A stretch of DNA of 62,468 bases, taken from contig JBILPB010000003.1 of assembly GCA_044374175.1 (NCBI GenBank), positions 1-62,468 of the forward strand, read 5' to 3'. Under the pieces are notes generated by a model. That model was not told where the DNA came from. It searched no databases and saw only the letters and a program-made list of their open reading frames with translations. The translations under genes were made by a program, and so were the position numbers. This document shows, piece by piece, positions 1-62,468 of this stretch. How positions within the stretch are numbered: position 1 is the first letter of the stretch; every line of letters begins with the position of its first letter. The stretch comes from Bacteroidia bacterium. Its GTDB lineage: Bacteria > Bacteroidota > Bacteroidia > UBA4408.

Positions 1-2
1 AT

Positions 3-917
3 TTTGATGAATTATACGCCTTAATTGAACTTTCCGACAATTTAACTAAAAAACCAAGAGTGGCCATTAGAGTTAATATGGATACAGGCATCTATCCTAT
101 GTGGGATCGTTTTGGTTTTAATTATGAGAACGGCACTGCCTGGAATGCCATTACCAAAATTGTTGCTTCTGGAAAACTAAATCTGGTGGGCCTTCATTGC
201 CACATTGGCACCTATATGCTCGCACCTTGGGCCTATGCAACGGCAGCATCAAAGTTGTGTGACCTTGCATGGCATGCAAAAAATCAATTAAACAATCCAG
301 TTCAGTACCTAGATCTTGGAGGTGGTTTTCCGAGCGCTAATACACTTAAAGGAGCCTATTTACCTGGCTCAGATACTGTGCCTCATATTGAAGAATTTGC
401 CGAAGCTATTGCAAGCACAATTATAGCTTATGGCTTTAAACCAGACGAATTGCCTTTGCTTATTTTAGAGAGTGGTAGAGCATTGATTGATGATGCAGGA
501 TATTTATTAGGAACTATTTTAGCCAACAAAAGGTTGAGTGATGGCCGAAGAGCAACTATCTTAGATTTTGGTGTAAATATACTTTTTACCTCATTTTGGT
601 ACGACCATAAAATTAGTCCTGCGCAAGATTTTACGCATCACTCCGAAGATCAGGTTTTATATGGACCACTTTGCATGAACATTGATGTTATTAGAGAAAG
701 TGTAAATTTACCACTTTTAAATAAAGGAGATCAAGTGGTAGTGCATAAAGTTGGGGCCTACAACATGACACAATGGATGCAATTTATTGCGATGAGACCA
801 AATGTGATTATGATTGATACCAAGGGAGAAACGCATTTAATTAGAAAAAAAGAAACATTGCAATATTTAGAAATGCCCGAAGAAATGCCATTGCACTTGA
901 AAGAGTTTAAATTATAA
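3..917 (+). CDS. Fold-type III PLP-dependent decarboxylase (DAP/Orn/Arg decarboxylase family), 5'-partial
   Basis: Frame is open from position 3 (FDELYALIELSDNLTKKPRVAIRVN), so the true start lies upstream of the window. Motifs GLHCHIGT, LDLGGGF, ESGR, GPLC..D and VGAY are present. Confidence 0.9.
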   Translation, partial: FDELYALIELSDNLTKKPRVAIRVNMDTGIYPMWDRFGFNYENGTAWNAITKIVASGKLNLVGLHCHIGTYMLAPWAYATAASKLCDLAWHAKNQLNNPVQYLDLGGGFPSANTLKGAYLPGSDTVPHIEEFAEAIASTIIAYGFKPDELPLLILESGRALIDDAGYLLGTILANKRLSDGRRATILDFGVNILFTSFWYDHKISPAQDFTHHSEDQVLYGPLCMNIDVIRESVNLPLLNKGDQVVVHKVGAYNMTQWMQFIAMRPNVIMIDTKGETHLIRKKETLQYLEMPEEMPLHLKEFKL

Positions 918-927
918 CTAGTAAAAA

Positions 928-3102
928 ATGATTAAGAAAAAAGCAGGATTTATTTTTGAAGGCGTAATCAACAGTTACTCTGTCTTGTTTTTTTCTAATC
1001 ATAAGGTATTTGCATACTTATTACTGGTTATAAGCTTTTTTAATCCTGCTGCTGGTTTAGCTGGTTTAATAGCTGTTTTAACTGCGGTTTTTACAGCAAC
1101 TACAATGGGATTTAATGCAGCATCAACCAAAGCAGGTTTTTATAGTTTTAATGCTTTGCTTATAGGTATTGGTTTGGGTTCTTTTTTTGAAAGTTCTCCT
1201 GTGTTTTTCTTCTTATTAATTTTAGCATCTTTATTTACTTTGGTGCTATCGGTTACGCTAAGTGGTGTTTTAGGAAAATATGGCTTACCTTTTTTATCTA
1301 TTCCCTTTATTACTACTTTTTGGATACTCCTTCTGGCCACCAAAGAGTTCAGCAATTTGGGATTGAGTCAGAGAAATATTTATTGGATCAATGAAATGTA
1401 TGCTGTTGGGGGTAAACCCTTGTTAAGTTTATTTAATAGCATCGAAAATATTCCTATTCCAAAATGGCTCTCTACCTATTTCAGAGCCTTGAGTTCCATC
1501 TTTTTTCAGGATAATATTTTAAGTGGTTTTTTACTTTCGATAGGCATTTTAGTTTACTCAAGAATTGCCTTTTCACTCAGTTTAATTGGCTTTTTTGGGG
1601 CTTATTTGTTTAACGATTTTACTGGTGCCTATGAGGCTGGCATCAACTCCTATCATTTGGGTAGTAATTACATGATGACAGCCATGGCAATAGGTGGTTT
1701 CTTTGCTATACCGAGCTTCTATAGTTATATATGGGCATTTTTTAGTGTTCCCATTACTAATATTTTGGTGATTGCCCTCTCAAAAGTTTTTGGGGTTTTT
1801 GCTTTGCCTATTTTCTCGTTACCATTTTGCATCATGATTTTGTTGTATTTATACTTTTTAAAAATGCGAATTTTAGCAGGAAAATTGGTTCTAACACCCA
1901 TTCAACATTACTCTCCAGAAGTTAATTTATATCAGTTTAAAAATGGCAGTGAGCGGTTAAAAAATGAATATTATTTTAAATTTAATTTGCCTGTGATCGG
2001 AGAATGGGCAGTTACACAAGGTTATGATGGAAACATTACCCATAAAGATGATTGGAGCAAGGCCTTAGACTTTATGATTTTAGATCAACAACTTAAATCA
2101 TTTTCTGGCAACGGAACCGCACTTGAAAATTTTTACAGCTATAACAAACCCGTATTGGCCGCGGGAGATGGCTATGTGCAGGAAATTGTAGACTATATTG
2201 AAGATAATCCAATTGGAGAAATTAACAGAGAACAAAATTGGGGAAATTCAATAATATTGTATCATTCCATAGGTTTATTTTCAAAGTTATCGCATCTTAA
2301 GAAAAACTCATTTATTGTAAAGCAAGGCGACTACGTAAAAAAGGGACAAGTGCTTGCTTATTGCGGTAATTCTGGAAGATCACCTGAACCACATTTACAT
2401 TTTCAAATTCAATCAGCACCTTATATTGGCAGTAAAACACTGGCTTATCCAATCAGTTATTTTTATCAGAGTGATGGAAAAGACATTCAATATCTAACAT
2501 TTTCTACTCCTCAAGAAGGCAGCTTTGTTGCAAATATCAATATCAACAAATTATTGCATCAAGCATTTGCCTTCCAACCAGGATATAGTATTAAATATAA
2601 AGAAGGAAACACGATTGAAACGTGGACTGTGTTCACTGATGCCTACAATCAAACCTATATTAGTTGTAAGGAAAACAACGCGGTAGCCTACTTTGTAAAC
2701 AATGAAACTGTTTTTTATTTTACTAACTTCTATGGAAGTAAAGCCTCCATATTGTATCAATTTTATTTATCTATATTTAAAGTTGTATTGAGTTACATGC
2801 CGCAAGTTATCATCAACGATGTGCTTCCATTAAGTATGGTGCAAGCGCCTTTTGTAAAATTAATACAAGATTTTGTGGCTCCGTTTGTGCAACTTATAAA
2901 ACCAAAGTACACGTTAAATTATACAAGTATAGATGATGAACATTTTACTTCTGAAATAACGCTTGAATCTATAATTGAGATTGACGCTATGGGTTATAAA
3001 AGTGTTTTCAGAACTAGCCAAATAATTTTAAGCAATGGAAAATTAAATCAATTAGTGATTAATCAAGCTGGCAAGGAGAGAGTTTTTACATGTATAGATT
3101 AG
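928..3102 (+). CDS. Urea transporter (UT) family membrane domain fused to an M23 metallopeptidase domain and a C-terminal extension
   Basis: The first ~310 aa are hydrophobic with duplicated UT-like halves (GFYSFNALLIG/PFLSIPF and GSNYMMTAMA/PIFSLPF). They are followed by M23 motifs: HKDDWSKALDF, VLAAGDG, NWGNSIIL, SHLKKNS..VKQGDYVKKGQVLAYCGNSGRSPEPHLHFQ. Confidence 0.85.
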   Translation: MIKKKAGFIFEGVINSYSVLFFSNHKVFAYLLLVISFFNPAAGLAGLIAVLTAVFTATTMGFNAASTKAGFYSFNALLIGIGLGSFFESSPVFFFLLILASLFTLVLSVTLSGVLGKYGLPFLSIPFITTFWILLLATKEFSNLGLSQRNIYWINEMYAVGGKPLLSLFNSIENIPIPKWLSTYFRALSSIFFQDNILSGFLLSIGILVYSRIAFSLSLIGFFGAYLFNDFTGAYEAGINSYHLGSNYMMTAMAIGGFFAIPSFYSYIWAFFSVPITNILVIALSKVFGVFALPIFSLPFCIMILLYLYFLKMRILAGKLVLTPIQHYSPEVNLYQFKNGSERLKNEYYFKFNLPVIGEWAVTQGYDGNITHKDDWSKALDFMILDQQLKSFSGNGTALENFYSYNKPVLAAGDGYVQEIVDYIEDNPIGEINREQNWGNSIILYHSIGLFSKLSHLKKNSFIVKQGDYVKKGQVLAYCGNSGRSPEPHLHFQIQSAPYIGSKTLAYPISYFYQSDGKDIQYLTFSTPQEGSFVANININKLLHQAFAFQPGYSIKYKEGNTIETWTVFTDAYNQTYISCKENNAVAYFVNNETVFYFTNFYGSKASILYQFYLSIFKVVLSYMPQVIINDVLPLSMVQAPFVKLIQDFVAPFVQLIKPKYTLNYTSIDDEHFTSEITLESIIEIDAMGYKSVFRTSQIILSNGKLNQLVINQAGKERVFTCID

Positions 3103-4298
3103 CAATCATCATATGGTTTTGTTTAAGTTGTGTAAGCTCGGTAAGTAGTCAGCAGATTACCTATGGCTATTTTGATAGTTTAAGCTATGCACAATATGTG
3201 GCGGGCGATTGGGATCATTTATTGCAAACTGCTGAAATTGCCAAAAATGCCGATATCAGTTTTCCTTTGTTAAGTATGAGAATAGGTTATGCTGCCCTAA
3301 TGAAAGGCAATAATAGTTTATCATTAAAGCATTATTCAAACGCTTTGGAATTTGATAGTTATAATCAAGATGCACTTTATTATGCTGTGCTCAACAATAC
3401 CTTACTTTCGAGAAGAGATGCTGCATCGTATATTTCTTTAAATTTAAATGATGCTATCAAAAAGCCATTAAATGTGGGATATAAAAAGTTGGTAGAAATA
3501 ATAGATATAGAATTGAGCTTTAAGTCTACCAATAATGAAACGCGTAAGCTAGGTCAATACTATAGGTTTGGCATTGGAAATAGAATTAATTACCGTTGGA
3601 AACTTTATCATAGCTTTATAACCTACAGACAGAATTTATTAGAGCCTAAAACTAATCAGAGAAATGCTGGTCCTCCAAACAGAAACGCACCAATAAGTTT
3701 TAGAAGTTTCTTAACACATGATTATCAATACTTTTTAAAATCTGAAGTATGTATAAATTCTAAATTCTCATTGACTAATGCATTTCATTACACACATACT
3801 AATTTTGATGATGCAACTTATAATACCTATATTTTTAATATTGGGCTTAAAATAACACAACCATTTATTGATTATAAAATTGAGTTAAACGCAGGTCCAA
3901 TGCTTGATTCATTGCTAGCTCAAGTGGCAGTATCATCGACATACCAGCCATTTGGAAATTTAATTTTTTATGGAAACAGTAGATTGAGTTTTCAAAAAAG
4001 AACCCACCAATCTCAACTTAATTTTTCGCAAATGCTTGGGTTTAAACTTAGTAATAAATTATGGTTAGAAACACATGCTACACTTGGACAAATAAAAAAC
4101 TTAATTGACAACGATGCCCTTTATATTTACGATGCACTTGATGCTGGTAAATTTAGAATTGGGGCAAGCCTATTGATACCTTTTACACCAAAACTTACCT
4201 TCCAAGGAAATTATTATTTCGAACCAAAAATACTATATTTACAAAACAACATTTACAATTTAAATTCATTTACATTAGGAATATCATGGAAACTATAA
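3090..4298 (+). CDS. Secreted protein with N-terminal TPR-like helices and a probable C-terminal outer-membrane beta-barrel
   Basis: Signal peptide, a TPR-like segment (RIGYAALMKGNNSLSLKHYSNALEFDSYNQDALYY), alternating aromatic beta-strands in the C-terminal part, ending GISWKL. Confidence 0.55.
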   Translation: MYRLAIIIWFCLSCVSSVSSQQITYGYFDSLSYAQYVAGDWDHLLQTAEIAKNADISFPLLSMRIGYAALMKGNNSLSLKHYSNALEFDSYNQDALYYAVLNNTLLSRRDAASYISLNLNDAIKKPLNVGYKKLVEIIDIELSFKSTNNETRKLGQYYRFGIGNRINYRWKLYHSFITYRQNLLEPKTNQRNAGPPNRNAPISFRSFLTHDYQYFLKSEVCINSKFSLTNAFHYTHTNFDDATYNTYIFNIGLKITQPFIDYKIELNAGPMLDSLLAQVAVSSTYQPFGNLIFYGNSRLSFQKRTHQSQLNFSQMLGFKLSNKLWLETHATLGQIKNLIDNDALYIYDALDAGKFRIGASLLIPFTPKLTFQGNYYFEPKILYLQNNIYNLNSFTLGISWKL

Positions 4299-4906
4299 AA
4301 AAAATATTCATTGCTTTTGCAATTATTAGTGTTCAAAATTATGCATTTGCGCAAACAGAAGTGGCGCAGCAAAAAGCCTTTTCGGCCAGTTATATAGCAG
4401 AAGGAAAATATAATTATACTGAAGCCATTACCCAAATAAACAATGTTTACTTAGAAGGAAATTATGAAATGAATTTGCGTTTAGGTTGGCTAAATTACTT
4501 GACAAAGAATTATACAAATGCTATTAAGTATTATGAAAAAGCTACCACTTTAAAACCTTATGCTATTGAAGCAAAATTTGGTTTAATAAAGCCATTAGCA
4601 GCTTTAGAGAGTTGGGATAAGGTGATTAAGCAATATGAATCTATACTTATTATTGATCCGCAAAGCACTGTTGCTAATTACTACTTAGGTTATGCTCTTT
4701 ACAACAGAAAACAATATGAAACTGCCAGTAAGCACTTTGAGAAGGTGGTAAATCTTTATCCTTTTGATTATGACAATTCTATTATGTTGGCCTGGACTTA
4801 TTTTCGTTTAGGCAAAAATAATGAAGCTAAAGTGCTTTTTAATAAAGTGCTATTGATGAGCCCAAATGATGCATCGGCTTTAGAGGGATTAGCATCTTTT
4901 AAATAA
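4286..4906 (+). CDS. Exported tetratricopeptide-repeat protein
   Basis: Signal peptide (AFA-Q) and several TPRs, e.g. ANYYLGYALYNRKQYETASKHFEKVVNLYP. Confidence 0.85.
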   Translation: METIKKIFIAFAIISVQNYAFAQTEVAQQKAFSASYIAEGKYNYTEAITQINNVYLEGNYEMNLRLGWLNYLTKNYTNAIKYYEKATTLKPYAIEAKFGLIKPLAALESWDKVIKQYESILIIDPQSTVANYYLGYALYNRKQYETASKHFEKVVNLYPFDYDNSIMLAWTYFRLGKNNEAKVLFNKVLLMSPNDASALEGLASFK

Positions 4907-4950
4907 CAAAAAAAGGTGTGTTGTAATTTCCAACACACCTTTTTTTGTTA
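4904..4950. terminator. Bidirectional intrinsic terminator
   Basis: Perfect 20-bp inverted repeat TAACAAAAAAAGGTGTGTTG / CAACACACCTTTTTTTGTTA with a 7-nt loop, between convergent genes. Confidence 0.9.
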
Positions 4951-4964
4951 GAAGTAAAAATTGT

Positions 4965-5405
4965 TTATTGTTTAAATCCTACAAGTACAGCAGCACAACC
5001 TACTTTACTTATTTCATTTGATGCCTTAGCGGCAGTAGGTATAATAACCACTACCTTCATTTGTTGAGTACTAGCTACTTCAAATTCCCAAAACTTTGCG
5101 AAGTTGTGATCTTTGTTATCGAAAACAAGTTTGTTCTTGTTATCAAAAACTTGAAATTGTGCTTTTCCTATAGATTCTTGAGAGCAAATAAGCAAACGAT
5201 AACTCATTCCCGAGTAAAAGGTTAAATCTAATTCTGCCTCTTCGCCTGGCGCCATCTGTTGAATATTTAACTGGCCATTATGAGTGAAAGGATTTAATTC
5301 TGGCATACAAGTTTTTTTTGCAAACTGGTTGCACTGTGCTTTTGAAAGGCCCGAAAATCCAGTAAGAAGGAAAATCGAAAATAATATCTTAAATGTTGTT
5401 TTCAT
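4965..5405 (-). CDS. Hypothetical secreted protein with four Cys and a beta-rich fold
   Basis: Signal peptide ending SKA-Q, 146-aa ORF, co-oriented with the upstream lipoprotein. Confidence 0.75.
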   Translation of the reverse strand: MKTTFKILFSIFLLTGFSGLSKAQCNQFAKKTCMPELNPFTHNGQLNIQQMAPGEEAELDLTFYSGMSYRLLICSQESIGKAQFQVFDNKNKLVFDNKDHNFAKFWEFEVASTQQMKVVVIIPTAAKASNEISKVGCAAVLVGFKQ

Positions 5406-5423
5406 ATCTTGTATTTAGTATTA

Positions 5424-6314
5424 CTAACTAATTATCATTGTTCTAATCGCTGTAATTTTTTTGGTAATTTCAGCAAGCTGAGCGGGTGTTAAAGTTAACT
5501 CGCCTGAAGAACCAATAACTGTTTTTTGTGCAGCAGCATCAGTTTTAACTTCGGCAGGAGGTACATCTGTCATTTTTACATTATCATATATCGTTTTCAA
5601 TGCTTTTAACTCTGTCATCATTTCTGGCGCATTATCATTAGCTTGATTAGTCTCTAACAATCCAATAAGGTTTTCTAAGATTAATTTTTGTTCTGCAATT
5701 CTCTTAACAATCATTTGATTGTTAGCATTTGATGATGCAATATTTACAGAAATATATAAGCCTTCGATCCAACCACCTGCAACCACTAATGCAGAAACAC
5801 CAGCGCGATCATTATTTTTTAAATAAATATCTGTTTCAAGGTAGGTATCAGAAATAATCTTTAACAATGAATCTTTGTTGTTTAGATTTTTCTCCATACG
5901 TTTTACTGTATTTTCGTTGATAGCGCCAGTAATACCTAAACCATCAGCCAATTTTTTACAAACACCCATGTAAACTATAGCTTCTTGGGTTTGATCGAAA
6001 GTGCTGGTATAACTAAGATCGGCTCCAAAAACACCAAGATTCATAGCCTTTTGAATAATTGATGTGTATTTAGCTTCGTTAGAGGCCGGATTCAACATGT
6101 TTTTATTGTAGTTTGCACCAGTTGCCTTAATCATTGCCGACAACTCGCTAGGAGATGGCACTGCATAAAATACTTTAGCAACTTTGTTTTTACTTTCAAT
6201 TGCTGCTGGATCTACATCTTCTGTATCCGACTTAGAACCATTATTACAAGCAAATAATGATGAAATAATTGCCAAAGCAATTACAAAATTTAATTTAGCA
6301 CTTAACCACTTCAT
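5424..6314 (-). CDS. Hypothetical helical lipoprotein
   Basis: Lipobox LFAC after a hydrophobic leader; 296-aa ORF. Confidence 0.8.
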   Translation of the reverse strand: MKWLSAKLNFVIALAIISSLFACNNGSKSDTEDVDPAAIESKNKVAKVFYAVPSPSELSAMIKATGANYNKNMLNPASNEAKYTSIIQKAMNLGVFGADLSYTSTFDQTQEAIVYMGVCKKLADGLGITGAINENTVKRMEKNLNNKDSLLKIISDTYLETDIYLKNNDRAGVSALVVAGGWIEGLYISVNIASSNANNQMIVKRIAEQKLILENLIGLLETNQANDNAPEMMTELKALKTIYDNVKMTDVPPAEVKTDAAAQKTVIGSSGELTLTPAQLAEITKKITAIRTMIIS

Positions 6315-6459
6315 AATGAGTTGTTTTAAAGTTTATTTACAAAAAATCACTCACAAACTTACAACTTTTAAAGATAAAAACAAATCATTTTTTACTTTCA
6401 TTCAATAAATTAATTGGAAAACAGCGCTTTTGTTGTTTATTTGCTGGATAAAATAATTC

Positions 6460-7962
6460 ATGCAAATAATTTTTGCCATACTTTTTGCAAGCGCTTTGGC
6501 TTGTTTGATCGTCAATTGGAGATTATTTAAAAATAAAAGGTTTAGCTCAACAACTTTTTGTGGCCTTTTTATTTTAAAACTGTTTTTTGGTGTTTGTTTT
6601 TATCTGGTATATACAGCCTATTATAGCAACAATCAAACAAGCGATATGCATAAGTACTATAATGATGCTGTAAAAATTTTTGAGCTTACAAAGGAAAATC
6701 CACGGTCATATTTGAGTATTTTAACTGGTCTTGAAATTGATTACAAAGATGAAATAATTACCCAACAGCTCAATTTTTGGTATCAAGAAGAAAGTGCCTC
6801 AGTTATTAATGACTCAAGAATGGTTATACGATTTAATTTGTTGATGCTTCCTTTGAGCAAAGGTAATATATACCTGCACTTAGTAATGATGGTGTTCCTC
6901 TCATTTATAGGGCTTTTTCTAATTTATTTAGGTTTTGAGAAATACTTCATGGAGAGTGAAATTTTACTGCTAATTTCATGTTTTGGAATACCTTCTGTTA
7001 TGTTTTGGTCATCGGGCATTATGAAAGAAGGCTTATTGATATTTTTCTTTGGCTTATTGATTTATACCCTATTTATCATCCAAAAAAAATCGCTCCGAAG
7101 GGTTGTATTATTTTTGCTCTCTATTGTGGGCCTATTTTTCGCAAAATTCTATGTCGCGCTTTCCCTCATCCCGTCCTTACTTTTCTTGTTTATTGGATCA
7201 ATAAATAAAACAAAATCAACATTATGGCAGCTCGGTTTAACTTGTATAATTGTTGTTTTTAGCGCCATAGGCTTTAATACCCTATTCAACAATGAGCCAC
7301 TCCAAAAATTATCTAAGAAGCAAAACGATTTTATTAACCTTTCTATTGGTGGCGTTTACCTGGCCAATACACAGTATCCGTATGATACTATTTTTACATT
7401 AAAGCCAAGTTCACTTCATAGTTTAACCGTCATAACAGAAGGAAAAACAGCTAAGCTTAAACCAGGAACGATTTATCATCATTGGAAAAACCCCGGTTAT
7501 GCAGATACATTGGTGGCTAACAAGAAACTCAATTTATATACTGTACTTAAAGTACTTGAACCAACAGGAAGTGCAATATCGCTCAAACGTTTAATGCCAA
7601 ACTATATAAGTGTAATAAAACTGTTTCCCGAAGCTTTTATGAATGTTTTTTTCAGACCATTTATATTTGATGTTGAGAATTTTTTCTCCTTATTTGCTTG
7701 CATTGAAAACATCGCATTATTGCTGCTTTTTATTTTTATGATTTGGAAGTATAAAAAGCCCGAAAGCAGTATTCAAAGCGTAATTATTTTTTCTTTTTTA
7801 TTTGTGTTTACACTCTACACCCTTGTTGGCTTAACTACTCCAGTATTAGGAGCAGCGGTAAGGTATAAAGTGCCTGCACTACCCTTTTTATTGATAAGTA
7901 TATTTTTACTTATTGACTTTACTAAATACAAGGTTTATTTCAATTTAATAAACAAGAAATGA
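6460..7962 (+). CDS. Polytopic membrane protein, possibly a GT-C-like glycan polymerase/transferase
   Basis: About 11-12 hydrophobic segments, an acidic early loop (QTSDMHKYY), a WSSGIMKE motif and C-terminal GAAVRYKVP. Confidence 0.55.
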   Translation: MQIIFAILFASALACLIVNWRLFKNKRFSSTTFCGLFILKLFFGVCFYLVYTAYYSNNQTSDMHKYYNDAVKIFELTKENPRSYLSILTGLEIDYKDEIITQQLNFWYQEESASVINDSRMVIRFNLLMLPLSKGNIYLHLVMMVFLSFIGLFLIYLGFEKYFMESEILLLISCFGIPSVMFWSSGIMKEGLLIFFFGLLIYTLFIIQKKSLRRVVLFLLSIVGLFFAKFYVALSLIPSLLFLFIGSINKTKSTLWQLGLTCIIVVFSAIGFNTLFNNEPLQKLSKKQNDFINLSIGGVYLANTQYPYDTIFTLKPSSLHSLTVITEGKTAKLKPGTIYHHWKNPGYADTLVANKKLNLYTVLKVLEPTGSAISLKRLMPNYISVIKLFPEAFMNVFFRPFIFDVENFFSLFACIENIALLLLFIFMIWKYKKPESSIQSVIIFSFLFVFTLYTLVGLTTPVLGAAVRYKVPALPFLLISIFLLIDFTKYKVYFNLINKK

Positions 7963-8015
7963 TTCAAACATTTAAATATGCATTATCATTGCAAATAAAA
8001 ACAAGTTCAAAATAC

Positions 8016-8023
8016 TAAATTTG
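8016..8023 (+). promoter_or_regulatory. Bacteroidota primary-sigma -7 element for ribF
   Basis: TAAATTTG matches TAnnTTTG, 17 nt upstream of the GTG start. Confidence 0.55.
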
Positions 8024-8040
8024 CACAATTATTAAAAGCA

Positions 8041-8970
8041 GTGAAAATACATTACGATTTAGAATCAATACCTACATTGCTGCGTACAGCAGTTACCACT
8101 GGCACTTTTGACGGTGTACATTTAGGACATAAAACAATTATAGAAAGGCTTATTTCTGCTGCAAAAAATATTGATGGAGAATCGGTTTTGCTTACCTTTT
8201 ACCCTCATCCTCGAATGGTATTGTTTCCTGATGATGATCAGATTAAAATGCTTAACACACCGCTTGAAAAAGAGCAATTATTGCAAGCTTGTGGCATCGA
8301 CCACCTGGTTGTAATTCCTTTTACAAAGGAGTTTTCAAGACTTTCATCATTAGAATTTGTAAGAAATATTTTATCAAATGCCTTAAAAGCAAAAAAATTA
8401 GTGATTGGCTACGACCACCATTTTGGAAGGAATCGTGAAGGAAGTTTTGCTCATTTACTTGAATTTGGTTCCTTATATGGTTTTGAAGTAGAAGAAATTC
8501 CAGCCCAAGATATAGATCATGTAGCTATAAGTTCATCAAAAATAAGGCAAGCCTTAGTATCGGGTGATTTATCAACGGCAAATAATTATTTAGGTTATGA
8601 ATATAGTATCACTGGAAAAGTAATAAAAGGTAAACAACTTGGCAGAACAATTGGTTATCCCACTGCTAATATTGAAATTAATGATAAGTACAAATTAATT
8701 CCAGCCATTGGGGTTTATGCTGTAAAAGTGAAATATAGCACTCAACTTTTTGATGGTATGCTTAGCATAGGCAAAAATCCTACTGTTACAGCAAATGGAC
8801 CTTTGACCATCGAGGTTAATATCTTTGATTTCAATCATGAAATTTATCATAAAGAAATTACTATTTACTTTTACAAGAAATTACGTGATGAAGAGAAATA
8901 TGATTCTCTTGATGAGTTAAAAGCCCAGCTTGCTGTTGATAAAGAAAACGCAATTAAACATCTTTTATAA
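8041..8970 (+). CDS. ribF: Bifunctional riboflavin kinase/FAD synthetase
   Basis: GTFDGVHLGH, VIGYDHHFG, ISSSKIR, GRTIGYPTAN, EVNIFDF. Confidence 0.97.
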   Translation: MKIHYDLESIPTLLRTAVTTGTFDGVHLGHKTIIERLISAAKNIDGESVLLTFYPHPRMVLFPDDDQIKMLNTPLEKEQLLQACGIDHLVVIPFTKEFSRLSSLEFVRNILSNALKAKKLVIGYDHHFGRNREGSFAHLLEFGSLYGFEVEEIPAQDIDHVAISSSKIRQALVSGDLSTANNYLGYEYSITGKVIKGKQLGRTIGYPTANIEINDKYKLIPAIGVYAVKVKYSTQLFDGMLSIGKNPTVTANGPLTIEVNIFDFNHEIYHKEITIYFYKKLRDEEKYDSLDELKAQLAVDKENAIKHLL

Positions 8971-9588
8971 ATGAAAAATTACAGTAAATACGGTTTAAGT
9001 TTCTTATTGTTTTTTTTATTGACTCATGGTATGTTATTGCATGCTCAAAATTATCAGAAAGGGCTTTCTGAAACTGATTTAAAAATGTACACTTCAATTG
9101 AAGAAGGCTTATTAAATCGAGATAGTGTAAGGTATTTAAGTTTAAAACACAAAAAACTCAAAGTTATTCCCAAGGAAGTATTTCTTTTTAAAAATCTTGA
9201 AATTTTAGACCTTAGTAAAAACAAACTAGATGAGCTCCCTGAAGAAATCGAAAAACTTGAGAAACTCCGCGAATTAAGTGTTTCCAATAATAACTTAACC
9301 TCTCTTCCGATACAAATAGGTAAATTAATTTCTTTAAAAAAAATTATTGCCTACCAGAATAATATTGCGCTATTGCCCACTACTATTGGAAATTTAAAAA
9401 ATCTTGAATTATTAGATTTGTGGAGCAACGAAATAGAAACTTTTCCTGAAGAAATTAAAGACTTAAAACAACTTAAGTTTGTAGATTTAAGAGGGATTAT
9501 GCTTTCAGATGAACAAAAGGCCACAATTAAATCGCTTTTACCCAATGCCCAAATTGAATTTTCGATGGGTTGTAATTGTTTGAAATAA
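8971..9588 (+). CDS. Exported leucine-rich-repeat protein
   Basis: Signal peptide and about five 23-aa LRRs (LxxLxLxxNxLxxLPxxIxxL). Confidence 0.9.
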   Translation: MKNYSKYGLSFLLFFLLTHGMLLHAQNYQKGLSETDLKMYTSIEEGLLNRDSVRYLSLKHKKLKVIPKEVFLFKNLEILDLSKNKLDELPEEIEKLEKLRELSVSNNNLTSLPIQIGKLISLKKIIAYQNNIALLPTTIGNLKNLELLDLWSNEIETFPEEIKDLKQLKFVDLRGIMLSDEQKATIKSLLPNAQIEFSMGCNCLK

Positions 9589-9739
9589 TAAGAACCTTAA
9601 ACCTTATAGCTTTATTAAATTTTAGTAGGATTAATGCATTTAAGAATTAATTCATTAAAACTACTTGAAATAAAGCATAAAAAAGCTTCATTTCTTTTTT
9701 TTAATTTACGATATTCGCAGCAAAACTTATAAAATCAAT

Positions 9740-10768
9740 ATGGAGTTCAGAAAAATGGTTACAACACTTGGACAGTTTATTATTGAGCGTCAGGCAGATT
9801 ATCCTTATTCTAAAGGAGAACTATCTAGATTATTAAGAGACATTGGCATAGCTGCTAAAATTGTAAACCGCGAAGTTAATAAGGCAGGTTTGGTAGATAT
9901 ACTTGGTGAAGTTGGTGAAACGAATGTGCAAGGTGAAAGTGTAAAAAAATTAGACACCTTTGCCAACGATCAATTTATAAGTGCATTGAGTACGGGTGGT
10001 GAATGTTGTGCCATAGCCTCTGAAGAAAACGAAGAGTTTATTCCTATTGACAATTCAGTATCTCAAAATGCTAAATATGTGGTTTGTATGGACCCTTTGG
10101 ATGGTTCTTCCAATATTGATGTAAACGTTTCAATAGGAACCATTTTCTCGATATACAGAAGAAAGTCGAAACCACAAGGGCCAGGCACTATTGAAGATTT
10201 TTTACAAAAAGGTACCGAACAAGTTGCTGCCGGATATATTATTTATGGATCATCAACCATGTTGGTATACACTACAGGCAATGGCGTTAATGGTTTTACA
10301 TTAGACCCAAGTATTGGTGAATTTTGTTTGTCACACCCAGATATGAAAGCACCCAATATGGGTGAAATATATTCTATTAATCAAGGAAATTTTGTGCATT
10401 TCCCTCCAGGGGTAAAAGATTACATAAAATATTGTCAAGATTTAGATAAAGCTACAAACCGCCCTTATACCTTGAGATACATAGGTTCTTTGGTGGCCGA
10501 TTTTCATAGAAATTTAATTAAAGGCGGTATTTATATTTATCCACCCACCTACAAATCGCCTAACGGTAAATTAAGATTACTGTATGAATGTAATCCATTG
10601 GCCTTTATTGCTGAACAAGCTGGCTCTAAGGCTACCGATGGCTTTAGAAGAATTTTAGAAATAGATCCAACTGATATTCACCAACGTGTTCCTTTGTTTA
10701 TTGGCTCAACCGAAATGGTGGAAAAAGCAGAAGATTATATGCTCAAGCAACCTGCTTTACAAGGTTAA
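9740..10768 (+). CDS. fbp: Class 1 fructose-1,6-bisphosphatase
   Basis: [39 protein letters not shown]. Confidence 0.97.
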
Positions 10769-10787
10769 TTTAATGCCTTCATATAAA

Positions 10788-10819
10788 AAAGCCCCAACAA
10801 AAAAGATTGTTGAGGCTTT
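10788..10819. terminator. Probable bidirectional terminator between fbp and icd
   Basis: AAAGCCCCAACAA...TTGTTGAGGCTTT hairpin with one mismatch. Confidence 0.7.
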
Positions 10820-10839
10820 CATCTTATAAAAATGAGGAA

Positions 10840-12069
10840 TTACTTTCCTAACTTGTTTTTTAAGTTGGCATCAATTGTATTTAAAAAATCTTCGGTAGTT
10901 AAATAGTTTTCTTTTGCTACGTTATTTCCATAAATACAAACGGCTAAATCTTTGGTCATTTTACCACTTTCAACCGTTTCAATACAAACTGCTTCTAAAG
11001 CTTCGCAAAACTGCACCAATTCCTTATTACCATCTAATGTACCTCTAAAAGCTAAGCCTTGTGTCCAGGCAAAAATAGAAGCAATTGGATTGGTTGAAGT
11101 TGGTTTACCTTCTTGATGCATGCGATAATGGCGTGTAACTGTTCCGTGAGCTGCTTCAGCTTCCATGGTTTTTCCATCAGGAGTAATTAATGAACTTGTC
11201 ATTAATCCTAAAGAGCCAAAACCTTGCGCTACTGTATCACTTTGCACATCGCCATCATAATTTTTGCAAGCCCAAACAAAATTACCATTCCATTTTAAAG
11301 CAGAAGCTACCATATCATCAATTAAACGATGCTCGTATGTAATGCCTAAGGTATCCATTCTGCCTTTAAATTCTGTTTGATAAATTTCTTCAAAAATATC
11401 TTTAAACCTTCCATCATACTTTTTTAAAATGGTATTTTTTGTAGAAAGATACAAAGGCCATTTTTTCATCAAGGCTTGATTAAAGCAAGAACGCGCAAAT
11501 CCTTTAATAGACTCATCGGTATTATACATGGCTAATGCCACACCATCTCCTTTAAAGTTAAACACTTCGAAAGATTGAGGCGTAGAACCATCTTCTGGTG
11601 TGTAAGTAATGGTTAACTTACCGTTTCCTTTGGTTACAAAATCAGTTGCTCTGTATTGATCTCCAAATGCGTGACGACCGATACAGATTGGAGCAGTCCA
11701 ATTAGGAACTAAACGCGGAATGTTTTTCATTACAATGGGTTCACGAAATACAGTACCATCTAAAATATTTCTGATAGTACCATTAGGCGATTTCCACATT
11801 TGTTTTAAATTGAATTCCTTTACACGTGCCTCGTCTGGTGTAATAGTGGCACACTTAATACCCACATTATATTTTTTTATTGCTTCAGCAGCCTCAACTG
11901 TTACCTTATCATCCGTAGCATCACGATTTTCAATGCCCAAATCATAATATTTAATATCTAAATCAAGGTATGGATGAATTAATTTATCTTTAATAAAAGC
12001 CCATATCACTCTTGTCATTTCATCCCCATCCAGCTCTACTACTGGGTTGCTAACTTTAATTTTGCTCAT
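10840..12069 (-). CDS. icd: NADP-dependent isocitrate dehydrogenase (dimeric, eukaryote-like subfamily)
   Basis: [49 protein letters not shown]. Confidence 0.98.
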
Positions 12070-12111
12070 TTGGTTTAATGTTTAAAAGGTAATTATTAGT
12101 TTAATTAATGA

Positions 12112-15108
12112 TTAATATCCGAATACATCTTCAAGCTTAAGATAAGTAAGTTTACCATAACCTTCTAATGTTTTAATGTCTAAAGTATTTTTGTTTCCTA
12201 GCACCATAATATTGTATTTTTTATCTTTAAAATGTGCTTGTTGAAACGCTTTAATATTTTCAAATTTCATTGCTGGTACTGCTGCAAAAACATCCTTTCT
12301 CATATCATAAGAGTTCCCCATTTTTTTAGCGTTCATATAGTTAAATAAAATACCACTTTTAGTAATTCTTTCGGTTCTAATTTGCTCTTCAACTGCTTTT
12401 TTGGCGTTGTTAAACATGTTTTCACTTTCTGGTAAATTGTTCATTAATTCAAACATACCTTTCATTGCTTCTGGTAATTTATCGGCTTGTGTTCCAATGT
12501 ATGCCAGCGCATAATGAGATCTTTCTTTATTTTGAGGCCCACGGTAACTACTAAACACAGAGTAGGCTAAAGCTTTTGATTCGCGCATGGTTTGAAAAAC
12601 AATACTTCCCATTCCACCTCCAAAATATTCATTAAATAAAGTTATGGTGGGCAAGTTATTTCTATTGTATTTTTCATCTTTAGAAAGCATCATAATTTCA
12701 GCTTGTTTCATATCATAATCAATTACAAAAACTTCTGTTTGTTTATTATCTTGTTCGGTAAAACCAATTGGTGTTGGTATTGCTTTTAAAGGCGTTGGTG
12801 CCTTATGATTTGCGTTGATTTTGTTGGTAAATATATCGGCTGTTAAAGGGCCATAATAATAAATATCATGCTGATAGGAAGTTAAATCTTTTATTCTTTG
12901 AATTAACTCATCAGGATTAATAGCTTTTAGCTCTTCAGCTGATAAAATATTGGTATAAGGAGACTTTGAACCATACACTGCATAATTATACATTCCACTC
13001 CACAATATTTTGCCTTTACTTAACTTATCGTCTTCGCGTTGTTTTAAAATAGATGATACTAAATTATCTAAAGCTACTTTATCTGCTTTTGCGTTCTTAA
13101 GCAAACCTTCAAATAGTATAAGGGCAGTTTCAAAACTTTCGTTCAAGCCTTCTAAACTAACATAAACTTGATCTTCTGAAGTAAACACATTATAGTTACA
13201 TCCAAGTTTGTAAAATTCTTGCTTAAGCTGCTCATTGGTTAATTCTGCTGTTCCCAAGAAATTTAAATACTCAACAGCAAGTCCTAATTTTTTGTCATGA
13301 TTTTTACCCATTTCAACCACATAATACAAGTTAAACAAATTGTTTTCTTTGTTTTGGGTGGTATAAATAGGAGCTCCAACCATAGTTTTATATTGTATGA
13401 TATCTTTACTATAATCTAAGAAAACAGGCTCAATAGCTGGTGATTTAGCATCCATAATGCTTTTCAAGAAAGGAGATTGCGCATCACGATTTACTTCAAC
13501 AGGAGTAATTTCTGGCTTTATAACTTTCTGAACATTTTTATCTTCGCCAGTGCGTTTGTATACTACTACATAGTTTTGATTTAAATTGGCTTTTGCCCAA
13601 GCTACTATTTGCTCTTTAGTGATTGCGCCTAATTTATTTATTTGATTAGTATAATCAGTCCATGATTTTTCATTTACAAATGCATTAACCATGGCCATTG
13701 CTCTTGAACCATTGTCTTCATATTCTTTGGTTTGTTGCAATTTTATATCATTGATAATCGCCTTCATCATCCAATCAGGAAAATCACCTTTTTTTAATTT
13801 TTCAATCTCTGCTAACACTAAATCTTTCGTTTGCTCAAGTGTTTGGCCTTCTTTAGCATTGGCATCCAAAATAAAAACACCATAATCTTTTAAAATATAT
13901 GGAAACACCGATGAACTAAGTACCTTTTGTTGTTGATTTAAATTTAAATCCATTAAACCTGCTGTTCCATTGTATAAAATTTTAGCTGCAATCTCAGCAA
14001 GCTCTGCGTCTGCAGTACTTTGACCACCAAGGCGGTATGCAAGTAGCATTGATTCTGCGTCTGGTCCAAAAACTTCCTTAACAATTGGCTGAGTAATTGG
14101 CTCTTCTTTACCTGGCGTATAAACAGGCACCGGTTTTGATTTCATACTTCCAAAACGACTGTCAATTAAACGAATGGTTTGCTCGTAATCAAAATCACCC
14201 GACATACAAATGGCCATGTTGTTTGGCACATAATAAGTATCATAATATTCCTTTATTTTTTTAATGGAAGGATTTTTCAAATGTTCAATTGTACCAATGG
14301 TAGTTTGTTTACCGTAGTTATTGTTTGGAAATATGGCAGCAAACAATGTTTCAAAAACTTTACGACCATCGTTATCCAAACCTCTGTTTTTTTCTTCATA
14401 CACTGCTTCTAACTCTGTATGAAAAATACGCAAAACAGGATTGCGGAAACGTTCAGCTTCAATTGTTAACCACTTCTCTAATTGATTTGATGGTATATCG
14501 TTTACATAAACAGTTTGCTCAAATGATGTAAAAGCATTGGTACCAGTAGCACCAATTGAACTCAACATTTTATCATACTCATTGGCAATGGCGTATTTTG
14601 CAGCTACACCACTTATACTGTCGATTTGGTGATACATTGATTTGCGCTTCTCTTCATCCTTAGTAACGCGGTATGCTTCGTAAAGCGCTTCAATTTTATC
14701 AAGTTCAACTTTTTCTTTTGCAAAATCTAAACTTCCATATTTATCAGTACCTTTAAATAACAAATGCTCCAAATAATGGGCTAAACCTGTGGCATCTGCA
14801 GGATCACTTTTACTTCCAGCCTTAGTTGCAATATAAGTTTGGATACGAGGAGCATCTTTGTAAACACTTAAATAAACTTTTAAACCATTGGCCAAAGTAT
14901 AGATTCTTGCATTTAATAAATCGCCTTTAACCGATTCATACTTGTATTCTATATCACTTTTTTGTTGAGCTTGCGCAGCTTTGCTAGCTTCAGCAGGTGT
15001 TGGACTTATTTGAGTGCTTTTTAAAACTTGCACGTTCTTTTGAGCTATACTGCAGGCAGATACAATTGCAACAATATAAAGACTTAATTTAATCTTCAAT
15101 TTAATCAT
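12112..15108 (-). CDS. M16 (insulinase-family) zinc metallopeptidase, four-domain, probable lipoprotein
   Basis: HYLEH (HxxEH), NAFTS, RESKALAYS; SAC lipobox-like leader. Confidence 0.93.
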   Translation of the reverse strand: MIKLKIKLSLYIVAIVSACSIAQKNVQVLKSTQISPTPAEASKAAQAQQKSDIEYKYESVKGDLLNARIYTLANGLKVYLSVYKDAPRIQTYIATKAGSKSDPADATGLAHYLEHLLFKGTDKYGSLDFAKEKVELDKIEALYEAYRVTKDEEKRKSMYHQIDSISGVAAKYAIANEYDKMLSSIGATGTNAFTSFEQTVYVNDIPSNQLEKWLTIEAERFRNPVLRIFHTELEAVYEEKNRGLDNDGRKVFETLFAAIFPNNNYGKQTTIGTIEHLKNPSIKKIKEYYDTYYVPNNMAICMSGDFDYEQTIRLIDSRFGSMKSKPVPVYTPGKEEPITQPIVKEVFGPDAESMLLAYRLGGQSTADAELAEIAAKILYNGTAGLMDLNLNQQQKVLSSSVFPYILKDYGVFILDANAKEGQTLEQTKDLVLAEIEKLKKGDFPDWMMKAIINDIKLQQTKEYEDNGSRAMAMVNAFVNEKSWTDYTNQINKLGAITKEQIVAWAKANLNQNYVVVYKRTGEDKNVQKVIKPEITPVEVNRDAQSPFLKSIMDAKSPAIEPVFLDYSKDIIQYKTMVGAPIYTTQNKENNLFNLYYVVEMGKNHDKKLGLAVEYLNFLGTAELTNEQLKQEFYKLGCNYNVFTSEDQVYVSLEGLNESFETALILFEGLLKNAKADKVALDNLVSSILKQREDDKLSKGKILWSGMYNYAVYGSKSPYTNILSAEELKAINPDELIQRIKDLTSYQHDIYYYGPLTADIFTNKINANHKAPTPLKAIPTPIGFTEQDNKQTEVFVIDYDMKQAEIMMLSKDEKYNRNNLPTITLFNEYFGGGMGSIVFQTMRESKALAYSVFSSYRGPQNKERSHYALAYIGTQADKLPEAMKGMFELMNNLPESENMFNNAKKAVEEQIRTERITKSGILFNYMNAKKMGNSYDMRKDVFAAVPAMKFENIKAFQQAHFKDKKYNIMVLGNKNTLDIKTLEGYGKLTYLKLEDVFGY

Positions 15109-15118
15109 TTTTTTGGTT

Positions 15119-16921
15119 TTATATTTCTAAATCTAATTGACTTCTAAATGTTTCTAAAATAGGATTTATTTGCACTAAGCGCATGTATTTTTCGCGATTA
15201 GTATAAGGCTTACGCTCAGTTTCATCTTTACTTACTTCCAAAATAATTTGGATGTAATCGTTTTGCAAATCATTTCTTAATTGTAAACTCAAATCTGTTA
15301 GTACAGCTTGCACATCACTTTCTTGAACTGCGTTGTATAATTTAAATAAGATTTGATTTGACTCAACAATAACAGGTTTGGCAACAGTTAAAGTATGCCA
15401 TAAAGATGTTTTACCTTTTTCATCTACTTGTTTTGCATAAGCAGCCCAGGAGGTTTGCAATTGCTCTTCAGTAAAAACATTATTTCTAAGGTTGTTACTA
15501 TTTACAATCTCCTCCTTATCAATAGTTTTAGACTGATTAAGCATAGATGCAATGGATGGCTTTCCAATGCTAAAATTCTTAGGTGATATTACTTTTTTAA
15601 TTTCAGCTTTTTGCTCTAAAGGCTGTGTAATTAGAGTTTTACCAATATCTTCACTTTCTGATTCCTCCACCGTTGAAGCAGAAGTATTTGTTTGAATGCT
15701 TGAATTTATTGACTCACTATTTGTGCTGTATGCTGTATCTTTAGGAGCTTCTGGTAGTTCTGTGCTTGCAGCAACTGTAACCTCATTTAGGACAGTGTCA
15801 GGCTTTTTTTTTTCGCTGTCAAGTTTTAAACCTTGCAACGTACACAACTGCATGAGTGCTAACTCTACTAAAAGCCGCTGATTTACACTCATTTTATAGG
15901 CACCTTCTGTTTTAGTGCAAATTTCTAAGCCTTTAATTAAAAAAGACATTTCACAACGACCGGCCTGACTCTTGTATTTTTCTTTAATGCCCTGACTAGT
16001 TTCTAACAATTGCAAGGTAACGGCATCGCGACTTACCAATAAATTACGTAAGTGCTGTGCTAGGCCATTCACAAAGAAATTACCTTCAAACCCATTAGAT
16101 AAGATTTCATTGTACAATAGTAATGATGATGAAACATCCCCCACCAACAAGAAATCTGTAAGCTTAAAATAATAATCGTAATCTAAAATATTTAAATTTT
16201 CGATAACCGATTTGTAAGTAATATTGTTTCCAGCAAAGGTTACAATCTGATCGAACATACTCAAAGCATCTCGCAGCGCGCCATCCGCCTTCTGAGCTAT
16301 TACATGTAGACCATCATTTTCATAGGAGATATTTTCCTTTTGCGCAATTTCGGCCAAATGATTGGCCATATCTTCCACTTTAATACGGTTGAAATCAAAA
16401 ATTTGACAACGCGATAATATCGTAGGAATAATTTTATGTTTTTCGGTAGTGGCTAAAATAAAAATTGCATGTGGTGGTGGCTCTTCCAAGGTTTTTAAAA
16501 AAGCATTGAAAGCTTGATTACTCAGCATGTGCACCTCATCAATAATAAATACTTTGTATTTACCAATTTGAGGAACAAAACGCACTTGATCCACTAAGTT
16601 TCTAATATCATCTACTGAATTATTGCTGGCCGCATCAAGCTCTAAAATATTTAATGAACGACCTTCATTAAAAGAAACGCAGGATTCACAAACATTGCAA
16701 GGTTCAGTATTTGCATCAACATTAAAACAATTGATAGTTTTAGCTAAAATACGCGCACTGGTTGTTTTGCCCACCCCACGCGGCCCACAAAACAAAAAAG
16801 CTTGTGCTAAATGATTGCTTTTAATCGCATTTTTTAGGGTAATGGTAATATGGCTCTGCCCCACCACCGAGTTAAAGGTGGAAGGCCTGTACTTACGTGC
16901 CGATACTACAAATTTTTCCAT
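15119..16921 (-). CDS. dnaX: DNA polymerase III subunit gamma/tau (600 aa from the ATG at 16921)
   Basis: SARKYRP, GPRGVGKTT (Walker A), Cys4 zinc site, DEVHMLS..AFNAFLKTLEEPP, TILSRCQ, followed by a low-complexity linker and a C-terminal domain. Confidence 0.97.
   Translation of the reverse strand: MEKFVVSARKYRPSTFNSVVGQSHITITLKNAIKSNHLAQAFLFCGPRGVGKTTSARILAKTINCFNVDANTEPCNVCESCVSFNEGRSLNILELDAASNNSVDDIRNLVDQVRFVPQIGKYKVFIIDEVHMLSNQAFNAFLKTLEEPPPHAIFILATTEKHKIIPTILSRCQIFDFNRIKVEDMANHLAEIAQKENISYENDGLHVIAQKADGALRDALSMFDQIVTFAGNNITYKSVIENLNILDYDYYFKLTDFLLVGDVSSSLLLYNEILSNGFEGNFFVNGLAQHLRNLLVSRDAVTLQLLETSQGIKEKYKSQAGRCEMSFLIKGLEICTKTEGAYKMSVNQRLLVELALMQLCTLQGLKLDSEKKKPDTVLNEVTVAASTELPEAPKDTAYSTNSESINSSIQTNTSASTVEESESEDIGKTLITQPLEQKAEIKKVISPKNFSIGKPSIASMLNQSKTIDKEEIVNSNNLRNNVFTEEQLQTSWAAYAKQVDEKGKTSLWHTLTVAKPVIVESNQILFKLYNAVQESDVQAVLTDLSLQLRNDLQNDYIQIILEVSKDETERKPYTNREKYMRLVQINPILETFRSQLDLEI
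15798..15814 (-). other. Candidate recoding (slippage/frameshift) site in dnaX
   Basis: Minus strand reads GAA AAA AAA AAG CCT GA: an A10 run, an in-frame A_AAA_AAG, and a -1 frame of GCC TGA. Confidence 0.65.
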
Positions 16922-16930
16922 TTGGGAGTG

Positions 16931-16938
16931 CAAATATA
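16931..16938 (-). promoter_or_regulatory. -7 promoter element for dnaX (very short leader)
   Basis: TATATTTG on the minus strand, ending 9 nt before the ATG at 16921. Confidence 0.6.
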
Positions 16939-17049
16939 ACAGAATTGCAATAGCTTAAGAAGGGAAAATGAAAATAATATTTTAGCTTGGTGCAATATTT
17001 ATGAAGCACTTGTATTTATAGAGCAACAAACAAAGAAGCCATCGAAATG

Positions 17050-17943
17050 CTACTTCTTAATCTCAATCTCATTCTTATTTAAAGCTTCATTGTAAACATC
17101 CATTTTCATGCCTTCAATAAGGGTAAGTTTACGTTTGTTAAGGATGATATTGCGGATATTTTCACGTTCAAAACTGAGTGGCGATACTGAATCTTTAATT
17201 TTAAAACCTTTGATGTTTACAAAATACAAATGCGCACTATCAGTAAGCTCTATAAATCTGTTATTTTTAAGATATTGCTCTTTGTCATAAGTTTCAATGG
17301 GAATTTCTTTTAATAAATCATCAAACAAAAGCCATGCATCCTCTTCTAAAAAATAGTTTTCTGCAAATTGATGGCAATAATCTTCTAAAGGCTTTTTATC
17401 AGTTGGCTTTCCCGATTTATACCATTCCTTTAATTTATTAATTTTGGGAGCATTCTTTTTCACTTTGATGTAAATTACCTTAATGATATTATCCTTCAAT
17501 TCAAAGTTCTGAGGATTTTTATTGTAATAGGCTTCAATTTCAGAATTGCTTACAGCTGTGTCTAATCTTTGATTTACCAAAGCTTTCTCAAAAGCGTAAG
17601 TGATGAGTGCATTTCTGTAACTTTCTAATTCATGTTCAACATCCTTTTGATCATCATCTAAGTTCTTTTCGGCATGCAATAAAACAACTTGTTGCTTTGC
17701 CCATGTTTCTGCAAAATTATGAACAAATACCACACTATCTTTACCATGCAATTTTTGCGGCATTTGTTCCAAAACTTCATCTAAATAAAGATAAGAATCA
17801 TAAACTCTTGCTAGCTCTGTACCTTCTTTTTTTTTGCCCTTTTTAAAGAATTTGCATTGTGTAAAAAGCATAGCCATCGCCAGCAATATGCAAATGCTAA
17901 TTATGGGAAATTTACAATTGGTGTTTATATGATTAATCTTCAC
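17050..17943 (-). CDS. SurA/PPIase-associated foldase-like lipoprotein
   Basis: Lipobox-like FTQC, ARVYDSYLY, SPLSFERENIRNIILNKRK; directly downstream of a PpiC-type PPIase. Confidence 0.7.
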   Translation of the reverse strand: MKINHINTNCKFPIISICILLAMAMLFTQCKFFKKGKKKEGTELARVYDSYLYLDEVLEQMPQKLHGKDSVVFVHNFAETWAKQQVVLLHAEKNLDDDQKDVEHELESYRNALITYAFEKALVNQRLDTAVSNSEIEAYYNKNPQNFELKDNIIKVIYIKVKKNAPKINKLKEWYKSGKPTDKKPLEDYCHQFAENYFLEEDAWLLFDDLLKEIPIETYDKEQYLKNNRFIELTDSAHLYFVNIKGFKIKDSVSPLSFERENIRNIILNKRKLTLIEGMKMDVYNEALNKNEIEIKK

Positions 17944-18009
17944 TATTTAAAAATAAAAAAGTATACACTGTTATAAAAACAGTGTATACTTAGCATCATA
18001 ATAATTAAA

Positions 18010-19986
18010 CTATTTTACTGTTGATAAAACTGCTTTATCAACGGTAAACTGATATTTAGTTCTTAAAGAAGCAATCCATTGTTTCTCTAAGTGGTTTTGA
18101 TAATCAGCTGTAATTAATCCTTTTGCTTCAGCAATAGTTTTGTTTGTAGGCGCTAAAATATTTTCAAAATCAACAAAAACAACTTGTTTATCAATTGAGG
18201 TATTAGCGCTTAAACCTTTTTTCCATTCAATTTTATCTACAATTTCATTATCACCTTTGCTGTATTTGCCACTTTCGATATTTAAATTCAATTGAGAGTC
18301 CTTATTGATGGCTTTCAAAATATCATCATTGGTATATTTTTTCTTGGCTTTATCTTTCAACATTTTGCGTACTTCGTTTGCCACTTTTTCATCAGCACAT
18401 TTATAAACAGTTGCCTCTGAACGCGTTTCCCACATGTATTTTGCTTTATTTTCTTCATAAAATGCTTTTAAGCCGACAGTATCTTTCACTGCCTTCGACC
18501 ATACATTTTTATCTGTTAAGTCAAATAATAAAATACCATCTCTATACTCTTGCAACAAGGCCTTAAACTCTGGGTATTTTGAAGCCAATTTGCTTTCTTC
18601 ATAAGCCAGACTCGATTCATTCACAAACTCTTTGTACATATCATTAACCACCATCGTAAAGTCTGTTTTAGCTCTTTTACTTTGGTGATTTTCTAAATAA
18701 ACGGCAAAGTCTTTTTGACCATATGTTTTATCGCCTATAGAAAATAAACCATCTTTAATTAATTTGCCAGCCGCAGCGCTTTTCCACTTTGCTTCAAAAT
18801 AAGTAGTATCAATTACTTTCACAAATTCGTCACGCAATTTTAAGTTTTCTTTGAAATTATATTGCTTTTTAATTTTAGCAATCATACTTTCTTTCCCATT
18901 TTGAGAGCGACTGTCTTTGCCTATTTTTCCTTTTAATTCTGGTTTTAGTTCATCAAAACTTCCTAATTCTTTTTTACTCAATCTTTTAATGATATGCCAA
19001 CCATATTGCGTTTGAATAGGTGCCGACATATCGCCATCATTTTTCAAAGCAAAAGCAGCTTTTTCAAATTCAATGACCATTCTGCCAGTTCCAAACATCG
19101 GTAGTTCACCACCTTTCTTTGCTGAGCCTTTATCATCGCTATGTTGTTTTGCCATTTCTGCAAAATCAGCTCCTGCTTTTATTTTAGCATACAATTCATC
19201 AATCTTGGCTTTAGGATCAACCTTTGAAGTATCTTTTACATTGGCATCTTTAGGTGGTGTTTTTACCATCACATGCGCCACTGTTATTTGACCTTGATTA
19301 GCCCTTTCGTCAGTTTTTAAAATAATATGATATCCAAAACGAGTGCGCACCGGCATAGATACTTTGTTTATTTCCGCGCTAAATGCGGCTGTTTCAAAAG
19401 GATAAACCATTTGCATGCTGGTAAAATAACCTAAATCACCACCGTTGTCTTTGGCTGATGGATCTTCAGAAATTTCCTTGGCTACTTTTGCAAAATCTTC
19501 TCCTTTTAAAATTCTATTTCTAGCAGCTATTGTTTTGTTGTAGGCAGCCAAAGTGTCCTTTGGAAGGGCAGCAGCATCGCATTTAATTAAAATATGACTT
19601 GCTCTTACGTCTTTTTTCATGCGCTCATAAGCTTCTTTTAAAAGCTTATCGTTTACTTCATTATCTGTCAAGTATGGCGCTGCTAATTGTTTACGATAAC
19701 CTTCAAGTTCATTTTTAAAGGCACCCACAGTATCTAAACCGAGCTCTTCGGCTTCTTTAACTTTCAATTTAAAATTAATGAATAGTTGTAAATAGTCTTC
19801 TAATGATTTTGCATCAGAAGCGGCATTTTTAGTGTTATTTTTATGATAAATGGCTTCAAACTCAGATTTTGTGATGTTCTTACCTGCCACGGTCATCAAT
19901 ACAGGTTCGGTTGAAGTTTGAGCATTTGCAATGAAAGCGCAGCTTAATAAAGCTGCCAACAGTACATTTGGTTTTCTGAATTTCAT
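18010..19986 (-). CDS. Periplasmic parvulin-type peptidyl-prolyl isomerase (SurA-like, two rotamase domains)
   Basis: RASHILIK, SEDPSAKDNGGDLGYF, TRFGYHII, SDDKGSAKKGGEL, TQYGWHII. Confidence 0.92.
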   Translation of the reverse strand: MKFRKPNVLLAALLSCAFIANAQTSTEPVLMTVAGKNITKSEFEAIYHKNNTKNAASDAKSLEDYLQLFINFKLKVKEAEELGLDTVGAFKNELEGYRKQLAAPYLTDNEVNDKLLKEAYERMKKDVRASHILIKCDAAALPKDTLAAYNKTIAARNRILKGEDFAKVAKEISEDPSAKDNGGDLGYFTSMQMVYPFETAAFSAEINKVSMPVRTRFGYHIILKTDERANQGQITVAHVMVKTPPKDANVKDTSKVDPKAKIDELYAKIKAGADFAEMAKQHSDDKGSAKKGGELPMFGTGRMVIEFEKAAFALKNDGDMSAPIQTQYGWHIIKRLSKKELGSFDELKPELKGKIGKDSRSQNGKESMIAKIKKQYNFKENLKLRDEFVKVIDTTYFEAKWKSAAAGKLIKDGLFSIGDKTYGQKDFAVYLENHQSKRAKTDFTMVVNDMYKEFVNESSLAYEESKLASKYPEFKALLQEYRDGILLFDLTDKNVWSKAVKDTVGLKAFYEENKAKYMWETRSEATVYKCADEKVANEVRKMLKDKAKKKYTNDDILKAINKDSQLNLNIESGKYSKGDNEIVDKIEWKKGLSANTSIDKQVVFVDFENILAPTNKTIAEAKGLITADYQNHLEKQWIASLRTKYQFTVDKAVLSTVK

Positions 19987-20227
19987 AATTTTTCTTTAAT
20001 GGTTTTAAAAAAGGAATGCAAACCTACTAAATTTTAGCGAATTAACTAATCTACTTATACAAGCTATAAAATCTAAAATTCTAAAAAAAGTTAAACCACA
20101 AATATTAATTTGAGTATGCCTGCCATTTTATAAAAACTTGATAAAGTTTCACAATAGTCAAGTAGTTGCCTCATGCTTTTCTCTGCCTTAATCTTCCTGC
20201 TTTTGTTAAAAACACATTGTTTTTACG

Positions 20228-20235
20228 TACCTTTG
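20228..20235 (+). promoter_or_regulatory. -7 element (with -33 TTTG at 20202-20205) for the His-rich ORF/TBDR operon
   Basis: TACCTTTG 11 nt before the ATG at 20247; TTTG ends 22 nt upstream of it. Confidence 0.6.
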
Positions 20236-20246
20236 CAACTGTAAAA

Positions 20247-20585
20247 ATGAAAAAATACAAAATCACTGGTGTTTGGTTTCTTATTTCGTTATTGGTATTT
20301 GCCATAACGCCAAAGGATATTTTTCATGAATTTCATGAGCATGCACATGAAATTGAGCATGTTGATTTAGATTGTCATAAGCAACATTTTGAAACTAAAC
20401 ATACCCACTGTCCGGTTTTAAAACAAGTTGCACCGCTGTTTTATATTAACGCAGAAATATTTTCTAGTCCATTTGCTCAGTATATTGCTTTATTTGATTA
20501 CCCAACAAAAGTATTTCTAAAAACGCCTACCCATTTTATGTTTGGCCTAAAAGCTCCGCCTTACAGCATTAGCCGCGTTTGCTAA
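20247..20585 (+). CDS. Small His/Cys-rich membrane-anchored protein upstream of a TonB-dependent receptor
   Basis: Likely start is the ATG at 20247 (MKKYKITGVWFL). A hydrophobic helix is followed by FHEFHEHAHEIEHVDLDCHKQHFETKHTHCP, and the C-terminal region has a KAPP motif. Confidence 0.7.
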   Translation: MKKYKITGVWFLISLLVFAITPKDIFHEFHEHAHEIEHVDLDCHKQHFETKHTHCPVLKQVAPLFYINAEIFSSPFAQYIALFDYPTKVFLKTPTHFMFGLKAPPYSISRVC

Positions 20586-20656
20586 TTTTTTTTCTATTTA
20601 GATTACTTGAGTAGTATTATTCAGCTAATCTTCTATTATTTTAAATTTTCTTAGAA

Positions 20657-22999
20657 ATGCAGAAATTGCTTTGGATAGCATTTTTGTTGCTGCCTGTATT
20701 TTTAAAGGCACAACAAGATGTTCAAGATTGTGTTTACACGCTTAAAGGTACAGTTATAGATGAGCATAATAAAGAGGCTTTACCCTATGCCACTGTTGTT
20801 ATAAAAAATACTCCGTTGGCTTCAGTTAGCGATAGTTTGGGTGTTTTTTATTTCAAAAATTTATGTAAAGGCAACTACTTACTTATTTCATCACATCTTG
20901 ATTGCGAAAATGTGGAAATCGAAGTGGTTCTCGCTGGAAATACCAATGTTGTAATTCATCAGGAACATCATGCAAAAGAATTGCATCAGCTAATCATTGG
21001 GGCAAAAAGAACTGCAGCACAGCAAAGTTTAAACATGAGCACCTTGGGCATCCGAGAAATGCAAGCCAGCAGTGGGAAAGCGCTTGGCGAAATGCTGAAA
21101 GGCATTGCCGGGGTCAATAGTTTACAAACAGGGAATAGCATCAGCAAACCTATCATACACGGCTTGCACAGCAACAGAATTATTATGATGAACAACGGAG
21201 TTAGACAAGAAGGCCAGCAATGGGGAAGTGAACATGGTCCTGAAATAGATCCCTTTGTGGCTGATAAAATTTCTGTTATTAAAGGGGCTGCAGGTGTTAG
21301 GTATGGTCCTGATGCTATTGCTGGCGTGGTGCTTATTGAACCTAATCCTTTGCGTGATAGTGCAGGTTATGATGCCATAGTTAATTTGGCAGGAGCTAGT
21401 AATGGTAAACAAGGCACCACAAATGGCATTTTAAATGGAAACATCAAACAATTGAATGGATTGAATTTTAGACTGCAAGGCACACTTAAACAGGCTGGCA
21501 ACAGCAAGGCTCCAGATTATTATTTAAAAAATACCGGATTTACCGAAAAGAATTTTTCTGCTGCAATAGCTTATCAAAAAACAAACTTCGGTACTGAAGT
21601 ATTCTACAGCAAATTCAACAGTAAACTAGGCATTTTATCGGCTGCACATATTGGTAATCTTACCGATTTAGAAAGAGCCTTTAATAGCAAAGTGCCGCTG
21701 GATTCAGCCGGTTTTAACTATGATATTCAAGGACCTTACCAACTTATTGTGCACGATTTAATAAAATGGAAATCATACCTCAATTTTAGTAAAGCGGGTA
21801 AAATTATTTACACTTTGTCGCGCCAGCGAGATAATAGAAGTGAATTTGATAAACATGGACCTAGAAATGATAGTTTGGCAGCATTAAATAAACCAGCACT
21901 AAATTTCATTATTCATACTTTAATACATGAAGTTATTTATGAATTGCAGTACGCCAAAAAGTTCAATACTCAGCTTGGGTACATGAACATGCATCAGGCA
22001 AATAGTTATGATGGCCGCTATTTTATTCCAAATTTCAACAATAAAGGTTGGGGAGTTTTTGGGATAGAAAGTTATCACTATAAAAACTTTTTTGCAGAAG
22101 CTGGTATCCGCTTTGACGAAAGAAAACTTCGCGTATTTTTAGAAAAAAACGGTTTTATCAAACAGCCTTTGTATAGCTATAAAAAGTACTCGGGTTTACT
22201 GGGTGCTGGTTATCATTTTAAAGAGCATGATGTTAAAGTAAACATTGGCACTGGCTGGAGAGCACCTGGCGTAAATGAATTGTATGCCAATGGAGTTCAT
22301 CATGGCGCAGCAACTGTAGAGATTGGTGATGAAAATTTGAAACCAGAAAGCAATATCAATACGGCTGTTTGGTGGGGAATAAAACCAATAAAAAAAATAG
22401 GAGGAGAAGTTGAAATTTACCAAAATACTATTCAAAATTTTATTTATTTAATTCCTGTTCAACCAGCTACACAAACCATTAGAGGCGCATTTTCAACTTT
22501 TAAATACAAGCAGGTAAATGCAAATTTAAGAGGAATTGATTTGCAATTAAAGTACTTTGTTAATAGCACTTTGCAATTTAATATAAAAGGAAGTTATCTA
22601 TACGCCATCAACTCAGTTACAAATACTAGACTTACGCAAATGCCTCAAAACAGCATAGAGCCGAGTTTGGTGTGGGAGCCAAATCTGAAAAGTAAACAAT
22701 GGAACAACTTTTATGTAAAAATTGCATACACAATGGTTGCTCAAGCTGTTAATGTTTCAAATGATGAGGATTATTTAAGTCCTCCAGCTGCTTATCAATT
22801 ATTAAATGCCGATGCAGGAATTTCATTAAAAGTAAAACAACAAAAACTTAATTTAGGATTAAGTATTACAAATGCTTTAAATATCAGTTACAGAGCCTAT
22901 TTAAATAGATACAGATACTTTGCTGATGAGCTTGGCACAAATGTATCAATACACTTAAAAATACCAATAAATTTTAAACAAAACAACAATGAAAAATAA
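20657..22999 (+). CDS. TonB-dependent receptor (CarboxypepD_reg-like N-terminus, plug, barrel), probably for a metal
   Basis: LPYATV, ISKPIIHGLHSNRI, GSEHGPEIDPF, VIKGAAGVRYG..AIAGVV, RAPGVNELYANGVHHG. Confidence 0.92.
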   Translation: MQKLLWIAFLLLPVFLKAQQDVQDCVYTLKGTVIDEHNKEALPYATVVIKNTPLASVSDSLGVFYFKNLCKGNYLLISSHLDCENVEIEVVLAGNTNVVIHQEHHAKELHQLIIGAKRTAAQQSLNMSTLGIREMQASSGKALGEMLKGIAGVNSLQTGNSISKPIIHGLHSNRIIMMNNGVRQEGQQWGSEHGPEIDPFVADKISVIKGAAGVRYGPDAIAGVVLIEPNPLRDSAGYDAIVNLAGASNGKQGTTNGILNGNIKQLNGLNFRLQGTLKQAGNSKAPDYYLKNTGFTEKNFSAAIAYQKTNFGTEVFYSKFNSKLGILSAAHIGNLTDLERAFNSKVPLDSAGFNYDIQGPYQLIVHDLIKWKSYLNFSKAGKIIYTLSRQRDNRSEFDKHGPRNDSLAALNKPALNFIIHTLIHEVIYELQYAKKFNTQLGYMNMHQANSYDGRYFIPNFNNKGWGVFGIESYHYKNFFAEAGIRFDERKLRVFLEKNGFIKQPLYSYKKYSGLLGAGYHFKEHDVKVNIGTGWRAPGVNELYANGVHHGAATVEIGDENLKPESNINTAVWWGIKPIKKIGGEVEIYQNTIQNFIYLIPVQPATQTIRGAFSTFKYKQVNANLRGIDLQLKYFVNSTLQFNIKGSYLYAINSVTNTRLTQMPQNSIEPSLVWEPNLKSKQWNNFYVKIAYTMVAQAVNVSNDEDYLSPPAAYQLLNADAGISLKVKQQKLNLGLSITNALNISYRAYLNRYRYFADELGTNVSIHLKIPINFKQNNNEK

Positions 23000-23549
23000 C
23001 AAACAAATATTACTCTTATGTGCTGCATTGCTTACTTTGCATGCTTGCAAAAAGGATGCGGATTTACCTAAATTACCTGAACCCATCAACGAACCAGAAG
23101 TAATTACTTCTCTTAAATTAACTTTTACCGACTCTGCCAATGCAAGCAATGTAATCACTGCAAATTTTATAGATAATGATGGCGATGGAGGAAATCAACC
23201 AAGTACATTTGATACCATTAAATTAAAATCAAATACAACCTATTTTGCTTCACTCAGTATTTTTAATAGTATTGTTAATGAGGAAATTACTTCTGAAATA
23301 GTTGAAGAAGCCAACGATCATTTGTTTATTTATAAACCTACCGCGATTGATTTGGCAATTAATGTAACCGACAGTGATAGTAATAATCCACCTTTGCCAA
23401 TTGGATTAAAATCTAAATGGCGCACTGGTATTTCAGGAAACGGTACGGTGCAAATTATTTTAAAACATCAACCAGGAATCAAAGATGGAACTGAGGCACC
23501 CGGTGATACAGATGTTGATTTAAATTTTCAAACAAAAATTACAAACTAA
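22989..23549 (+). CDS. Surface lipoprotein coupled to the TBDR
   Basis: Lipobox LHAC, EPEVITSLKLTF, DNDGDGG, EEANDHLF, LKHQP, GDTDVD; overlaps the TBDR stop. Confidence 0.8.
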   Translation: MKNNKQILLLCAALLTLHACKKDADLPKLPEPINEPEVITSLKLTFTDSANASNVITANFIDNDGDGGNQPSTFDTIKLKSNTTYFASLSIFNSIVNEEITSEIVEEANDHLFIYKPTAIDLAINVTDSDSNNPPLPIGLKSKWRTGISGNGTVQIILKHQPGIKDGTEAPGDTDVDLNFQTKITN

Positions 23550-23563
23550 AAACAATCAAGAAC

Positions 23564-24022
23564 ATGAAAAATAACAAGTTATATACTTTTGTATTATTTA
23601 TACTTACTGTTGCCATCGTTAGCGGTGGCTGTAACAAAACAAAACAACATTCAAAGTGGCTCACTGGCCAAACATGGATAGTAAATGAAGTAAGTATTGA
23701 TGGTGTGTCTTTTGGTTTGCTGCCTAAATTAAATTTTGATGATTGCGATATTTATGATGAAATATGCTTTGGAACTTTACAAATTGAAAACGCTGGTGTG
23801 GCCAACTTTGCCTGGCAAGTGCGAGAAAAAGGAAGTGTTTTTGAACTAAGTGATCAAACTGAAAATGTGAATGAAAGCAATGAAGAGGCTGTGTCATTCT
23901 CCTCCTCTTTTAGCGGCATCTACACTGTGAATAATGCGAATAAAAAAAACATGGAATTAGAAAGCAATAATTGCAAAAGATATCCTGGAAAGAAAGTAAT
24001 TCTTAAACTTTCAAAAGAGTAA
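23564..24022 (+). CDS. Hypothetical lipoprotein (lipocalin-like beta fold possible)
   Basis: GGC lipobox; LTGQTWIVNEV resembles the start of lipocalin-like lipoproteins. Confidence 0.65.
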   Translation: MKNNKLYTFVLFILTVAIVSGGCNKTKQHSKWLTGQTWIVNEVSIDGVSFGLLPKLNFDDCDIYDEICFGTLQIENAGVANFAWQVREKGSVFELSDQTENVNESNEEAVSFSSSFSGIYTVNNANKKNMELESNNCKRYPGKKVILKLSKE

Positions 24023-24027
24023 GCCAC

Positions 24028-24057
24028 AAAAAAAGCCCGCATTTGCGGGCTTTTTTT
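24028..24057. terminator. Bidirectional intrinsic terminator
   Basis: AAAAAAAGCCCGC-ATTT-GCGGGCTTTTTTT. Confidence 0.92.
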
Positions 24058-24075
24058 TATAAACTTAAGAGAAAA

Positions 24076-24288
24076 CTAATCCTCTTTTTTTGCTGTTTTT
24101 TTTGCTGCTGCTTTTTTTGGAGCGGCCTCTTTTTTGGCAGCAACCTTTTTAGGTGCTTCCTCTTTTACAGCTTTTACTTTTTTTACAGAAGCAACTGGCG
24201 CTGCAGCCTTTTTGTCTCTAGGTCTGCTTATACCAAATGAAGCCATTTTTATTTTTCCTTTTCTTGTTTTTTTATCCCCTTTTCCCAT
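24076..24288 (-). CDS. thx: 30S ribosomal protein bTHX family with a Lys/Ala-rich tail
   Basis: N-terminus MGKGDKKTRKGKI...SFG..RPR is the THX signature; the tail consists of AAKK/APKK repeats. Confidence 0.85.
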   Translation of the reverse strand: MGKGDKKTRKGKIKMASFGISRPRDKKAAAPVASVKKVKAVKEEAPKKVAAKKEAAPKKAAAKKTAKKED

Positions 24289-24389
24289 AGTAAATATTTA
24301 TTGATTAGTCATTAATTAATTTAAAACCTATTCACAAACCTATACATTTCGTTTAATTAAACAAAAAAAATGTTGAATTACTATTTAAC

Positions 24390-25439
24390 TTAAATCAAGC
24401 CATTACTCTTAGCTACCATATTACAAATTCTAAATAACAACCTACTACTTACATTTGCATCCCAATCGTTATTGCCAGTTTCATTTAAATCAAAAGCAAT
24501 GATTTGCCTGCCACTTTCAACCACTTTTTCCAATAAATACAACACTTCATCTGTTTCAAACCCACCTGCAACAGGAGTTCCAGTATTAGGACATAATTTT
24601 GGATCTAAAGCATCAGCATCAAAACTTAAATAAACTTTTTGCGGCAATTCATTTACAATATCATTAAAGATATCATCTATTTTTTTGCCTTTAAATTGCG
24701 CTTGCTTTATATCACGATCAAAAAAAGTTTTAACTCTTCCATTTGCTTGTTCAATATAATTGACTTCTTCTTCACAATAATCTCGAATGCCCACTTGCAC
24801 TAATTTACTTATTTGGGGTAATTTTAAAGCGTTGAACATGATACTTGCATGTGAATACTCGAAACCTTCAAACGCAGCTCTTAAATCGCAATGTGCATCT
24901 AATTGTAAAATTCCAAAATTTTCAAACTTTTCAGTAAGTGCCTCTATAATACCCAAAGGTGTGCTATGATCGCCACCTACTCCACCAATAATTTTACCTG
25001 AACTAATAATTTTTGATGTATACTCTTTTACTTGTTGATTAAATATTTTACCCCCTTCATTCACCTCATTATACAAGGTTTCTGCATGTTTTCCGTTTTC
25101 ATTTAAGGTTCCAGAAGTAATTTGTAATAATATCTGAACTGCTTTACTTCTTAGTTTATCACTTTTAGAAACCCAATCTTTATTTACCTCATCCATACAA
25201 ATGCCAATTTTCCAGGCTTCTTTAATGTAAGGATCAAATAAATCTACTTGATGTGAAGCATCAAAAATTAAATCGGGTGCATTTGCAGTACCAGCGCTAA
25301 ATGAAACAGTAACTTCCCAAGGCAGTGGCAATAAAATAACAGCAGCTTCTTCCTTATTAAAAGGCAATCCAAAAATATTGCTATCTTCAGTGGCTGGATC
25401 GTTGGGGTTAAATTGTTTTATTTTTTCTTCTTTTGACAT
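24390..25439 (-). CDS. speB: Agmatinase / ureohydrolase family
   Basis: GGDHS, DAHCD, HAS, SFDADALDP...TGTP. Confidence 0.85.
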   Translation of the reverse strand: MSKEEKIKQFNPNDPATEDSNIFGLPFNKEEAAVILLPLPWEVTVSFSAGTANAPDLIFDASHQVDLFDPYIKEAWKIGICMDEVNKDWVSKSDKLRSKAVQILLQITSGTLNENGKHAETLYNEVNEGGKIFNQQVKEYTSKIISSGKIIGGVGGDHSTPLGIIEALTEKFENFGILQLDAHCDLRAAFEGFEYSHASIMFNALKLPQISKLVQVGIRDYCEEEVNYIEQANGRVKTFFDRDIKQAQFKGKKIDDIFNDIVNELPQKVYLSFDADALDPKLCPNTGTPVAGGFETDEVLYLLEKVVESGRQIIAFDLNETGNNDWDANVSSRLLFRICNMVAKSNGLI

Positions 25440-25488
25440 GCTTATTTATTTTACTGCAAAATTATAATTTTAACCTTGAGTTGATGGC

Positions 25489-25525
25489 AAAAAAAAAGCT
25501 TTCCAAAAATGGAAAGCTTTTTTTT
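25489..25525 (-). terminator. Intrinsic terminator downstream of HU
   Basis: AAAAAAAAAGCTTTCCA-AAAA-TGGAAAGCTTTTTTTT. Confidence 0.88.
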
Positions 25526-25540
25526 AATGTGCTTTAGAAA

Positions 25541-25825
25541 TTATTTTTTCTTTTTGTTAACTGTCTCAGCTAATTCAGCACCAGCTTTAAATCTTACTAC
25601 TTTTTTAGCAGCAATTTTAATTTCTTTACCAGTTTGTGGGTTACGGCCTGTACGAGCAGCACGATCAGCTACTGAAAAAGATCCGAAACCTACTAAAGCT
25701 AATCTGTCGCCTTTCTTCAAAGCAGCAGTTGTAGCACCAATAAAAGCATCTAATGCTTTCTTAGCATCAGCCTTTGTTAACTCAGCATGTGAAGCGATAG
25801 CTTCTACTAATTCTTGTTTGTTCAT
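25541..25825 (-). CDS. hup: HU family DNA-binding protein (94 aa; start at the ATG at 25825)
   Basis: [41 protein letters not shown]. Confidence 0.97.
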
Positions 25826-26082
25826 GTTTTTAATTTTTAATTGGATTAATAAAACGTTTAACAGCAGCAAAAATAATTCAATTCAAATACGCACCAACAC
25901 TGTAATGCAGAAAAATGACGTTTTGTTGAAAAATCGTTTTTTTTGTTAATAACTGTTCGCTGAAACCCTCTTTTTATGCGCCTTTTCATCCATTGCGAAT
26001 GCCTTTAGTCCCATTTTGGGCTATTCTTATAACATTAGTGACCTTAAAAAGTGTGCTATCACTCGCTAAAAAGAGCTTAATT

Positions 26083-27216
26083 TTACTTTATGCCAAGTAA
26101 TTCTTTTAATTTTATCTCCAATTCTTCTCCTCTTAAGCCTTTTGCTACTATTTTACCTTCTTTATCTATTAAACAAGTAAAAGGAATTCCAGAGATATTA
26201 TACTGCTTTACCACAGATGACTGCCAGTAGCCCAAATCGCTTACATGAGAAGGCCAAAGCAAATGATCGTCATTTATTGCTTTCATCCAAGCTTCTTTGT
26301 CCTTATCTAACGATACACTATAAATATCAAATCCTTTGTCCTTATATGTATTATACATCCTTACTACATTAGGATTTTCGGCACGACAAGGGCGACACCA
26401 ACTTGCCCAAAAATCAATTAAAACAACTTTTCCTTTTAAAGAACTTAAAGCAATGCTTTTTCCATCAGGATTATTTAAAGCTATTTCAGGGGCTAAAGAA
26501 CCGATACTTAAACGGTCTAACTCAAACACTTTTTCGTGAAACATCTTTGTATAAGAATTATTAGGTAAGCTTTTGCTTAAGCTTGCATCAAGCTTTTTAT
26601 AATAAGCTAAATGTGCATCAGGTGTTAATTTATCTATAATGGCCAAGCAGGCTAATGATGAACTATTTTTATCAATGAAATTTTTAATATAGTTATTTTC
26701 AAGGTCTACCATGTTGTTATAAGACTCCTGCAAAACAAACTTAATAGAGTCCAAGGCAGGATTGGCTTGTTCCCTTTGAAACACTCCATTTAATGAGTCT
26801 AAACGCTCTGCATTTCGCTGTAATTGATGCGTTGCCTCAAATAACAATGCACTTTCTTTTGAACCTTTAACTTGCGCAGTTTTTCCTAAATTATTAGCAT
26901 CTGCGTTAAACTCAATTTGTTCTTTATCGTTTACTATTAATAGGATATAATTATTTTCTGCTAATCTAATTCTATAAAAACTTGGTTCTTTAGTATCAAA
27001 TTTTAAGCTAAAATTACCTTTATCATCAATCTTAACACTGTCCTTAACTTTTGCATTTTGGGTTGTTATTTCATCCAAATAAACATAACCATCCTTGAAG
27101 TTAGTTAAATTACCCTTGATAATTCCTTGTTCGGGCTTGCTGCTGCAACTTAAAAAAGCTACAGTAAACAAAGCCATTAATACTATACTCAATAAGCCGC
27201 TATTTTGATTTTTCAT
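26083..27216 (-). CDS. TlpA-family thiol:disulfide oxidoreductase lipoprotein (DUF4369-like N-terminus)
   Basis: Lipobox FLSC; LKGKVVLIDFWASWCRPCRAENP. Confidence 0.92.
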   Translation of the reverse strand: MKNQNSGLLSIVLMALFTVAFLSCSSKPEQGIIKGNLTNFKDGYVYLDEITTQNAKVKDSVKIDDKGNFSLKFDTKEPSFYRIRLAENNYILLIVNDKEQIEFNADANNLGKTAQVKGSKESALLFEATHQLQRNAERLDSLNGVFQREQANPALDSIKFVLQESYNNMVDLENNYIKNFIDKNSSSLACLAIIDKLTPDAHLAYYKKLDASLSKSLPNNSYTKMFHEKVFELDRLSIGSLAPEIALNNPDGKSIALSSLKGKVVLIDFWASWCRPCRAENPNVVRMYNTYKDKGFDIYSVSLDKDKEAWMKAINDDHLLWPSHVSDLGYWQSSVVKQYNISGIPFTCLIDKEGKIVAKGLRGEELEIKLKELLGIK

Positions 27217-27242
27217 ATTTTGTTTTATTGTTTTTAATATAA

Positions 27243-27869
27243 TTAAAAGAGAAAGCCTACTCTCAATAAAATAGGTATACCTCCATTGTAATAAGGAGAG
27301 GCAGGATCATTTATTAAATCATACAGTAATGATAAATAAACCCCTCCTATTTCACCCCCTGAGTAATAACCTATTCCTAAAGGAGCGCTTCCTATCCATA
27401 TTCTTTTTTGATCGTATGGAGGCAGAGGATTATAAGTAGCCACGTTATAGGCATTGAATTCGCCATACGCAAAAAGCCCCGAAACAATAGCATATTGCGC
27501 AAAAACAGTTGGACCGTATATATGGGTAACATACTTTTGTCCATAATCTTTCAGACTAAAATAAATGTAATTAAAGCCTGCTCCAACCACTAACTTTTCT
27601 TTTAATTGATAACCCACTTTTGGTGATAATTCTACATAAGTCTGTTGTCCAAAAAAAGCTCCAAAACTACCACCATACCTCAATTTTTTAGCAAACTCTT
27701 CATTATTTTGTTTTGCCTGTTTGTCCTTTGCTTCTTTTTCAGTTGCTTTTTTGGCTTCTTCACTTTGAACGTAAGGATCAATAGTGTCGTTTTGCGCACA
27801 AACAGTTTGAAATGTGGCGATAACAGTTACAACCAATAATAAAGCATATTTTAGAGCGAAAGACCTCAT
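27243..27869 (-). CDS. Hypothetical outer-membrane beta-barrel protein
   Basis: Signal peptide, alternating beta-strand pattern, C-terminal GFLF. Confidence 0.7.
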   Translation of the reverse strand: MRSFALKYALLLVVTVIATFQTVCAQNDTIDPYVQSEEAKKATEKEAKDKQAKQNNEEFAKKLRYGGSFGAFFGQQTYVELSPKVGYQLKEKLVVGAGFNYIYFSLKDYGQKYVTHIYGPTVFAQYAIVSGLFAYGEFNAYNVATYNPLPPYDQKRIWIGSAPLGIGYYSGGEIGGVYLSLLYDLINDPASPYYNGGIPILLRVGFLF

Positions 27870-27879
27870 CTCTTCAATT

Positions 27880-28692
27880 TTAAATTTGACTTATTAATTC
27901 TTTCATAATAAGTGTCATTTTGGGTTCGGCTTTTTCTGCTACTCTTTGCACATCTTCATGAGTTACCTTCACAATTCGTCCATCAACACCCATATCTGTG
28001 ATAATTGAGATAGCGAAGCACGGAATACCCATGTGTCTTCCAACAATTACTTCAGGTACTGTACTCATACCAACTGCATCAGCACCAATGTTTCTAACAT
28101 ATCGATATTCGGCAGGAGTTTCTAAACAAGGACCGCTTACACCAGCGTATGAACCAACCTGCACTTTAATATTATTTTTTTCAGCAATTTCTTTTGCTAA
28201 AGCTATCAATTGAATATCGTAAGGTTCACTCATATCCGGGAATCGAGGACCTAATTCAGGATAATTTTTACCAATTAAAGGATTGGTTGGAAACAGGTTC
28301 ACATGGTCATTTAAAATCATTAAATCGCCTATTTCAAAATTTGGATTTACACCACCGCTAGCATTGCTTACAAACAATTTCTCAATTCCTAAGTATTTCA
28401 TTACGCGCACCGGAAAAGTTACCTGTTTCATGTCATAACCTTCATAATAATGAAATCTACCTTGCATGGCCACCACATTTTTACCACCTAATTTACCAAA
28501 AATAAGTTTGCCAGAATGCCCCTCTACTGTACTCAGTGGAAAATTAGGTATTTGCTCATAGGGTAAAACATGATGTGTTTCAATTTCTTTTACTAAACCA
28601 CCAAGACCTGTTCCTAAAATGATACCCACCTGTGGTTTAAAATTTACTGTTTTTTCAATAAAATCGGCTGTTTGCTTAATTTGTTCTAACAT
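27880..28692 (-). CDS. punA: Purine-nucleoside phosphorylase (trimeric family)
   Basis: ILGTGLG, STVEGH, QGRFHYYEGY, GPCLET, GMSTVPE, HEDV. Confidence 0.95.
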   Translation of the reverse strand: MLEQIKQTADFIEKTVNFKPQVGIILGTGLGGLVKEIETHHVLPYEQIPNFPLSTVEGHSGKLIFGKLGGKNVVAMQGRFHYYEGYDMKQVTFPVRVMKYLGIEKLFVSNASGGVNPNFEIGDLMILNDHVNLFPTNPLIGKNYPELGPRFPDMSEPYDIQLIALAKEIAEKNNIKVQVGSYAGVSGPCLETPAEYRYVRNIGADAVGMSTVPEVIVGRHMGIPCFAISIITDMGVDGRIVKVTHEDVQRVAEKAEPKMTLIMKELISQI

Positions 28693-29749
28693 AATTCAAT
28701 ATAAGTTGATTAAAATTTTCTTCATCCTGTTGATGCATTTGCACTGCAATACTAATAAAAAACAAAGGCAAATTGCTCCATTCTGAAGACAAATTTAAAT
28801 GTAATAGTCGCATGGCATCTTTTTCTGTTGTTAAAATAATCTTTTTTGAAGTTCGCAAACCTTCGAATTCATTCTTTATACGTAACAAATCTGTTTTGCT
28901 AAAAGTATGATGATCATCAAAGCATATTAATTTATAGGCTTTGCATTTACTACGAACAAAATCTTCAAGTAAAGAAGGGTTAGCTATACCTGCAAATACT
29001 ATTACTTCGGTATCTTTTCCAATTACATTCTTAAAATTAGGCTCAAGAAATACACTTTTATTAAAAAAATGAGTGAAGGCGTGGTAGTGAATATAACTAA
29101 AAAAAACCTGTTGATTTGCCTTAGCATTTATTTTAGCTAAAATATGCCTGCGCTCTATTGGTGAAAATATAGCAGGTGTTTTACTCACAATTATAATATC
29201 TGCCCTATGAATACCAATCTTAAACTCTCTTAAATTTCCAGTTGGCAACATCCTATCATCGTAATACATATGCGCATAATCGGTAAGCACAATATTTAAG
29301 CCTGCTTTTACTGAACGGTGTTGAAATGCATCATCTAGCAATATTACCTCCAAGGCTGGAAACTTAGCCAATAATTTTTTTATCCCCCTTCTACGCTTGG
29401 CATCAACTGCAACAATAATATCCATAAATTTATGATAATACTGTGCTGGCTCATCACCTATGGTTAATGCATTATCAGTTAGTGAAGCAATTCTAAAACC
29501 ACTTGTTTTCCTTCCATAGCCTCTCGAAAGCGTAGCAATTTTAAAAGTATCACCAAGAAGCTTAATTAAATACTCTATGTGGGGAGTTTTGCCAGTACCA
29601 CCTGTACTTAGATTTCCTACAGAAATAGTTTTAACCTTTGGATAAAAAATGTAAAATAGCTTTTTATCAAAAAACCAGTTTCTTAATTGAATAATTAACC
29701 CGTATAATATTGAAATAGGATAAAGAAATAAGCGTAGAATTTTTATCAT
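28676..29749 (-). CDS. lpxK: Tetraacyldisaccharide 4'-kinase
   Basis: SVGNLSTGGTGKTP, LSRGYGR, LDDAFQHR, GNLRE, FAGIANP, TTEKDA. Confidence 0.96.
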   Translation of the reverse strand: MIKILRLFLYPISILYGLIIQLRNWFFDKKLFYIFYPKVKTISVGNLSTGGTGKTPHIEYLIKLLGDTFKIATLSRGYGRKTSGFRIASLTDNALTIGDEPAQYYHKFMDIIVAVDAKRRRGIKKLLAKFPALEVILLDDAFQHRSVKAGLNIVLTDYAHMYYDDRMLPTGNLREFKIGIHRADIIIVSKTPAIFSPIERRHILAKINAKANQQVFFSYIHYHAFTHFFNKSVFLEPNFKNVIGKDTEVIVFAGIANPSLLEDFVRSKCKAYKLICFDDHHTFSKTDLLRIKNEFEGLRTSKKIILTTEKDAMRLLHLNLSSEWSNLPLFFISIAVQMHQQDEENFNQLILNYVRTN

Positions 29750-30047
29750 TTACATGAAATTAAGTTAATACTACCTATTGTTGGAGTTTAACAACAAATC
29801 CGTTATGACCAGCAATTCTTTAACTATAGTTATACTAAAATGGTTATAAATTATCCACAATAATATCATTTTTTAAGACAAATGCACTAATAGCAATGAT
29901 AATAATGTCTTGTTGCTTCATCTTATTTGAGACAAAACTATAAAAGAGGTATGAAAAATTCTATTAATTAGCGTTTGTACTTTTCACAATGAGTAAAAAT
30001 AGCTGCTCATTTTTCAAGATGCACAAATAGCCTATTTTAATAAAAAA

Positions 30048-30965
30048 TTAAACATTATTACCCCAGTTTTTCAATTCATCTTCAGTCCATAAATCTGGAA
30101 AGAAAATTCTTTTTTGGTACTTGGGATGCATATATTTCCTCCAATCGCTACCTCCTGTGGCTTGGGCATTTCCTAAATATTTTCCAGCCGCATGATAATG
30201 TGCCATTACCCAGGTTACATTTACTGTATAATCGTAATGCCTCATGGCATCTATTAATAACTTATCTTCTTTAACCTCTTTTGGAAGCTGCTTAAAGCGT
30301 GTCCACAAATTAGTGGTGTTGTACTTTTCCATAAGGGTTAAGAAATAATTTTTATAGCGCTTTTCGAAGAGTGTAATTAATGTGTTCTTCTTTCCTGTTG
30401 CATGATCTTTACCAGCAGCTTGCCAGTATAAATGTTCGTAGGCGTGCTCATAAGGTGTATTTCTATCGATGGTTGCTCTAAAACGAAAATCTATTAAATT
30501 AATTAACTCTGTTGATGAAAACTCAATTAATCTATATTGAGCACTTTGAAATCCACTTGCGGGAGTTAATGTATTTCTAAATTTCATGTATTGCTCTTTT
30601 TCCATACCGTCTCCCATGATGCTGAACGAAGACGAAAGCATATCAAAATAACGACTAATTCTTCTTAGTTTTTCGGTAAAAAAAACAGCCTCTAATTTTT
30701 CTGCATCACTTACTTGATTAATTTCCCATAAAATCATTTTAAACAACAATTCATTAATTTGGTGGTACATAATAAACACCATTTCATCTGGCTGTGTGGT
30801 TCGCTGTACTTGCAAACTCAATAATGCATCAGGTAAAATATAGTCCCAATATGTTATAGGATTTGCCCAAACTAATCCTTCTAAATGCACGTTGGTTTGT
30901 TGCCCTATGGCATCAAATTTTTGATCTAATCTATTTAAAATTTCTTGTTGATATTCGTTAGACAT
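30048..30965 (-). CDS. kynA: Tryptophan 2,3-dioxygenase family
   Basis: DEMVFIMYHQINEL, FRNTLTPASGFQSAQYR, TGGS. Confidence 0.92.
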   Translation of the reverse strand: MSNEYQQEILNRLDQKFDAIGQQTNVHLEGLVWANPITYWDYILPDALLSLQVQRTTQPDEMVFIMYHQINELLFKMILWEINQVSDAEKLEAVFFTEKLRRISRYFDMLSSSFSIMGDGMEKEQYMKFRNTLTPASGFQSAQYRLIEFSSTELINLIDFRFRATIDRNTPYEHAYEHLYWQAAGKDHATGKKNTLITLFEKRYKNYFLTLMEKYNTTNLWTRFKQLPKEVKEDKLLIDAMRHYDYTVNVTWVMAHYHAAGKYLGNAQATGGSDWRKYMHPKYQKRIFFPDLWTEDELKNWGNNV

Positions 30966-31064
30966 AATTTTTATTTTTTAATGAAACTATTATGAATTTA
31001 GCAGATTTAATTGCAAACAAATAAACCTTCAACAAATCTATGAAATTATTGAATAATCCTAATT

Positions 31065-32261
31065 TTAATAAGCATAATCAGAAAGATATTGAAATCTTTC
31101 GCCTAAAGCGCCATCTTTGGCAATAGTTGCTCTTTCAACAATCCCATCATTATCAGAAATCAAGAGTGATGGCAGCACTTTTTCTATTAATTCTTTCCCA
31201 AAATCTTCCGAAGCATCACGGGGTAACTCACATGGCAAATTATCAACCGCCATTACTGTAATAGTGCTGTTGTCAAATGGCTCTGCAATTTCTTCGGTCA
31301 TTGGATTATACCCAAAAAACTTGCTTTCTATTGTAGTTGATTGGGTTGTAGATGGAATTGAACCATCAATATCGCAGGTTATATCTGCAATTACACTAAT
31401 ATGAAAATCGTGCGAACGCATTTCTTCTTTAGTAAACAACTTTGGAGCTGAAGGATTCCAATAACTGCAATGCAAAAGCAAATCGCAAGCCTTGGTAAAC
31501 TTACTAAAAGTTGATCTAAACTTCTCGGGGTGTTTGTAAAAGGCCTGCAAATTCCATCCTGAGCCATCTAATGCCTCATTGTAATTATTGCTATGCAGTT
31601 GCACATAGGTTGGCTCTCTAAATGAATATTTTACAAATTCGAATGGAGTTACTCTTCTGATTTGCATAGCTCCAAGCAATTCAACAGCTCCGTTTGCAAC
31701 TCTTCCGTTACCAGTTACAATAATTTTAATATTGGGCAATCTTACCTTTTGTAATTCAATCATCATTTCACGCTTATCTCTGCATAGATGGGCGGGTTTA
31801 ATATCATATAAATTATATTTTAACCCATACCCCATTAAACCATTATAAGTACCCACAATACCAGCATAATGCCCAAAGCCAATAATTCTGTTATACTCTG
31901 CATCTACCAAACATTCATAATCGATTAATTGTATTTTCTTTTCAATGATATCCTGAATTAATTTCTTGTTGTGAGCCTGCTTTTTAATAGTGTGCGAAAA
32001 AAACATATACTTTTTATTTGAAATTAAAAGCTCTGTTGGTACTTCTTTTACGCCAAAAATTATATCACAATCGTCTACATTATCCACAACAGCAATTCCT
32101 TGTTTTTGATACTCGTCATTTGAATAACATCTTAGATCACTTTTTTGAACATACACCTTAGTGCCAGGAAATCCCTGCTCAATTGCTCTACACTGCTCTG
32201 GCGTGAAAGAAACCCTCTTATCTGCTGGAACTTTTCCTTCCTTTAAAATACCTATTTTCAT
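31065..32261 (-). CDS. AlaDH/PNT-fold oxidoreductase, lysine-ketoglutarate reductase / saccharopine dehydrogenase (Lys1-like) family
   Basis: DKRVSFTP, GVKEVP, FFSHTIKKQ.HN, IDYE, IADITCD..GS, MAVDNLPCELPRDASEDFG. Confidence 0.85.
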   Translation of the reverse strand: MKIGILKEGKVPADKRVSFTPEQCRAIEQGFPGTKVYVQKSDLRCYSNDEYQKQGIAVVDNVDDCDIIFGVKEVPTELLISNKKYMFFSHTIKKQAHNKKLIQDIIEKKIQLIDYECLVDAEYNRIIGFGHYAGIVGTYNGLMGYGLKYNLYDIKPAHLCRDKREMMIELQKVRLPNIKIIVTGNGRVANGAVELLGAMQIRRVTPFEFVKYSFREPTYVQLHSNNYNEALDGSGWNLQAFYKHPEKFRSTFSKFTKACDLLLHCSYWNPSAPKLFTKEEMRSHDFHISVIADITCDIDGSIPSTTQSTTIESKFFGYNPMTEEIAEPFDNSTITVMAVDNLPCELPRDASEDFGKELIEKVLPSLLISDNDGIVERATIAKDGALGERFQYLSDYAY

Positions 32262-32376
32262 ATTTCTGTTTTTATATTTTTTTTAAATAATTAGCTACGT
32301 TATTATTCGCAAAATTAGTAATAGTTATGATATGTTTTGAAGCCTTTACTCAATGGAATTATTAGTTTGATTATAT

Positions 32377-32784
32377 TTGTGTATGGATTCAAATGCATCT
32401 TTAAAAGTTAGAATAGATAAATATTTATGGGCAATAAGGATGTACAAAACTCGCTCTATTGCCAGTGCTGCATGCAATGATGGCAAAGTAAAGCTCGACC
32501 AAGAAACGCCCATAAAAGCATCTAAAACTATAAAAATTGGAGAAATCTACAGCTTAAAGCTTGAAGGAAAACGTATCGTAATTCAAATTGCCAAATTAAT
32601 TGAAAAACGCGTAAATGCAGCGCTTGCAGTAGAATGTTATGTTGATATTACCCCCGAAGAAGAAAAAGAAAAACAAAAATTAATGAGTGCATTTTACTTT
32701 TCTGGCGGCAAACGAGGCAATAAACAAGCTCGTCCTACTAAAAAAGACAGAAGAAAAATTACCAAACTCCGAGGTGATATCTGA
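32377..32784 (+). CDS. hslR: Hsp15-like S4 RNA-binding protein
   Basis: RIDKYLWAIRMYKTRSIA, RPTKKDRR. Confidence 0.92.
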   Translation: MCMDSNASLKVRIDKYLWAIRMYKTRSIASAACNDGKVKLDQETPIKASKTIKIGEIYSLKLEGKRIVIQIAKLIEKRVNAALAVECYVDITPEEEKEKQKLMSAFYFSGGKRGNKQARPTKKDRRKITKLRGDI

Positions 32785-32792
32785 GCAAAAAA

Positions 32793-34745
32793 TTAATTTT
32801 CGGAAAAAATATATTTATCCTTTCTGGGGCCATATAAATTTTGATTCCCACTTTCTACTTTAATGGTAAGATTGTCGATTTGAATGTTTTTCTTAAATTG
32901 ATTATAGACATAAACCGAAATTTTATCTTCGGCTCCTTTTAATATTGGAAGTCTTATTGAAAAATAACATGTATTCCAGGCGCCAATTTTTGTAATAAAT
33001 GGTTTTAAATTTAATCCGGCCCAATGATAATTTTCTTTACCATGATCAACACTAAAAACCAAAATGGCATCACCATCCTTTTCGAAGGTCTTTAACTGAA
33101 CACTTGCATGAATTATGTTTGAAGTACTTTTAGTAATCTCTTTAATACCAGCTGAAAATGTTGAACCAAATTCAATTTTATCGTTCATAATTTCAAAGGT
33201 GTTTGTAACCTTTGCGCTATCTTTTCCTGTTGATATTGGATTTGAAAAGTATTTTTGACTATGCTCATAATTTTGTATATAAATTGACTCAATTGTTTTA
33301 ATTTGGGCCATTGAGTCATTATTATTTTTGCTGTAGAGATAAAATTCTGAATTAAAATAATGCACTTTTCTGACTAAATATGGATAAGCGTCTTGAATAA
33401 TGTGATTTATTTCGGGTGGACAATTCGAATTTGTCCAACAATATAAAAAATAAGGTGTTTTAGCCCCTGATACAATTTTAACTACCTCCGACAATTGTTC
33501 TCTTCCAGCATTGTTGTAAAACACAAAAGGGCTGTTATTATTTAGCTTGGATAGATAATAACCAATGTAAGATGAGTCAGTTACATTAATGGCTCTGGTA
33601 ATATTTATCGCACCATATTTTTTATCTGCTTCATCAATATGAACTGCAATTTCCTTGAACTTTGCAAACTCTTTGCTTCCATTGAACTTGTTTATCGCAT
33701 AAATTTGAGTTATTCCAGCAATTAGTATAAATGGGACCAAAATGAAAACAGCTTTCTGATTATTAGGTGTAAGTGAAAATATAAAAAAGAAGATAAACGG
33801 ATAGGAAAATATTAAAATGCTATGCTGAAGCAATGGGCTTAGATAAATACTATAAAAATAGGCTATCAAAAGGGGGAATAAAAACCACAATAAAGCCAGC
33901 CATCTTAATTTATTCTCAGGTAATTTATATGGCAGTTTTATGGCAGCAATTAACCCAACTAATAATATAAATAATAAATACCACTTAGATTGATTAAACA
34001 TGTACTTCGTGTACAACTTAAAATAATCACTTTCCGGAGCAGCCAGCCAACCTAATCCACCGGCCGAAAATTGGTTGATGGTAATTTTTAAATGTGGCAA
34101 AAACAAAAGCAAGGCTCCAATACCACAGAAGATATACATTTTTCTGTTCATCTTAGAAACCATAAACAAGCCCGATATGCCTAAAATAGCTACCATCAAA
34201 AAACTAAAATAATGATTATACATACTCAAAATCATTCCAGCGATAAAAATGATTAAGCTAATGAACTTGGGCTTCTGATTTTTTTGAAGAAAAATAAATC
34301 CATTCCATCCATGCAAGGTTAATAAAACAAAAAACAAACCTGAGCTATATGGTCGTGCAATTTGACTGTACAAAATGGCAAATTGAGAAACTGCAAGTGT
34401 AGCAGTTATAAGCACTGCCGCGTAATAATTAAACCATTTACGAGACGTTAAATAGGTTAAATAAACTGATAAAATACCCATTAAAACAAAAGGCAATCTT
34501 AGTGATGCCACAGAGGTTCCAAAAATTTTACACCAAAACCAAATAATAATTTGAGCACCAGCAGGGTGAAAGTCGTTGGCCACATAAATAAAAATATTAT
34601 CATACAAACTACCATAACTATAACCCAGCAATGCGCTCAATTCATCGTTAGTTAAGGACCAACTTGCATAGCCATAAAATCTAACTACCGCAGCTACTAT
34701 CATAATCAGTAACACTAGCCAACTTTTAGGAGTTAATTTCTTCAT
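32793..34745 (-). CDS. GT-C/PMT-like (GT39-type) membrane glycosyltransferase with a C-terminal beta-sandwich domain
   Basis: SLTNDE, HPAG, SLRLPF, SQIARPYS; many TM segments; soluble C-terminal domain. Confidence 0.8.
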   Translation of the reverse strand: MKKLTPKSWLVLLIMIVAAVVRFYGYASWSLTNDELSALLGYSYGSLYDNIFIYVANDFHPAGAQIIIWFWCKIFGTSVASLRLPFVLMGILSVYLTYLTSRKWFNYYAAVLITATLAVSQFAILYSQIARPYSSGLFFVLLTLHGWNGFIFLQKNQKPKFISLIIFIAGMILSMYNHYFSFLMVAILGISGLFMVSKMNRKMYIFCGIGALLLFLPHLKITINQFSAGGLGWLAAPESDYFKLYTKYMFNQSKWYLLFILLVGLIAAIKLPYKLPENKLRWLALLWFLFPLLIAYFYSIYLSPLLQHSILIFSYPFIFFFIFSLTPNNQKAVFILVPFILIAGITQIYAINKFNGSKEFAKFKEIAVHIDEADKKYGAINITRAINVTDSSYIGYYLSKLNNNSPFVFYNNAGREQLSEVVKIVSGAKTPYFLYCWTNSNCPPEINHIIQDAYPYLVRKVHYFNSEFYLYSKNNNDSMAQIKTIESIYIQNYEHSQKYFSNPISTGKDSAKVTNTFEIMNDKIEFGSTFSAGIKEITKSTSNIIHASVQLKTFEKDGDAILVFSVDHGKENYHWAGLNLKPFITKIGAWNTCYFSIRLPILKGAEDKISVYVYNQFKKNIQIDNLTIKVESGNQNLYGPRKDKYIFSEN

Positions 34746-34848
34746 TTTGATTTGTAATTATGCAAATATAATGGTTGAATTCACATTTTTGTGTTATTAA
34801 TTCAACTTAAATTAATGGCGAATTATTAATTTAGTCTTTTAAAATAGG

Positions 34849-34856
34849 TATATTTG
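34849..34856 (+). promoter_or_regulatory. -7 element for the T9SS-cargo operon (divergent partner for the GT gene at 34763-34770)
   Basis: TATATTTG on the + strand about 200 nt upstream of 35057; TATATTTG on the - strand 17 nt upstream of the GT start. Confidence 0.5.
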
Positions 34857-35056
34857 TACCACTTTTTAACTCAGATATCTATACAAAAGCATATTTTTAT
34901 GAAACTTTAAAAGTAAAAATTCGTTAAAACGAACCAGTGATTAATTAAATTACTTATTTTTTTGGTTTAATGCATTCATTTTAAACACCTTACAATTATT
35001 TAAAACTTAATATTAATTGCTCATTTTGATAAAAAAAATAAATAAATAAATATACA

Positions 35057-35440
35057 ATGAAAAAAATCACAACAAGCCTCCTCTTCTTTTTAATGGGCTT
35101 TTTGGGATTGGCTAACCAAGTTAATGCGCAAACAAATGCCATTCTGGTGCCAACTTACCAAAATCAATCCGAAATGCCCTCTAAAACAAGACCAGAGCAA
35201 AAACTGCTCAAGCAACTTCCAATGGTTGTAATCAATGAAAATGGACCTGACTTGACCTTATTTGAGTCAGAGATGAAACAATGGACGTTAAAAAACCCTT
35301 CGGTTTTAAGTCAATTAGACAAAACTGTCATTGATTTAATTAATAAAAAACAATTTGAAAAATTAGCTGAAATTTTGATTGAAATGGGCCACAGCAAAGA
35401 AGTTGCCGTAATAAACTATATAGGAGGTAAGCATGAATAA
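35057..35440 (+). CDS. Small secreted helical hypothetical protein overlapping the giant T9SS cargo start
   Basis: Clear signal peptide (VNA-Q); 8-nt ATGAATAA overlap with 35433. Confidence 0.75.
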   Translation: MKKITTSLLFFLMGFLGLANQVNAQTNAILVPTYQNQSEMPSKTRPEQKLLKQLPMVVINENGPDLTLFESEMKQWTLKNPSVLSQLDKTVIDLINKKQFEKLAEILIEMGHSKEVAVINYIGGKHE

Positions 35441-38400
35441 TTTTTCACGAAATCTACTGTTGCAAAAAATAGGATTTTTGTTCCTAGGCGTCCTTTGCTC
35501 GTTCAAAATACAAGCGCAAGTTGCAGCGCCAAATTATACTTTTTCTACTACAACAGGAACATATACCCCAATTGCAGGTGGAACAGTTGCAGTATTTTCT
35601 GATCAATCGGTTCCAAATAATTGGGATGCTGTAACCATACTTAACCAACCCATAGGATTTACCTTTACTTATAATGGCAGTCCTTATACTACCTTTAGTA
35701 TTAATCCAAATGGCTACATTGCCATGGGAGCCACAGTTTCTTCGGCTGAAAATAATCCTATCTCGGGAGGGGCAACCGATAATGTTATCTCTGCATTTGG
35801 AAGAAATTTATTGGGGACGCATACTGTATTAGGTAACACTACTTTGGGTTCAGCAGATATTACAGGTGTGGCACAAACTGGAGGTATTGAAGTTGGAGCA
35901 AGATTATTTAGTCCAGGATTTTTATCTGGGCCAACGGTACTTTCTAAAACAGTTAACTCTATTACCATGTCTTCAAATGCAACTGCAACAAGCGTAGGAG
36001 CGGTAGTTTGTACTCAATACACGAGTGAAATAAGATATCAAACTATTGGTTCTTCACCCTCTAGAACACTTGTAGTGCAATGGAAAAATGCAAGAGGCTT
36101 TAGTATCAATAATCAAAGATTAAATTTTCAAATTAGACTGAATGAATCAGACAATTCAATTAATTTTGTTTATGGAGATTGTTCATTTGCCAGTGCAGCC
36201 GGTGGTCCTTTTACTGGTCCACAAGTGGGATTAAGAGGTGTTACTTCTGCTGATTATAACAATAGATTAGTGAATGCCGGTTCTGGAAATGACTGGAATA
36301 CCAGTATAAACGGAACGGCCAATACTTCTTTATTGGTTATTGGCGCCTTAATTACCCCCCCAACATCGGGCAGAACTTACACATGGACACCACCACCACC
36401 ATCAGCTATTGATATTAGTTTAAATGCTTTTATCAATCCAGGAGTAAGTTGTGGAAGTTCATCTGAAACGGTAACTGTACAGCTTAAAAATGAAGGATCT
36501 GCCTCTCACAATTTTGCCACGAATCCTACCACCGTTACAGTAGCTGTTACTGGACCAACTATTACTAGTGTTAGCGTTATTGTTAACACAGGCACCCTTG
36601 CGGTAAATGGCACACTCAATGTTAATTGCGGTCCAATTGATATGGACGACAATGGCACCTATAATTTTGCTTGCTCTCACACCACAACAGGAGATGCTGC
36701 ACCAATCAATGATGCACTAGCTACTGTCAGTCGAGTGATCTCAAGAAACACAACTTTCCCCTACAATGAAACTTTTGCCTCTGCACCTAATCCTGCTTAT
36801 TTGACGCAACCTATTGCGCCTAATGTAGCAGATAATTGGGCCATTTTATTTGGAACCAATTTTGTCCCTGGATTTACTGCTCCTCCAGATTTGAATACTG
36901 TAAATAATGGTTATGCTATTTTTGCAAGTTATGATTTTATTGTGGGTAAGGAAGCGCGATTAATTTTACCATGCATGGATTTTACAAGTTTAACTTCACC
37001 AGTAATAACCATTAGTATGGCTCAAGATGACAATGCGTCCTTTGCCAATGATCGCTTACGTTTTGAGGTGTCTTTAGATGGGGGTAACACTTGGTCATTT
37101 GTGCCAGGAGCCCCTGTTTGCAGCAGACATAACGCTTTAGCAAGCACCATGTTTTGGCAAGATTACACTGCTTGTCTTTCTGCCTATGCAGGCAATCCAA
37201 ATGTGAGATTGGCTATTAGAGCAACCAGTGAAAACGGATTTGATATGGCTATCGACCAAATCACTGTTGAAAATGCCTGTCCAACAGTAAATACAATTAC
37301 TGCAACATCTATAGGCTTCTCAACGGCTACTTTAAATTGGAATACAATTGGATGTGGAGCATCTGCATTTGATGTTGAGTATGGCCTTTCACCAGCTGGT
37401 CCATACACTACTTTAAATTTAGGGCTTTTAAATACAACAAACATAACTGGTTTAACCTCATCAACACCATATCATTTTAGAGTGCGTGCCAATTGCGGTG
37501 GGCCTCTTAGCCCATGGAGTCCTTTTGAGCCTTTTTCCACATTGGCTCCACCACCTGTGAATGATGGATGTCCAGGTGCTTCAATAACTCCAATACTTTT
37601 GTGTAGTTTTACCGCAGGTACAACTGTAAATGCAACATCCTCTGGAGTTGCAGCACCAAGCTGTGGTGGTGATCCTGATGATGACGTTTGGTACACTTTT
37701 GTGGCTCCATCAGCTAATGTTACAATAACTGCACAGGCTACTTCGAGTATTGATATTGTTTTGGCATGCTATCAAGATAACAGTTGCATTACGCCTGCTC
37801 AGGTTAATTGTGTAGATAATACTTTGGCTGCAGGTACAGAAACACTTAACCTTACATCCTTATCAATTGGCAATACCTATAGGATAAGAGTTTTTGATAA
37901 AAACACTGCAAGCTATGGCACATTTAATATTTGCGTAACTTATATACCACCTCCACCAGCCAACGACAACTGCTTAGGAGCAATAACTTTAACGCCAGGA
38001 GTTTCATGTGTGAATACTGTTGGTACGGTTGAATATGCAACCTTGTCAACTCCTGGAACCTCATGTGGTGGTAATGCCAATGATGATGTTTGGTACAAAT
38101 TTGTAGCAAGTTCAACTTCTGTTGACATTACTGCTGTTGGTGCTATTGGGAATGACCTAGTGCTTGAATTGATGTCAGGTAGTTGCGGTTCTCTGAGCAA
38201 TTTGGCTTGTGCTAATCTTTCTGGTTCTGGTGGTACTGAAGTAATCTCTCAAGGAGGGCTTTCCATAGGAGCAACTTATTACATCAGAGTATTTGACTAT
38301 GGCTCAGGCTATCCATCTGATAGTAACTTTGATATTTGTGTAGTAAATCAGGTAGTTTTATATCCTCCACCCGCTAATGATTTATGTGCAAATGCTATTT

Positions 38401-41400
38401 CATTAACATCAAATCCAACCTGTATAATAACCTCTGGAACCACTTTAGGCGCCACAAATTCTGGACTTGCGGGTAGTTTGTGCGGTGGTTTTGTCGCTAA
38501 CCCCGATGATGATGTTTGGTATAGCTTTGTGGCAACCTCTGCGGCTCATGATATTATTTTAGCGCCAACTGCACCATTAAACGCAGTTTTAGAATTAAGA
38601 ACTGCAGCTTGCAATGGTGCCTTAATTCAATGTGTAGATGGCGCTGGTATTGGCGGAACTGAAACGTTAAGTTTGCAAGGCTTATCCATAGCAACTCCTT
38701 ATAGAATAAGAATTTATGGACGAGGAGTAGGATATGCTACCCAAGGAAATTTTGATATTTGTATAGTAAATGGAGTGGTAACTCCTGGTCCTGCAAATGA
38801 TAATTGCAGTGGTGCTATTACAGTTGTACCTAGTGGATCTCCAACTTGCGCATCACCCACAGCTGGAACAGTTTTAAATGCCACGCAGTCAGCTCCTTCA
38901 ACAATTTGCTTTGGTACTAATAATGATGATGTTTGGTATAAATTTGTGGCCACTCAATCTGTACACAATGTGATTGTAACAGGCTCGGCACAATTCGATG
39001 CCATTATTGAAGCATTTAGCGGTGCTTGCGGTGCATCTGGAATAGCCTGTATGGATAATACTGGGGATGGTGGCACAGAAACGCTCTCTTTAACTGGTCT
39101 AACACCTACTGCAACATATTATATTAGAGTGTTCGATGAAGGTGTCGGAGCTCCGCCAACTTTAACTTTTACCATTTGTGTTACAACGCCTGCTATTCCA
39201 GGCCCCCCAGCTAACGACAATTGTGCGGGGGCCATCAACTTAAATCCAGGTAATAGCTGTTCTCCATATTTGCAGAACGCAGCTGGTGCAACATTATCTC
39301 CACAATCTACACCAATTTGTGGTGGTAATTTAAATGATGATGTATGGTTCAAATTTACGGCTGCGCAAACTTCTTCAATCATCCAAGCTACCGGACAAGG
39401 AGCTTATGATATGGCCATTACGGCCTATAGTGGAAGTTGTGTAACAACTACATTTTTAGATTGTATTAATAATACTGGTCCAGGTCAAACTGAAACACTG
39501 ACCTTAAATGGATTAACCATTGGACAAACCTATTTTTTAAGGGTGTATGATTTTGCAGCAGGTGTGCCAGTAAATGCAAATATTTCAATTTGCGTGGTAA
39601 ATGTAATTCCTCCACCAGTTCCTACGAATGATTTGTGTGATGATGCTATTCCTATGAATTGTGGTGATATAGTTTTTGGTCAAAATTCTAATGGAGGAAC
39701 CTCAGGTGGCGATCCAGTTGCTGTTTGTGGTGGTATGACCACAGCAGGCATCAACGGTATTTGGTACAGAACCACTGGAAATGGTGATTATTTTAGGGTT
39801 AGTACCTGCAATGGTACAACTTTTAATACCAAAGTGGCAGTGTACAGTGGAAGCTGTGGCACAATCACTTGTGTTGCTTCAAATGATGACTTTGCTGGTT
39901 GTGGTAGTGGTCAACAATCACAAGTTTCATGGCAATCTGTAAGTGGAACAGATTATTTTATTTTAGTAGGTGGATTAGGTGGCGTACAAGGTATTTTCCA
40001 ATTAAAACTGGAATGCTTCCCATGCATTACCCCAACTGTAGCGGGTACAATATCAGTTAGTCCTGTTCCTTCAACGAGTACTGTTAATGACTCCTATACA
40101 TTAGCATTAACAGGAAATACTGGCGATGTTGTTCTTTGGGAATTTTCATTAAATAATTTTGCTACTATAAGTAGCACAGAATTATCTGATGGCAATAATG
40201 ACTTAACTGTTATTGACAGAATTAATGGTAATTTTTATGTAAGAGCTCAGGTTCAAAATGGGCCAGGTTGTACAGTGCAAACTACACCTATAGTTACTAT
40301 TACCCCGCGCTGTGCTTCAAGTATTGCAAATAGCCCAAGTGTAATAAATCATTATATCACTAACGTTCAATTTAACACAATTAATAATAATTCAACTTAT
40401 GACAGCAATGGCGACAACTATCAAAATTTCCAAGCGATAAGTTCAACAGTGCAAAAAGGTTTTTCTTATCAATTGAAAATTAAAACTTTTGGTGTGGCTC
40501 TCCTTGGCAGAGTAGCTTGGATTGATTTGAACGGAGATAATAGTTTTAATGGCCCTGGTGAAAATATTTTGCTCCCTCAAAGTCCCACAGCTGGAACCAC
40601 TACCCATATTGTTACAATACCTTGTACAGGAATCAATGGTACAGTGAGATTAAGAGTTATGGTTACCGGTGGTATTCCGAGTGCCGACCCATGCGATGTA
40701 ACTGGATATAACAGTGGTGAAATTGAAGAATATACCTTAAATATTGCAGGTACTGGTTATGGAGCTTGGGTTGGAGGAACCAATGATTGGTGTTTACCAA
40801 GCAATTGGGCATGTAATACCGTGCCTAATGGTTCAATTGATGTAACGATTCCTGTTGGTGCTGTTCAAATTCAACTAAATTGCAATGCAACTTGTAGAAA
40901 TATTAATTTCCAGACCACTGCTCCTTATTTTGTATCTAATGGTCTTAATACCAATGGTTTTAAATTAAATGTAAAAGGTAATTGGTCGGTTTCTGGATCT
41001 GCCAATTCAACAACAATAATTGTTGATCCAACTCTTACACCAGGCGCTGTAGAGTTTAATGGAACCCTTGGTGCCCAGAGTATAAGTGGTAAAACTACAT
41101 TTAACAATTTAACCATAAATAATACAAGTGGCAATACTACACTAAACAACACTACAAATGTTGCGGGTGTTTTAACTAGCACTGCAGGAACATTGGCCTC
41201 AAATGGTTTTTTGGTTTTACGCTCTGTGACTGGAAAAACAGCATTGATTAACCCTTTAGCTGGCAGTATTACTGGTGATGTAAGTGTTGAACGAAAAATA
41301 GGTTCAATCTCTGGATATCATTTCCTTTCTTCACCTGTTTCTGGTGCCATGGTTAATAATACTACAACTGGCTGGAGAGATGATTTTACAATTCTCAGTT

Positions 41401-43130
41401 CACTAGACGGGCAAGTGTTTATACCTGGCAACAATTATACCCAATTAGCGACCGTTTGGGAATATAATGAAGCTGACTTGAACCCTAACCCAGATTTTGG
41501 ATGGATAGGTGCAACAGGTGTTGCCGATCCTATTACTCCATTAAAAGGATTTGCTTGCGTAGTTCCTGCAAATATCACTGTAGATGTAAAAGGACCTTTA
41601 AATAATGGCAATATTCCAGGTGGCTATGCTTTAACTAAGGTAACGGATGGTTTGAACTTAATTGGCAATCCTTATCCATCGCCAATAGGTTGGAATGCAT
41701 TGCAATCATCAAACAATACAATCTTAGCCACAAGTGGTTATAAAGCTTTTGTAACCACTGGAGGTTATACAGGCTCATACGGCAACTGGGATGGTTTGGT
41801 AGGTACCAATGGAGTTACAAACACTATTGCATCTTCACAAGGTTTTTTTGTAAATGCATTAATACCAGGTACGATAAACACTAATAATACCATTAGAAAT
41901 ACCTCTTATGCTGATTTAGGTGCCACTTTCTTTGGTGGTAGCAGCATTGTTGACTTGTTAAGAATTGAAGTACAAGGCAATGGTTTTTTAAACGAAACTG
42001 CTATATATTTTGATGGCACTGCTGCAGATGGATTCGAGATCAATAGAGATGCAACTTTGCTGTATGCTCCTGCTGGATCTGGTGCTCCAAATATTTATAG
42101 TATAGTTGACAGTTTGGATATCACCATTAATGTAATGGGATTGCTAAATACTGATAAAACAATTCAACTTGGTGTCAAAAGTCAAGCGGCTGCTACTTAC
42201 AACCTAGTTTTAACCGACATCACATCTTTTGCACCTTCAGTAATAGTGTATTTAGAAGATACGCAACTTGATACCATTATCAATTTAAGAAACCAGCCTA
42301 GTTATAGTGTAAGCTTGCCAATTGGCAATTTCAAAACTAGATTTTTATTGCATTTCCGTCCAGCCGTTTCATATACATCAACTGCGGAAACTTGTGCTGG
42401 CAATGATGGCTCTGTCATCATAGATTATCCATCAAATCAAACCTTTGATGTTGAAATAAAAGATGTAAATGGAAACATAGTTGGTTCACTTACGGCCGCA
42501 AATGGACAGCAAACAATCACTAACTTAGATGCAGGTAATTATATGGCTGAAATGACCTTTGGTGTTGCACCTGCTATATACAATGCAACAGATTTTTTCT
42601 CCATCGCCGGAGGCAATTCAATCACGGCAAGTTTAACTGCTAGTCAAAATTTTGTTGATATTTATTCAAATACAAGTATTGATTTTATTGCATCAGCACA
42701 AGGCGCTACCAGTTTTGATTGGAACTTTGGAGACGGTACAACAATCACAGATGGGCCTGCGAATATTTCTCATACTTTCACGCAAGCAGGAAATTACAAT
42801 GTTACTTTTAATGCTACGAATGGAATATGCAGCGATACTGCAGTAGCAACTGTTGAGGTAATTAACACTACTGGAATATCTGCAATCAATAGTCTAAATC
42901 CAAGCATTGTTAGCGAAGGCGACCGAGTAACTATTAAATTTGGCAAATTAGAAGGAACAGGCACTTTAGAGTTATTTAATTTAATTGGAGAGCGCATATA
43001 TCTGCAAGAACAGGTTAATTTTAAAGGAAGTAAACAGTTGAATTTTACAGCCATCGCAGTTGGCCATTATTTACTTAAAATGACAAATAAGGAGAAAGTT
43101 TACACCCAAAAAATTAGTATAACCCGTTAA
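35433..43130 (+). CDS. 2565-aa T9SS-secreted multidomain surface protein/adhesin
   Basis: In order: signal peptide, CARDB-like domain, jelly-roll domain, FN3 (ITGLTSSTPYHFRVRANC), six ANDxC modules, GEVED-like (GEIEEY), WxGxxxxW..xxNW and NLIGNPYPS regions, PKD (FDWNFGDG), and a CTD (LELFNLIGE...TQKISITR). Confidence 0.9.
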   Translation: MNNFSRNLLLQKIGFLFLGVLCSFKIQAQVAAPNYTFSTTTGTYTPIAGGTVAVFSDQSVPNNWDAVTILNQPIGFTFTYNGSPYTTFSINPNGYIAMGATVSSAENNPISGGATDNVISAFGRNLLGTHTVLGNTTLGSADITGVAQTGGIEVGARLFSPGFLSGPTVLSKTVNSITMSSNATATSVGAVVCTQYTSEIRYQTIGSSPSRTLVVQWKNARGFSINNQRLNFQIRLNESDNSINFVYGDCSFASAAGGPFTGPQVGLRGVTSADYNNRLVNAGSGNDWNTSINGTANTSLLVIGALITPPTSGRTYTWTPPPPSAIDISLNAFINPGVSCGSSSETVTVQLKNEGSASHNFATNPTTVTVAVTGPTITSVSVIVNTGTLAVNGTLNVNCGPIDMDDNGTYNFACSHTTTGDAAPINDALATVSRVISRNTTFPYNETFASAPNPAYLTQPIAPNVADNWAILFGTNFVPGFTAPPDLNTVNNGYAIFASYDFIVGKEARLILPCMDFTSLTSPVITISMAQDDNASFANDRLRFEVSLDGGNTWSFVPGAPVCSRHNALASTMFWQDYTACLSAYAGNPNVRLAIRATSENGFDMAIDQITVENACPTVNTITATSIGFSTATLNWNTIGCGASAFDVEYGLSPAGPYTTLNLGLLNTTNITGLTSSTPYHFRVRANCGGPLSPWSPFEPFSTLAPPPVNDGCPGASITPILLCSFTAGTTVNATSSGVAAPSCGGDPDDDVWYTFVAPSANVTITAQATSSIDIVLACYQDNSCITPAQVNCVDNTLAAGTETLNLTSLSIGNTYRIRVFDKNTASYGTFNICVTYIPPPPANDNCLGAITLTPGVSCVNTVGTVEYATLSTPGTSCGGNANDDVWYKFVASSTSVDITAVGAIGNDLVLELMSGSCGSLSNLACANLSGSGGTEVISQGGLSIGATYYIRVFDYGSGYPSDSNFDICVVNQVVLYPPPANDLCANAISLTSNPTCIITSGTTLGATNSGLAGSLCGGFVANPDDDVWYSFVATSAAHDIILAPTAPLNAVLELRTAACNGALIQCVDGAGIGGTETLSLQGLSIATPYRIRIYGRGVGYATQGNFDICIVNGVVTPGPANDNCSGAITVVPSGSPTCASPTAGTVLNATQSAPSTICFGTNNDDVWYKFVATQSVHNVIVTGSAQFDAIIEAFSGACGASGIACMDNTGDGGTETLSLTGLTPTATYYIRVFDEGVGAPPTLTFTICVTTPAIPGPPANDNCAGAINLNPGNSCSPYLQNAAGATLSPQSTPICGGNLNDDVWFKFTAAQTSSIIQATGQGAYDMAITAYSGSCVTTTFLDCINNTGPGQTETLTLNGLTIGQTYFLRVYDFAAGVPVNANISICVVNVIPPPVPTNDLCDDAIPMNCGDIVFGQNSNGGTSGGDPVAVCGGMTTAGINGIWYRTTGNGDYFRVSTCNGTTFNTKVAVYSGSCGTITCVASNDDFAGCGSGQQSQVSWQSVSGTDYFILVGGLGGVQGIFQLKLECFPCITPTVAGTISVSPVPSTSTVNDSYTLALTGNTGDVVLWEFSLNNFATISSTELSDGNNDLTVIDRINGNFYVRAQVQNGPGCTVQTTPIVTITPRCASSIANSPSVINHYITNVQFNTINNNSTYDSNGDNYQNFQAISSTVQKGFSYQLKIKTFGVALLGRVAWIDLNGDNSFNGPGENILLPQSPTAGTTTHIVTIPCTGINGTVRLRVMVTGGIPSADPCDVTGYNSGEIEEYTLNIAGTGYGAWVGGTNDWCLPSNWACNTVPNGSIDVTIPVGAVQIQLNCNATCRNINFQTTAPYFVSNGLNTNGFKLNVKGNWSVSGSANSTTIIVDPTLTPGAVEFNGTLGAQSISGKTTFNNLTINNTSGNTTLNNTTNVAGVLTSTAGTLASNGFLVLRSVTGKTALINPLAGSITGDVSVERKIGSISGYHFLSSPVSGAMVNNTTTGWRDDFTILSSLDGQVFIPGNNYTQLATVWEYNEADLNPNPDFGWIGATGVADPITPLKGFACVVPANITVDVKGPLNNGNIPGGYALTKVTDGLNLIGNPYPSPIGWNALQSSNNTILATSGYKAFVTTGGYTGSYGNWDGLVGTNGVTNTIASSQGFFVNALIPGTINTNNTIRNTSYADLGATFFGGSSIVDLLRIEVQGNGFLNETAIYFDGTAADGFEINRDATLLYAPAGSGAPNIYSIVDSLDITINVMGLLNTDKTIQLGVKSQAAATYNLVLTDITSFAPSVIVYLEDTQLDTIINLRNQPSYSVSLPIGNFKTRFLLHFRPAVSYTSTAETCAGNDGSVIIDYPSNQTFDVEIKDVNGNIVGSLTAANGQQTITNLDAGNYMAEMTFGVAPAIYNATDFFSIAGGNSITASLTASQNFVDIYSNTSIDFIASAQGATSFDWNFGDGTTITDGPANISHTFTQAGNYNVTFNATNGICSDTAVATVEVINTTGISAINSLNPSIVSEGDRVTIKFGKLEGTGTLELFNLIGERIYLQEQVNFKGSKQLNFTAIAVGHYLLKMTNKEKVYTQKISITR
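37544..40020 (+). repeat. Six tandem ~135-140 aa Cys-rich modules (PPANDxC...C.....DDVWYxF...YxIRV...FxIC)
   Basis: Module starts at about 37544, 37947, 38364, 38784, 39201 and 39608. The sixth is divergent (GIWYRT, FRVSTC). Confidence 0.88.
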
Positions 43131-43153
43131 ACTTGAATGTAACTTTAGATTTA

Positions 43154-43190
43154 TAAGCCTCGAAGTTAATTCTTCGAGGCTTACTTTTTT
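43154..43190 (+). terminator. Intrinsic terminator
   Basis: TAAGCCTCGAAG-TTAATT-CTTCGAGGCTTA followed by CTTTTTT. Confidence 0.9.
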
Positions 43191-43261
43191 ATCGCTATTT
43201 ATGGTTTATTCACGCTTTCATTTAATGTTTTTTTTGTTAATTTGTATTTTTAATTAAAATT

Positions 43262-43498
43262 ATGGGACAAGAATCAAATCAAGCACTTAAAAAAGTAGCT
43301 TACTATGTAGGTGTTTTTATGGTTGTAGTATATATTTTAATAGGTTTAAGCCTCATATTTACGAATGTTTTTTTAGAAATTATTCCCAAGAACAGGCCTG
43401 TATATGGTAGTATTGTTCTTATTTATGCTGCTTTTAGACTTTATATGGCTTTAAGACTGCGTAAGAACAAGTCTTTAGAAACACAAATTGAACAATGA
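43262..43498 (+). CDS. Small two-TM membrane protein
   Basis: Two hydrophobic helices, YAAFRLY; leads the PstS-like/TPR operon. Confidence 0.75.
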   Translation: MGQESNQALKKVAYYVGVFMVVVYILIGLSLIFTNVFLEIIPKNRPVYGSIVLIYAAFRLYMALRLRKNKSLETQIEQ

Positions 43499-43531
43499 TT
43501 ATTGCTTAAACACGTTATCGCTTATAAATAA

Positions 43532-44473
43532 ATGCATCAATTGAAAACACTTATTTTATTTATCTTTTTAATAGCATTTTATTCGTGTAACTACAATCCT
43601 GTTGGTGCCGATTACACAGACACACCCACTTCGGGAAAAGTGAGCATAAGTGTGGATGAATCTTATGCACTTATCTTTGATACGCAGATTTATACCTTTG
43701 AGTCTTTATATCCTAATGCAAAAGTGAGCGCCAGATTTAAGCCCGAACAAGAAGCATTGAAAGATCTACTTGATGATTCGTCAAAGGTGGCCGTACTCAA
43801 CAGAGAATTGACGAAGGCTGAATTGGCCAAATTTAAAGCGGCCAATATTTATCCTGTGACAACAAAAATTGCCGAAGATGCAATTGCATTAGTGGTTAAT
43901 AATAGCAATATAGATACTGCCCTGAGTTTAAAACAAATTAAAAATTTTATCACTGGCGCAGATACTACCTGGCCTCAAAACAAATCGCAAAGAATTAATA
44001 TTGTTTTTGACAATCCGAATTCAGCAAATTACAGATATATTAAAGAACTCGTGAAGAATAAAGAATTTGGCAAAAATGTTTTTGCAGTAAAATCAAATCC
44101 TGAAGTGATTGCATACGTAAGTGAACATGAAAATGCCTTGGGAGTAATAAGTATCAATTGGATTAGTGATATGGATGATACGCTATCGCAATCATTTCTA
44201 AAAAAAGTGAAAGTGGTTGGACTAACAGATGAAGAATATCCTAACGAGCTTACCAGATTTAGAAAACCTCATCAAGCTTACATTGCAAACAAATTATATC
44301 CTCTTTGCAGAAGTGTTTATATGATTAACAGACAAACACGTGCAGGACTTGGCACAGGTTTTGTTTCCTTTGTGGCAGGCGAGAAAGGACAACGCATGAT
44401 GAAATTGGCTGGTTTAGTGCCTGCAACCATGCAAGTAAGATTGATACAAATAACGAATAAACCTCTTAATTAA
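43532..44473 (+). CDS. PstS-family (PBP2) substrate-binding lipoprotein
   Basis: Lipobox FYSC, TPTSGKVSISVDES, IAEDAIALVVN, LYPLCRSVY, GLGTGFVSFV. Confidence 0.85.
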   Translation: MHQLKTLILFIFLIAFYSCNYNPVGADYTDTPTSGKVSISVDESYALIFDTQIYTFESLYPNAKVSARFKPEQEALKDLLDDSSKVAVLNRELTKAELAKFKAANIYPVTTKIAEDAIALVVNNSNIDTALSLKQIKNFITGADTTWPQNKSQRINIVFDNPNSANYRYIKELVKNKEFGKNVFAVKSNPEVIAYVSEHENALGVISINWISDMDDTLSQSFLKKVKVVGLTDEEYPNELTRFRKPHQAYIANKLYPLCRSVYMINRQTRAGLGTGFVSFVAGEKGQRMMKLAGLVPATMQVRLIQITNKPLN

Positions 44474-44476
44474 TAT

Positions 44477-46090
44477 ATGCAATTCTCAATGATTAAATTA
44501 AAAAAAACAAAGATGTTTCAAAACATCTCTATAGCGGTTAGTGGAATATTATTTACAGCATTATCTGCGCAATCACAAACTATACAAGAAGCCATTAAAT
44601 TCACAGATAACGAGCAATTTGAAACAGCCACCCGCGCCTATAAAGCATTATTAAAAGGACAGCCAGCGAATGGCGACATATACTTTTATCTAGGTGAAAA
44701 CTACTTCAAAAATGATGATGTTGATAGTGCATTTTACTACTATAAAAAGGGTTTTGAGGCTGGTCCAACCAGCCCTTTGAACTATGTTGGACAAGGAAAA
44801 CTTTTACAATTTGAAGGCAAAAGCACAGAAGCCAAAACGCAGTTCGACAAAGCACTCACCATGGGCGCTGGTAAGAATATTGTTGTATTATTAAAGGTTG
44901 CCGAGGCACTAATTAAAGCACCACAAAAAGACCTTGATCAGGCTGCAAAGTTATTAGAAATTGCCACTAAGTTAGATCCTAAAAATCCCGAAGTGTATAT
45001 TCTAACTGGCGATATGTATCTTGAAAAAACCGATGGTAATAATGCCATTGCCAATTACAAAAAAGCACAAGATTTAGATAAATCTTCAGTAAAAGCTATT
45101 CTAAGAGTTGGGCAGTTATATAGTAGAGCAAAAAACTACACAGAAGCACTTGATTATTATCGAGATGCTGCTAAAGTAGACTCATCTTTTGCTCCTGCCT
45201 ACAGAGAACAAGGAGAGTTGTATTACATGGCTAAACAATACGAAAAAGCGAAAACTAAATATAAACGCTATTTAGATCTAGCGGGTAATAACTTTAGCGC
45301 CAAGCAACGCTATGCCTCTTTCTTATTTTTAAATAAAGAATATAAAGAAAGTATTGCACTATTTAACGAGCTTCAAAAGCAAGATACCACCAAAAACTTT
45401 GTGAATAGATTACTTGCTTATTCATTATATGAGACAGGCGATTATCCCAATGGGACTATATATATCAATCGTTTTTTCAATAGAGCACCGAATGAAAAAA
45501 CGAAAATTATTGCATCGGATTTTGAATACAGAGGTAAACTTTTTTCAAAAACAGGAAAAGATTCTTTAGCCATTATTGACCTAGAGGAAGCTATAAAATT
45601 GGACACTTCAAAAGTTGAATTGTATAGTGAAATGGGAGCCATATATTTAAAAATGAAGAAATATGACAATGCCGTTAAATCATATGAAAGAAAACTGAAA
45701 GCTACCAATAAGCTTAATGCAAACGACTATTTTAGTATGGGTAGAGCTTATTTCTTTAACCAAGATTATATAAACGCTGATACCTGTTTTGGCACTTTAA
45801 TAAAATTACAAAACACTTTACCTATTGGCTACTATTGGAGAGCAAGAACAAGCAATAAATTAGACCCAGACGGTAAATTAGGACTTGCCAAACCTTATTA
45901 TGAAAAGTATGTTGAATTAACTACCGATAGTAAAAAATATTTGAAAGAGCTTACTGAGGCTTATGAGTATCTTGGCTACTATTACATGCTTCAAAAAGAT
46001 AATGTTAAAGCAAAGGAACTATGGACAAAGCTAAAAGAAATAGATCCTAATAACAGCAAAGCACAAAAAGCTTTGGATGGTATAAAGTAG
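44477..46090 (+). CDS. Exported multi-TPR protein
   Basis: Signal peptide and many TPRs. Confidence 0.9.
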   Translation: MQFSMIKLKKTKMFQNISIAVSGILFTALSAQSQTIQEAIKFTDNEQFETATRAYKALLKGQPANGDIYFYLGENYFKNDDVDSAFYYYKKGFEAGPTSPLNYVGQGKLLQFEGKSTEAKTQFDKALTMGAGKNIVVLLKVAEALIKAPQKDLDQAAKLLEIATKLDPKNPEVYILTGDMYLEKTDGNNAIANYKKAQDLDKSSVKAILRVGQLYSRAKNYTEALDYYRDAAKVDSSFAPAYREQGELYYMAKQYEKAKTKYKRYLDLAGNNFSAKQRYASFLFLNKEYKESIALFNELQKQDTTKNFVNRLLAYSLYETGDYPNGTIYINRFFNRAPNEKTKIIASDFEYRGKLFSKTGKDSLAIIDLEEAIKLDTSKVELYSEMGAIYLKMKKYDNAVKSYERKLKATNKLNANDYFSMGRAYFFNQDYINADTCFGTLIKLQNTLPIGYYWRARTSNKLDPDGKLGLAKPYYEKYVELTTDSKKYLKELTEAYEYLGYYYMLQKDNVKAKELWTKLKEIDPNNSKAQKALDGIK

Positions 46091-46215
46091 AACTTAATTA
46101 ACAATATGGACCTTTCAACTGTAGAAATAAAAAAACAAACAGTTACTAGACAAACATTCTCAAAAAAATGAAAAGGATAAATACTGTTATATTTAATGGT
46201 ATAAAACTGTAATAA

Positions 46216-47088
46216 TTGAAATTTAAAAAGTTAATAGTATTTTTAGTTATCGCTCAATGTTGCAATTTAAAAGTTTTAGGTCAAAGTAAATTCCTAAAGC
46301 ACACAGAAATTGGCGTATTATTGGGTGCAATTCATTATGCAGGAGATTTAAACCAAAGATTTAATATCCCACGAAACATAGGTCCAGGGGCTTCTTTGAT
46401 TGTGCAAAGAAACTCTGCAAATACAAGATGGGGATGGCGGAACACCTTCAGTGCAGGGAGATTTAGTGCAGCCGATAAATTCTCAAAGGATCCATTTTTA
46501 CAAAACAGAAATCTATCAGTAAGAACTTTCGTAGCTGAAGTTTCCTCTCAATTGGTGTTTAATTTTTTACCTTATGAAATTGGCGGCAAAACACCTGGTA
46601 TATCATTTCCATTTACACCGTATATTTTTACAGGTGTTGCCCTTTACTACTTTTCTCCAAAAGCAGAACTCAATGGAACTTATTACAAATTAAGATTTAT
46701 GGATACCGAAGGACAGGGGACATCTGTCTATCAAAGAAAAAGAGCAGCAGCAGTGCAATTTGCTATTCCGCTTGGTATAGGATTTAAAGCTTCTGTTAAT
46801 AAAAAAATGGGTATTGGTATTGAATGGGGCTTAAGAAAACTGTATACCGATTATCTTGATGATGTAAGTATGAGTTATGTTTACCCACCTGTACTTATAA
46901 GAGAAAGAGGTCCAGAAGCCGCGGCACTGAGTGATAGAAGTTTAAATCTTGAGTTTGATGAAAATGAAAATTACTCCAACCTGTATCGGCAAAGAGGAAA
47001 CTCTAATACCAAAGATTGGTATAGCTTTGTGGGTATATCTTTTGTTTGGCGAATTGATGATAATCGTGGCAGATGTCCTAGTTATTAA
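46216..47088 (+). CDS. DUF6089 / PorG-like outer-membrane beta-barrel
   Basis: EIGVLLGAIHYAGDL, QNRNLS, FTPYIFTG, TEGQ, AIPLGIGFK, TDYLDDVS, RGN...KDWY. Confidence 0.75.
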   Translation: MKFKKLIVFLVIAQCCNLKVLGQSKFLKHTEIGVLLGAIHYAGDLNQRFNIPRNIGPGASLIVQRNSANTRWGWRNTFSAGRFSAADKFSKDPFLQNRNLSVRTFVAEVSSQLVFNFLPYEIGGKTPGISFPFTPYIFTGVALYYFSPKAELNGTYYKLRFMDTEGQGTSVYQRKRAAAVQFAIPLGIGFKASVNKKMGIGIEWGLRKLYTDYLDDVSMSYVYPPVLIRERGPEAAALSDRSLNLEFDENENYSNLYRQRGNSNTKDWYSFVGISFVWRIDDNRGRCPSY

Positions 47089-47105
47089 ACAATTCAATTT
47101 TTGCT

Positions 47106-48173
47106 TTACAACATTTTGTAATACCTATTTTCTTTCATGTCTTTAATGAGCTTGTATTCTTTTACTTTAAATCGATAACCAATATTAACACCTCCCGAAA
47201 AGTACTTTTGATTTACTTCCCAAAAATTAGATTTAAGTTCATTAACATCATTAGCGGAGTATAAAGTAATAAACACATTTCGATTATTGAATCCTAGGGC
47301 AAACCTGCTATCTGCCGAAAAAGTAGTATACATACTTTTAGATTGTTTACCATCAAAAGCATTCGTATTTCTCCATTGAAAATCTGGACCAAGTGCAATG
47401 GTCATGTTAAAGAAAACGCGTTTAAACAACACTAAATTGAAAGAAAAACCGGCACAAGTAGAAAAACCAGTTGTATTTACTTTGTTTAAGTGGGCTATAT
47501 CGCCATAAAACTCTCTCAGATAAAAAGGTACAAAAGCTGTATCTGAAGTCAATTTTTGATGGTATAGATTTCCTGAAAGCATTAGTGTTGCTGCAGATTT
47601 CATTTGACGGTGCATATTTCCATAAGCACTTTTATAGGCAAATCTATTCGAGTTTCTAAAAATTAAAAACTTAGACCTAAAAGTGCTCGATTGCATAGAT
47701 GGATTCTGAAAATAAGGTTGCGTAGAATCATATCCTGTAAAATTCTGCGCAGTATTATTGTCGTAAAACCCTCTAAATCTTCGCCAACTGTTTTCCAACA
47801 TCCAATGGTTTCCACCTAAATTTAGGGCAAGCGAATTTGTTTTGTTGTACCCTGTTTTAAAAAGTGTATTATCATCGGGCTGCACGGTCCGGTAATCATA
47901 AGCCAGTGAAATTTTATCATAAGCAAAACCAAAGCCAAAAGTTTCGGGTGCGGTTGATTTAAATGCGATGGAAGTTTTAGCTAAACTATCACTGGTATAC
48001 TTTTGCTTAAAACCTACTTCATAGTACCTTTGCGTAGAGTAAAAAGTAACAATTAACCTGTTATCATATTTTTTATAATAATTTGTGTCTTGCTGAGCAT
48101 ACACCCTTGTTGCCAAAGAAGAAACAGTAACAAGAAGGCAAAAAAGTAAAATAAATCGCATAGATGAACGCAT
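47106..48173 (-). CDS. DUF4421-like outer-membrane protein
   Basis: Signal peptide, FGFAYDKISL, RFAYKSAY....RQMKSAAT, C-terminal IGYRF. Confidence 0.65.
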   Translation of the reverse strand: MRSSMRFILLFCLLVTVSSLATRVYAQQDTNYYKKYDNRLIVTFYSTQRYYEVGFKQKYTSDSLAKTSIAFKSTAPETFGFGFAYDKISLAYDYRTVQPDDNTLFKTGYNKTNSLALNLGGNHWMLENSWRRFRGFYDNNTAQNFTGYDSTQPYFQNPSMQSSTFRSKFLIFRNSNRFAYKSAYGNMHRQMKSAATLMLSGNLYHQKLTSDTAFVPFYLREFYGDIAHLNKVNTTGFSTCAGFSFNLVLFKRVFFNMTIALGPDFQWRNTNAFDGKQSKSMYTTFSADSRFALGFNNRNVFITLYSANDVNELKSNFWEVNQKYFSGGVNIGYRFKVKEYKLIKDMKENRYYKML

Positions 48174-49057
48174 TATTCAAAAGTTGCAATTTCTTTAACG
48201 TTTTTTCTAATAGTAATCGCAATAGCATCTGTTGGAAGGTCATTGGCATCAGTGCCAAAAGGATCTTCAATTTCTTCGGCAATAAGCTCAATACTAGCAA
48301 AGGCATAAAATATAAAAACTACAATTGGCGCTGTCCAGTATTTAAAATCATACACAAAACCAAGCGGCATGGTAAACACGTATGCAAATATGAATTTCTT
48401 TAAAAACATGCTGTAAGAGTATGGTATGGGTGTATTCTTAATACGCTCACATGCACCACATACATTTGCCATTGTTTTTAATTCATCATTTAGCATTAAC
48501 AGCTGTTCGGAGGTCAAATAGTTTTGTTTTTTGGCTCGCATAATTTCCTTTTCAATAGCCCAGATTAGCGCATTGGGTTTATGATTTATTTTTTCTAAAT
48601 CATCAATTGAAATAGAAGTATTCTTTTCATAATCTTTGGATATGAATCGGCCTCTTAAATGTTCCTTTAACACATAAGGAAAATTCCCGATTAAAACATA
48701 TAAATTATCTTTATCAACTTTTGCTTCCATTGGCATCATGGTGTTTACTTTGAGTGCGAAATTTCTTGAACTGTTCACCAATTCGCCCCATAATTTTCTT
48801 CCCTCCCACCACCGGTCATACGCAGTATTTGTTCTAAAAACCAATAACATTGAAATTACAAAACCAAGTAAAGAATGAATAACAGTAGTGCTTTTAAACT
48901 CCAGATAATGCATCTGCACCGACAAATAGGTAAGCAAAGTTGAATAAACAGCAGCTACGAATAGCGCAGGCAATAACATTCTAAAGGTATCACTTTTATG
49001 AAAAATGAAAATAAGTTTGAGCCAATCTTTAGGGTTATATGCTACCATAGAGTGCAA
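48173..49057 (-). CDS. Bestrophin-family (YneE-like) anion channel
   Basis: LVFRTNTAYDRWWEGRKLWG, CERIKNTPIPYSY, AEEIEDPFG.DANDLP. Confidence 0.93.
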   Translation of the reverse strand: MHSMVAYNPKDWLKLIFIFHKSDTFRMLLPALFVAAVYSTLLTYLSVQMHYLEFKSTTVIHSLLGFVISMLLVFRTNTAYDRWWEGRKLWGELVNSSRNFALKVNTMMPMEAKVDKDNLYVLIGNFPYVLKEHLRGRFISKDYEKNTSISIDDLEKINHKPNALIWAIEKEIMRAKKQNYLTSEQLLMLNDELKTMANVCGACERIKNTPIPYSYSMFLKKFIFAYVFTMPLGFVYDFKYWTAPIVVFIFYAFASIELIAEEIEDPFGTDANDLPTDAIAITIRKNVKEIATFE

Positions 49058-49321
49058 ATATATTGCATTATAATTTAAATAATCGTAACAGTAAAGAAGA
49101 ATACTTGAATCGAATCACTAAAATCCATTGTTGTACTAGGCAATAAAAATATTTTTTAATGCACAAACCAAGCAAAAAAAATTGTAAACTATTGACATTC
49201 TGAGCAATAGACTTAACATTGTTTAAATATAAAGTTTTATGGAATGGATATCACAAATATGTTAAATACAAAACCTATTTACCTATATTTCAAAGTTTTA
49301 TCTATTTATTATAAAAATCAT

Positions 49322-49352
49322 TTTGCACTTTTAGTAAGGTTTTGTACTTTTG
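49322..49352 (+). promoter_or_regulatory. Bacteroidota -33/-7 promoter for L31
   Basis: TTTG (49322-49325), a 19-nt spacer, then TACTTTTG (49345-49352). Confidence 0.75.
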
Positions 49353-49374
49353 CCCTCCCGAAAAAATATAAAAC

Positions 49375-49641
49375 ATGAAAAAGAATACACATCCGGAAAA
49401 TTACAGATTTGTGGTTTTTAAAGATTTATCAAATGAATATGCCTTTTTAACGCGCTCTGCTGCCGATACAAAAGATACAATAGTTTGGGAAGATGGTAAT
49501 GAATACCCTTTAGTAAAATTAGAGATTTCACATACATCACATCCATTTTATACTGGAAAAGTTAAATTGGTTGATACTGCAGGTCGTGTTGACAGATTCC
49601 GCAGTCGTTATGGTAAAAAAACAGAGGAAGTTAAAGGATAA
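49375..49641 (+). CDS. rpmE2: 50S ribosomal protein L31 type B (no zinc-binding Cys)
   Basis: [36 protein letters not shown]. Confidence 0.95.
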
Positions 49642-49680
49642 TCATTATTTTTTAATTAATCCATTAATTATAATGAACAG

Positions 49681-49708
49681 AAACCCTTCGGCAACGGAGG
49701 GTTTTTTG
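49681..49708 (+). terminator. Intrinsic terminator
   Basis: AAACCCTTCG-GCAA-CGGAGGGTTT followed by TTT. Confidence 0.88.
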
Positions 49709-49765
49709 TGTTTTATAGCGCCATATTTTAAAAAATACTAAGTTTACCACTCAAAATAAACTCCT

Positions 49766-50938
49766 ATGAATTATATTTTATTTGATGATGCCAATCGCCA
49801 GCAACTTTATCCATTCACCCTCAGCCGCCCGGTTTGCGAAATAAGGGCAGGTATTTTAACCATCAAACAAAAGTGGGAAAAGTATTTAGGTAAAAATTGT
49901 GCCTATCAAACGGTAAAATACTTAGAAGGCAAATTCCCTGCTTTGGGTAAAGAAAATAACCAAGAGGCTTGTTTGTATATCAATGGGGCTGTTTTTCCTA
50001 ATGCGGAGCTCATCAACGAAATAAAAAATTTATCACCGAACACGGCCCTTGTAAAAAACAATCAAATAATTGCAATAGCTTGTGAAGCCTATGATCCCAA
50101 ATTTAATCCAAATCATCATAACTATATAGCCAAGGAATGCCAATCCCCCATTCAAATAGTAGAAAAACCCTGGGAAATATTTACTCAAAACGGTAAAAAC
50201 ATACAAGACGATTTTACGCTCATCACTAAAAACCGCAGGAGCGCTGCCATTGATGCCAGTAATCAGGTAATTAACCCAACAAATATTTTTATTGAAGAAG
50301 GAGCCACTGTGCTTTGTAGTATTTTAAATGCCACGGCCGGGCCTATCTATATTGCAAAAGATGCCGAAGTAATGGAAGGCAGCATGGTTCGTGGTCCATT
50401 TTCTTTGGGTGAACACTCAGCTTTAAAAATGGGAGCTAAAATATACGGCCCTACCACTATTGGTCCCGAAAGCAAAGTTGGTGGCGAAGTAAACAATTCT
50501 GTTATTTTTGGCTATTCTAACAAAGCCCATGATGGCTTTTTAGGCAACAGTGTGATAGGCGAATGGTGCAACCTAGGCGCAGATACCAACAATTCAAACT
50601 TAAAAAACAATTATGGACAGGTAAAAGTTTGGGATATCGCTAACAACGACTGGCAAGCCACTGGATTACAATTCTGCGGTTTATTGATGGGAGATCATAG
50701 CAAAGCTGGCATTAACACCATGTTTAATACAGGCACGGTAACAGGCTTTTGCGCCAATATTTTTGATGGTGGTTTTCCACCAAAATACATTCCATCTTAC
50801 AGTTGGGGCGGGCATAAAAATGCACCAATATTTGAATTAGAAAAAGCGATAGAAGTTGCCACCCGCGTATTTGAAAGAAGAGGATTGGCCTTTGGAGAAG
50901 GTGATAGGGAAATATTTGAGACCTTGTTTGATTTTTGA
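49766..50938 (+). CDS. GlmU-like putative sugar-nucleotidyltransferase with a hexapeptide-repeat domain
   Basis: LYPFTLSRPVCEIRAGILT, SNKAHDGFLGNSVIGEWCNLGADTNNSNLKN, GDHSKAGINTMFNTG. Confidence 0.85.
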   Translation: MNYILFDDANRQQLYPFTLSRPVCEIRAGILTIKQKWEKYLGKNCAYQTVKYLEGKFPALGKENNQEACLYINGAVFPNAELINEIKNLSPNTALVKNNQIIAIACEAYDPKFNPNHHNYIAKECQSPIQIVEKPWEIFTQNGKNIQDDFTLITKNRRSAAIDASNQVINPTNIFIEEGATVLCSILNATAGPIYIAKDAEVMEGSMVRGPFSLGEHSALKMGAKIYGPTTIGPESKVGGEVNNSVIFGYSNKAHDGFLGNSVIGEWCNLGADTNNSNLKNNYGQVKVWDIANNDWQATGLQFCGLLMGDHSKAGINTMFNTGTVTGFCANIFDGGFPPKYIPSYSWGGHKNAPIFELEKAIEVATRVFERRGLAFGEGDREIFETLFDF

Positions 50939-51030
50939 TTGACGATTTAACGATTGATGATTGATTGATTATTTTTGATTGATGATTTACGATTTACGAT
51001 TAATTATAATTTACGATTGATTTAGAATTT
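50927..51030 (+). repeat. Low-complexity GATT/GATTTAC tract starting at the stop codon
   Basis: TTGATTTTTGATTGACGATTTAACGATTGATGATTGATTGATT...GATTTACGATTTACGAT. Confidence 0.8.
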
Positions 51031-51037
51031 CTATGTT

Positions 51038-51108
51038 GGGCAAGTCCTTAGCGCATACAGTTTTCGTTTAGAATCAAAAATATCAGCAGCGCTAAGGTCG
51101 CGCTTTCC
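51038..51108. repeat. REP-like hairpin element
   Basis: CCTTAGCGC (51046-51054) and GCGCTAAGG (51089-51097) form a perfect inverted pair, flanked by GGGCAAGT and TCGCGCTTTCC; GC-rich in an AT-rich background. Confidence 0.45.
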
Positions 51109-51381
51109 AGACTGCGCGGCAGTTTGTTTCAACTTAGCGAAGCGTTCTCATGAACTCATATAAAAAATAACACTTGTGAATAATCGCTTTTGCGGGCATA
51201 CGTTTTCTAATTTACAAAAGTATCATAGTTTAACAAAGGTGTTTGATTTTGTTTTAACAAAAATTTTAATTTGCTATCAATCAAGCCAATGAGCTTAAAT
51301 TTAACTATTAAGCAACCTGAAATTCTAATTCATAGTCAATAAGTAATAAATTAGCTAAATATTATCCCCTAAATCCTTTAA

Positions 51382-51678
51382 TTTATTAGCTCAAATTCAT
51401 GTAACATTAAAGGGCTAAATCTCGGCAGCAGCCCAAAGGATTTGAACATCGAAATTGAGCATAGCAATGGCAATATGAGCTTAGAGTTTCCTGTACAAGA
51501 AATAAGTGGTATGTTGTATGTGTATGATGTGAATGGCAAACTGGTTTACAGTGAGTCTGTTTCGCCATATACTTACATTAAAAATTTGAACTTGCAAAGC
51601 AAGTTACCTAGCGGTATGTATGCGCTTAGTATGGTGTTTGGTGAAGAGCGCTTTTTGGGGAAGATGGTGGTGGAGTAG
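51382..51678 (+). pseudogene. Orphan T9SS C-terminal sorting-domain fragment
   Basis: MLYVYDVNGKLVY...LPSGMYALSM...FLGKMVVE is a Por secretion tail. The frame is open only from 51382 and has no signal peptide. Confidence 0.75.
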
Positions 51679-51681
51679 ATA

Positions 51682-51715
51682 AAAATTCTAAATTCTAATC
51701 TCTAAATTCTAAAAT
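51682..51715 (+). repeat. AAATTCT heptamer tract
   Basis: AAAATTCTAAATTCTAATCTCTAAATTCTAAAAT immediately after the CTD-fragment stop. Confidence 0.75.
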
Positions 51716-51851
51716 ACTTTATTATTTAAAATTTGAAATTCCTTGTTTCTCACGAAGTCCAGAGGATTCGGGACGGGATTCATTATTTTTAAAAATTTCA
51801 TTCAATAACGAAAGCTTCAATTCAAACGCTGGTAAGCTACGTAAGTACTTT

Positions 51852-51898
51852 GTATGATGTTTGGGGAGGAGCGTTTTTTGGGGAAGATGGTGGTCGAG
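51852..51898 (+). pseudogene. Second remnant of a T9SS tail (MMFGEERFLGKMVVE)
   Basis: 40 of 45 nt identical to 51631-51675. Confidence 0.8.
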
Positions 51899-51908
51899 TG
51901 CGTTAAAT

Positions 51909-51937
51909 CACCCCTCTAGAGAGGGATAGGGGTGTGT
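51909..51937. repeat. REP-like hairpin CACCCCT...AGGGGTG
   Basis: CACCCCTCTAGAGAGGGATAGGGGTGTGT. Confidence 0.5.
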
Positions 51938-51995
51938 TTTTAATGAAATTTAAAGTTAAATGAATACTAGTAAAAATGAATTGTAAAATGTTGCA

Positions 51996-52020
51996 GCACA
52001 AGCGTGGACGCTTGCGGTAG
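51996..52020. repeat. REP-like hairpin GCACAAGCG-TGGA-CGCTTGCG
   Basis: 6-bp stem CAAGCG/CGCTTG with a 4-nt loop; GC-rich. Confidence 0.5.
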
Positions 52021-52092
52021 CGAATAAAAGGGTATTTTTTTTAATGATTAATTGTGAATTGAAAATTAGGAATGAAAAAATGTGGTATAATT

Positions 52093-52162
52093 AATTTAGA
52101 ATTTAAAATTAGTTATTTGTCAATGGTTAATTTAGAATTTAGAATTTTAAATTTAGCATTTT
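52093..52162 (-). repeat. AAATTCT heptamer tract on the minus strand after the PaaE-like stop
   Basis: AATTTAGAATTTAAAATT...AATTTAGAATTTAGAATTTTAAATTTAGCATTTT. Confidence 0.75.
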
Positions 52163-52165
52163 AAT

Positions 52166-53233
52166 TTATTTCCCCTTATCATAATCCACCACTATATTGT
52201 CTGTGAGGGCATGAGATTGGCAAGTTAAAATAAAGCCTTGTTTTACTTCGGCATCCAAGAGGGCGTAGTTTACTTTCATTTCTACTTTGCCTTCTACCAA
52301 TAAAGCTCGGCAAGTGCAGCAAGAACCGCCTTGGCAAGCATAGGGCGCATCTAAATTAATTCTTAAGGCTGCTTCTAAAATGGTTTCATCGGGTAATAAT
52401 TCTGTTACCACTTCATCGCCATCTAAAATAATGGTTAAACTGGCTTTTTTGGCACCTACAGGTTCCACAATAGCAGCTGCATCAACTGGTGCAGTAAAAT
52501 ACTCTAAATGCACTTGTGCTTTGGGTACATTTAAATTTTGTAATGTTTGCTCTACATTCTGCATCATAGGCGTTGGGCCACAGATAAAGATTTCGGTATT
52601 GCTCGTTACTTTAACGAAATTATTCATCAAAGCAGCCACTTTTTCGGTAGTCATAATACCTTTATAAATGGCCTCATAAGCAGCATCTGCCTGGTTGAGA
52701 ATATGGTGTACTTTTAACTTCCCAGCAGCTTGTTGTTCAAGCGTATCAAGTTGTTGTTTAAATATTATTGATGCGTCATTTTCGTTGCCATAAAACAACT
52801 GAATAGCACTTTGTGGCTCAGCTTTTAAAACTGTTTTGATGATACTCAGCATAGGCGTAATACCACTTCCACCTGCAAATAAAATATACTCCTTTTTATT
52901 TGACGCGTTCATTGGGGTGTAAAAATTACCCATGGGAGTCATTACTTCCAGCACATCGCCTGCTTTTACATGTTCATTTAAAAACGTAGAGCCTTTACCT
53001 TCTTTTACTTTTTTTACGGCTACACGCAAATCGGCATCTGTTAAAGGACTGCTGCAAACTGAATAAGAACGTCTGATTTCTTGTCCACCAACGTTTAATT
53101 TAAAAGTAATGTATTGACCTTGCTGGTAGGTAAACTCACTGCTAAGGTTGGCTGGGATTTGAAATGCAATGGAAACGCAATCTGCTGTTTCGCGTGTAAC
53201 TTCTTTTATGGTAAGTGAATGAAATCTTGACAT
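52166..53233 (-). CDS. PaaE-like FAD/NAD(P)H oxidoreductase with a C-terminal 2Fe-2S ferredoxin
   Basis: RRSYSVCS, GKGSTFL, AGGSGITP, ICGPTPM, CQGGSCCTC...LTCQ. Confidence 0.92.
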   Translation of the reverse strand: MSRFHSLTIKEVTRETADCVSIAFQIPANLSSEFTYQQGQYITFKLNVGGQEIRRSYSVCSSPLTDADLRVAVKKVKEGKGSTFLNEHVKAGDVLEVMTPMGNFYTPMNASNKKEYILFAGGSGITPMLSIIKTVLKAEPQSAIQLFYGNENDASIIFKQQLDTLEQQAAGKLKVHHILNQADAAYEAIYKGIMTTEKVAALMNNFVKVTSNTEIFICGPTPMMQNVEQTLQNLNVPKAQVHLEYFTAPVDAAAIVEPVGAKKASLTIILDGDEVVTELLPDETILEAALRINLDAPYACQGGSCCTCRALLVEGKVEMKVNYALLDAEVKQGFILTCQSHALTDNIVVDYDKGK

Positions 53234-53268
53234 GTTTGTGCTTTAAAAGGGGTGTAAAAGTATAAAAA

Positions 53269-53298
53269 AAACCGCAAAGTTTTGCTCCTTTGCGGTTT
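53269..53298 (-). terminator. Terminator after sdhB
   Basis: AAACCGCAAAG/CTTTGCGGTTT stem followed by a T run on the minus strand. Confidence 0.85.
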
Positions 53299-53316
53299 CA
53301 AAAAATTGATAATTAT

Positions 53317-54057
53317 TTATGAAATAGAAGCTACATAATACTCTCTGTTCATGCGGGCAATGTTGGTTAATGAAATTCCTTTAGGACATTCAGCTTCGCA
53401 GGCACCAGTGTTGGTGCAGCTTCCAAAACCTTCTTCATCCATCTGATTCACCATCGCTAACACTCTTTCTTTGGCTTCAATTCTACCTTGCGGCAACAAT
53501 GCATATTGTGATATTTTAGCACTCACAAATAAACTGGCAGAAGCGTTTTTGCAAGCAGCAACACATGCACCACATCCTATACAAGAAGCAGCATCCATGG
53601 CCAAATCAGCATCCGCCTTGTTTACCGGAATATTGTTGGCATCCTGCACCTGGCCTGTGTTTACAGAAATAAATCCTCCTACTTGCATAATACGGTCGAA
53701 GGCACTTCTATCAACCGCTAAATCGCGAATTACAGGAAAAGCATCAGCTCTGAATGGCTCAATATAAATAGTTTCACCATCTGTAAAGTTGCGCATATAC
53801 AATTGGCAGGTAGTTGTTCCTCTCAAAGGTCCATGCGGGCGACCATTGATATGCATGCTGCACATCCCACAGATTCCTTCGCGGCAATCGTGGTCGAACG
53901 CTACAGGCTCATCGCCTTTTCTAATTAACTCTTCGTTCAACACATCCATCATTTCTAAAAATGACATATCAGCATTGATATTGTCGATAGCATAATCGAC
54001 CATTTTACCTGTTGCTTGGGCGTTTTTCTGACGCCATATTTTTAAATTAAACTTCAT
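53317..54057 (-). CDS. sdhB: Succinate dehydrogenase/fumarate reductase iron-sulfur subunit
   Basis: [33 protein letters not shown]. Confidence 0.96.
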
Positions 54058-54094
54058 ATGATTGAGGTATTTAAAACCTGTTTAAACTTAATTA

Positions 54095-56011
54095 TTACTT
54101 GTATGAACGTGTTGCCAATTTAATATTTTCGAAAACAAGCGCTTCTTTGTGCAATTGCGCTTCTTGTCCTACGCCTTTGTGTTCCCATGCAGAAACGTAA
54201 GCATATTCGGCATCATTTCTTTTGGCTTCACCCTCGTCCTGAAACTCTACTCTAAAATGTCCACCACAGCTTTCATTTCTTTGTAAAGCATCGTTCACCA
54301 TTAATTCGCCAAGCTCGATAAAATCAGCCACACGTCCTGCCTTTTCTAAGTCAACATTCATTTCATTAGCACTACCAGTTACTCTTACATCTTTCCAGAA
54401 ATCTTCTCTCAGTTGCTTAAGTAATCCTTTTGCTTTTGTTAAACCTTCTGCAGTACGCGCCATTCCGCAATAATCCCACATAATTTTACCTAATGCTTTA
54501 TGAAAATCATCTACTGTTCTATTCCCTTTTACAGCAAGTAGTTTTTCGATTCTTTCATTGGCTGCCTTTTCAGCTGCCACAAAAGCTGGATGGTCGGTTG
54601 GAAGTGCTTTTGTAAAAATTTCACCTGATAAATAATCGCCAATGGTATAAGGAAGAACAAAATAACCGTCAGCTAAACCTTGCATTAAAGCACTTGCACC
54701 TAATCTATTGGCTCCATGGTCGCTAAAATTACATTCACCAGTGGCGTATAAGCCTTGCACGGTTGTCATCAAGTTGTAATCAACCCATAAACCGCCCATG
54801 GTATAATGCACTGCAGGGTAAATACGCATAGGTGTTTGATAAGGATCCTCATTAGTGATATGTTTGTACATATCAAAAAGATTTCCATAACGCGCTTCTA
54901 CTACATTTTTTCCTAATCTTTTAATGGCATCTGCAAAATCTAAATATACAGCTAATCCAGATTCTCCAACGCCTCTTCCGTCATCGCAAGCTTCTTTTGC
55001 TGCTCTTGATGAAATATCGCGTGGCGCCAAATTACCAAAGCTAGGGTATTTACGCTCCAAATAGTAATCTCTTTCTTCTTCAGGAATATCCTGAGGTTTG
55101 CGTTTATCGCCTTGTTTTTTTGGCACCCAAACTCTTCCATCATTACGCAAAGACTCACTCATTAAAGTAAGTTTTGATTGATAATCGCCAGAAACAGGAA
55201 TACAAGTTGGATGAATTTGCGTGTAGCAAGGATTTGCAAAGAATGCTCCCTGCTTATGTGCTTTCCAGGCAGCTGTAACGTTGCAGCCCATAGCATTTGT
55301 ACTTAGGAAAAATACATTTCCATAACCACCAGTTGCTAAAACCACAGCATGGCCAAAATGACGCTCTAATTTCCCAGTTTTTAAATCACGAGCAATGATA
55401 CCTCTTGCTTTTCCATCAATATTTACCAATTCCACCATTTCGTGACGGCTGAACATTTCAACATTTCCTAGACCAATTTGACGGCTTAAAGCAGAGTAAG
55501 CGCCCAATAATAATTGTTGTCCTGTTTGCCCTCTTGCATAAAATGTTCTGGACACTTGTGCACCACCAAAAGAACGATTATCTAATAATCCACCATATTC
55601 GCGGGCAAAAGGAACACCTTGTGCTACACATTGATCAATAATACTTGCGCTTACTTCGGCCAAGCGATAGACATTGGCTTCGCGTGCTCTAAAATCGCCC
55701 CCTTTTATGGTATCATAAAATAAACGAAATACACTATCGCCATCATTTTTATAGTTTTTTGCCGCATTGATACCGCCTTGAGCTGCAATTGAATGTGCTC
55801 TTCTAGGACTATCTTGGTAACAATATGCCTTTACTTTATATCCTAATTCGGCTAAGCTTGCCGCGGCTGATGCACCTGCTAAACCAGTTCCAACCACTAT
55901 AACTTCTAATTTTCTTTTGTTTGAAGGATTCACCAATTTAACATGGGCTTTATAGTCGCTCCATTTTGTTTCGAGCGGTCCTTTTGGTATTTTTGAATTT
56001 AACACTGACAT
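54095..56011 (-). CDS. sdhA: Succinate dehydrogenase/fumarate reductase flavoprotein subunit
   Basis: [51 protein letters not shown]. Confidence 0.97.
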
Positions 56012-56066
56012 ATCTTCTTATGTTTGATGATATTAATTTAATATTTTAATTGGTGTTCAAGTCGTA

Positions 56067-56768
56067 TTATTTGATTAAACCTAAATGCATGGCAATAGGC
56101 ATAAGGGCAAATAATAAAGGAATGATAATAGAGAACCAAAGTCCTGCTTTTTTGATAGCAGGTGTATATTTTGGATGATTCCAACCCATGGTTTGAAAAG
56201 CTGACTGGAAACCGTGTAATAAGTGATAAGCCAAACTTACCATGGAAGCTACGTATAGTAATACCACCATTGGGTTTTCGAATACCTCTTTCATTTCTTC
56301 GAACATCGTTTCCTGCCCAGGCAGCTTGTCTAACTCACTGTGGGCTATGTGATCGGTAAATCTTGTTACAATCCAAAAATGGTTGAGATGTATAATTAAA
56401 AACATCAAAATTAAAGTGCCTAAAAGACCCATCCAGCGGCTATACCATTTACTGTTGGAATTGGGCTTTTGGTGAGCATATTTAACTGAACGGCTTTTAT
56501 TGTTAGCTAAAGTAAGTACAAGCGCATCAACTATATGAGCTATTATACCTAAAAACAATACAATCTCCATTGTTCTAATGAGTGGGTTGGTCCCCATAAA
56601 TTCGGCTCCTTTGTTAAACAACTCTCCACCATCGTTTGCAAAGATGAGCATGTTAATTCCACAATGTACGATGAGAAAGGTGATGAGGAAAAGGCCGGTT
56701 AAACCCATCAGCATTTTTTTTCCGATAAGTGTGCTAAATAATCCTTTATTGGCTAATTTTTTATTCAT
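56067..56768 (-). CDS. sdhC: Succinate dehydrogenase cytochrome b subunit (single five-TM anchor)
   Basis: GKKMLMGLTG, heme-ligand His in TM helices, HLLHGFQSAFQTMG. Confidence 0.93.
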   Translation of the reverse strand: MNKKLANKGLFSTLIGKKMLMGLTGLFLITFLIVHCGINMLIFANDGGELFNKGAEFMGTNPLIRTMEIVLFLGIIAHIVDALVLTLANNKSRSVKYAHQKPNSNSKWYSRWMGLLGTLILMFLIIHLNHFWIVTRFTDHIAHSELDKLPGQETMFEEMKEVFENPMVVLLYVASMVSLAYHLLHGFQSAFQTMGWNHPKYTPAIKKAGLWFSIIIPLLFALMPIAMHLGLIK

Positions 56769-56966
56769 ATTGAGCGATGATTATATTTTAAAAGTGGTGC
56801 GAATTTATAAATATACCTTGTTTTGTCAAAGTTCTTTTATTACGATTTTTGCACTTAACACTATAATGCGCGTTATTGTTCATGTTAAGAAGATGTGCTG
56901 TGCAATTTAGAATGAATTAAAATAAGAATGGTGTCTTTAAAAAGGTAAAAGTAAAGGAGTACTTAT

Positions 56967-57845
56967 TTAGTTCCTTTTATCCATGCCCCACATCAATTTT
57001 TGACGCAAAGTGCTCATAAAATCATTGCCTTTGAGCCTTACAAGATTTATTTCAAATTTTTCGCGCATGATGGTTAATTCTTCATCGGCCTCAAAAACTT
57101 CTTGACGAGAATCGAGCGTTACTAAAAAGTTTTTATTTCTTCCTTCTATTTTTAGTGTTACCACATCTTTGTCGGAAATAATTATAGGGCGCACATTGAG
57201 GTTATGCGGTGAAATAGGTGTAATAATAAAATTAGCCGAATCGGGCATTACCAAAGGGCCACCACAGCTTAAGCTGTAAGCCGTAGATCCTGTAGGCGTA
57301 GAAATAATTAATCCATCTGCCCAATAAGCGTTTAAAAACTCTCCATTAACCCATGTATGAATGGTCATCATGGTGGTGTTATCATTTTTATGTACAGTAA
57401 TTTCGTTTAATGCAAAATTACTTTTCTGATAAGGATTGTTTAATGCTTCTAATCGAACAAGGCTGCGCTTATCCAAATCGAAATTTCCAGCAAAGATTTT
57501 GTCCATTGCTGGTTCAATATCTTCAATAGAAATACCTGATAAAAATCCTAATCGACCTGTATTTATACCAATAATTGGAATTTCGGAAGCCCCAACTAAA
57601 GTAATTGTTTTTAGCATGGTACCATCACCACCGATGCTGCAAAAAAAGTTGGGTTTTTTTATTAGTACTTTTTCATCTTTAAAAAATGAAATGATGGTGG
57701 TAAATTTTATTTTTTCTTTAATAATTGCAAAAAAATCTTCATGTACACATAGCTCTGCACCAGCTTCTTCTAATTTAGTAATTAGTCGCTGAATAGGATT
57801 TGCATTGTAATTGTTTAAAGATTTACCGTATATCGCAATCAGCAT
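56967..57845 (-). CDS. nadK: NAD kinase
   Basis: IGGDGT, GINTGRLGFL, ALNE, DGLIISTPTGSTAYSLSCGGP. Confidence 0.96.
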   Translation of the reverse strand: MLIAIYGKSLNNYNANPIQRLITKLEEAGAELCVHEDFFAIIKEKIKFTTIISFFKDEKVLIKKPNFFCSIGGDGTMLKTITLVGASEIPIIGINTGRLGFLSGISIEDIEPAMDKIFAGNFDLDKRSLVRLEALNNPYQKSNFALNEITVHKNDNTTMMTIHTWVNGEFLNAYWADGLIISTPTGSTAYSLSCGGPLVMPDSANFIITPISPHNLNVRPIIISDKDVVTLKIEGRNKNFLVTLDSRQEVFEADEELTIMREKFEINLVRLKGNDFMSTLRQKLMWGMDKRN

Positions 57846-57983
57846 AATTAAAATTTATTTATTGGGTAAAGATAATAAATCAAACACTAAGTAACATATA
57901 GAAATCAACAATTTTAAGAAAATTACGTTTAGTACATTGAAGCAAATATTTTTTATAACTTTACCGCTCAATTTCATTAAACA

Positions 57984-58781
57984 ATGAAAAACTTTACAAA
58001 ATATATTTCCTTACTTTTATTGTTTCACTTTTTGAGTTGCAAAAAAGACAGTGCATTAAAGGGTGATTTGAATGATCCTTCTATTAACAAACCTATTGAT
58101 AATAGTAGTTATGGAAGTGTGACCGTTAGTTTTACTAATAAAGTTGGTGAAAATGATTTGGTATTGAATACTGGTAATTATGTAAATGCCAATGGCGATA
58201 GTTTTACAGTTTCAAAATTTAAATATTACGTCAGCAATATTGTTTTAAAGAAATCAGATGGGAGCACTTATGTTCAAAAAGAAAGCTACCATTTAATTGA
58301 TAGCAAAAATGGAAATACATATACATTAAAACTTGATAGTGTGCCAGTAGGCACCTACAGCAGCATTGATTTTATTTTAGGTGTTGATAGTGCAAGAAAT
58401 ACCTCAGGTGCTCAGGTAGGAGCATTAGATCCTGCTTTAGGCATGTTCTGGAGTTGGAATCAAGGCTATATTTTTTTAATGATGGAAGGTACTTCGCCCA
58501 GTTCTACAACTTTTAACAATAGTATAATTTTTCATTTGGGAGGATTTACTCCACCTTACAATTGTATTCGAAAAATTAATCCAACCTTTGGCGCCAAAGA
58601 ATTAGTGGTTTCTGGGGGAAACACAAGTAAAATGGGCATTAAGACTGATATGCTTAAAATGTTTATTGGTAGATCTCCTGTTAAATTTGGGGTAACCAAT
58701 TTAGCTATGGAAGGAGCAATAGCTACCACCATTGCAGATAATTGTGTTGATATGTTTAGTGTAACCTCCATTGAGAATTAA
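57984..58781 (+). CDS. MbnP-family lipoprotein (WxW copper-binding motif)
   Basis: Lipobox FLSC, FKYYVSNI, LGVD, GALDP..GMFWSWNQGYIFL, HLGG. Confidence 0.85.
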   Translation: MKNFTKYISLLLLFHFLSCKKDSALKGDLNDPSINKPIDNSSYGSVTVSFTNKVGENDLVLNTGNYVNANGDSFTVSKFKYYVSNIVLKKSDGSTYVQKESYHLIDSKNGNTYTLKLDSVPVGTYSSIDFILGVDSARNTSGAQVGALDPALGMFWSWNQGYIFLMMEGTSPSSTTFNNSIIFHLGGFTPPYNCIRKINPTFGAKELVVSGGNTSKMGIKTDMLKMFIGRSPVKFGVTNLAMEGAIATTIADNCVDMFSVTSIEN

Positions 58782-58785
58782 GTTT

Positions 58786-59817
58786 ATGCAAAAGCTTGCG
58801 AAATGGTTTGGGTTTTACTTACTTTTTGGCATTACGGCTTGTAAAGTTGATTCAAAGGTAATTCCAATTGTGACTGAAGAAGACATTGTGCTTACCTGGC
58901 CCGATTACTTTCCGCAGCCCTATTATAATTTTGAAGAGAATCCAAGAACCAAAGAGGGATTTTTATTAGGCAAGAAGCTTTTTTATGACCCTTTATTGAG
59001 TATTGATAATACCATCAGTTGCGGGAGTTGTCATCAACAGTTTGTTGCATTTGCACATGCAGATCATAAATTGAGTCATGGCAGCAATAACACGTTGGGT
59101 GTTAGAAACTCACCAAGCTTATTTAATTTAATATGGCAAAAAGAGTTTTTTTGGGATGGCGGCTCAAAGCACATTGAAGTTCAACCTATAGGGCCTATTA
59201 CAAATCCGGTGGAAATGGCTGAAACTTTAGAAAATGTAGTGTCTAAACTCAGTAAAAATACTGAATACAGAAGCCTTTTTAAAGCAGCATTTAAATCAGA
59301 TAGTATTACAAGCCAGCAAATGCTTAAAGCTATTGTGCAGTTTATGGGTTCATTTGTAAGTGCCACCTCTCGTTATGACAAGAATTTACAAGACCCCGCG
59401 AACAACCCATTTACTACTGATGAAAAAGACGGCTTAGCAATTTTCCAACAAAAATGTGCCAACTGCCATACACCACCTTTATTTACTGACAATAACTATA
59501 GAAATAATGGACTTGATTTGAACTTTGTTGATAGTGGAAGATTTCGTATAACAAATATTAACACTGATATGGGGAAATTTAAAACCCCTTCCTTAAGAAA
59601 CATAGAATTGACCTACCCTTACATGCATGATGGTCGTTTTGAGACGCTTGAAGATGTTTTGAAGCATTATTCAACAGGAATCAAGCATTCTGCTACATTA
59701 GACCCTTCATTAAATGTTGGAATACCGCTTAATAATGCAGAAAAAATTAAATTAGTTGCATTTTTAAAGACTTTAACCGACCGAGAATTCATCAAGGATG
59801 AACGCTTTAAAGAATAG
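58786..59817 (+). CDS. MbnH-like di-heme cytochrome c peroxidase/MauG family lipoprotein
   Basis: Two CxxCH motifs (CGSCH, CANCH), LGKKLFYDP, FFWDG, FKTPSLRN, PYMHDG. Likely start is the ATG at 58786. Confidence 0.9.
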   Translation: MQKLAKWFGFYLLFGITACKVDSKVIPIVTEEDIVLTWPDYFPQPYYNFEENPRTKEGFLLGKKLFYDPLLSIDNTISCGSCHQQFVAFAHADHKLSHGSNNTLGVRNSPSLFNLIWQKEFFWDGGSKHIEVQPIGPITNPVEMAETLENVVSKLSKNTEYRSLFKAAFKSDSITSQQMLKAIVQFMGSFVSATSRYDKNLQDPANNPFTTDEKDGLAIFQQKCANCHTPPLFTDNNYRNNGLDLNFVDSGRFRITNINTDMGKFKTPSLRNIELTYPYMHDGRFETLEDVLKHYSTGIKHSATLDPSLNVGIPLNNAEKIKLVAFLKTLTDREFIKDERFKE

Positions 59818-59930
59818 ATTAAAACACCTTTATGGAAGATAAATCTTATCCCTATTTTTTTTATATAGAAAACATTACTATTTTCGCAGCTTATAATTAA
59901 TAGTTAATTTTAAAATTAAACAAACACGGA

Positions 59931-61760
59931 ATGAAAACTACTTTGCTTAAGAACAAATTTTTATTTGTAATGTCAGCGGCTATTGCGTTATCTGGATGCA
60001 AGACCACAGATTGGTCAAAAGTAACCTACACCACTACTCCAAATCCATTGGAAATGCATGGCGATACCATCACCATTACAGTAAAAGGTTCAATTCCTGC
60101 AAAAACACAAGCACCTAAAGAGATTATTACTTTAACCCCAATGATGAAATGGAATGGTGGAGAAGTAACATTAAAACCGCTTGTTTTTCAAGGAGAAAAA
60201 GTTAAAGAAGGAAAAGGAATTGTTGTTGCTAAAAAAACAGAAACTAACTTTAATTACAGTGAAAGAGTAGCTTACAGACCAGAAATGCGCGTAAGTGAAT
60301 TCACAGCTAAAGCTGTAACTACTAAAAAAGATAAAGTTAAGAAAGAATATCAATTGCCAAAGTTAGCCGATGCTACTATAGTTACTCCATTATTAGTGAT
60401 GAGTGACGAAAAGCCGGTAATGGGCAAAGAAAATATGCCAAGAATTGTACCAATGAGTATTGAGGGTGACATTCACTTTTTAATTAGTCAGGATAATATC
60501 AAACCAACTGAATTAAAGGCTGATGATATGAAAGCTTTAATGGATTTTGTATCAGGAAGTCAAACTGCTATTATGGATGAAAAGGGCAAGAAAACAATTG
60601 GCTACACTAAGAACTACGATATCAAAGGAATTTCTATTTCTGCTTATGCCTCACCAGATGGCGAGCAAGATAAAAATGCGAATTTAGCTGCTGACAGAGG
60701 AAAAGCTGCCACTAAAGAATTAAACGCTTTCTTTAAAAAGAATGATTTGATGTATTTGATTGAAAAAGTTGATACGTTACAAAATGAGAATCCAAAAACT
60801 GGCAAAATGAGTCAAAAAATTGAAAGAGCCAGTATTGAGGATAAGTTTTATACTTTAGCTTCTACACCAGAAGATTGGGAAGGATTTAAAACTAAAATGG
60901 AAGCTTCAACAGTTCCTGATAAAGAAATGATTTTGCGTATTTTATCAACCTATGCAGATTTAGATAAAAGAGAAGCTGAAATCAAAAACATAAGCAAAGC
61001 TTACACAGAAATTTCTGATCAAATTTTACCAGCGTTAAGAAGAGCTAAATTAAGTGTAAGTGCTGAAAAGAAATGCAAAACTGATGAAGTTTTGACACAA
61101 ATGGCTGCAACAATGCCAGATTCATTAACTGCTGAGGAGTTATTATATACTGCTTCTATTACAAAGGACATGGCAACACAAACCAGCATTTACGCAAATT
61201 GTGCTCGTATGTATCCAAATGAATGGAGAGGTCATAACAATTTAGGCTGTATGTATTTGATGCAAAATAAAATTGATGAGGCAGGAGCTTCATTTGACAA
61301 GGCTAATCAAGCATCTGCCAACAACCCAGCTGTATTAAACAATTTGGGTATCATTGCAATGAAAAAAGGTGATAAAAAAGCTGCTACAGATTATTATGGA
61401 CAAAGCAGCGCAGCTGAAGCCAATTACAATATGGGAAGAATTAATATCATGAATGGTAAATATTCTAATGCTGTTTCAAATTACGGTGATGCAAATTCAT
61501 TTAATGCTGCACTAGCAAAATTATTAAGTGGAAATGCTGATGCAGCTTTGAGCGCAATTGAAGCATCTAATGATAAAGATAGTGGAATGGGTAATTATTT
61601 AAAAGCTATTATTTCTGCCAGAAAATCGGAATCTGCTGATGTGGCTAAATATTTAACGCTTGCTTTTGAAAAAGATGGAGCGCTTAAGGAAATGGCTAAA
61701 ACAGACATGGAATTTTATAAATTAAAAGACAGCGATGCTGTAAAATCATTGCTTAATTAA
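59931..61760 (+). CDS. Conserved lipoprotein with an OmpA-like middle region and C-terminal TPRs
   Basis: Lipobox LSGC, ISAYASPDG...N..LA..R, EDWEGF, ILPALRR, TPR-like C-terminus. Confidence 0.75.
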   Translation: MKTTLLKNKFLFVMSAAIALSGCKTTDWSKVTYTTTPNPLEMHGDTITITVKGSIPAKTQAPKEIITLTPMMKWNGGEVTLKPLVFQGEKVKEGKGIVVAKKTETNFNYSERVAYRPEMRVSEFTAKAVTTKKDKVKKEYQLPKLADATIVTPLLVMSDEKPVMGKENMPRIVPMSIEGDIHFLISQDNIKPTELKADDMKALMDFVSGSQTAIMDEKGKKTIGYTKNYDIKGISISAYASPDGEQDKNANLAADRGKAATKELNAFFKKNDLMYLIEKVDTLQNENPKTGKMSQKIERASIEDKFYTLASTPEDWEGFKTKMEASTVPDKEMILRILSTYADLDKREAEIKNISKAYTEISDQILPALRRAKLSVSAEKKCKTDEVLTQMAATMPDSLTAEELLYTASITKDMATQTSIYANCARMYPNEWRGHNNLGCMYLMQNKIDEAGASFDKANQASANNPAVLNNLGIIAMKKGDKKAATDYYGQSSAAEANYNMGRINIMNGKYSNAVSNYGDANSFNAALAKLLSGNADAALSAIEASNDKDSGMGNYLKAIISARKSESADVAKYLTLAFEKDGALKEMAKTDMEFYKLKDSDAVKSLLN

Positions 61761-61781
61761 TAAATTGTAACCTTTATAAAC

Positions 61782-61817
61782 AATAACCTGTTCAATAATA
61801 TGAACAGGTTATTTTGT
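61782..61817 (+). terminator. Intrinsic terminator
   Basis: AATAACCTGTTCA-ATAATA-TGAACAGGTTATT followed by TTG. Confidence 0.85.
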
Positions 61818-61898
61818 TTGATGAGCTTTAGTAGTTATTTTAGCAGCATATTATATGTCCTTTACAAAGGAATAATTATAAATTTAAACAAAGGTGTT

Positions 61899-62468
61899 AT
61901 GACAAAAATTATTAAACCATTATTTTTATTAATAGCGTTAAGCTTATTAAAAACAAGTAGTTTAATAGCGCAAGAAGCCAAGACTGACAGTGCTATGGCT
62001 AGAGATCCTAAAAAATACTATCTTCAAATTAACAGTTTGATTAAAGATTCGAAAGGACCAGACAAGGCCGATGAAAAAGCAGTTGTAAAAGGAGCAGTAA
62101 TTAAAGTAATTAGCAGTACTAATTATTTGGTAGCCTCTTACTTTACTGATAAAAAAGGGAAGGCTTCCTTTCAATTGCCTTTAGAGAAAAAGTTTAAGAT
62201 TATAATCCAGAAAAAAGGATATGTATCTAAAATTGTTGAAATTAATGCTGAGGTTCCAAAAGATGTGAATAACGCTTTTATCTTTGGTGTTGATGTTTCA
62301 TTATTTGCTGAGGTTAAAAATTTGAATACAGATGTTTTACTTAAACCTGTAGCAAAAGTTAGATACGATAAAATGAGTAAGGAATTTAATTATGATGCTG
62401 CCTATACACACAAAGTAAATGGAGAGCTCAAGAAAATGTATAAAGAATACTATAGCTTAAAAAAGAAT
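61899..62468 (+). CDS. Secreted protein with a carboxypeptidase-regulatory-like (prealbumin-fold) domain, 3'-partial; missing from the ORF track
   Basis: My translation from the ATG at 61899 is open to the window end (190 codons): MTKIIKPLFLLIALSLL...TDKKGKASFQLPLEKKFKIIIQKKGYVSKIVEIN... Confidence 0.8.
   Translation, partial: MTKIIKPLFLLIALSLLKTSSLIAQEAKTDSAMARDPKKYYLQINSLIKDSKGPDKADEKAVVKGAVIKVISSTNYLVASYFTDKKGKASFQLPLEKKFKIIIQKKGYVSKIVEINAEVPKDVNNAFIFGVDVSLFAEVKNLNTDVLLKPVAKVRYDKMSKEFNYDAAYTHKVNGELKKMYKEYYSLKKN

Follow-up and report, generated by a model that had tools for sequence, protein, structure and literature searches.

The window, a stretch of 62,468 nucleotides from a Bacteroidia bacterium, opens with four co-oriented genes on the plus strand, as defined by ORF calls. 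The 3' part of a PLP decarboxylase gene (1-917; open at the window start, with frame 3-917 encoding 304 amino acids) is separated by a 10-nucleotide gap (918-927) from a gene coding for a urea transporter (UT)–M23 peptidase fusion (928-3102, 724 amino acids, assigned by ORF call and Pfam). The two genes that follow each overlap their predecessor by 13 nucleotides (3090-3102 and 4286-4298) and encode a TPR and β-barrel outer-membrane protein (3090-4298, 402 amino acids) and a TPR protein (4286-4906, 206 amino acids). A bidirectional intrinsic terminator (4904-4950) separates the operon from a convergent gene at 4965-5405. It is formed by an inverted repeat with 23-nucleotide arms (4904-4926 and 4928-4950), and the RNA folds into a predicted 20-bp stem (ΔG -26.4 kcal/mol, z = -7.3 compared with shuffled sequences). 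The stem is preceded by an A7 run and followed by a U7 run, and thus the terminator can serve both convergent genes. A consensus terminator scan did not pick up the hairpin at 4904-4950. The original prediction had described this gene arrangement and its closure by a single strong terminator; both are confirmed here. It had also placed the start of the operon upstream of the window and mentioned ATP-grasp and PqqD genes in similar neighborhoods, and this is what we found on a nearly identical contig (L001; 7 mismatches across 13,102 nucleotides). Just 5' of the UT–M23 gene, L001 carries genes for a PqqD-family protein (80 amino acids), an ATP-grasp ligase (351 amino acids) and the complete 452-residue decarboxylase (8632-9990 in L001). 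The window begins within the third gene of a self-contained six-gene operon and contains the last three in full. The gene order is PqqD, ATP-grasp, PLP decarboxylase, UT–M23–β-domain protein, TPR-barrel protein and periplasmic TPR protein, and the products are predicted to be distributed over the cytoplasm, both membranes and the periplasm.

The window encodes the 3' two-thirds of the decarboxylase (residues 149-452), with the 5' part located upstream. The protein contains the Pfam domains Orn_Arg_deC_N and Orn_DAP_Arg_deC, and its best PDB match is FigC/FslC (7kh2, E = 5.7e-52), with DAPDCs as close relatives and BtrK still detectable (E = 3.7e-20). DAPDCs bind DAP with the motifs CE[ST]xD and (N)DxxRPxxY. 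When aligned to 1twi and 2p3e, our enzyme presents CMNID and ILFTSFWY at these positions, and the arginine of the RPxxY motif is missing. The Cys-loop of the decarboxylase (GPLCMNID) resembles that of FigC (GPSCMQHD), unlike the DAPDC signature. These comparisons assign the protein to the alanine racemase (AR)-fold PLP enzymes of the FigC/BtrK/DAPDC clade. Within this clade, FigC, SbnH, AcsE, MccE, and BtrK act on side-chain-tethered amino acids (PMC7857480). We rejected a LysA identity, as the enzyme scores 213.5 bits against the lysA equivalog TIGR01048 (cutoff 297.9) and does not keep the DAP motifs. Identity with the N-citrylornithine decarboxylase FslC/FigC was likewise rejected, given a score of 205.5 bits against the FslC family (cutoff 500) and a neighboring gene that encodes an ATP-grasp ligase, not an IucA/IucC-type synthetase. 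Family score, PDB match and motifs together bear out the earlier suspicion that this is not an ordinary lysA product.

The 80-residue protein matches PF05402 (E = 1.2e-12) as well as lasso-type PqqD NCBIfam models, and the gene for this putative recognition element adjoins that of a modifying enzyme. In RiPP pathways, recognition elements usually belong to the PqqD family. No conserved acidic acceptor was found at the PqqD C terminus. The ATP-grasp ligase shows a weak PylC-like match at its N terminus, its best NCBIfam matches being generic PRK12767 'CPSase-like' models, and its gene is adjacent to that of the decarboxylase in all cassettes. In 23 of 66 loci, a GNAT gene directly precedes that of PqqD, and GNAT is met again in variant cassettes. 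We found no conserved small ORF that could encode a precursor peptide inside the cassette or within 1.5 kb of it in ∼60 loci; the recurrent small ORFs near cassettes are only shadows of neighboring genes, and the 208-nucleotide leader of L001 contains no precursor ORF. A graspetide (microviridin-type) cluster was discarded, as no NCBIfam graspetide model matched and no linked precursor was present.

We compared this enzymatic core to characterized pathways. In rhizoferrin synthesis by FigA/FigC (FslA/FslC), and likewise with SbnH and AcsE, a ligase joins an amino acid by its side chain to a carboxylate, and an AR-fold enzyme then decarboxylates the conjugate. FigC and the cassette decarboxylase belong to the same clade and share a C-M-[QN]-x-D loop. 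However, the rhizoferrin ligase is an NIS synthetase, whereas the cassette encodes an ATP-grasp enzyme with a PqqD partner, lacks citrate/siderophore genes and an MFS exporter, and contributes a channel, peptidase, TPR protein, and barrel for which the rhizoferrin pathway has no counterpart. BtrI/BtrJ/BtrK from butirosin synthesis also combine an ATP-grasp ligase, an AR-fold decarboxylase and a partner of ∼80 amino acids, and the amino acid is decarboxylated while tethered. There, the small protein is a phosphopantetheinyl carrier rather than a PqqD-family chaperone, and the cassette differs further in having no aminoglycoside genes and in being membrane/envelope-associated. In the 'pearlin' scaffold-peptide pathways (3-thiaglutamate, ammosamide), a small molecule is formed on a peptide through ATP-dependent addition of amino acids, tailored and set free by a peptidase (PMC11117183). 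The cassette has no PEARL or LanB-type enzyme and no linked scaffold-peptide gene. MccE from microcin C tailoring shares the decarboxylase fold and acts on a peptide conjugate; the release by a channel-fused M23 or SIR2 domain that we propose below is not known in pearlin or MccE systems.

The fusion protein is composed of a UT membrane domain with an altered pore motif (964-1872, residues ∼13-315), an M23 (LytM-type) domain predicted to be cytoplasmic (1990-2427, residues ∼355-500) and a C-terminal β-rich domain (2434-3099, residues ∼503-724), all on the plus strand. Pfam places UT at residues 13-310 (187.9 bits, gathering threshold 25) and Peptidase_M23 at 403-495 (58.8 bits, threshold 28.7). 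An AF2 model of the entire protein, of moderate confidence (pLDDT 73), matches dvUT in Foldseek (E = 9e-11, TM 0.72-0.80) and M23 structures as well, and the membrane domain is thus modeled with a true UT fold. Urea transporters recognize their substrate by a Q(Pa)-T(5a)-Q(Pb)-T(5b) motif (PMC11589576). In our alignment to dvUT and human UT-A2, the motif residues Q67/T176/Q231/T338 correspond to V19/S124/S190/S297, and in 18 homologues the four positions are occupied by [VILAM], [ST], [SAT], and Ser, respectively. The domain scores 120.7 bits against the Yut equivalog TIGR03441 (cutoff 274.6), and no urease gene was found in any cassette looked at. An ordinary urea transporter is hence unlikely, as both recognition-motif glutamines are lost, the score falls below the Yut cutoff and the urease context is missing. 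The protein shares fold and Pfam family (PF03253) with the UT/SLC14 transporters dvUT, UT-A, UT-B, and Yut but differs from them in these glutamines, in the replacement of both threonines by serine and in the fusion of a 400-residue enzyme module.

This module contains His-456 (sHL) and His-489/His-491 (HLHF), which align with catalytic residues of lysostaphin and Csd enzymes. His-372, Asp-381, His-456, His-489, and His-491 are invariant across 18 homologues, a conservation suggesting that the M23 domain is active. Its first metal motif is H-x8-D instead of HxxxD and lies in a low-pLDDT stretch that does not align with solved M23 structures. The amide bonds cleaved by known M23 enzymes involve Gly or the side-chain amine of DAP. 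The cassette domain shares the family, the catalytic His and the HxH motif with M23/LytM endopeptidases (lysostaphin, MepM, ShyA, Csd1-3), but it deviates from them by its H-x8-D motif, by its predicted cytoplasmic location behind a channel and by the ∼220-residue domain of no known family that follows. This last domain is modeled mostly as strands (pLDDT 80-90), ends with a near-invariant Cys 2-6 residues before the C terminus and yielded neither a Pfam match at E ≤ 10 nor a PDB relative by profile search.

The original prediction had regarded the M23 domain as a periplasmic modifying enzyme, which our analysis argues against. Both termini of UT proteins are intracellular (PMC11589576). The AF2 model shows no further hydrophobic helix after the last UT helix, and in each of the 18 homologues, the net charge of the linker to the M23 domain ranges from +2 to +5, the central loop being mostly negative. 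As the M23 domain follows the cytoplasmic C terminus of the UT fold, it probably lies in the cytoplasm. In variant cassettes, SIR2 or SIR2-GNAT domains are found at its position. These use NAD+ and acetyl-CoA and should, for this reason, be cytoplasmic.

The AF2 model of the 402-residue protein (pLDDT 86.7) contains helical repeats at residues 25-127 and 14 strands at 133-401, consistent with three TPR-like hairpins and a barrel; the protein also has a signal peptide. A profile search matched the TPR consensus at 32-97 (E = 2.7e-5); no Pfam or NCBIfam family was assigned, and no Pfam model matched even at E ≤ 10. Top Foldseek matches of the barrel are the T9SS chain 8gl6_F (presumably PorV), OmpG, FadL, and TodX, with PelBC and BcsC ranking lower. 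Model, structural matches and profile agree with the TPR-plus-barrel architecture originally proposed for this protein. The 206-residue protein matches TPR_1, TPR_2, and TPR_8 in Pfam, with faint matches to TPR_Slam, and is predicted to be periplasmic, its N-terminal signal peptide ending in …NYAFA|QTE. A periplasmic TPR unit joined to an outer-membrane barrel, as in our 402-residue protein, is also found in Slam (type XI), PgaA, BcsC, PelBC, and AlgK/E. The Slam barrel likewise has 14 strands, and the likeness of an N-terminal TPR region followed by a 14-strand barrel is one of architecture only. Unlike Slam, the 402-residue protein has no DUF560 match, and no gene resembling a lipoprotein or hemophore cargo is conserved. 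Its TPR part (∼3 hairpins) is much shorter than those of PgaA and BcsC, and the synthase-dependent exopolysaccharide systems combine a long TPR region and a 16-18-strand barrel with a synthase, which the cassette lacks. Of the envelope-spanning layout envisaged at the outset, the inner-membrane channel, the TPR protein and the outer-membrane barrel are retained, but not the periplasmic location of the M23 domain.

The six genes are colinear in all 49 testable Bacteroidota loci, with flanking genes that differ between loci and are not conserved, and the four genes seen in the window co-occur as one unit, as had been anticipated. The UT–M23 protein has 2,977 homologues, its relatives being encoded in at least 537 species genomes. 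At orthologous loci from different orders, the enzymes are 60-79% identical, the last-gene TPR protein 43-58% and the barrel protein, the fastest-evolving member, 21-33%. The PqqD–ligase–decarboxylase core recurs in high-GC lineages, where it is located beside UT::SIR2 (L090), UT::SIR2::GNAT (L094), or a stand-alone UT gene followed by a DLH/S9 α/β-hydrolase gene (L091). The SIR2 domains are of the canonical sirtuin type, including the Zn ribbon, and occur together with GNAT. ATP-grasp is fused to the decarboxylase in L092 and to PqqD in L094, and these gene fusions show that the cassette parts are functionally coupled. The operon in our window is the Bacteroidota form of a cassette common to unrelated high-GC lineages. 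PqqD, ATP-grasp and decarboxylase represent its invariant core, usually accompanied by a UT-fold channel that bears or adjoins an amide-bond enzyme (M23, SIR2, SIR2-GNAT, or α/β-hydrolase). An exported TPR protein is also a usual companion and is present with the variants L090, L094, and L095. LytS/LytTR regulators adjoin some cassettes. We found no characterized function for this gene set in the literature, in agreement with the original prediction, and the six-gene cassette appears to have been studied by nobody so far.

We favor, at somewhat less than even confidence, a pathway in which a small amine or amide is synthesized on a peptide template, freed at the mouth of the channel and then exported. 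All chemistry would take place in the cytoplasm. PqqD would present a peptide or carrier encoded outside the cassette, to which ATP-grasp would join an amino acid via its side chain, leaving the α-amino and α-carboxyl groups free. The decarboxylase would then convert the tethered amino acid to a tethered amine, which in many lineages would probably be acetylated by the neighboring GNAT. The cytoplasmic M23 domain would cleave off the small product where the UT-like pore opens to the cytoplasm. The altered filter of this pore (both Gln lost, Thr to Ser) may let through, in place of urea, a small uncharged amide or amine, with the TPR protein and TPR-barrel handling the periplasmic and outer-membrane steps. 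In favor of this mechanism are the colinearity of the cassette, the gene fusions, the clade and Cys-loop of the decarboxylase, the weak PylC-like match of the ligase, the recurrent GNAT neighbor, the predicted cytoplasmic position of M23, the altered pore motif and the exported TPR and barrel proteins. Several observations speak against this mechanism. No precursor or carrier gene is found in or beside the cassette, and PqqD does not end in a conserved acidic acceptor. A UT pore is narrow and should not pass charged amines, and any identity proposed for the permeant is guesswork. Were the hydrolase merely to undo the ligation, ATP would be spent overall on nothing more than a simple decarboxylation. 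The mechanism also does not explain what an outer-membrane barrel contributes to small-molecule transport. The first M23 metal motif is non-canonical, the pLDDT of the fusion model is only 73, and its topology is inferred.

A rather unlikely alternative is a classical RiPP pathway, in which PqqD would bind an unlinked ribosomal precursor peptide, ATP-grasp would cross-link or extend it and the decarboxylase would tailor it, with M23 acting as leader peptidase; the mature peptide would leave via another exporter and the TPR-barrel, and the UT domain would mainly be a membrane anchor or assembly platform. The RiPP-type recognition element, fused to the ligase in L094, the presence of a peptidase and a dedicated outer-membrane barrel, which suits a peptide better than a tiny solute, all fit this reading, as does MccE, an AR-fold decarboxylase acting on a peptide-nucleotide (PMC7857480). 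Against it, a linked precursor is absent in ∼60 loci, the cassette has no ABC or MFS exporter, and the UT fold itself is kept across very distant variants, even as a stand-alone protein, with conserved pore-lining positions. The missing precursor gene is accommodated by a protein-modification system, to which we give little credence: ATP-grasp and decarboxylase would add an aminoacyl-derived amine (e.g. an aminobutyryl- or aminoalkyl-amide) to Lys, Glu, or a C terminus, M23, SIR2, or hydrolase would remove it, and the membrane and TPR parts would tie the modification to an envelope process. Sirtuins, which remove Nε-acyl groups from lysine, take the place of M23 in variants, accompanied by GNAT, and BtrK works on a protein-tethered Glu (PMC7857480). 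Yet this gives no reason why a channel fold should be the eraser's constant partner, the cassette offers no conserved protein as a candidate target, and the exported TPR and barrel proteins are left unexplained.

It is similarly improbable that the system works inward, in salvage or detoxification, with barrel and TPR protein admitting an amide or peptide-like solute that passes the UT channel into the cytoplasm, is hydrolyzed by M23 and is converted by ligase and decarboxylase. UT channels are passive and bidirectional, as is established for the family (PMC11589576), hydrolysis where the channel opens into the cytoplasm would trap a substrate on entry, and the 14-strand barrels FadL, TodX, and OmpG are uptake channels. 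However, an ATP-consuming ligase and the peptide chaperone PqqD are typical of biosynthesis rather than catabolism, catabolic genes are not linked, and conserved ligase and decarboxylase sequences beside a fast-evolving barrel fit a fixed internal chemistry. We consider very doubtful the originally suggested envelope function, in which a periplasmic M23 would remodel the peptidoglycan or act on an exported polymer or peptide, with TPR scaffold and barrel working as in PgaA, PelB, and AlgK/E. M23 relatives are mostly peptidoglycan endopeptidases, the TPR and barrel recall PelBC and BcsC, both among our structural matches, and the LytS/LytTR neighbors would be in keeping with it. Remodeling is nevertheless a minor, poorly supported possibility with a domain that is predicted to be cytoplasmic and substituted by SIR2 or GNAT in variants. 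The case for polymer secretion is weakened by the lack of a synthase, glycosyltransferase or c-di-GMP receptor, by a barrel that has 14 rather than 16-18 strands and is closer to the presumed PorV, OmpG, and FadL than to PelBC or BcsC, and by a narrow-channel fold that is no polymer translocase. There is next to no chance that the decarboxylase simply is the organism's LysA in a fortuitous gene order: TIGR01048 is its second-best family match (E = 3.7e-63) and DAPDCs are close in the PDB, but the score stays below the cutoff, CE[ST]xD and RPxxY are not conserved, its gene is strictly linked to the other five at all 49 testable loci, and in L092 the enzyme is fused to the ATP-grasp ligase.

Returning to templated synthesis and release, we tentatively suggest, as a possibility that is still well short of probable, that the cassette defines a new type of system, in which a peptide serves as the support on which an RRE-guided ATP-grasp ligase and a decarboxylase of tethered substrates make a small molecule, later freed by a channel-fused M23, sirtuin, or α/β-hydrolase. 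If true, a release enzyme at the cytoplasmic mouth of a re-purposed urea channel would couple product release to membrane passage, and the UT family would gain a non-urea function. A cytoplasmic M23 peptidase would be revealed, and the natural-product class would be new. In Bacteroidota, the outer-membrane leg would consist of a TPR protein of its own and a new family of TPR-barrels, within a previously unrecognized system that spans several bacterial lineages.

ORF calling bore out the four co-oriented genes predicted at the start of the window, with their 10-nt gap and two 13-nt overlaps, and placed them on the + strand. The 3' part of a decarboxylase gene, open at the window start and ending at 917, carries two Pfam Orn/DAP/Arg decarboxylase domains. 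It is followed by a single polypeptide of 724 aa (928..3102) with a urea transporter (UT) domain (Pfam UT, 188 bits) and an M23 peptidase (Peptidase_M23, 59 bits), by a 402-aa protein (3090..4298) that matched no Pfam family, and by a 206-aa protein with Pfam TPR repeats (4286..4906). The strong terminator expected to close the operon is an inverted repeat at 4904-4950 with a 20-bp stem (dG -26.4 kcal/mol, z -7.3), flanked by A and U runs, one on each side, which can serve as terminator for the operon and likewise for the convergent gene at 4965-5405. Its strength came from direct folding, the hairpin being absent from a consensus terminator scan. The convergent gene (-, 146 aa) and its neighbor at 5424-6314 (-, 296 aa) encode proteins with signal-peptide-like N-termini, and the sequence of the next product (6460-7962, +, 500 aa) looks polytopic-membrane. 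All three matched no Pfam or NCBIfam family, are conserved in close relatives only and lie outside the cassette.

The original prediction had pointed to PqqD-like and ATP-grasp genes upstream in similar neighborhoods. Further public contigs also encode the 724-aa protein, and on the near-identical contig L001 (7 mismatches in 13,102 nt of overlap) both genes are present, directly upstream and co-oriented. Here, an 80-aa PqqD-family protein precedes a 351-aa ATP-grasp enzyme (ATP-grasp_3 and ATPgrasp_Ter, with a weak PylC-like N-terminus), and the complete, co-oriented decarboxylase of 452 aa lies directly before the UT–M23 gene. A PlsC/OlsA-type acyltransferase with weak similarity to lyso-ornithine-lipid and lyso-glycine-lipid acyltransferases (L001 6312-7067) precedes PqqD by 208 nt, as it does on a further contig, L010. 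It is probably not related to the cassette, and the 208-nt leader on L001 holds no small ORF.

We found relatives of the UT–M23 fusion encoded in at least 537 genomes in a scan of one genome per species. The 80 records listed among them are nearly all titled Bacteroidota (one, L054, is labelled Bosea thiooxidans) and include Chitinophagaceae, Ferruginibacter, Mucilaginibacter, Pedobacter, Paludibacter, Prolixibacteraceae, Lentimicrobiaceae and Flavobacteriales, and several carriers are cultured strains; cultured carriers include Mucilaginibacter myungsuensis, M. psychrotolerans and Pedobacter rhodius. All six genes are present and colinear in 49 of the 49 loci with enough flank, and the flanking genes vary. 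At distant loci, identity to the proteins of the window or its lineage is 61-79% for the decarboxylase, 60-75% for the ATP-grasp enzyme, 46-68% for PqqD, 44-52% for UT–M23, 43-58% for the 206-aa TPR protein and 21-33% for the barrel protein; in closer relatives it rises to as much as 57-92%. This uneven identity fits internal chemistry that is fixed and an outer part that is exposed at the surface. The operon is real, strongly conserved and apparently uncharacterized.

Several genes accompany the cassette in part of its range. A 167-aa GNAT (Acetyltransf_3) lies directly upstream of PqqD and co-oriented with it in 23 of 66 loci (L006 6658-7161; others include L039, L041 and L054) and is 28% identical to the GNAT of a distant variant, L097. 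In Prolixibacteraceae-type loci, a LytS-like histidine kinase and a LytTR response regulator are located just upstream of PqqD (L015 4118-5971; L007 2739-4727) and are possible regulators of the cassette. In some Bacteroidales and Lentimicrobiaceae, the PqqD and ATP-grasp genes are separated by a gene for a conserved secreted protein of 266-267 aa that has a T9SS C-terminal sorting domain (L007 6427-7230; L014 5060-5860; L017 4354-5154); this may be a partner particular to these lineages, a substrate or an insertion by chance. A T9SS sorting tail also ends a 2,565-aa protein of the window (35433-43130, +) that has fn3, GEVED, PKD and galactose-binding-like domains and is a large secreted or surface protein.

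Word-indexed homologue searches with the ATP-grasp enzyme and the barrel protein returned close relatives only; variant cassettes were reached by an exhaustive representative search with the ATP-grasp enzyme, which gave 231 clusters at E<1e-30, including tandem ATP-grasps of ~710 aa. The cassette core recurs in unrelated high-GC bacteria. L089 (56% GC) has the same six genes. In L090 (70% GC), the order is TPR lipoprotein, PqqD, double ATP-grasp, decarboxylase and a UT::SIR2 fusion (11544-13217); L091 (56% GC) has PqqD, double ATP-grasp, decarboxylase, UT alone and a DLH/S9 hydrolase, and L096 (69% GC) has PqqD, double ATP-grasp, decarboxylase and a membrane::SIR2 protein. L092 (65% GC) encodes PqqD, an ATP-grasp::PLP-decarboxylase fusion (8001-10616) and an unassigned 637-aa protein. 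An 857-aa TPR protein, a PqqD::ATP-grasp fusion (3550-4983), a second ATP-grasp-like protein, a decarboxylase and UT::SIR2::GNAT (7233-9344) follow one another in L094 (70% GC). L095 (46% GC) holds TPR, PqqD, ATP-grasp, ATP-grasp-like and decarboxylase genes and a UT gene cut by the contig end, and L097 (47% GC) holds PqqD, ATP-grasp, a 79-aa ORF, decarboxylase, an unassigned 449-aa protein, GNAT and NAD synthase. These four unusual fusion proteins are found in the high-GC relatives L090, L092 and L094. These gene orders define PqqD, ATP-grasp and decarboxylase as the invariant core. Its usual partner is a UT-fold channel that has an enzyme of amide-bond formation or cleavage as a fusion domain or as a neighbor, and the cassettes often include an exported TPR protein. 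That these components act jointly is shown by the gene fusions. A 44% identical ATP-grasp paralogue (L093 8001-9056) is solitary: its neighbors are GcpE and a PorZ-like gene, and PqqD, decarboxylase and UT are all missing. Some relatives of the ligase thus lie outside cassettes.

The best solved relative of the decarboxylase is the N-citrylornithine decarboxylase FigC/FslC (5.7e-52), followed by archaeal and bacterial DAPDCs, with BtrK also detectable. The window's enzyme retains the PLP lysine, the glycine loop, the ExGR motif and the catalytic Cys. The Cys-loop GPLCMNID resembles that of FigC (GPSCMQHD) and is unlike the CE[ST]xD of DAPDC, the DAPDC 'RPxxY' arginine is absent, and the protein scores under both the lysA and FslC cutoffs. 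Its lysA score and the lack of the DAPDC Cys-loop and arginine led us to drop LysA as its identity. FigC, SbnH, AcsE, MccE, BtrK, DAPDC and D-ODC belong to one clade, which has no relation to polyamine synthesis, and the first five of these decarboxylate an amino-acid moiety already bound to citrate, a peptide-nucleotide or a carrier protein (PMC7857480). We infer that acting on already-attached amino acids is the rule for the FigC/BtrK clade.

The UT domain has a genuine UT fold, its helices having been placed by homology to solved UTs; simple hydropathy did not resolve them. Human UT-A2 has the urea-recognition motif Q-T-T-Q, whose residues align to V19, S124, S190 and S297 of the 724-aa protein; across 18 homologues, the first of these positions is hydrophobic, the next two are S/T and S/A/T, and the last is S. 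The first Gln, lost in this M23-linked family, is kept in the variant UTs (GQV[FL]F), and the 724-aa protein scores under the Yut equivalog cutoff. We predict a pore of changed and probably broader selectivity. The arginase family includes urea-forming enzymes, and one member is encoded ~20 kb from the UT-like gene (24390-25439, -), with no apparent link to the cassette; the window ORFs that were scanned included no urease. The M23 domain matches lysostaphin and Csd proteins at the catalytic His (sHL) and at HLHF when aligned with them, and H372, D381, H456, H489 and H491 are invariant in the 18 homologues, the first metal motif being H-x8-D, not HxxxD. Residues ~503-724 form a confident beta-rich C-terminal domain in the AF2 model, without relatives in Pfam or the PDB. 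A near-invariant Cys (C722) is located 2-6 residues before its C-terminus, also in the GC-rich homologue L089.

UT subunits have both termini in the cytoplasm and two halves linked via an extracellular loop (PMC11589576). In the AF2 model of the 724-aa protein, the last UT helix (298-315) is followed by an amphipathic helix alone and then by M23. The linker (309-345) is positive, at net +2 to +5, in 18 of 18 homologues, the central loop is mostly negative, and in variant cassettes the position of M23 is taken by a sirtuin or by a sirtuin and a GNAT. Given this topology, the lack of a further membrane helix, the linker charge and the sirtuin/GNAT variants, we predict that M23 and the C-terminal domain are cytoplasmic.

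The AF2 model of the 402-aa protein (pLDDT 86.7) has a signal peptide, three TPR-like hairpins (25-127) and 14 strands (133-401), and a profile search matched consensus TPR at 32-97. The nearest structures are the T9SS chain 8gl6_F, which we take to be PorV although the search output does not name the chain, and OmpG, FadL and TodX. The architecture is shared with Slam but the sequence family is not. A polysaccharide-secretion layout was dropped, as the cassette encodes no synthase, the barrel has 14 strands, and PelBC and BcsC lie lower among the structural matches. The 206-aa protein carries a signal peptide and TPR repeats.

We propose that PqqD would present a peptide or carrier encoded elsewhere than in the surroundings of the cassette, to which the ATP-grasp enzyme would attach an amino acid via its side chain. 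The α-amino acid end would stay free, as the decarboxylase clade requires, and decarboxylation would yield a tethered primary amine, which the GNAT may acetylate in lineages that have one. The cytoplasmic M23 (elsewhere SIR2 or a hydrolase) would then cut an amide and so release a small product where the UT-like pore opens to the cytoplasm, and the product would exit through this pore. N-acetylation turns an amine into an amide, and UT channels pass amides of this kind. The periplasmic and outer-membrane steps would fall to the TPR and TPR-barrel proteins. The bonds cut by M23 DD-endopeptidases are amides formed with the side-chain amine of a diamino acid, and the substrate of sirtuins is Nε-acyl-lysine; these preferences would be compatible with ligation through a side-chain amine, as a consistency argument only. 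No precursor or carrier gene was found in the cassette or within 1.5 kb of it across about 60 loci: the recurrent small ORFs are all out-of-frame shadows of neighboring GNAT or two-component-system genes. The idea that PqqD is a LysW-like carrier with a C-terminal Glu as acceptor was dropped, its C-terminal residues not being conserved.

This full mechanism of tethered amine synthesis, release and channel exit is plausible but tentative; the architecture of the cassette, from its composition, conservation and folds to the non-LysA decarboxylase, the altered pore motif and the variant fusions, is much more secure. The mechanism would be futile if the hydrolase only reversed the ligation, and it gives no reason for a dedicated outer-membrane barrel. 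A ligase and a hydrolase could instead form a writer/eraser pair for protein modification, and a channel and a barrel could serve uptake and trapping; both readings are improbable, to a similar degree. A classical RiPP pathway, in which the precursor gene is unlinked and M23 is the leader peptidase, is a somewhat stronger but still unlikely candidate. The original prediction of a periplasmic role in peptidoglycan or polymer processing has on its side that M23 relatives are mostly peptidoglycan endopeptidases and is set against the predicted cytoplasmic location of that domain, and it now seems very improbable. That the decarboxylase is a plain LysA, its matches to DAPDCs aside, is scarcely conceivable.

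Among known systems, the nearest parallels in chemical logic are FigA/FigC, BtrI/J/K, MccE and the scaffold-peptide ('pearlin') pathways, all of which lack the PqqD–ATP-grasp pair, the UT–hydrolase fusion and the TPR-barrel. The cassette differs from urea transporters in motif, equivalog score and context, and from LysA, FslC, graspetide clusters and synthase-dependent polysaccharide secretion in the defining features of each. PADLOC matched none of its components to a defence system. We found no description of the cassette in the searchable literature; an older survey of ATP-grasp neighborhoods may hold a prior bioinformatic mention. The operon is made of known families in an arrangement without characterized counterpart, and we file it among biosynthetic pathways that build on a peptide template or act on tethered substrates; that its channel couples passage to release, as a new kind of system, is possible, if rather doubtful.

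As cultured carriers exist, genetics and metabolomics are feasible now. The cassette offers a test of whether M23 peptidases work inside cells. If worked out, it would provide the first non-urea role for the urea-transporter fold and a function for a new outer-membrane TPR-barrel family and for a 220-residue domain, and a new route to a metabolite, an amine or amide made on a peptide template, would probably emerge.

Follow-up and report, generated by a model that had tools for sequence, protein, structure and literature searches.

Which substrate does a decarboxylase use when the cysteine of its catalytic loop is followed by methionine, in the place of the glutamate found in LysA? The question is raised by the gene at the start of a contig from a Bacteroidia bacterium (genome G000), whose 62,468 nucleotides are referred to here as the window. 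An earlier note on this DNA had called the methionine non-canonical and had suggested that the enzyme acts on a different, possibly acylated or peptide-bound, substrate rather than on meso-diaminopimelate (meso-DAP). Our comparison of sequences, models, gene neighbourhoods and genomes indicates that the gene does not encode LysA, and it points with a probability of about 0.6 to a FigC-type decarboxylase whose substrate would be an amide-linked amino acid, the product of the ATP-grasp enzyme encoded next to it.

The gene is truncated at the start of the window, which opens inside the open reading frame.

3-917, + strand: 3′ part of the decarboxylase gene, 304 codons plus stop (PF02784, PF00278), with a 127-base overlap with the end of contig C138

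The first stop in this frame lies at 915-917, giving a translation of 304 residues. Another contig of the assembly, C138, carries the first 148 codons at its end (L003 14380-14946), and 127 identical bases inside the gene are common to positions 1-127 of the window and positions 14822-14948 of C138 (L003), the kind of overlap that k-mer assemblers commonly leave. When the two contigs are joined, a single open reading frame of 452 amino acids results, in which the pair is Cys372-Met373; the PLP-binding lysine, Lys83 in the motif W-S-Y-K-T, is encoded on C138. The assembly break cuts one gene, and its operon, onto two contigs. The completeness of G000 is 94.7%.

Pfam detects PF02784 and PF00278 in both the window part and the C138 part of the gene. 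The AlphaFold2 model of the decarboxylase has a mean pLDDT of 87.8, and its top fold matches all belong to the alanine-racemase-fold family; judged by domains and model, the enzyme is an alanine-racemase-fold (AR-fold, fold-type III) PLP decarboxylase. The best structural match in a Foldseek search of PDB chains is 7KH2, with TM scores of 0.81/0.89, ranking above DAPDC, D-ODC and BtrK. FigC (7KH2) is also the best solved sequence match of a full-length homologue in HMMER (E 1.3e-52, 182 bits), followed by Methanocaldococcus jannaschii DAPDC (152.8 bits), D-Orn/D-Lys decarboxylase (∼81 bits) and BtrK (78.6 bits), and SbnH fell below the E 1e-10 threshold of this search against PDB chains.

For scoring against family models, we used P0006, a full-length homologue with 96% identity. 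It reaches 218.9 bits on the lysA model TIGR01048 and 205 bits on the FslC model NF041039, below the respective cut-offs of 297.9 and 500; the two halves of the window gene score 122 and 96.7 bits on TIGR01048. None of 10 diverse representatives could be assigned to a named NCBIfam family, all of them scoring around 200 bits on the lysA as well as the FslC model. The decarboxylase belongs to the LysA/FigC-like, non-polyamine branch, "clade 2" of PMC7857480. Every match in a plasmid collection had less than 30% identity, and no close relative was found there.

Alignment to FigC and DAPDC places the functional residues of the window part as follows, where "operon copies" are the 81 copies from the operon described below.

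195-479, + strand: cofactor-binding residues within the window part, all invariant in 81/81 operon copies
195-203, + strand: His213/His215, equivalent of FigC H198
318-326, + strand: Gly254-256 loop, equivalent of FigC G237-239
468-470, + strand: Glu304, equivalent of FigC E287
477-479, + strand: Arg307, equivalent of FigC R290
588-602, + strand: specificity (3-10) helix T-S-F-W-Y, by alignment to 7KH2 and 1TWI, with roles from PMC7857480
588-590, + strand: Thr344, at the position of DAPDC Arg343 and FigC T327
597-599, + strand: Trp347, at the position of FigC T330
600-602, + strand: Tyr348, at the position of FigC Y331
663-686, + strand: catalytic-Cys loop G-P-L-C-M-N-I-D, by alignment; Cys and Met invariant in 81/81 operon copies
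672-674, + strand: Cys372, catalytic cysteine
675-677, + strand: Met373, the residue after the cysteine
681-683, + strand: Ile375, at the position of FigC H357
759-779, + strand: Tyr loop Y-N-M-T-Q-W-M, by alignment to FigC
759-761, + strand: Tyr401, equal to FigC Y383
771-773, + strand: Gln405, equal to FigC R387, invariant
777-779, + strand: Met407, equal to FigC N389, invariant

The earlier note had read a catalytic cysteine at 672-674 followed by methionine, and both parts of this reading hold. In the HMMER alignment, the cysteine coincides with C354 of FigC (GPSCMQHD) and with the cysteine of the CES motif of M. jannaschii DAPDC, and it is therefore the catalytic-loop cysteine. Since the identical octapeptide GPLCMNID is present in 121 of 121 close database homologues, and the cysteine and methionine are kept in all operon copies from Chitinophagales, Sphingobacteriales, Bacteroidales, Flavobacteriales and Cytophagales, the Cys-Met motif is not a chance feature. 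Residues Lys83, His213/His215, Gly254-256, Glu304, Arg307, Cys372 and Tyr401 are likewise invariant (81/81) and align with the FigC residues described in PMC7857480; the enzyme is predicted to be catalytically complete. Conservation in the specificity helix is almost as strict, with Thr in 79, Trp in 81 and Tyr in 80 of the 81 copies.

The residue pair has a precedent. FigC (FslC) is the N-citrylornithine decarboxylase of rhizoferrin biosynthesis in Francisella, with a known structure (PDB 7KH2; PMC7857480). It carries the pair C354-M355, and M355 packs on the aliphatic chain of the N-acylated ornithine; in the docked complex with N-citrylputrescine, the aliphatic part stacks on Y383 and M355 (PMC7857480). 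FigC T327 occupies the place of DAPDC R343, the arginine that binds the distal carboxylate of meso-DAP (PMC7857480). In our alignment, Met373, Tyr401 and Thr344 stand at the positions of M355, Y383 and T327, and a further tyrosine (Tyr348) stands at that of Y331. The Cys-Met state is missing from the residues listed in the earlier note, yet it is known biology, described for FigC in 2020. Among the 79 nearest full-length representatives of 50%-identity clusters, obtained by an exhaustive HMMER search, C-M is the majority state (48), ahead of C-T (10), C-L (4), C-I (4) and C-E (2).

Compared with LysA (1TWI, 1KNW), the window enzyme shares the fold as well as the residues for PLP binding and catalysis, but the LysA sequence C-E-S is changed to C-M-N and LysA Arg343 to Thr344. 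Both DAP-specific contacts, the glutamate after the cysteine and the arginine of the specificity helix, are thus replaced. In LysA, ODC and ADC, an acidic residue holds the amine of the side chain; Met373 stands in its place.

We calculated a tree of 103 rows with IQ-TREE (LG+G4); the rows include LysA from Bacteroidota and Listeria, E. coli MccE, an exosortase-associated decarboxylase and an ADC-like outgroup. LysA of Bacteroidota relatives, Listeria LysA and the sole C-E-S-G-D representative form the canonical LysA clade (SH-aLRT 98). A different clade of 39 rows, supported by an SH-aLRT of 97 and marked by the signature C-M-[NQ]-x-D / T-W-Y / Y..T-Q-x-M, contains the window decarboxylase. 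A constrained tree that unites the operon clade with canonical LysA is worse by 148.9 lnL (p-AU 0.00018). Clustering within LysA clades, which the earlier note had named as a refutation of its inference, is therefore not observed. Three members of the 39-row clade (P0154, P0210 and P0220) have alanine or proline in the catalytic-Cys column; these may be inactive paralogues or alignment slips.

The similarity to FigC has clear limits. The two enzymes share only about 28% identity. In FigC, the carboxylates and the hydroxyl of citrate are bound by H357, R387 and possibly N389, which correspond to Ile375, Gln405 and Met407 in the window enzyme, all of them invariant or nearly so. Since these FigC residues are not conserved, the analogy is restricted to the region formed by Cys-Met and Thr. 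At its near end (Cys-Met, Thr344, Tyr348 and Tyr401), the pocket is FigC-like. Its far end is formed by Ile375, Trp347, Gln405, Trp406 and Met407, which are invariant or nearly so in the 81 copies, with Trp406 added relative to FigC. As this end is neutral and hydrophobic, we infer that the distal part of the conjugate is not a polycarboxylate. The acyl group would also differ from citrate, because neutral or hydrophobic residues replace those that bind citrate in FigC.

FigC works downstream of an amide-forming ligase, and the window enzyme also has a ligase gene adjoining its own. The ligase partner of FigC is an IucA/IucC NIS synthetase, whereas that of the window enzyme is an ATP-grasp protein. 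The operon contains six genes, in the order PqqD-like, ATP-grasp, decarboxylase, urea-transporter::M23, a protein of 402 amino acids without family and a TPR protein.

Contig C138, upstream of the decarboxylase gene: PqqD-family gene (PF05402)
Contig C138, upstream of the decarboxylase gene: ATP-grasp gene, 351 amino acids (PF15632, PF02655)
928-3102, + strand: urea-transporter-like membrane domain fused to an M23 metallopeptidase, 724 amino acids (PF03253, 3e-55; PF01551, 6e-16)
3090-4298, + strand: fifth operon gene, 402 amino acids, no Pfam or NCBIfam match
4286-4906, + strand: sixth operon gene, TPR protein, 206 amino acids (TPR families), position kept in related loci

Unlike the FigC locus, the operon contains envelope genes and no siderophore receptor, and NIS synthetase and siderophore transport genes are absent beside the decarboxylase. 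The ATP-grasp protein matches PRK12767 models ("carbamoyl-phosphate-synthase-like") below their cut-offs, and the search for solved relatives of it gave no informative structure (best E 2e-4). The M23 domain (window 928-3102) scores below every named peptidoglycan-hydrolase model, with 47.8 bits against a cut-off of 300 at best, and is followed by about 220 residues without a family match.

Among at least 594 relatives identified by a pattern scan with one genome per species, the best 80 loci extend across Bacteroidota orders, and in them the six genes keep this order on every contig of sufficient length; the urea-transporter::M23 gene comes after the decarboxylase in essentially all 80, and the fifth gene keeps its position in most, at 20-33% identity. 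In metagenomes, we also found a natural fusion of ATP-grasp and decarboxylase of 871 amino acids, preceded by a PqqD gene (L015 10001-12616; L016 4864-7479). The gene after this fusion encodes a protein of 637 amino acids without a Pfam match. In distant members of the clade, SIR2 replaces M23 by the urea-transporter domain, either as a separate gene (L106 3156-5006) or fused to it (L107 7337-8986), so that the position beside a urea channel is taken by either of two unrelated domains that cleave amides. Locus L107 also encodes an ATP-grasp protein of 719 amino acids with faint PylC-like matches. Searches of a literature library for the operon, or for the trio of RRE, ATP-grasp and decarboxylase, found no paper describing either.

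We examined the neighbourhoods of eight Cys-Met relatives outside the Bacteroidota operon, three of them inside the 39-row clade. Six of the eight have an ATP-grasp or IucA/IucC-type ligase in the gene cluster: an ATP-grasp gene in P0140, P0159, P0166, P0176 and P0180, and an IucA/IucC synthetase in P0194. One further relative (P0202) adjoins a PqqD gene. The metagenomic P0194 gene (C-M-Q-K-D; L113 1-6251) follows genes for a TonB receptor, a PepSY_TM protein, the IucA/IucC synthetase and an MFS transporter, a siderophore layout like that of FigA/FigB/FigC, here outside Francisella. One exception, P0148 from within the 39-row clade, lacks a ligase gene nearby, which shows that Cys-Met and a ligase do not always go together. 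Within this small sample of eight neighbourhoods, the observations fit an association of Cys-Met with substrates made by an amide-forming ligase.

In the reading to which we assign the probability of about 0.6, the non-LysA, FigC-type decarboxylase would work as the second step after the adjacent ATP-grasp enzyme. The ATP-grasp enzyme would make an amide conjugate, in the simplest case an Nω-acyl compound resembling ornithine, lysine or diaminobutyrate. The decarboxylase would then take the α-carboxylate off the free α-amino-acid end, leaving an N-acyl amine whose acyl part, given the neutral, hydrophobic back of the pocket, would be something other than citrate. The product would be passed to the fusion of urea channel and M23 amidase. 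The order of ligase and decarboxylase is assumed here, and the substrate and the fate of the product are our inferences. Viewed in this way, the enzyme appears to be a variant of the conjugate-acting AR-fold decarboxylases with its own pocket, a predicted RRE-docking tail and an ATP-grasp partner.

A more tentative extension of this scheme is a pathway of ligation, decarboxylation and deacylation at a channel, which would run from the conjugate over the N-acyl amine to a small amine or amide released for export. The ATP-grasp enzyme would mask a diamino acid as its amide, and a leader-like tail would tether the decarboxylase to the PqqD-type adaptor. The amine or amide would finally be freed by an amidase, M23 in this operon and SIR2 in other phyla, that is fused to a urea-type channel. 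We consider this complete route possible but doubtful.

The two steps could also occur in the reverse order, with a free amino acid being decarboxylated first and the resulting amine then ligated to a carboxylate by the ATP-grasp enzyme. The hydrophobic pocket (Met373, Ile375, Trp347, Trp406 and Met407) would in this case bind a neutral or hydrophobic side chain, in keeping with the lack of an acidic or basic residue where LysA, ODC, ADC, FigC and SbnH hold charged side chains, and neither operon linkage nor fusion fixes the order of the steps. However, the named members of the branch other than LysA and D-ODC, namely FigC, SbnH, AcsE, MccE and BtrK, use conjugates (PMC7857480); MccE, through its N-terminal domain, SbnH and AcsE belong to the same AR-fold decarboxylase branch. 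MccE itself differs from the window enzyme in having Cys-Phe in the tree alignment, and the tree places it elsewhere, at the end of a long branch. The combination of Cys-Met and Thr is moreover common to FigC, whose methionine packs on an acylated-ornithine chain, and we regard decarboxylation of a free amino acid as unlikely.

The PqqD-like gene at the head of the operon raises a second alternative. Compared with LysA, the operon decarboxylases have an N-terminal extension of about 33 amino acids, in which Y6, E7, P9 and I11 are invariant or nearly so; FigC also lacks this tail, with its Y-E-x-P-x-I motif, and the PqqD-like partner. RREs of lasso-peptide systems read Y-x-x-P-x-L leaders, and the tail motif resembles such leaders. 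A complex prediction for the PqqD-like protein and the decarboxylase gave a score of 0.64, whereas the best control scored 0.00. In the calibration, 58 of 80 solved complexes but also 2 of 110 mismatched pairs attained this mark; the counts apply only approximately here, since our own alignments were used. The runs show at least 57% contact agreement and a partner pLDDT of at least 80. The predicted interface involves decarboxylase residues 3-14 and 16 on one side and partner residues 22-30 together with the partner's helices on the other. The model supports binding, most likely with the PqqD-like protein docking as an adaptor on the decarboxylase's own N-terminal Y-E-x-P-x-I tail. Since RRE-leader complexes have been solved, the high score may stem from resemblance to them.

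The ATP-grasp enzyme could instead attach an amino acid to the carboxylate of a peptide or carrier presented by the PqqD-like protein, and the amino acid would then be decarboxylated in place, following a BtrI/BtrJ/BtrK-like or RiPP-like logic. A PqqD-family protein (RiPP recognition element) would suit this role, and the combination of ATP-grasp, AR-fold decarboxylase and small protein matches the layout of BtrJ, BtrK and BtrI of the butirosin side chain, where BtrK works on an amino acid already tethered by ligation. BtrK is recognisably related and has a matching fold, but its sequence match (78.6 bits) is much weaker than that of FigC, and the small protein differs: BtrI is an acyl carrier protein, whereas that of the window operon has the PqqD/RRE fold and is modelled on the enzyme's tail. 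The operon encodes no phosphopantetheine carrier, and we found no plausible small ORF for a precursor peptide, conserved or otherwise, around the PqqD gene. The C-terminus of the PqqD-like protein was also considered as a LysW-like attachment point, and this idea was dropped since its length and sequence are variable, unlike those of a carrier with a fixed attachment residue. With the complex model placing the PqqD-like protein on the conserved tail of the decarboxylase itself, a peptide- or protein-bound substrate is rather improbable. Of the two substrate types named in the earlier note, the acylated one is therefore favoured by the operon link to ATP-grasp and the fusion, and the peptide-bound one is made less likely by the tail-docking model and the lack of a precursor.

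The genomes bear on the enzyme's relation to lysine. No canonical lysA above the cut-off is present in G000; the separate lysA that the earlier note had proposed to look for is thus absent from this genome, which holds dapA (312 bits) and dapF (207 bits). The same is true of seven other genomes of the genus that we searched, none of which has a canonical lysA and which keep dapA and dapF. Within the family, the window-type gene is present in 10 of 14 genomes without canonical lysA compared with 1 of 5 with it, the genomes being kin and not independent. Absence of lysA and presence of the operon tend to coincide in this family, for which shared ancestry may be the reason, and this leaves slight room for a role connected with lysine. 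The only other AR-fold decarboxylase of G000 is an arginine-decarboxylase-like protein of 463 amino acids (G000:C115; L006 1357-3878), whose gene is divergent from an arginase/agmatinase-family gene, the two being likely a polyamine pair.

In larger genomes, the two genes coexist. All five of the larger operon-bearing genomes (Pedobacter, two Mucilaginibacter, Prolixibacteraceae and Paludibacter) also hold a separate lysA, with scores of 276-408 bits, four of the five above 297.9, and all of these fall into the canonical LysA clade. The relatives G017, G021 and G027 likewise have both a canonical lysA and a window-type decarboxylase. Conversely, dapF without either of the two genes is seen in G011 and in two genomes of the same genus as G000 with 99% completeness, G003 and G006, indicating that the lineage lives without any LysA; it is probably a lysine auxotroph that keeps the DAP pathway for peptidoglycan. 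Since the lineage tolerates the loss of LysA and lysA coexists with the window-type gene elsewhere, the missing canonical lysA of G000 does not rescue a LysA role. That the gene encodes a divergent meso-DAP decarboxylase (or an enzyme for N-acylated DAP) supplying lysine where canonical lysA has been lost, in line with the gene content of G000 and its family and with automatic annotation in public records, is highly improbable in view of the replaced DAP contacts, the position outside the LysA clade with its AU rejection, the genomes with both genes or with neither, and the fixed place of the gene in an operon of six genes, among them those for a ligase and envelope proteins. The decarboxylase is not the lysine-pathway enzyme LysA, and the earlier suggestion of a substrate other than DAP is supported by the missing DAP determinants, the tree and the coexistence with lysA.

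Hundreds of Bacteroidota genomes label the window-type gene diaminopimelate decarboxylase, and in genomes without another lysA, such as G000, this label would wrongly predict lysine prototrophy. A cheap annotation rule, in which C-E plus Arg denotes LysA and C-M plus Thr denotes the conjugate-acting FigC type, would put many gene labels right. It also draws attention to a ligase-decarboxylase pathway, as yet uncharacterised, that is present in cultured strains of Pedobacter and Mucilaginibacter. If the pathway with deacylation at a channel is true, Cys-Met would be a general sequence marker of conjugate-acting AR-fold decarboxylases.

Follow-up and report, generated by a model that had tools for sequence, protein, structure and literature searches.

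The locus lies at the start of the window, the whole 62,468-nucleotide stretch of DNA from a Bacteroidia bacterium that was analysed, and its genes are all encoded on the forward strand. The 3′ part of a FigC-like PLP decarboxylase gene (positions 3–917) is followed by a gene that fuses a urea-transporter (UT) membrane domain to an M23 metallopeptidase (928–3102), by a gene for a secreted protein of 402 amino acids that is probably an outer-membrane barrel (3090–4298), and by a gene for a secreted TPR protein of 206 amino acids (4286–4906). The start of the barrel-like gene overlaps the end of the fusion gene by 13 nucleotides, and the start of the TPR gene overlaps the barrel-like gene by a further 13 nucleotides. 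The 5′ part of the decarboxylase gene is located on contig G000:C138, which overlaps positions 1–127 of the window; the upstream PqqD, ATP-grasp and decarboxylase genes of the source genome lie mostly on the neighbouring contig, and this decisive context was missed by the original prediction.

The fusion gene begins with an ATG codon and, according to the open reading frame list and its translation, encodes 724 amino acids followed by a stop codon. The original prediction had read positions 928–3102 as one gene with a duplicated UT-like domain, which is borne out by the exact reading frame, by Pfam and by a cross-repeat match to dvUT. The UT membrane domain comprises residues 13–310 (964–1857) and matches PF03253 over 287 of 292 profile positions (E-value of 3e-55 and 187.9 bits, cut-off 25); a scan of the whole genome puts the match at the same coordinates. 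Its nearest solved structure is dvUT (PDB entries 3K3F and 3ME1, E-value of 3.5e-20). The internal duplication of the five-helix fold is evident from residues 45–145, which align to dvUT residues 212–313 as well as to their own half, and residues 9–339 align to the whole UT domain of UT-A (residues 580–902 of a 910-residue chain). A basic linker of residues 311–352 (1858–1983) follows, with a near-invariant ‘SPE’ motif in which P330 and E331 are each at least 90% conserved among 112 diverse family members. The natural splits and frameshifts of the fusion gene fall within this linker.

The M23 metallopeptidase domain, delimited by Pfam, profile and lipoprotein matches, is composed of residues ~353–504 (1984–2439). 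Residues 403–495 match Peptidase_M23 (PF01551, E-value of 6.1e-16 and 58.8 bits, cut-off 28.7), and by profile this half matches 31 solved M23 sequences, the best of which is 6JMX (2.6e-11). The first metal motif, H372-KDDWSKAL-D381, is of the form H(x)8D (2041–2070, HKDDWSKALD in translation), and the second, H489-L-H491, is an HxH motif (2392–2400) within PHLH (2389–2400); the predicted nine-residue separation of His and Asp and the predicted intact HxH are both present in the translation. His456 (2293–2295) is invariant and occupies the position of the accessory catalytic histidine, the role of which in M23 enzymes is described for His260 of LytM (excerpt of PMC9662197).

The C-terminal domain is composed of residues 505–724 (2440–3099) and has no assigned fold. 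An extra domain had been anticipated here, correctly as to its presence, with a length of ~190 residues that is in fact ~220. Searches with this domain returned no Pfam match at E ≤ 5 and no PDB sequence match at E ≤ 10 using a 13-sequence profile; the highest score in a feature search of the ESM Atlas, 0.80, was no better than chance. Its identification as a second, degenerate M23 domain was rejected: a weak BLAST segment had suggested it, and hhalign found only a trivial overlap of 15 residues between the two alignments. One short variant, with a 521-residue frame (L032), lacks the C-terminal domain. The mean frequency of the major residue is highest in the M23 part (0.59), followed by the UT part (0.42) and the C-terminal part (0.32).

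Distribution and split forms of the fusion

The junction between the UT and M23 domains is bridged by contigs from four independent studies, namely X2 record 5 (860–1986), X3 record 13 (1648–2527), X4 record 19 (1799–3147) and X6 record 22 (1–4203). An assembly artefact can be dismissed, since independent contigs span the junction and full-length relatives, most of them from Bacteroidota, number in the hundreds. Among 7,996 candidates scored, 2,513 matched at E ≤ 1e-3, and an exhaustive search yielded 691 representatives of the family at E ≤ 1e-30. Both PF01551 and PF03253 are present in 118 of the 120 best listed matches, which are ~720–750 residues long; most short family matches sit on short contigs or are marked as partial. 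Absence of the fusion from independent genomes, named in the original prediction as an outcome that would count against it, is thus not what was found. The architecture itself was already in print in 2026, without a function.

UT channels had been presumed to be standalone as a rule, which does not hold in this phylum: 15 of the 16 UT genes in 201 Bacteroidota genomes are either fused to the M23 module or directly followed by it. A clean split is seen in one genome (G016), where the UT and M23 reading frames overlap by 4 nucleotides and the M23 half is the separate protein P0442. An apparent split in Runella (L022) was discarded as a true split form, being a frameshift in an A7 run. Because ‘urea transporter’ genes of Bacteroidota usually encode this fusion and not a channel alone, the annotation probably misleads inferences about the nitrogen cycle drawn from metagenomes.

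Membrane orientation, active site and pore

The two halves of the UT fold are inverted repeats, and the T5a–Pb loop is periplasmic (excerpt of PMC4357013), which places both termini of the UT domain on the opposite side of the membrane. The charge distribution is consistent with this arrangement: across 112 family sequences the N-terminus has a mean net charge of +1.62 and the linker one of +3.09, compared with −0.99 in the central loop, and the linker segment 310–350 contains on average 6.29 Lys and Arg against 3.20 Asp and Glu. Four separately encoded M23 halves (P0442, P0280, P0274 and P0288) have neither a signal peptide nor a transmembrane segment. Topology prediction, which had been proposed as a check, thus points to the cytoplasm: on UT homology, charge bias and the signal-less split forms, the M23 domain and the C-terminal half would be cytoplasmic. 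With the peptidase on that side, peptidoglycan is an implausible substrate, and the link to the cell wall implied by the original prediction becomes unlikely.

In a reversed topology, the M23 and C-terminal domains would instead be periplasmic, binding or cutting peptidoglycan as part of an envelope-spanning scaffold with the TPR and barrel proteins. The inverted-repeat fold makes a flipped insertion conceivable, and the downstream partners are secreted. Moreover, the M23 enzymes covered in the excerpt of PMC9662197 are cell-wall hydrolases. The M23 half (residues 354–535) is 35% identical to a Bacteroidota lipoprotein M23 with a lipobox. Outside the fusion, a periplasmic lipoprotein is the nearest relative identified for this M23 subtype. 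Taken together, the periplasmic location of this relative and the cell-wall role of the enzymes in that excerpt also count against amide cleavage in the cytoplasm. A reversed topology is nevertheless improbable in view of the positive-inside census, the missing signal peptides of the separate M23 halves and the lack of an extra transmembrane segment in a protein that spans the whole UT domain of UT-A. A search of the open-access literature returned no mention of a cytoplasmic, intracellular or cytosolic M23 enzyme or of a cytoplasmic LytM.

The metal ligands and the accessory histidine of the M23 domain (H372, D381, H456, H489 and H491) show no substitution in any of 112 diverse family members or in any of 90 fusion genes translated from loci that were fetched independently. 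The spacing of exactly eight residues between His372 and Asp381 is likewise fixed in both sets, and conservation of this kind goes far beyond chance. Judged by its motifs, the domain is predicted to be catalytically intact, and an active site this invariant points to a working enzyme and not to a relic. The stretched first motif, singled out earlier as an oddity, turns out to lie within the range of the family, whose first motif is defined as H(x)nD: the spacer is 12 residues long in LasA and 7 in phi29 gp13 (excerpt of PMC9662197). In the related periplasmic lipoprotein the motif reads H(x)10D. An insert of ~20 residues after the motif Asp is shared by the fusion M23 domain and the Bacteroidota lipoprotein relative.

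The conservation of UT pore residues, also raised earlier as a check, separates the fold from the filter. The signature residues of the UT fold (G70, N75, P121, P126, F127, F193, G200, N247 and F300) are at least 90% conserved among the 112 members, and the hydrophobic wall of the filter, equivalent to dvUT L84, L129, F190 and L247, is kept in both the 112-member and the 90-locus sets. The polar filter residues are replaced. In dvUT these are the Sm threonines T130 and T294 and the polar So and Si residues E187 and Q24 (excerpt of PMC4357013); the corresponding residues of the protein studied here are S124, S297, S190 and V19. Among the residues listed for the 112 members, the T130 position is Ser in 91, Thr in 15 and Ala in 5, and the T294 position is Ser in 53, Ala in 29, Thr in 16, Ile in 8 and Val in 3. 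The E187 position is Ala in 62, Ser in 24, Thr in 7 and Gly in 7, with no Glu or Gln among the five commonest residues, and in the 90 fetched loci it is Ser in 45, Ala in 43, Gly in 1 and Phe in 1, never Glu or Gln. Gln is retained at the Q24 position in 66 of 112 and 15 of 90 sequences, and Val or Ile is often found otherwise. The filter replacements seen in the 112 members recur in the 90 fetched loci. The canonical UT set used for comparison of these residues is small (n = 8).

It is highly improbable that the protein is an ordinary uptake channel for urea or small amides, with the M23 and C-terminal module as a regulatory or accessory appendage and with unrelated neighbours. The strong UT match, the preserved hydrophobic wall and the database name ‘urea transporter’ carried by the fusion homologues fit such a role. 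However, the score against the NCBIfam equivalog for the urea transporter Yut (TIGR03441) is 120.7 bits, below the cut-off of 274.6, the polar residues equivalent to E187 and Q24 are missing, and Ser or Ala takes the place of the Sm threonines. The invariant M23 active site argues for catalysis, and synteny with a ligase and a decarboxylase is nearly absolute. The source genome, 94.7% complete, has no recognisable urea-consuming enzyme, with no urease alpha domain or urea carboxylase above cut-off, and urease alpha was found in one of five other fusion-bearing genomes examined. The sole standalone UT in the phylum sample (G137) is not adjacent to urease either and is therefore uninformative as a control. 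The UT domain is proposed not to be an ordinary urea channel, its pore appearing re-tuned by replacement of the polar filter residues; given the hydrophobic wall, urea-like molecules may retain residual passage.

The conserved gene cassette

The fusion gene is part of a conserved cassette in which genes for a PqqD-like protein, an ATP-grasp ligase, a FigC-type decarboxylase and the UT–M23 fusion are usually followed by the barrel-like and TPR genes. The decarboxylase is adjacent upstream of the fusion in 19 of 20 genome loci, the twentieth having no room for it. ATP-grasp is present in 14 and PqqD in 13 of the 20, all misses except one (L012) being contig ends, and a barrel-like homologue lies downstream in 16. 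In a set of 80 metagenome loci, the decarboxylase is next to the fusion in 53 of 54 (the miss being a 5-nucleotide overlap), ATP-grasp is found in 50 of 51, PqqD in 49 of 50, the barrel-like frame in 55 of 63 and TPR in all 54 of the loci that have room for it. The four-gene core is kept in three genomes at 29–35% identity (L029, L030 and L031). The locus of the short variant, L032, keeps ATP-grasp, the decarboxylase and the short UT–M23 gene and has no PqqD, barrel or TPR match. Two loci (L012 and L105) contain the decarboxylase, fusion, barrel-like frame and TPR, with no ligase or PqqD within reach.

A full-length orthologue of the decarboxylase has FigC, an N-citrylornithine decarboxylase, as its best solved relative (PDB entry 7KH2, E-value of 1.4e-52, compared with 5e-43 for LysA) and is also related to BtrK (3.5e-21); its NCBIfam scores are 210.4 for FslC (cut-off 500) and 217.8 for LysA. 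Members of the FigC clade (SbnH, AcsE, MccE and BtrK) act on conjugated substrates (excerpt of PMC7857480). The neighbouring ligase belongs to the ATP-grasp enzymes (PF15632 and PF02655) and is not an NIS synthetase. The PqqD-like protein, an 80-residue frame at L005:13023–13262, matches PF05402 (E-value of 1.2e-12) and falls below the cut-offs of every NCBIfam PqqD subfamily, the best being the lasso-peptide PqqD chaperones (30.9 bits, cut-off 70). Its C-terminus varies across 13 orthologues (LLEF, LLEL, LLTS, LLNA, LLHN and others), and a LysW-like role as a C-terminal carrier, which would call for a conserved acidic attachment residue at that end, was discarded on this ground. The 402-residue protein has a signal-peptide-like N-terminus, a helical N-terminal part and a β-rich C-terminal part with a β-amphipathic pattern from residue ~120, and no Pfam or PDB sequence match was found for it. 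The 206-residue protein matches TPR_2 (E-value of 1.1e-19) and also has a signal-peptide-like N-terminus.

The composition of the cassette raises the possibility of RiPP-like maturation, in which PqqD presents a short peptide, the ATP-grasp enzyme and decarboxylase modify it, the M23 domain acts as leader peptidase or processing peptidase and the UT domain is mainly a trimeric membrane anchor, not the conduit; the ribosomal peptide would be encoded elsewhere or be too short to detect. In lasso systems, a PqqD-type adaptor works alongside a leader peptidase and an enzyme that forms amides at the expense of ATP. A comparable combination is present here, with a PF05402 protein whose best subfamily, though below cut-off, is that of the lasso-peptide chaperones, and in 21 of 59 loci the gene immediately upstream encodes a LytTR response regulator. 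In addition, the decarboxylase is related to MccE, whose substrate is a peptide conjugate (excerpt of PMC7857480). Against this, 66 loci yielded no conserved frame of at least 10 codons within the cassette or near it, 14 loci yielded no such frame upstream of PqqD, and the genes upstream of PqqD are variable. The conservation of the UT signature suggests that the pore matters and that the domain is more than an anchor. RiPP-like maturation is considered unlikely. Recurring clusters of small frames were dismissed as precursor peptides, being the ends of LytTR-regulator or GNAT genes or antisense shadows.

No riboswitch or known RNA was found ahead of the cassette in eight loci, the hits being an unrelated SAM riboswitch and tmRNA. 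Scans of the window gave 36 promoters against 31.3 ± 5.2 in shuffled sequence and 2 terminators against 3.5 ± 2.1, neither number exceeding the control, and the consensus is unsuited to Bacteroidota. None of the six cassette proteins had a PADLOC defence-system match.

Proposed product release and comparison with known systems

The reading that we prefer, to which we give slightly less than an even chance, is that the M23 domain cleaves an amide in the product of the ligase and decarboxylase and releases the product at the re-tuned channel, with the peptidase half facing the cytoplasm. We infer the chemistry of every step and the direction of transport as follows. The ATP-grasp ligase would join a carboxylate to an amino acid, and the decarboxylase, by analogy with its family, would remove the alpha-carboxyl of this conjugate. 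At the inner mouth of the channel, the M23 domain would hydrolyse an amide bond in the conjugate or in its precursor bound to the adaptor; the small amine or amide so formed would exit through the UT pore, in which the urea-specific polar residues are replaced, and the TPR and barrel proteins may handle it in the envelope. A more specific form, enzyme-gated exit, is possible but doubtful: the cytoplasmic M23 domain would cut the last amide of a PqqD-held conjugate and feed the pore, with cleavage and passage coupled. The original prediction is partly supported as a whole; its suggestion that the channel is coupled to cleavage of a peptide substrate, or that the UT fold is repurposed, is consistent with the surrounding genes and with the changed pore residues.

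Several observations weigh against our preferred reading. The UT pore is a narrow slot, passable only by a very small product, which counts against exit through the channel unless the product is of that size. With a PqqD-type adaptor one would normally expect a peptide substrate, but the 66 loci yielded no conserved frame of at least 10 codons near the cassette. The loci without ligase and PqqD (L012 and L105) and the one without the C-terminal domain (L032) also count against it.

UT channels are bidirectional facilitators, and the flow could be opposite: in a salvage route, the barrel, TPR and UT proteins would bring in an amide compound, the cytoplasmic M23 domain would hydrolyse it, and the ligase and decarboxylase would use the pieces. 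A peptidase at the inner mouth would suit capture on entry as well as release, and the two loci that lack ligase and PqqD keep the decarboxylase, fusion, barrel-like frame and TPR. Import is quite unlikely all the same: the cassette shows no uptake receptor, TonB-type or other, and the succession of ATP-grasp ligase and conjugate-type decarboxylase has an anabolic logic in every characterised relative, namely FigA/FigC, SbnH and BtrJ/BtrK (excerpt of PMC7857480).

The cassette is common in freshwater and soil Bacteroidota. No description of it or of its product was found in the open-access literature searched, in which no paper joined ‘urea transporter’, M23 and ATP-grasp, and none on PqqD and ATP-grasp with a decarboxylase, urea transporter, M23 or RRE concerned the cassette. 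If the peptidase works in the cytoplasm at the channel mouth, the M23 family would extend past cell-wall hydrolysis, with this the first member to work inside the cell, and an enzyme would be coupled to a passive channel. Enzyme-gated exit, if true, would be part of an envelope-spanning pathway for small molecules that has not been described before and is common in Bacteroidota. Identification of the product would open a new part of bacterial metabolism or signalling.

The fusion shares with the UT/SLC14 channels (dvUT, Yut, UT-A and UT-B) the fold, the inverted repeat, the signature residues and the hydrophobic wall. It differs in the added M23 domain and C-terminal domain of no known fold, the replaced polar filter residues, a score below the Yut equivalog cut-off and the lack of a urease link. 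H(x)nD, HxH and the accessory histidine are common to the M23 enzymes LytM, lysostaphin, MepM/ShyA, LasA and phi29 gp13; in contrast to these, the domain described here would be cytoplasmic and is tethered to a channel, with the ~20-residue insert after the Asp.

The proposed order of ligation first and decarboxylation of the conjugate after is that of the FigA/FigC (FslA/FslC) rhizoferrin route, SbnH and AcsE (excerpt of PMC7857480). Unlike FigA/FigC, the cassette uses ATP-grasp rather than an NIS synthetase, its decarboxylase is below the FslC cut-off, and it has a PqqD adaptor and a peptidase–channel fusion and no siderophore receptor. In BtrI/BtrJ/BtrK of the butirosin side chain and in the amino-group-carrier pathway of LysW/LysX/LysK, an ATP-grasp ligase likewise works with a small accessory protein and a modifying enzyme. 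The small protein of the cassette has the PqqD fold, in place of the ACP or the zinc ribbon of LysW. The LysW route ends with a metallohydrolase that frees the product; here the releasing enzyme would be M23 rather than M20, and fused to a channel. Lasso-peptide B1/B2/C resembles the cassette in its adaptor, peptidase and ATP-dependent amide-forming enzyme, but every enzyme family differs and the cassette has no precursor peptide gene that could be found. In peptidase-containing ABC exporters, a peptidase is physically joined to the membrane exit, as it would be here, whereas the membrane part of the cassette is a passive, narrow channel and is not driven by ATP.

Architecture and occurrence of the UT-M23 fusion

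The fusion is encoded at positions 928..3102 of the forward strand by a single ORF of 724 codons with an ATG start. The UT domain spans residues 13-310 (Pfam E 3e-55) and the Peptidase_M23 domain residues 403-495 (Pfam E 6.1e-16), both well over the curated cut-offs. The first repeat of the UT half aligns with the second repeat of dvUT, the Desulfovibrio UT of solved structure, and this cross-repeat match shows the internal duplication, bearing out the original prediction of a complete duplicated UT-like domain followed by an M23 domain. Translation of positions 2041-2070 and 2389-2400 likewise returns the predicted letters of the first metal motif, HKDDWSKALD, and of PHLH. The extra C-terminal domain is also present, but comprises approximately 220 residues (505-724) after the M23 domain rather than the ~190 claimed. 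It has no Pfam match at E ≤ 5 and, with a 13-sequence profile, no PDB sequence match at E ≤ 10.

The possibility that the fusion is an assembly artefact, absent from independent genomes, is refuted by contigs of four studies and by a widespread family. Logan contigs from four runs, each of a different study, span the UT/M23 junction (nt ~1855-1985) with 95-100% likeness: X2 record 5 (window 860-1986), X3 record 13 (1648-2527), X4 record 19 (1799-3147) and the 6,972-nt X6 record 22 (1-4203), which extends past the window start. A word-index search with the fusion scored 7996 candidate proteins, 2513 of them at E ≤ 1e-3; among the matches listed, 118 of 120 carry both Pfam domains in approximately 720-750 aa. 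Their source names are 'urea transporter' or 'urea transporter/murein DD-endopeptidase', and the named matches come from Bacteroidia, Bacteroidales, Prolixibacteraceae and Ferruginibacter. An exhaustive search of 1.84 billion representatives gave 14476 matches at E ≤ 1e-3, of which 691 reach E ≤ 1e-30. The family alignment of 112 sequences comprises the query and 111 of the best 150 rows of that search (~696-763 aa, match starting near the N-terminus, 47% down to 27% identity to the query); the other rows, 38 that were shorter or cut at the N-terminus and the 1305-aa protein P0192, were omitted. P0192 matches query residues 11-652 and is thus a longer form with an additional part of ~600 aa. 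As judged from sequence, the bridging contigs and the many diverged relatives mark the architecture as old and widespread.

A UT domain is present in 16 of 201 evenly drawn Bacteroidota genomes, and 14 of these 16 UT genes are fusion frames of 521-769 aa; a further one, in genome G016, is divided between two overlapping ORFs. The only plain UT among them belongs to genome G137 (locus L132, G137:C6, 9372-10791; 273 aa, 241.5 bits to Pfam UT) and adjoins genes for a TMEM175-type potassium channel, a TonB-dependent receptor and an AraC regulator, not urease. Among 41 relatives, the window's genome included, the M23 and C-terminal query matches 18 genomes, always in frames of 724-759 aa (18/18); matches were obtained in 15 of 24 others of the same family and in five of seven of the same genus. 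Database entries matching one half only are few (181 and 55) and mostly lie on short contigs or are marked partial. A Runella metagenome-assembled genome (L022) was rejected as a clean split, its break being a frameshift in a seven-A run (1230-1260) located precisely in the linker between UT and M23. It yields a 368-aa M23 entry, P0279, found on eight contigs; the frameshift may be real in the Runella lineage, or the same data may have been assembled repeatedly.

The conserved gene cassette

Bases 1-127 of the window, which is the whole of contig G000:C58, are identical to the last 127 of contig C138 (locus L005, 14822-14948). This exact overlap indicates that C58 and C138 are adjoining contigs; the decarboxylase gene crosses their junction, split by the assembly break. 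C138 carries, in the same direction as the fusion, genes for an 80-aa PqqD-family protein (L005:13023-13262, start 13023) and an ATP-grasp ligase (L005:13284-14339), and the 5' part of the gene for an Orn/DAP-type PLP decarboxylase. Within the window, a gap of 10 nt separates the end of the decarboxylase gene from the fusion start. The fusion end is overlapped by 13 nt by a 402-aa barrel-like ORF, whose product begins like a signal peptide and has a helical N-part followed by a beta-amphipathic C-part, and the end of this ORF is in turn overlapped by 13 nt by the gene for a secreted 206-aa TPR protein.

This gene order is conserved across 20 species-representative genome loci and 80 metagenome loci (39-52% identity). 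In the species-representative set, the decarboxylase lies directly upstream of the fusion in 19 of 20 loci, the twentieth being a 1,986-nt contig with no room for it. Of the 20 loci, 14 carry ATP-grasp and 13 carry PqqD, the misses being contig ends except in L012, where the decarboxylase is frameshifted and the genes further upstream are unrelated. The 402-aa ORF is matched in 16 of 20, and its positional equivalent in L015 is too diverged for tblastn. Among metagenome loci with room, 53 of 54 have the decarboxylase next to the fusion; the sole miss, L058, failed the adjacency criterion through a 5-nt overlap with the fusion. ATP-grasp (50/51) and PqqD (49/50) share a single exception, L105; the TPR protein is retained in 54/54 and the barrel-like ORF in 55/63. 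L012 (2029-3296) and L105 (1-4600) both keep the decarboxylase, fusion, barrel-like ORF and TPR gene, with no ATP-grasp or PqqD gene in the upstream sequence available; L105 has instead genes for a histidine kinase, a deaminase, a formyltransferase and glycosyltransferases.

Of four very divergent Bacteroidota genomes, three (L029, L030, L031; 29-35% identity) keep the four-gene core of PqqD-like protein, ATP-grasp, decarboxylase and fusion. L032 (G089:C21) has ATP-grasp, decarboxylase and a 521-aa fusion (8197-9762) that ends just after M23, keeping H(x)8D and lacking the C-terminal domain; no PqqD, barrel or TPR match was found there. This one locus hints that the C-terminal domain goes with the PqqD, barrel and TPR partners. 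In the single-contig genome G016, the fusion is encoded as a 358-aa UT protein and a 393-aa M23 and C-terminal protein, overlapping by 4 nt at the linker (L133, G016:C1, 8016-10144; in L122, 1411-2487 for UT and 2484-3665, with a TTG start, for the remainder). The PqqD, ATP-grasp and decarboxylase genes keep their place upstream of this pair, but the sequence downstream gave no barrel-like or TPR homologue. The neighbour genes are better conserved than the fusion, with median identities of 70.7% (decarboxylase) and 67.9% (ATP-grasp) vs 46.6%.

In the window's genome, the gene immediately before the PqqD-like gene encodes a PlsC-type acyltransferase (L005:12060-12815). The same position is taken, on the same strand, by a LytTR-type response regulator in 21 of 59 loci (L016, L017, L020 and others) and by a GNAT acetyltransferase in 13 of 59 (L019, L021, L025 and others). 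Downstream, two genes for secreted proteins with no Pfam match (window 4965-5405 and 5424-6314, reverse strand) and one for a 500-aa multi-pass membrane protein (6460-7962, forward strand) were rejected as cassette members, since their conservation does not extend beyond the closest relatives (L006, L007, L010).

Catalytic motif, pore and membrane orientation

M23 is the best-conserved part of the fusion (mean major-residue frequency 0.59; UT, 0.42; C-terminal domain, 0.32). Residues H372, D381, H456, H489 and H491 are invariant in all 112 aligned members and in all 90 near-full-length fusion genes translated from the 104 fetched loci, the others being cut by contig ends. The His-to-Asp spacer is exactly eight residues, H(x)8D, in 90 of 90. 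The sections of PMC9662197 that define the M23 motif give it as H(x)nD, with n=12 in LasA and n=7 in phi29 gp13, and the 'stretched' first motif singled out in the original prediction is no oddity: n=8 falls within this range and is fixed in the family. A 341-aa lipoprotein M23 (lipobox LFSSC) of another Bacteroidota genome (L027, G189:C5, 3686-4711) has 35% identity to fusion residues 354-535 and carries the same insert following the Asp, but its spacer is H(x)10D; a second example of the fusion-subtype M23 lies in L028 (G073:C3, ~4168-4620). The invariant spacer, set beside those of LasA, phi29 gp13 and L027, identifies the eight residues, on alignment grounds, as a subfamily trait within the known range and not degeneration. 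The standalone lipoprotein may represent a periplasmic ancestor of the fused domain.

The dvUT filter residues, as listed in the relevant part of PMC4357013, were mapped onto the family through sequence alignments. The hydrophobic filter wall is retained, with L at the L84 and L129 positions (96/112 and 95/112), F at F190 (109/112) and L77/F21/M9 at L247, whereas the polar residues are not: the E187 position is A62/S24/T7/G7, with neither E nor Q in the listed residues, vs Q or E in eight of eight canonical UTs of a small comparison set. Q24 is Q in 66 of 112 and V in the window's fusion, T130 is S91/T15/A5, and T294 is S53/A29/T16/I8/V3. The loci set repeats the pattern (S45/A43/G1/F1 at E187; Q in 15 of 90 at Q24). 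The fusion scores 120.7 against the NCBIfam Yut equivalog, below the cut-off of 274.6. The window's genome (94.7% complete) has no urease alpha domain and no UT gene besides the fusion; for urea carboxylase nothing exceeded the cut-off, the matches being partial ones of biotin-carboxylase type. Four of five other fusion carriers have no urease alpha match, and the fifth has a 25-bit match in a 570-aa frame. The pore fold is evidently under selection, and the pore chemistry appears unlike that of urea channels. That the fusion is an ordinary urea channel is very unlikely.

The UT fold is built from two halves in inverted orientation (Pa, T1a-T5a; Pb, T1b-T5b), and PMC4357013, in the part concerned and citing the Levin structures, places the T5a-Pb loop in the periplasm; by symmetry, both UT termini lie on the opposite side. 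In the alignment with UT-A, fusion residues 9-339 cover the whole UT domain as far as the C-terminal tail, which leaves the fusion no extra membrane pass. A charge census over the 112 sequences agrees with this placement of the termini: net charge is +1.62 for residues 1-28, +0.38 for 60-76, +0.83 for 112-122 and +3.09 (K+R 6.29) for the linker 310-350, and -0.99 for the central loop 138-198 and -1.00 for 231-245. Separately encoded M23 halves (P0442 from G016, P0280, P0274, P0288) start at the linker and have no hydrophobic signal or TM segment, although some such short entries may be truncated gene calls. From the UT topology, the charge census and the signal-less halves, we infer that the M23 and C-terminal domains are probably cytoplasmic. 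We regard the reversed topology, with a periplasmic M23 directed at peptidoglycan, as improbable.

Partner enzymes and a proposed role

The PqqD-like protein implies a peptide-like partner. No conserved ORF of at least 10 codons was found around the cassette in 66 loci, and the C-terminus of the PqqD-like protein is not conserved. A RiPP-like system whose peptide escaped detection, with UT serving chiefly as an anchor, is conceivable but unlikely. In 72 aligned sequences, the catalytic fold of the decarboxylase is preceded by an N-terminal extension of ~25 residues that shows strong conservation (L005:14380-14460 and orthologues; consensus like M.KL.YE.P.I.K.N.G.MNKFGT), which would be compatible with a role as partner of the PqqD-like adaptor.

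The best solved relative of the decarboxylase is FigC, an N-citrylornithine decarboxylase (7KH2, E 1.4e-52), vs 5e-43 for true DAP decarboxylases and 3.5e-21 for BtrK; NCBIfam does not resolve FslC (210.4 bits) from LysA (217.8 bits), both below cut-off. The portion of PMC7857480 dealing with this clade describes FigC, SbnH, AcsE, MccE and BtrK as acting on conjugated substrates, not free amino acids. An ATP-grasp gene adjoining a FigC-like decarboxylase gene suggests a 'ligate, then decarboxylate' sequence. Several M23 cell-wall enzymes (DD-endopeptidases) cut the bond between an acyl group and the distal amine of a diamino acid, and the ATP-grasp ligase could, purely by analogy, make a bond of this type.

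We tentatively favour, at somewhat less than even confidence, a reading of the fusion as an inner-membrane exit (or entry) station of the ligase/decarboxylase pathway. The cytoplasmic M23 domain would hydrolyse an amide in the pathway product or in an adaptor-bound precursor, and the small product would then pass through the re-tuned UT pore towards the secreted TPR protein and its barrel-like neighbour. Import and salvage seems improbable. The UT+M23 architecture is, without a function, already in print: the relevant sections of PMC12998343 (2026, Biology Direct) place an M23 peptidase among the domains C-terminal to bacterial UT (69 UniProt proteins) and, assigning no function, display a model of one UT+M23 protein.

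Follow-up and report, generated by a model that had tools for sequence, protein, structure and literature searches.

Does the dnaX gene of a freshwater Bacteroidota bacterium make one clamp-loader protein or two, and if two, is the second made through slippage of RNA polymerase or of the ribosome? The question is raised by a run of ten A's within dnaX in the window, by which we mean the whole 62,468-nucleotide stretch of DNA that was analyzed; the host genome has a GC content of 34%. The gene was identified as dnaX (clamp-loader tau/gamma) by a match of 790 bits to NCBIfam PRK14971. Gamma is known from experiments in only a few bacteria (E. coli, Thermus, and Caulobacter), and its role is still debated (PMC4756838). 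We consider it probable that the A10 run is a site of programmed recoding of the Thermus thermophilus type, where RNA polymerase slips, probably with the assistance of a hairpin, so that tau and gamma come from one gene. That slippage occurs and that gamma is made are what we infer from the sequence.

Domain organization of dnaX

The zero-frame open reading frame (ORF), which encodes tau (600 amino acids, 67.4 kDa), occupies positions 15119 to 16921 on the minus strand. This assignment combines the PRK14971 match with a reading of the ORF, and it takes the ATG at 16919 to 16921 as the start. The mechanical ORF start is an in-frame TTG further upstream (16931 to 16933), and the PRK14971 match spans residues 5 to 604 of the TTG-started ORF. 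The clamp-loader core common to tau and the predicted gamma lies at positions 15824 to 16921 of the minus strand. It consists of AAA+ domain I, lid domain II, and collar domain III (PF13177, PF22608, and PF12169) and matches the E. coli gamma/tau structures (e.g., 1jr3, E = 5e-70). PF12169 ends at residue 370 in the TTG numbering, and Pfam domains I to III stop 4 codons before the A10 run, right after the collar domain as an earlier note on this DNA had placed the site. The rest of the protein (15119 to 15797, minus strand) belongs to tau only and is missing from the predicted gamma. It is made up of a low-complexity linker and a conserved C-terminal domain, PF28557/DUF8439, taken from the precomputed Pfam list; in the relative L081, whose dnaX is divided into two ORFs, DUF8439 was called on the separate second ORF. 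There were no tRNA genes and no Rfam family matches in the 62-kb window.

The A10 run and its predicted products

On the minus strand, positions 15798 to 15814 read GAAAAAAAAAAGCCTGA. The codons are GAA AAA AAA AAG CCT GA, which, counted from the ATG at 16921, are E370, K371, K372, K373, and P374. The A10 run, the proposed slippage site, is at positions 15804 to 15813 of the minus strand and is T10 in the template of RNA polymerase. An added A, or a −1 shift, gives AAA GCC TGA, and the predicted product has 374 amino acids (41.9 kDa) and ends in EKKKA; this frame is closed by the TGA at 15798 to 15800. Loss of one A gives AGC CTG ACA CTG TCC TAA, with a predicted product of 377 amino acids (ending in EKKSLTLS), and the TAA at 15787 to 15789 closes the frame of transcripts that have lost one A or gained two. 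The stops in the two nonzero frames begin 3 nt and 14 nt past the run. There is no zero-frame stop right after the run, and the window's dnaX is one ORF of 600 amino acids. The earlier note had read the same codons and the same A10 on the minus strand, a product of 374 amino acids and about 42 kDa ending in EKKKA, and a quick end after loss of an A; our readings agree with it on each of these.

The run is the longest homopolymer in the 62-kb window and the only one of at least 10 nt. Four lake DNA runs, independent of one another, yielded contigs of the window's species with the same run and no indel, so A10 is not an assembly error.

Conservation of run length across Bacteroidota

We found a run of A9 to A11 just past domain III in 66 of 81 Bacteroidota dnaX genes, and in 54 of the 81 it was exactly A10. 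Thus, AAG does not interrupt the run in the orthologues; this was the check that the earlier note had proposed. Runs of A7 to A8, which would be long enough for a ribosomal heptamer, were almost absent at the site in these 81 orthologues. Among the 66 genes with the run, it starts at codon position 2 in 34, position 3 in 22, and position 1 in 10, and the base 3′ of it is C in 33, G in 25, and T in 8. An in-frame A_AAA_AAG is present in 16 (24%), A_AAA_AAC/T in 11, and only A_AAA_AAA in 38. Because three codon phases are used and A_AAA_AAG is in frame in so few genes, the conserved feature is the length of the run, not its codons.

Both alternative frames are also closed early. With positions within the same genes as controls, the stop in the frame opened by an added A starts a median of 3 nt past the run, compared with 22 nt at control positions, and the stop in the frame opened by a lost A starts a median of 10 nt past it, compared with 34 nt (66 orthologues). 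At 88% of the 66 loci, the first of these stops starts no more than 12 nt from the run (36% of control positions), and at 92% the second starts no more than 30 nt from it (46% of control positions). This conservation among orthologues strongly supports the earlier prediction that the site is a recoding site giving a 600-amino-acid tau and a gamma of about 374 amino acids.

Ribosomal frameshifting and comparison with E. coli and Thermus

In E. coli, −1 programmed ribosomal frameshifting in dnaX is stimulated by a Shine-Dalgarno (SD)-like sequence about 10 nt upstream and by a stem-loop 5 to 6 nt downstream, and this type of frameshifting goes with a single tRNA-Lys (UUU anticodon) and no CUU isoacceptor. 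If the same process were the main route in the window, ribosomes would slip at the heptamer A_AAA_AAG (15803 to 15809, minus strand), read GCC, and stop at TGA, making gamma from an unaltered mRNA. The window does have the exact heptamer in frame, followed after one codon by the UGA, as in E. coli, and in both cases gamma lacks the C terminus of tau. Any A10 holds A_AAA_AAA/G heptamers, from which ribosomal frameshifting gives the same EKKKA product, and a −1 event would also provide the shift needed by every two-ORF orthologue. Moreover, the bare E. coli heptamer without stimulators gave about 14 to 16% frameshifting in vitro (bioRxiv 10.1101/2025.10.02.679949; this preprint makes no mention of Bacteroidota). 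However, the phase of the heptamer is not conserved in orthologues, and ten A's are kept where seven would do. Under a pure −1 ribosomal shift there is no reason for the second alternative frame to be closed early as well. The E. coli stimulators are also absent. Folds of 70 and 100 nt past the run gave z-scores of +0.99 and +0.28, so there is no downstream stem-loop in the window, just as the earlier note had observed. Across the 66 orthologues, the mean 50-nt z-score was −0.27, and a percentile test showed no enrichment of downstream structure. No SD-like motif lies 10 to 14 nt upstream of the window's run; the only candidate, AAGG at −20, is inside the upstream hairpin described below. Furthermore, the ribosomes of Bacteroidia are blind to SD sequences (PMC7797042, PMC9976891, and PMC13000453). 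Taken together, these observations make ribosomal frameshifting an unlikely main route. The window's site is about 60 codons nearer to domain III than that of E. coli, where gamma has 431 amino acids (8giy_B).

The dnaX gene of T. thermophilus, by contrast, undergoes programmed transcriptional slippage (Larsen et al. 2000, as related in PMC1088944 and PMC5009743). Its proven site is GAG A9 GCCTGA. The two genes have in common a single tau ORF, a sense-strand run of A's after the clamp-loader core, nearby stops in both alternative frames, and the same tail, GCCTGA. They differ in that the run is A9 in Thermus and A10 in the window and in that slippage is proven in the former and predicted for the latter. 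On sequence, the Thermus site is a closer match to the window than the E. coli site. The "E. coli-like" framing of the heptamer in the earlier note is not supported, as the heptamer is an accident of phase; the note's lean toward polymerase slippage is supported.

A hairpin directly upstream of the run

The window's RNA can form the hairpin CGUUGCAAGG-UUUAAAA-CUUG(A)CAGCG at positions 15814 to 15840 of the minus strand, with 9 bp and one bulge (folding dG, −9.3 to −9.8). Pairing ends at the G that immediately precedes A10, so that the spacer is 0 nt. The earlier note had overlooked this hairpin, as well as the two-ORF relatives described below. Among all positions of its own dnaX gene, the window's hairpin ranks at about the 1% level. 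In 48 dereplicated lineages, using a rule of a 0- to 4-nt spacer to the run that was applied equally to control positions, 40% have an upstream hairpin in the top 5% of own-gene positions (P = 5e-13). In a held-out set this was true of 5 of 9 (P = 3e-5). The spacer in the enriched lineages is 0 to 3 nt, and phylum-wide the enrichment is on the 5′ side only. In the window's clade, 93% of hairpin cells are paired, compared with 24 to 49% when the hairpin is slid, and two of its pairs show compensatory changes. The hairpin is not obligatory, because 9 of the 48 lineages (about 19%) have no hairpin whose end is 4 nt or less from the run.

We infer that this hairpin exerts its effect on RNA polymerase. 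For the ribosome, PMC6321510 reports that a hairpin placed immediately 5′ of a slip site attenuates −1 frameshifting and does not stimulate it, which is a further argument against the ribosomal route. In an IS630-family element of Roseiflexus, a nascent-RNA stem-loop stimulates transcriptional slippage (Penno et al. 2015, as summarized in PMC5009743). The element and the window both have a stable hairpin that abuts the slippage motif on its 5′ side, a layout that resembles a terminator. In the Roseiflexus element, slippage takes place on a heteropolymeric motif (T5C5), requires the hairpin, and drops one base, whereas the homopolymeric A10 of the window could slip alone, insertions would be expected, and dnaX is a housekeeping gene rather than a mobile element. 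We found no literature report of a 5′-adjacent hairpin at the Thermus dnaX site; the window has a conserved one.

Proposed mechanism and its scope

The RNA:DNA hybrid in RNA polymerase is 9 to 10 bp, about the length of the A10 run. On the T10 template, a hybrid whose RNA strand is all A could realign, and a substantial fraction of dnaX mRNAs would then have A11, A12, or A9 instead of A10. Unchanged mRNAs, or variants that differ by multiples of three, would give tau. On the others, translation would end 1 to 5 codons past the run, at the TGA or the TAA described above, and would give a gamma of about 374 to 377 amino acids (42 kDa) with domains I to III and without the tau-specific C terminus. 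The hairpin would fold in the RNA exit channel at the moment when the hybrid consists of A:T pairs only, and there it may destabilize the hybrid and favor or modulate slippage, by analogy with the Roseiflexus element. Some −1 ribosomal frameshifting on A_AAA_AAG, as a possible secondary site, may add to the same EKKKA product. A caveat is that the polymerases of AT-rich organisms may slip less (PMC1088944).

More tentatively, and as a possibility that we would not yet bet on, the hairpin and the run may act as a cassette in most of Bacteroidota: a nascent-RNA hairpin abutting a hybrid-length A10, arranged like a terminator, would program polymerase slippage in dnaX and set the tau:gamma ratio. 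If this is true, dnaX would be the first housekeeping cellular gene shown to use hairpin-stimulated transcriptional slippage. The process would then extend beyond a single IS element to a core gene of replication, and the cassette would account for the ease with which lineages pass between one-ORF and two-ORF forms. The variants of hairpin and A10 would also offer a natural series in which to follow how RNA structure modulates realignment of the polymerase. That a recoding signal is kept at the level of nucleotides throughout a phylum argues that the short DnaX is under selection there, and Flavobacterium johnsoniae and Pedobacter would be tractable models for it.

Codon usage and base composition

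It could be that nothing is programmed here: the linker would simply be rich in Lys and written in the preferred AAA codon of an AT-rich genome, and slippage would be noise. This would fit the low GC content of the genome, the 69% share of AAA among Lys codons elsewhere in the same dnaX genes, and the fact that out-of-frame stops are common in AT-rich DNA. However, AAG makes up the other 31% of those Lys codons, which puts the joint probability of runs without interruption at about 1e-24. Three genomes of 59 to 60% GC (L034, L061, and L072) retain the run; in them, AAA is 20 to 50% of Lys codons and AAG is as common as AAA or commoner. As the codon phase shifts, the encoded residues vary with it (E/V/L/Q/D/T/S-KK-K/N) while the A's persist, and the linker around them is otherwise unalignable among orthologues. 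Outside the dnaX site, there are only about 10 A/T runs of at least 9 nt across 358 kb of related loci. In addition, whole lineages have two-ORF forms of this essential gene (PMC3711429). Judged from these sequence comparisons, the run at the dnaX site is not due to chance, and an absence of programmed recoding is very improbable.

Two-ORF relatives and run-length variation

In two-ORF dnaX genes, the zero frame terminates immediately past A10, and tau requires an added A. We found this form in 6 of the 66 orthologues and also in L111 and L113 to L116. A10 two-ORF dnaX genes in Bacteroidetes, with transcriptional realignment predicted, were described already in 2013 (Antonov et al., PMC3711429, Fig. 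S3), and the carriers in that figure are F. johnsoniae, F. psychrophilum, Cytophaga hutchinsonii, Capnocytophaga, Chlorobi, and Coraliomargarita. The orthologues of this type in our set are L025, L064, L065, L067, L077, L080, and L111 to L116; the F. johnsoniae site from the figure, used as a query against metagenome contigs, gave 0 matches. The Antonov genes and the window's gene share the phylum, the A10 tract, and its place, but in the one-ORF gene of the window tau is the standard product and gamma would be the recoded one. Screens for disrupted ORFs are blind to the one-ORF arrangement (PMC4066793). The one-ORF A10 form and the hairpin appear to be undescribed so far. In the annotation of metagenome-assembled genomes and isolates, two-ORF dnaX genes readily pass for pseudogenes or truncated proteins (as in the calls P0041 and P0045), and the gamma of one-ORF genes has no annotation at all.

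Interchange between the one-ORF and two-ORF forms is expected where recoding is efficient (PMC5009743). In the window's clade, L082 has A10 and two ORFs and L084 has A11 and one ORF, with identical flanks, and L081 has A9 and two ORFs; A11 runs are also found in L001 and L091. Such differences in run length among close relatives or assemblies would fit a contingency locus at which replication slippage in DNA toggles between tau-only and gamma-only genotypes, but this phase variation is the least credible of the alternatives, since the window's species has A10, with no indel variant, in each of the four independent DNA runs and the two-ORF states are fixed in whole lineages, not mixed. Furthermore, tau is reportedly essential in E. 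coli, in work ascribed to Blinkowa and colleagues in 1993, and cells with gamma only would then not survive without rescue by slippage at the level of expression.

RNA data and dnaX genes without the run

Six metatranscriptome runs contain parts of the window's dnaX, with no contig crossing A10, and a search for the gene in four more deep freshwater RNA runs gave nothing at 93% or 80% identity. The 80 genome loci include named isolates, none of which is an organism commonly used for RNA-seq. For the two-ORF relative L116, which has A10 in its DNA, we found one RNA contig with A10 and one with A12 (depth of about 3), otherwise identical. The A12 contig is a faint hint of slippage in RNA, and it could come from a strain variant or a reverse transcription or PCR artifact; the L116 lineage is absent from DNA runs X1 to X4. 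Other RNA contigs that span orthologous runs (X27 and X31) have the genomic run length, and because contigs keep the majority path only, the fraction of minority transcripts is not measurable from them.

In Caulobacter crescentus, gamma arises when ClpXP processes tau (Vass and Chien 2013, as cited in PMC4756838). The outcome, a shorter DnaX from the tau gene, is the same as that predicted for the window, but the route is posttranslational and needs no slippery sequence. Some Bacteroidaceae and Prevotellaceae dnaX genes are without any run, and by analogy a ClpXP route of the Caulobacter type could operate on their products.

Ten consecutive A's follow the clamp-loader domains of dnaX

The minus strand of the window carries a 600-aa ORF (ATG at 16921, stop at 15119-15121), which a full-length match to NCBIfam PRK14971 (790 bits) identifies as dnaX. 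Clamp-loader domains I, II, and III were found with Pfam, E. coli gamma/tau structures match the protein at E = 5e-70, and a run of ten A's (A10; 15804-15813) lies four codons past the end of domain III. Position 15798-15814 reads GAAAAAAAAAAGCCTGA on the minus strand, and rereading the sequence confirmed the codon numbering of the earlier note (E370 K371 K372 K373 P374). By computation, one added A in the mRNA, or a -1 ribosomal shift, gives AAA GCC TGA and a 374-aa product of 41.9 kDa ending in EKKKA. One lost A or two added A's give a 377-aa product ending in EKKSLTLS, and full-length tau has a mass of 67.4 kDa. A10 is the only homopolymer of at least 10 in the 62-kb window. The DNA comes from an uncultured Bacteroidia bacterium of fresh water, and in four independent metagenome runs from lakes, the contigs contain A10 without an indel. 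From these and the following observations, we infer slippage, a gamma protein, and a role for an adjacent hairpin at this gene.

The neighboring gene on the minus strand (12112-15108) begins 11 nt past the dnaX stop and encodes a 998-aa double M16 peptidase. Relatives L085, L086, and L091 have the same neighbor after dnaX; thus, the pair is syntenic in the clade. Upstream of dnaX, the ORF at 17050-17943 contains a second coding run, A9 (17827-17835, minus strand; GGC AAA AAA AAA GAA, …FFKKGKKKEG…), just past a lipoprotein-like N terminus.

The run is conserved across Bacteroidota

We located the orthologous site in 80 dnaX loci, all drawn from Bacteroidota genomes that represent their species, giving 81 genes with the window. 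Among proteins compared down to 52% identity, E-K-K-[K/N] is the sole conserved island of a linker that otherwise cannot be aligned. The longest A-run after domain III was A10 in 54 of the 81 genes, A9 in 8, A11 in 4, and A7 in 1, and 14 had no A-run within 220 nt of domain III. One of these 14, the metagenome-assembled genome locus L005, has A10 at 2861-2870, 268 nt further along the linker, with alternative-frame stops 5 and 7 codons from the first codon of A10 and no adjacent hairpin; thus, the site can move along the linker. Genes without any run are mostly from Bacteroidaceae and Prevotellaceae. Eight loci from these families with no A-run in the linker (L044, L048, L053, L059, L066, L068, L069, and L070) share the motif G-R-(S/G)-P-K-K-x-(I/L)-K-P after domain III.

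Outside the dnaX site, 358 kb of these loci contain only about 10 A/T runs of at least 9. In the rest of the same dnaX genes, lysine is encoded by AAA at 69% of codons and by AAG at 31%, which puts the joint probability of the uninterrupted runs at ~1e-24. The run is unbroken even in genomes of 59 to 60% GC (L034, L061, and L072). Interruption by AAG in orthologues, which the earlier note had named as counting against the site, was examined among the orthologues, and the site held.

Codon phase differs among the 66 loci with a run, which starts at position 2 in 34 of them, at position 3 in 22, and at position 1 in 10; the 3′-flanking base is C (33 loci), G (25), or T (8). Because phase and 3′ base vary, in-frame A_AAA_AAG is present in only 16 of the 66; A_AAA_AAC or A_AAA_AAT is found in 11, and A_AAA_AAA is the sole heptamer in 38. 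Therefore, the conserved feature is ten consecutive A's and neither a fixed-frame heptamer nor a peptide.

The alternative frames close quickly in the same 66 loci. The stop of the +1A frame starts a median of 3 nt past the run (within 12 nt in 88%, versus 36% of within-gene control positions) and that of the -1A frame a median of 10 nt past it (within 30 nt in 92%, versus 46% of controls). In GC-rich genomes, control medians for stop distance are ~70 to 190 nt. The Thermus mechanism needs both frames closed because transcripts gain one, two, or more A's (PMC1088944, PMC5009743); a pure -1 ribosomal shift needs just one closed frame. In Sphingobacteriia-type loci (L099-L103, L105, L106, L109, L117, L118, L121, L122, L035, and L040), CT[CT]CCTGA is conserved after the run and places the +1A-frame TGA two codons past it; a preceding T sets the run start at codon position 3. 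These loci thus carry a form of the cassette specific to their lineage.

One-ORF and two-ORF forms interchange

In 6 of the 80 genome loci (L025, L064, L065, L067, L077, and L080) and in five metagenome loci (L111 and L113-L116), a zero-frame stop lies 0 to 7 nt past A10, and the tau C terminus continues in the +1A frame. This two-ORF form has been listed for Flavobacterium johnsoniae, F. psychrophilum, Cytophaga hutchinsonii, Capnocytophaga, Chlorobi, and Coraliomargarita and ascribed to transcriptional realignment (Antonov et al., PMC3711429). Form interchange was also found within the window's own clade. L081, 89% identical to the window over the shared N-terminal part, has A9 with tau out of frame; L082 (A10, two ORFs) and L084 (A11, one ORF) have identical flanks; and L001 and L091 have A11 in frame. 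The interchange accounts for the truncated gene calls P0041 and P0045. Such switching is expected if recoding is efficient, with either genotype yielding both proteins (PMC5009743).

Thus far known are slippage-based dnaX recoding in Thermus and the A10 two-ORF Bacteroidetes genes, listed in 2013. Disrupted-ORF screens are acknowledged to miss the one-ORF form, with tau in the zero frame (PMC4066793, PMC1088944). Our search of the accessible literature turned up neither the conservation of this form across the phylum nor a 5′ hairpin at dnaX.

None of the metatranscriptome contigs searched spans the run of the window. The two-ORF relative L116 has A10 in two DNA assemblies. Its RNA contigs read A10 in run X27 (651 nt, depth 6.4) and A12 in run X30 (160 nt, depth 3.2, zero mismatches), and contigs from relatives in run X31 read A10 and A11. 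The RNA data are assembled contigs, which keep the majority path, so a slipped fraction can be neither measured nor excluded from them; the A12 contig is at best a hint of slippage.

A 5′ hairpin and probable transcriptional slippage

The E. coli dnaX signals, a 3′ stem-loop and a Shine-Dalgarno (SD)-like motif, are lacking at the window site. The earlier note saw no clear downstream stem-loop, and indeed the downstream sequence showed no folding advantage over its shuffles (z = +0.99 for 70 nt, +0.28 for 100 nt). Over the 66 orthologues the mean z was -0.27, and a percentile test for stems starting within 4 or 10 nt downstream of the run showed no enrichment (2 to 4% in the top 5%). No SD-like motif was present 10 to 14 nt upstream of the window run; in Bacteroidia, the ribosome keeps its anti-SD sequestered and does not recognize SD motifs (PMC7797042, PMC9976891, PMC13000453).

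Upstream of the run, the window has a hairpin, CGUUGCAAGG-UUUAAAA-CUUG(A)CAGCG (15814-15840; dG ~-9.5 kcal/mol), whose last pair is the base preceding the first A. The 3′ arm of this type of hairpin ends 0 to 3 nt upstream of the run, and the hairpin sequences are unrelated between lineages: GACCUCUC…GAGAGGUC in Rufibacter, GCCGUU…AACGGC in Dyadobacter, and AGCUGCCCC…GGGGAGCU in Mucilaginibacter. Each locus was ranked against all other positions of its own gene, with an identical rule at controls. The hairpin fell in the top 5% in 19 of 48 dereplicated lineages (binomial p = 5e-13) and in the top 20% in 30; that of the window ranks at ~1%. Held-out metagenome loci, unused for forming the hypothesis, were in the top 5% in 5 of 9 new contexts (p = 3e-5). 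In the alignment of the window's clade, 93% of cells pair, versus 24 to 49% for slid partners, and both partners have changed in two of the pairs; in one of these, both substitutions are synonymous (ACG to ACA with AGC to AGU). Since the alignment has eight sequences only, this apparent covariation is supportive, not decisive.

A hairpin directly 5′ of the slippage motif is also found in a Roseiflexus IS element, where it is described as stimulating RNA polymerase slippage, with requirements resembling those of intrinsic terminators (Penno et al. 2015, via PMC5009743); the geometry fits. In the proposed mechanism, a polymerase copying the T10 template would hold a 9- to 10-bp hybrid that is all A:T, and the hairpin could form at its upstream edge. 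During decoding of the run, the hairpin would sit inside the ribosome, and a hairpin that abuts a ribosomal slip site on its 5′ side is described in PMC6321510 as attenuating -1 frameshifting. On both counts, we favor transcriptional slippage of the Thermus type, with the hairpin probably tuning it. The earlier note had held slippage at least as plausible as frameshifting; ribosomal frameshifting on A_AAA_AAG may add a minor share of the same EKKKA product. Consistent with a Thermus-type event, the six bases after the run in the proven Thermus site, GAG A9 GCCTGA, are identical to those of the window.

In a JGI metagenome contig (L083; DnaX P0004, 99% identical), 24 A's at 3091-3114 replace AAAACTTGACAGCG + A10; the length is unchanged, the protein reads KKKKKKKK, and the 3′ arm of the hairpin is lost. 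This stretch is probably an assembly or consensus artifact at the run. Contigs of DNA runs X3 and X4 fork exactly at the TGA after the run (window 15798), and downstream of it the linker of the second haplotype differs in sequence. Thus, co-occurring strains share hairpin, run, and stop while the tau linker diverges. Elsewhere in the window, the noncoding element at 25489-25530 consists of A9, the inverted repeat AAAGCTTTCC-AAAAAT-GGAAAGCTTT, and T's and looks like a bidirectional intrinsic terminator.
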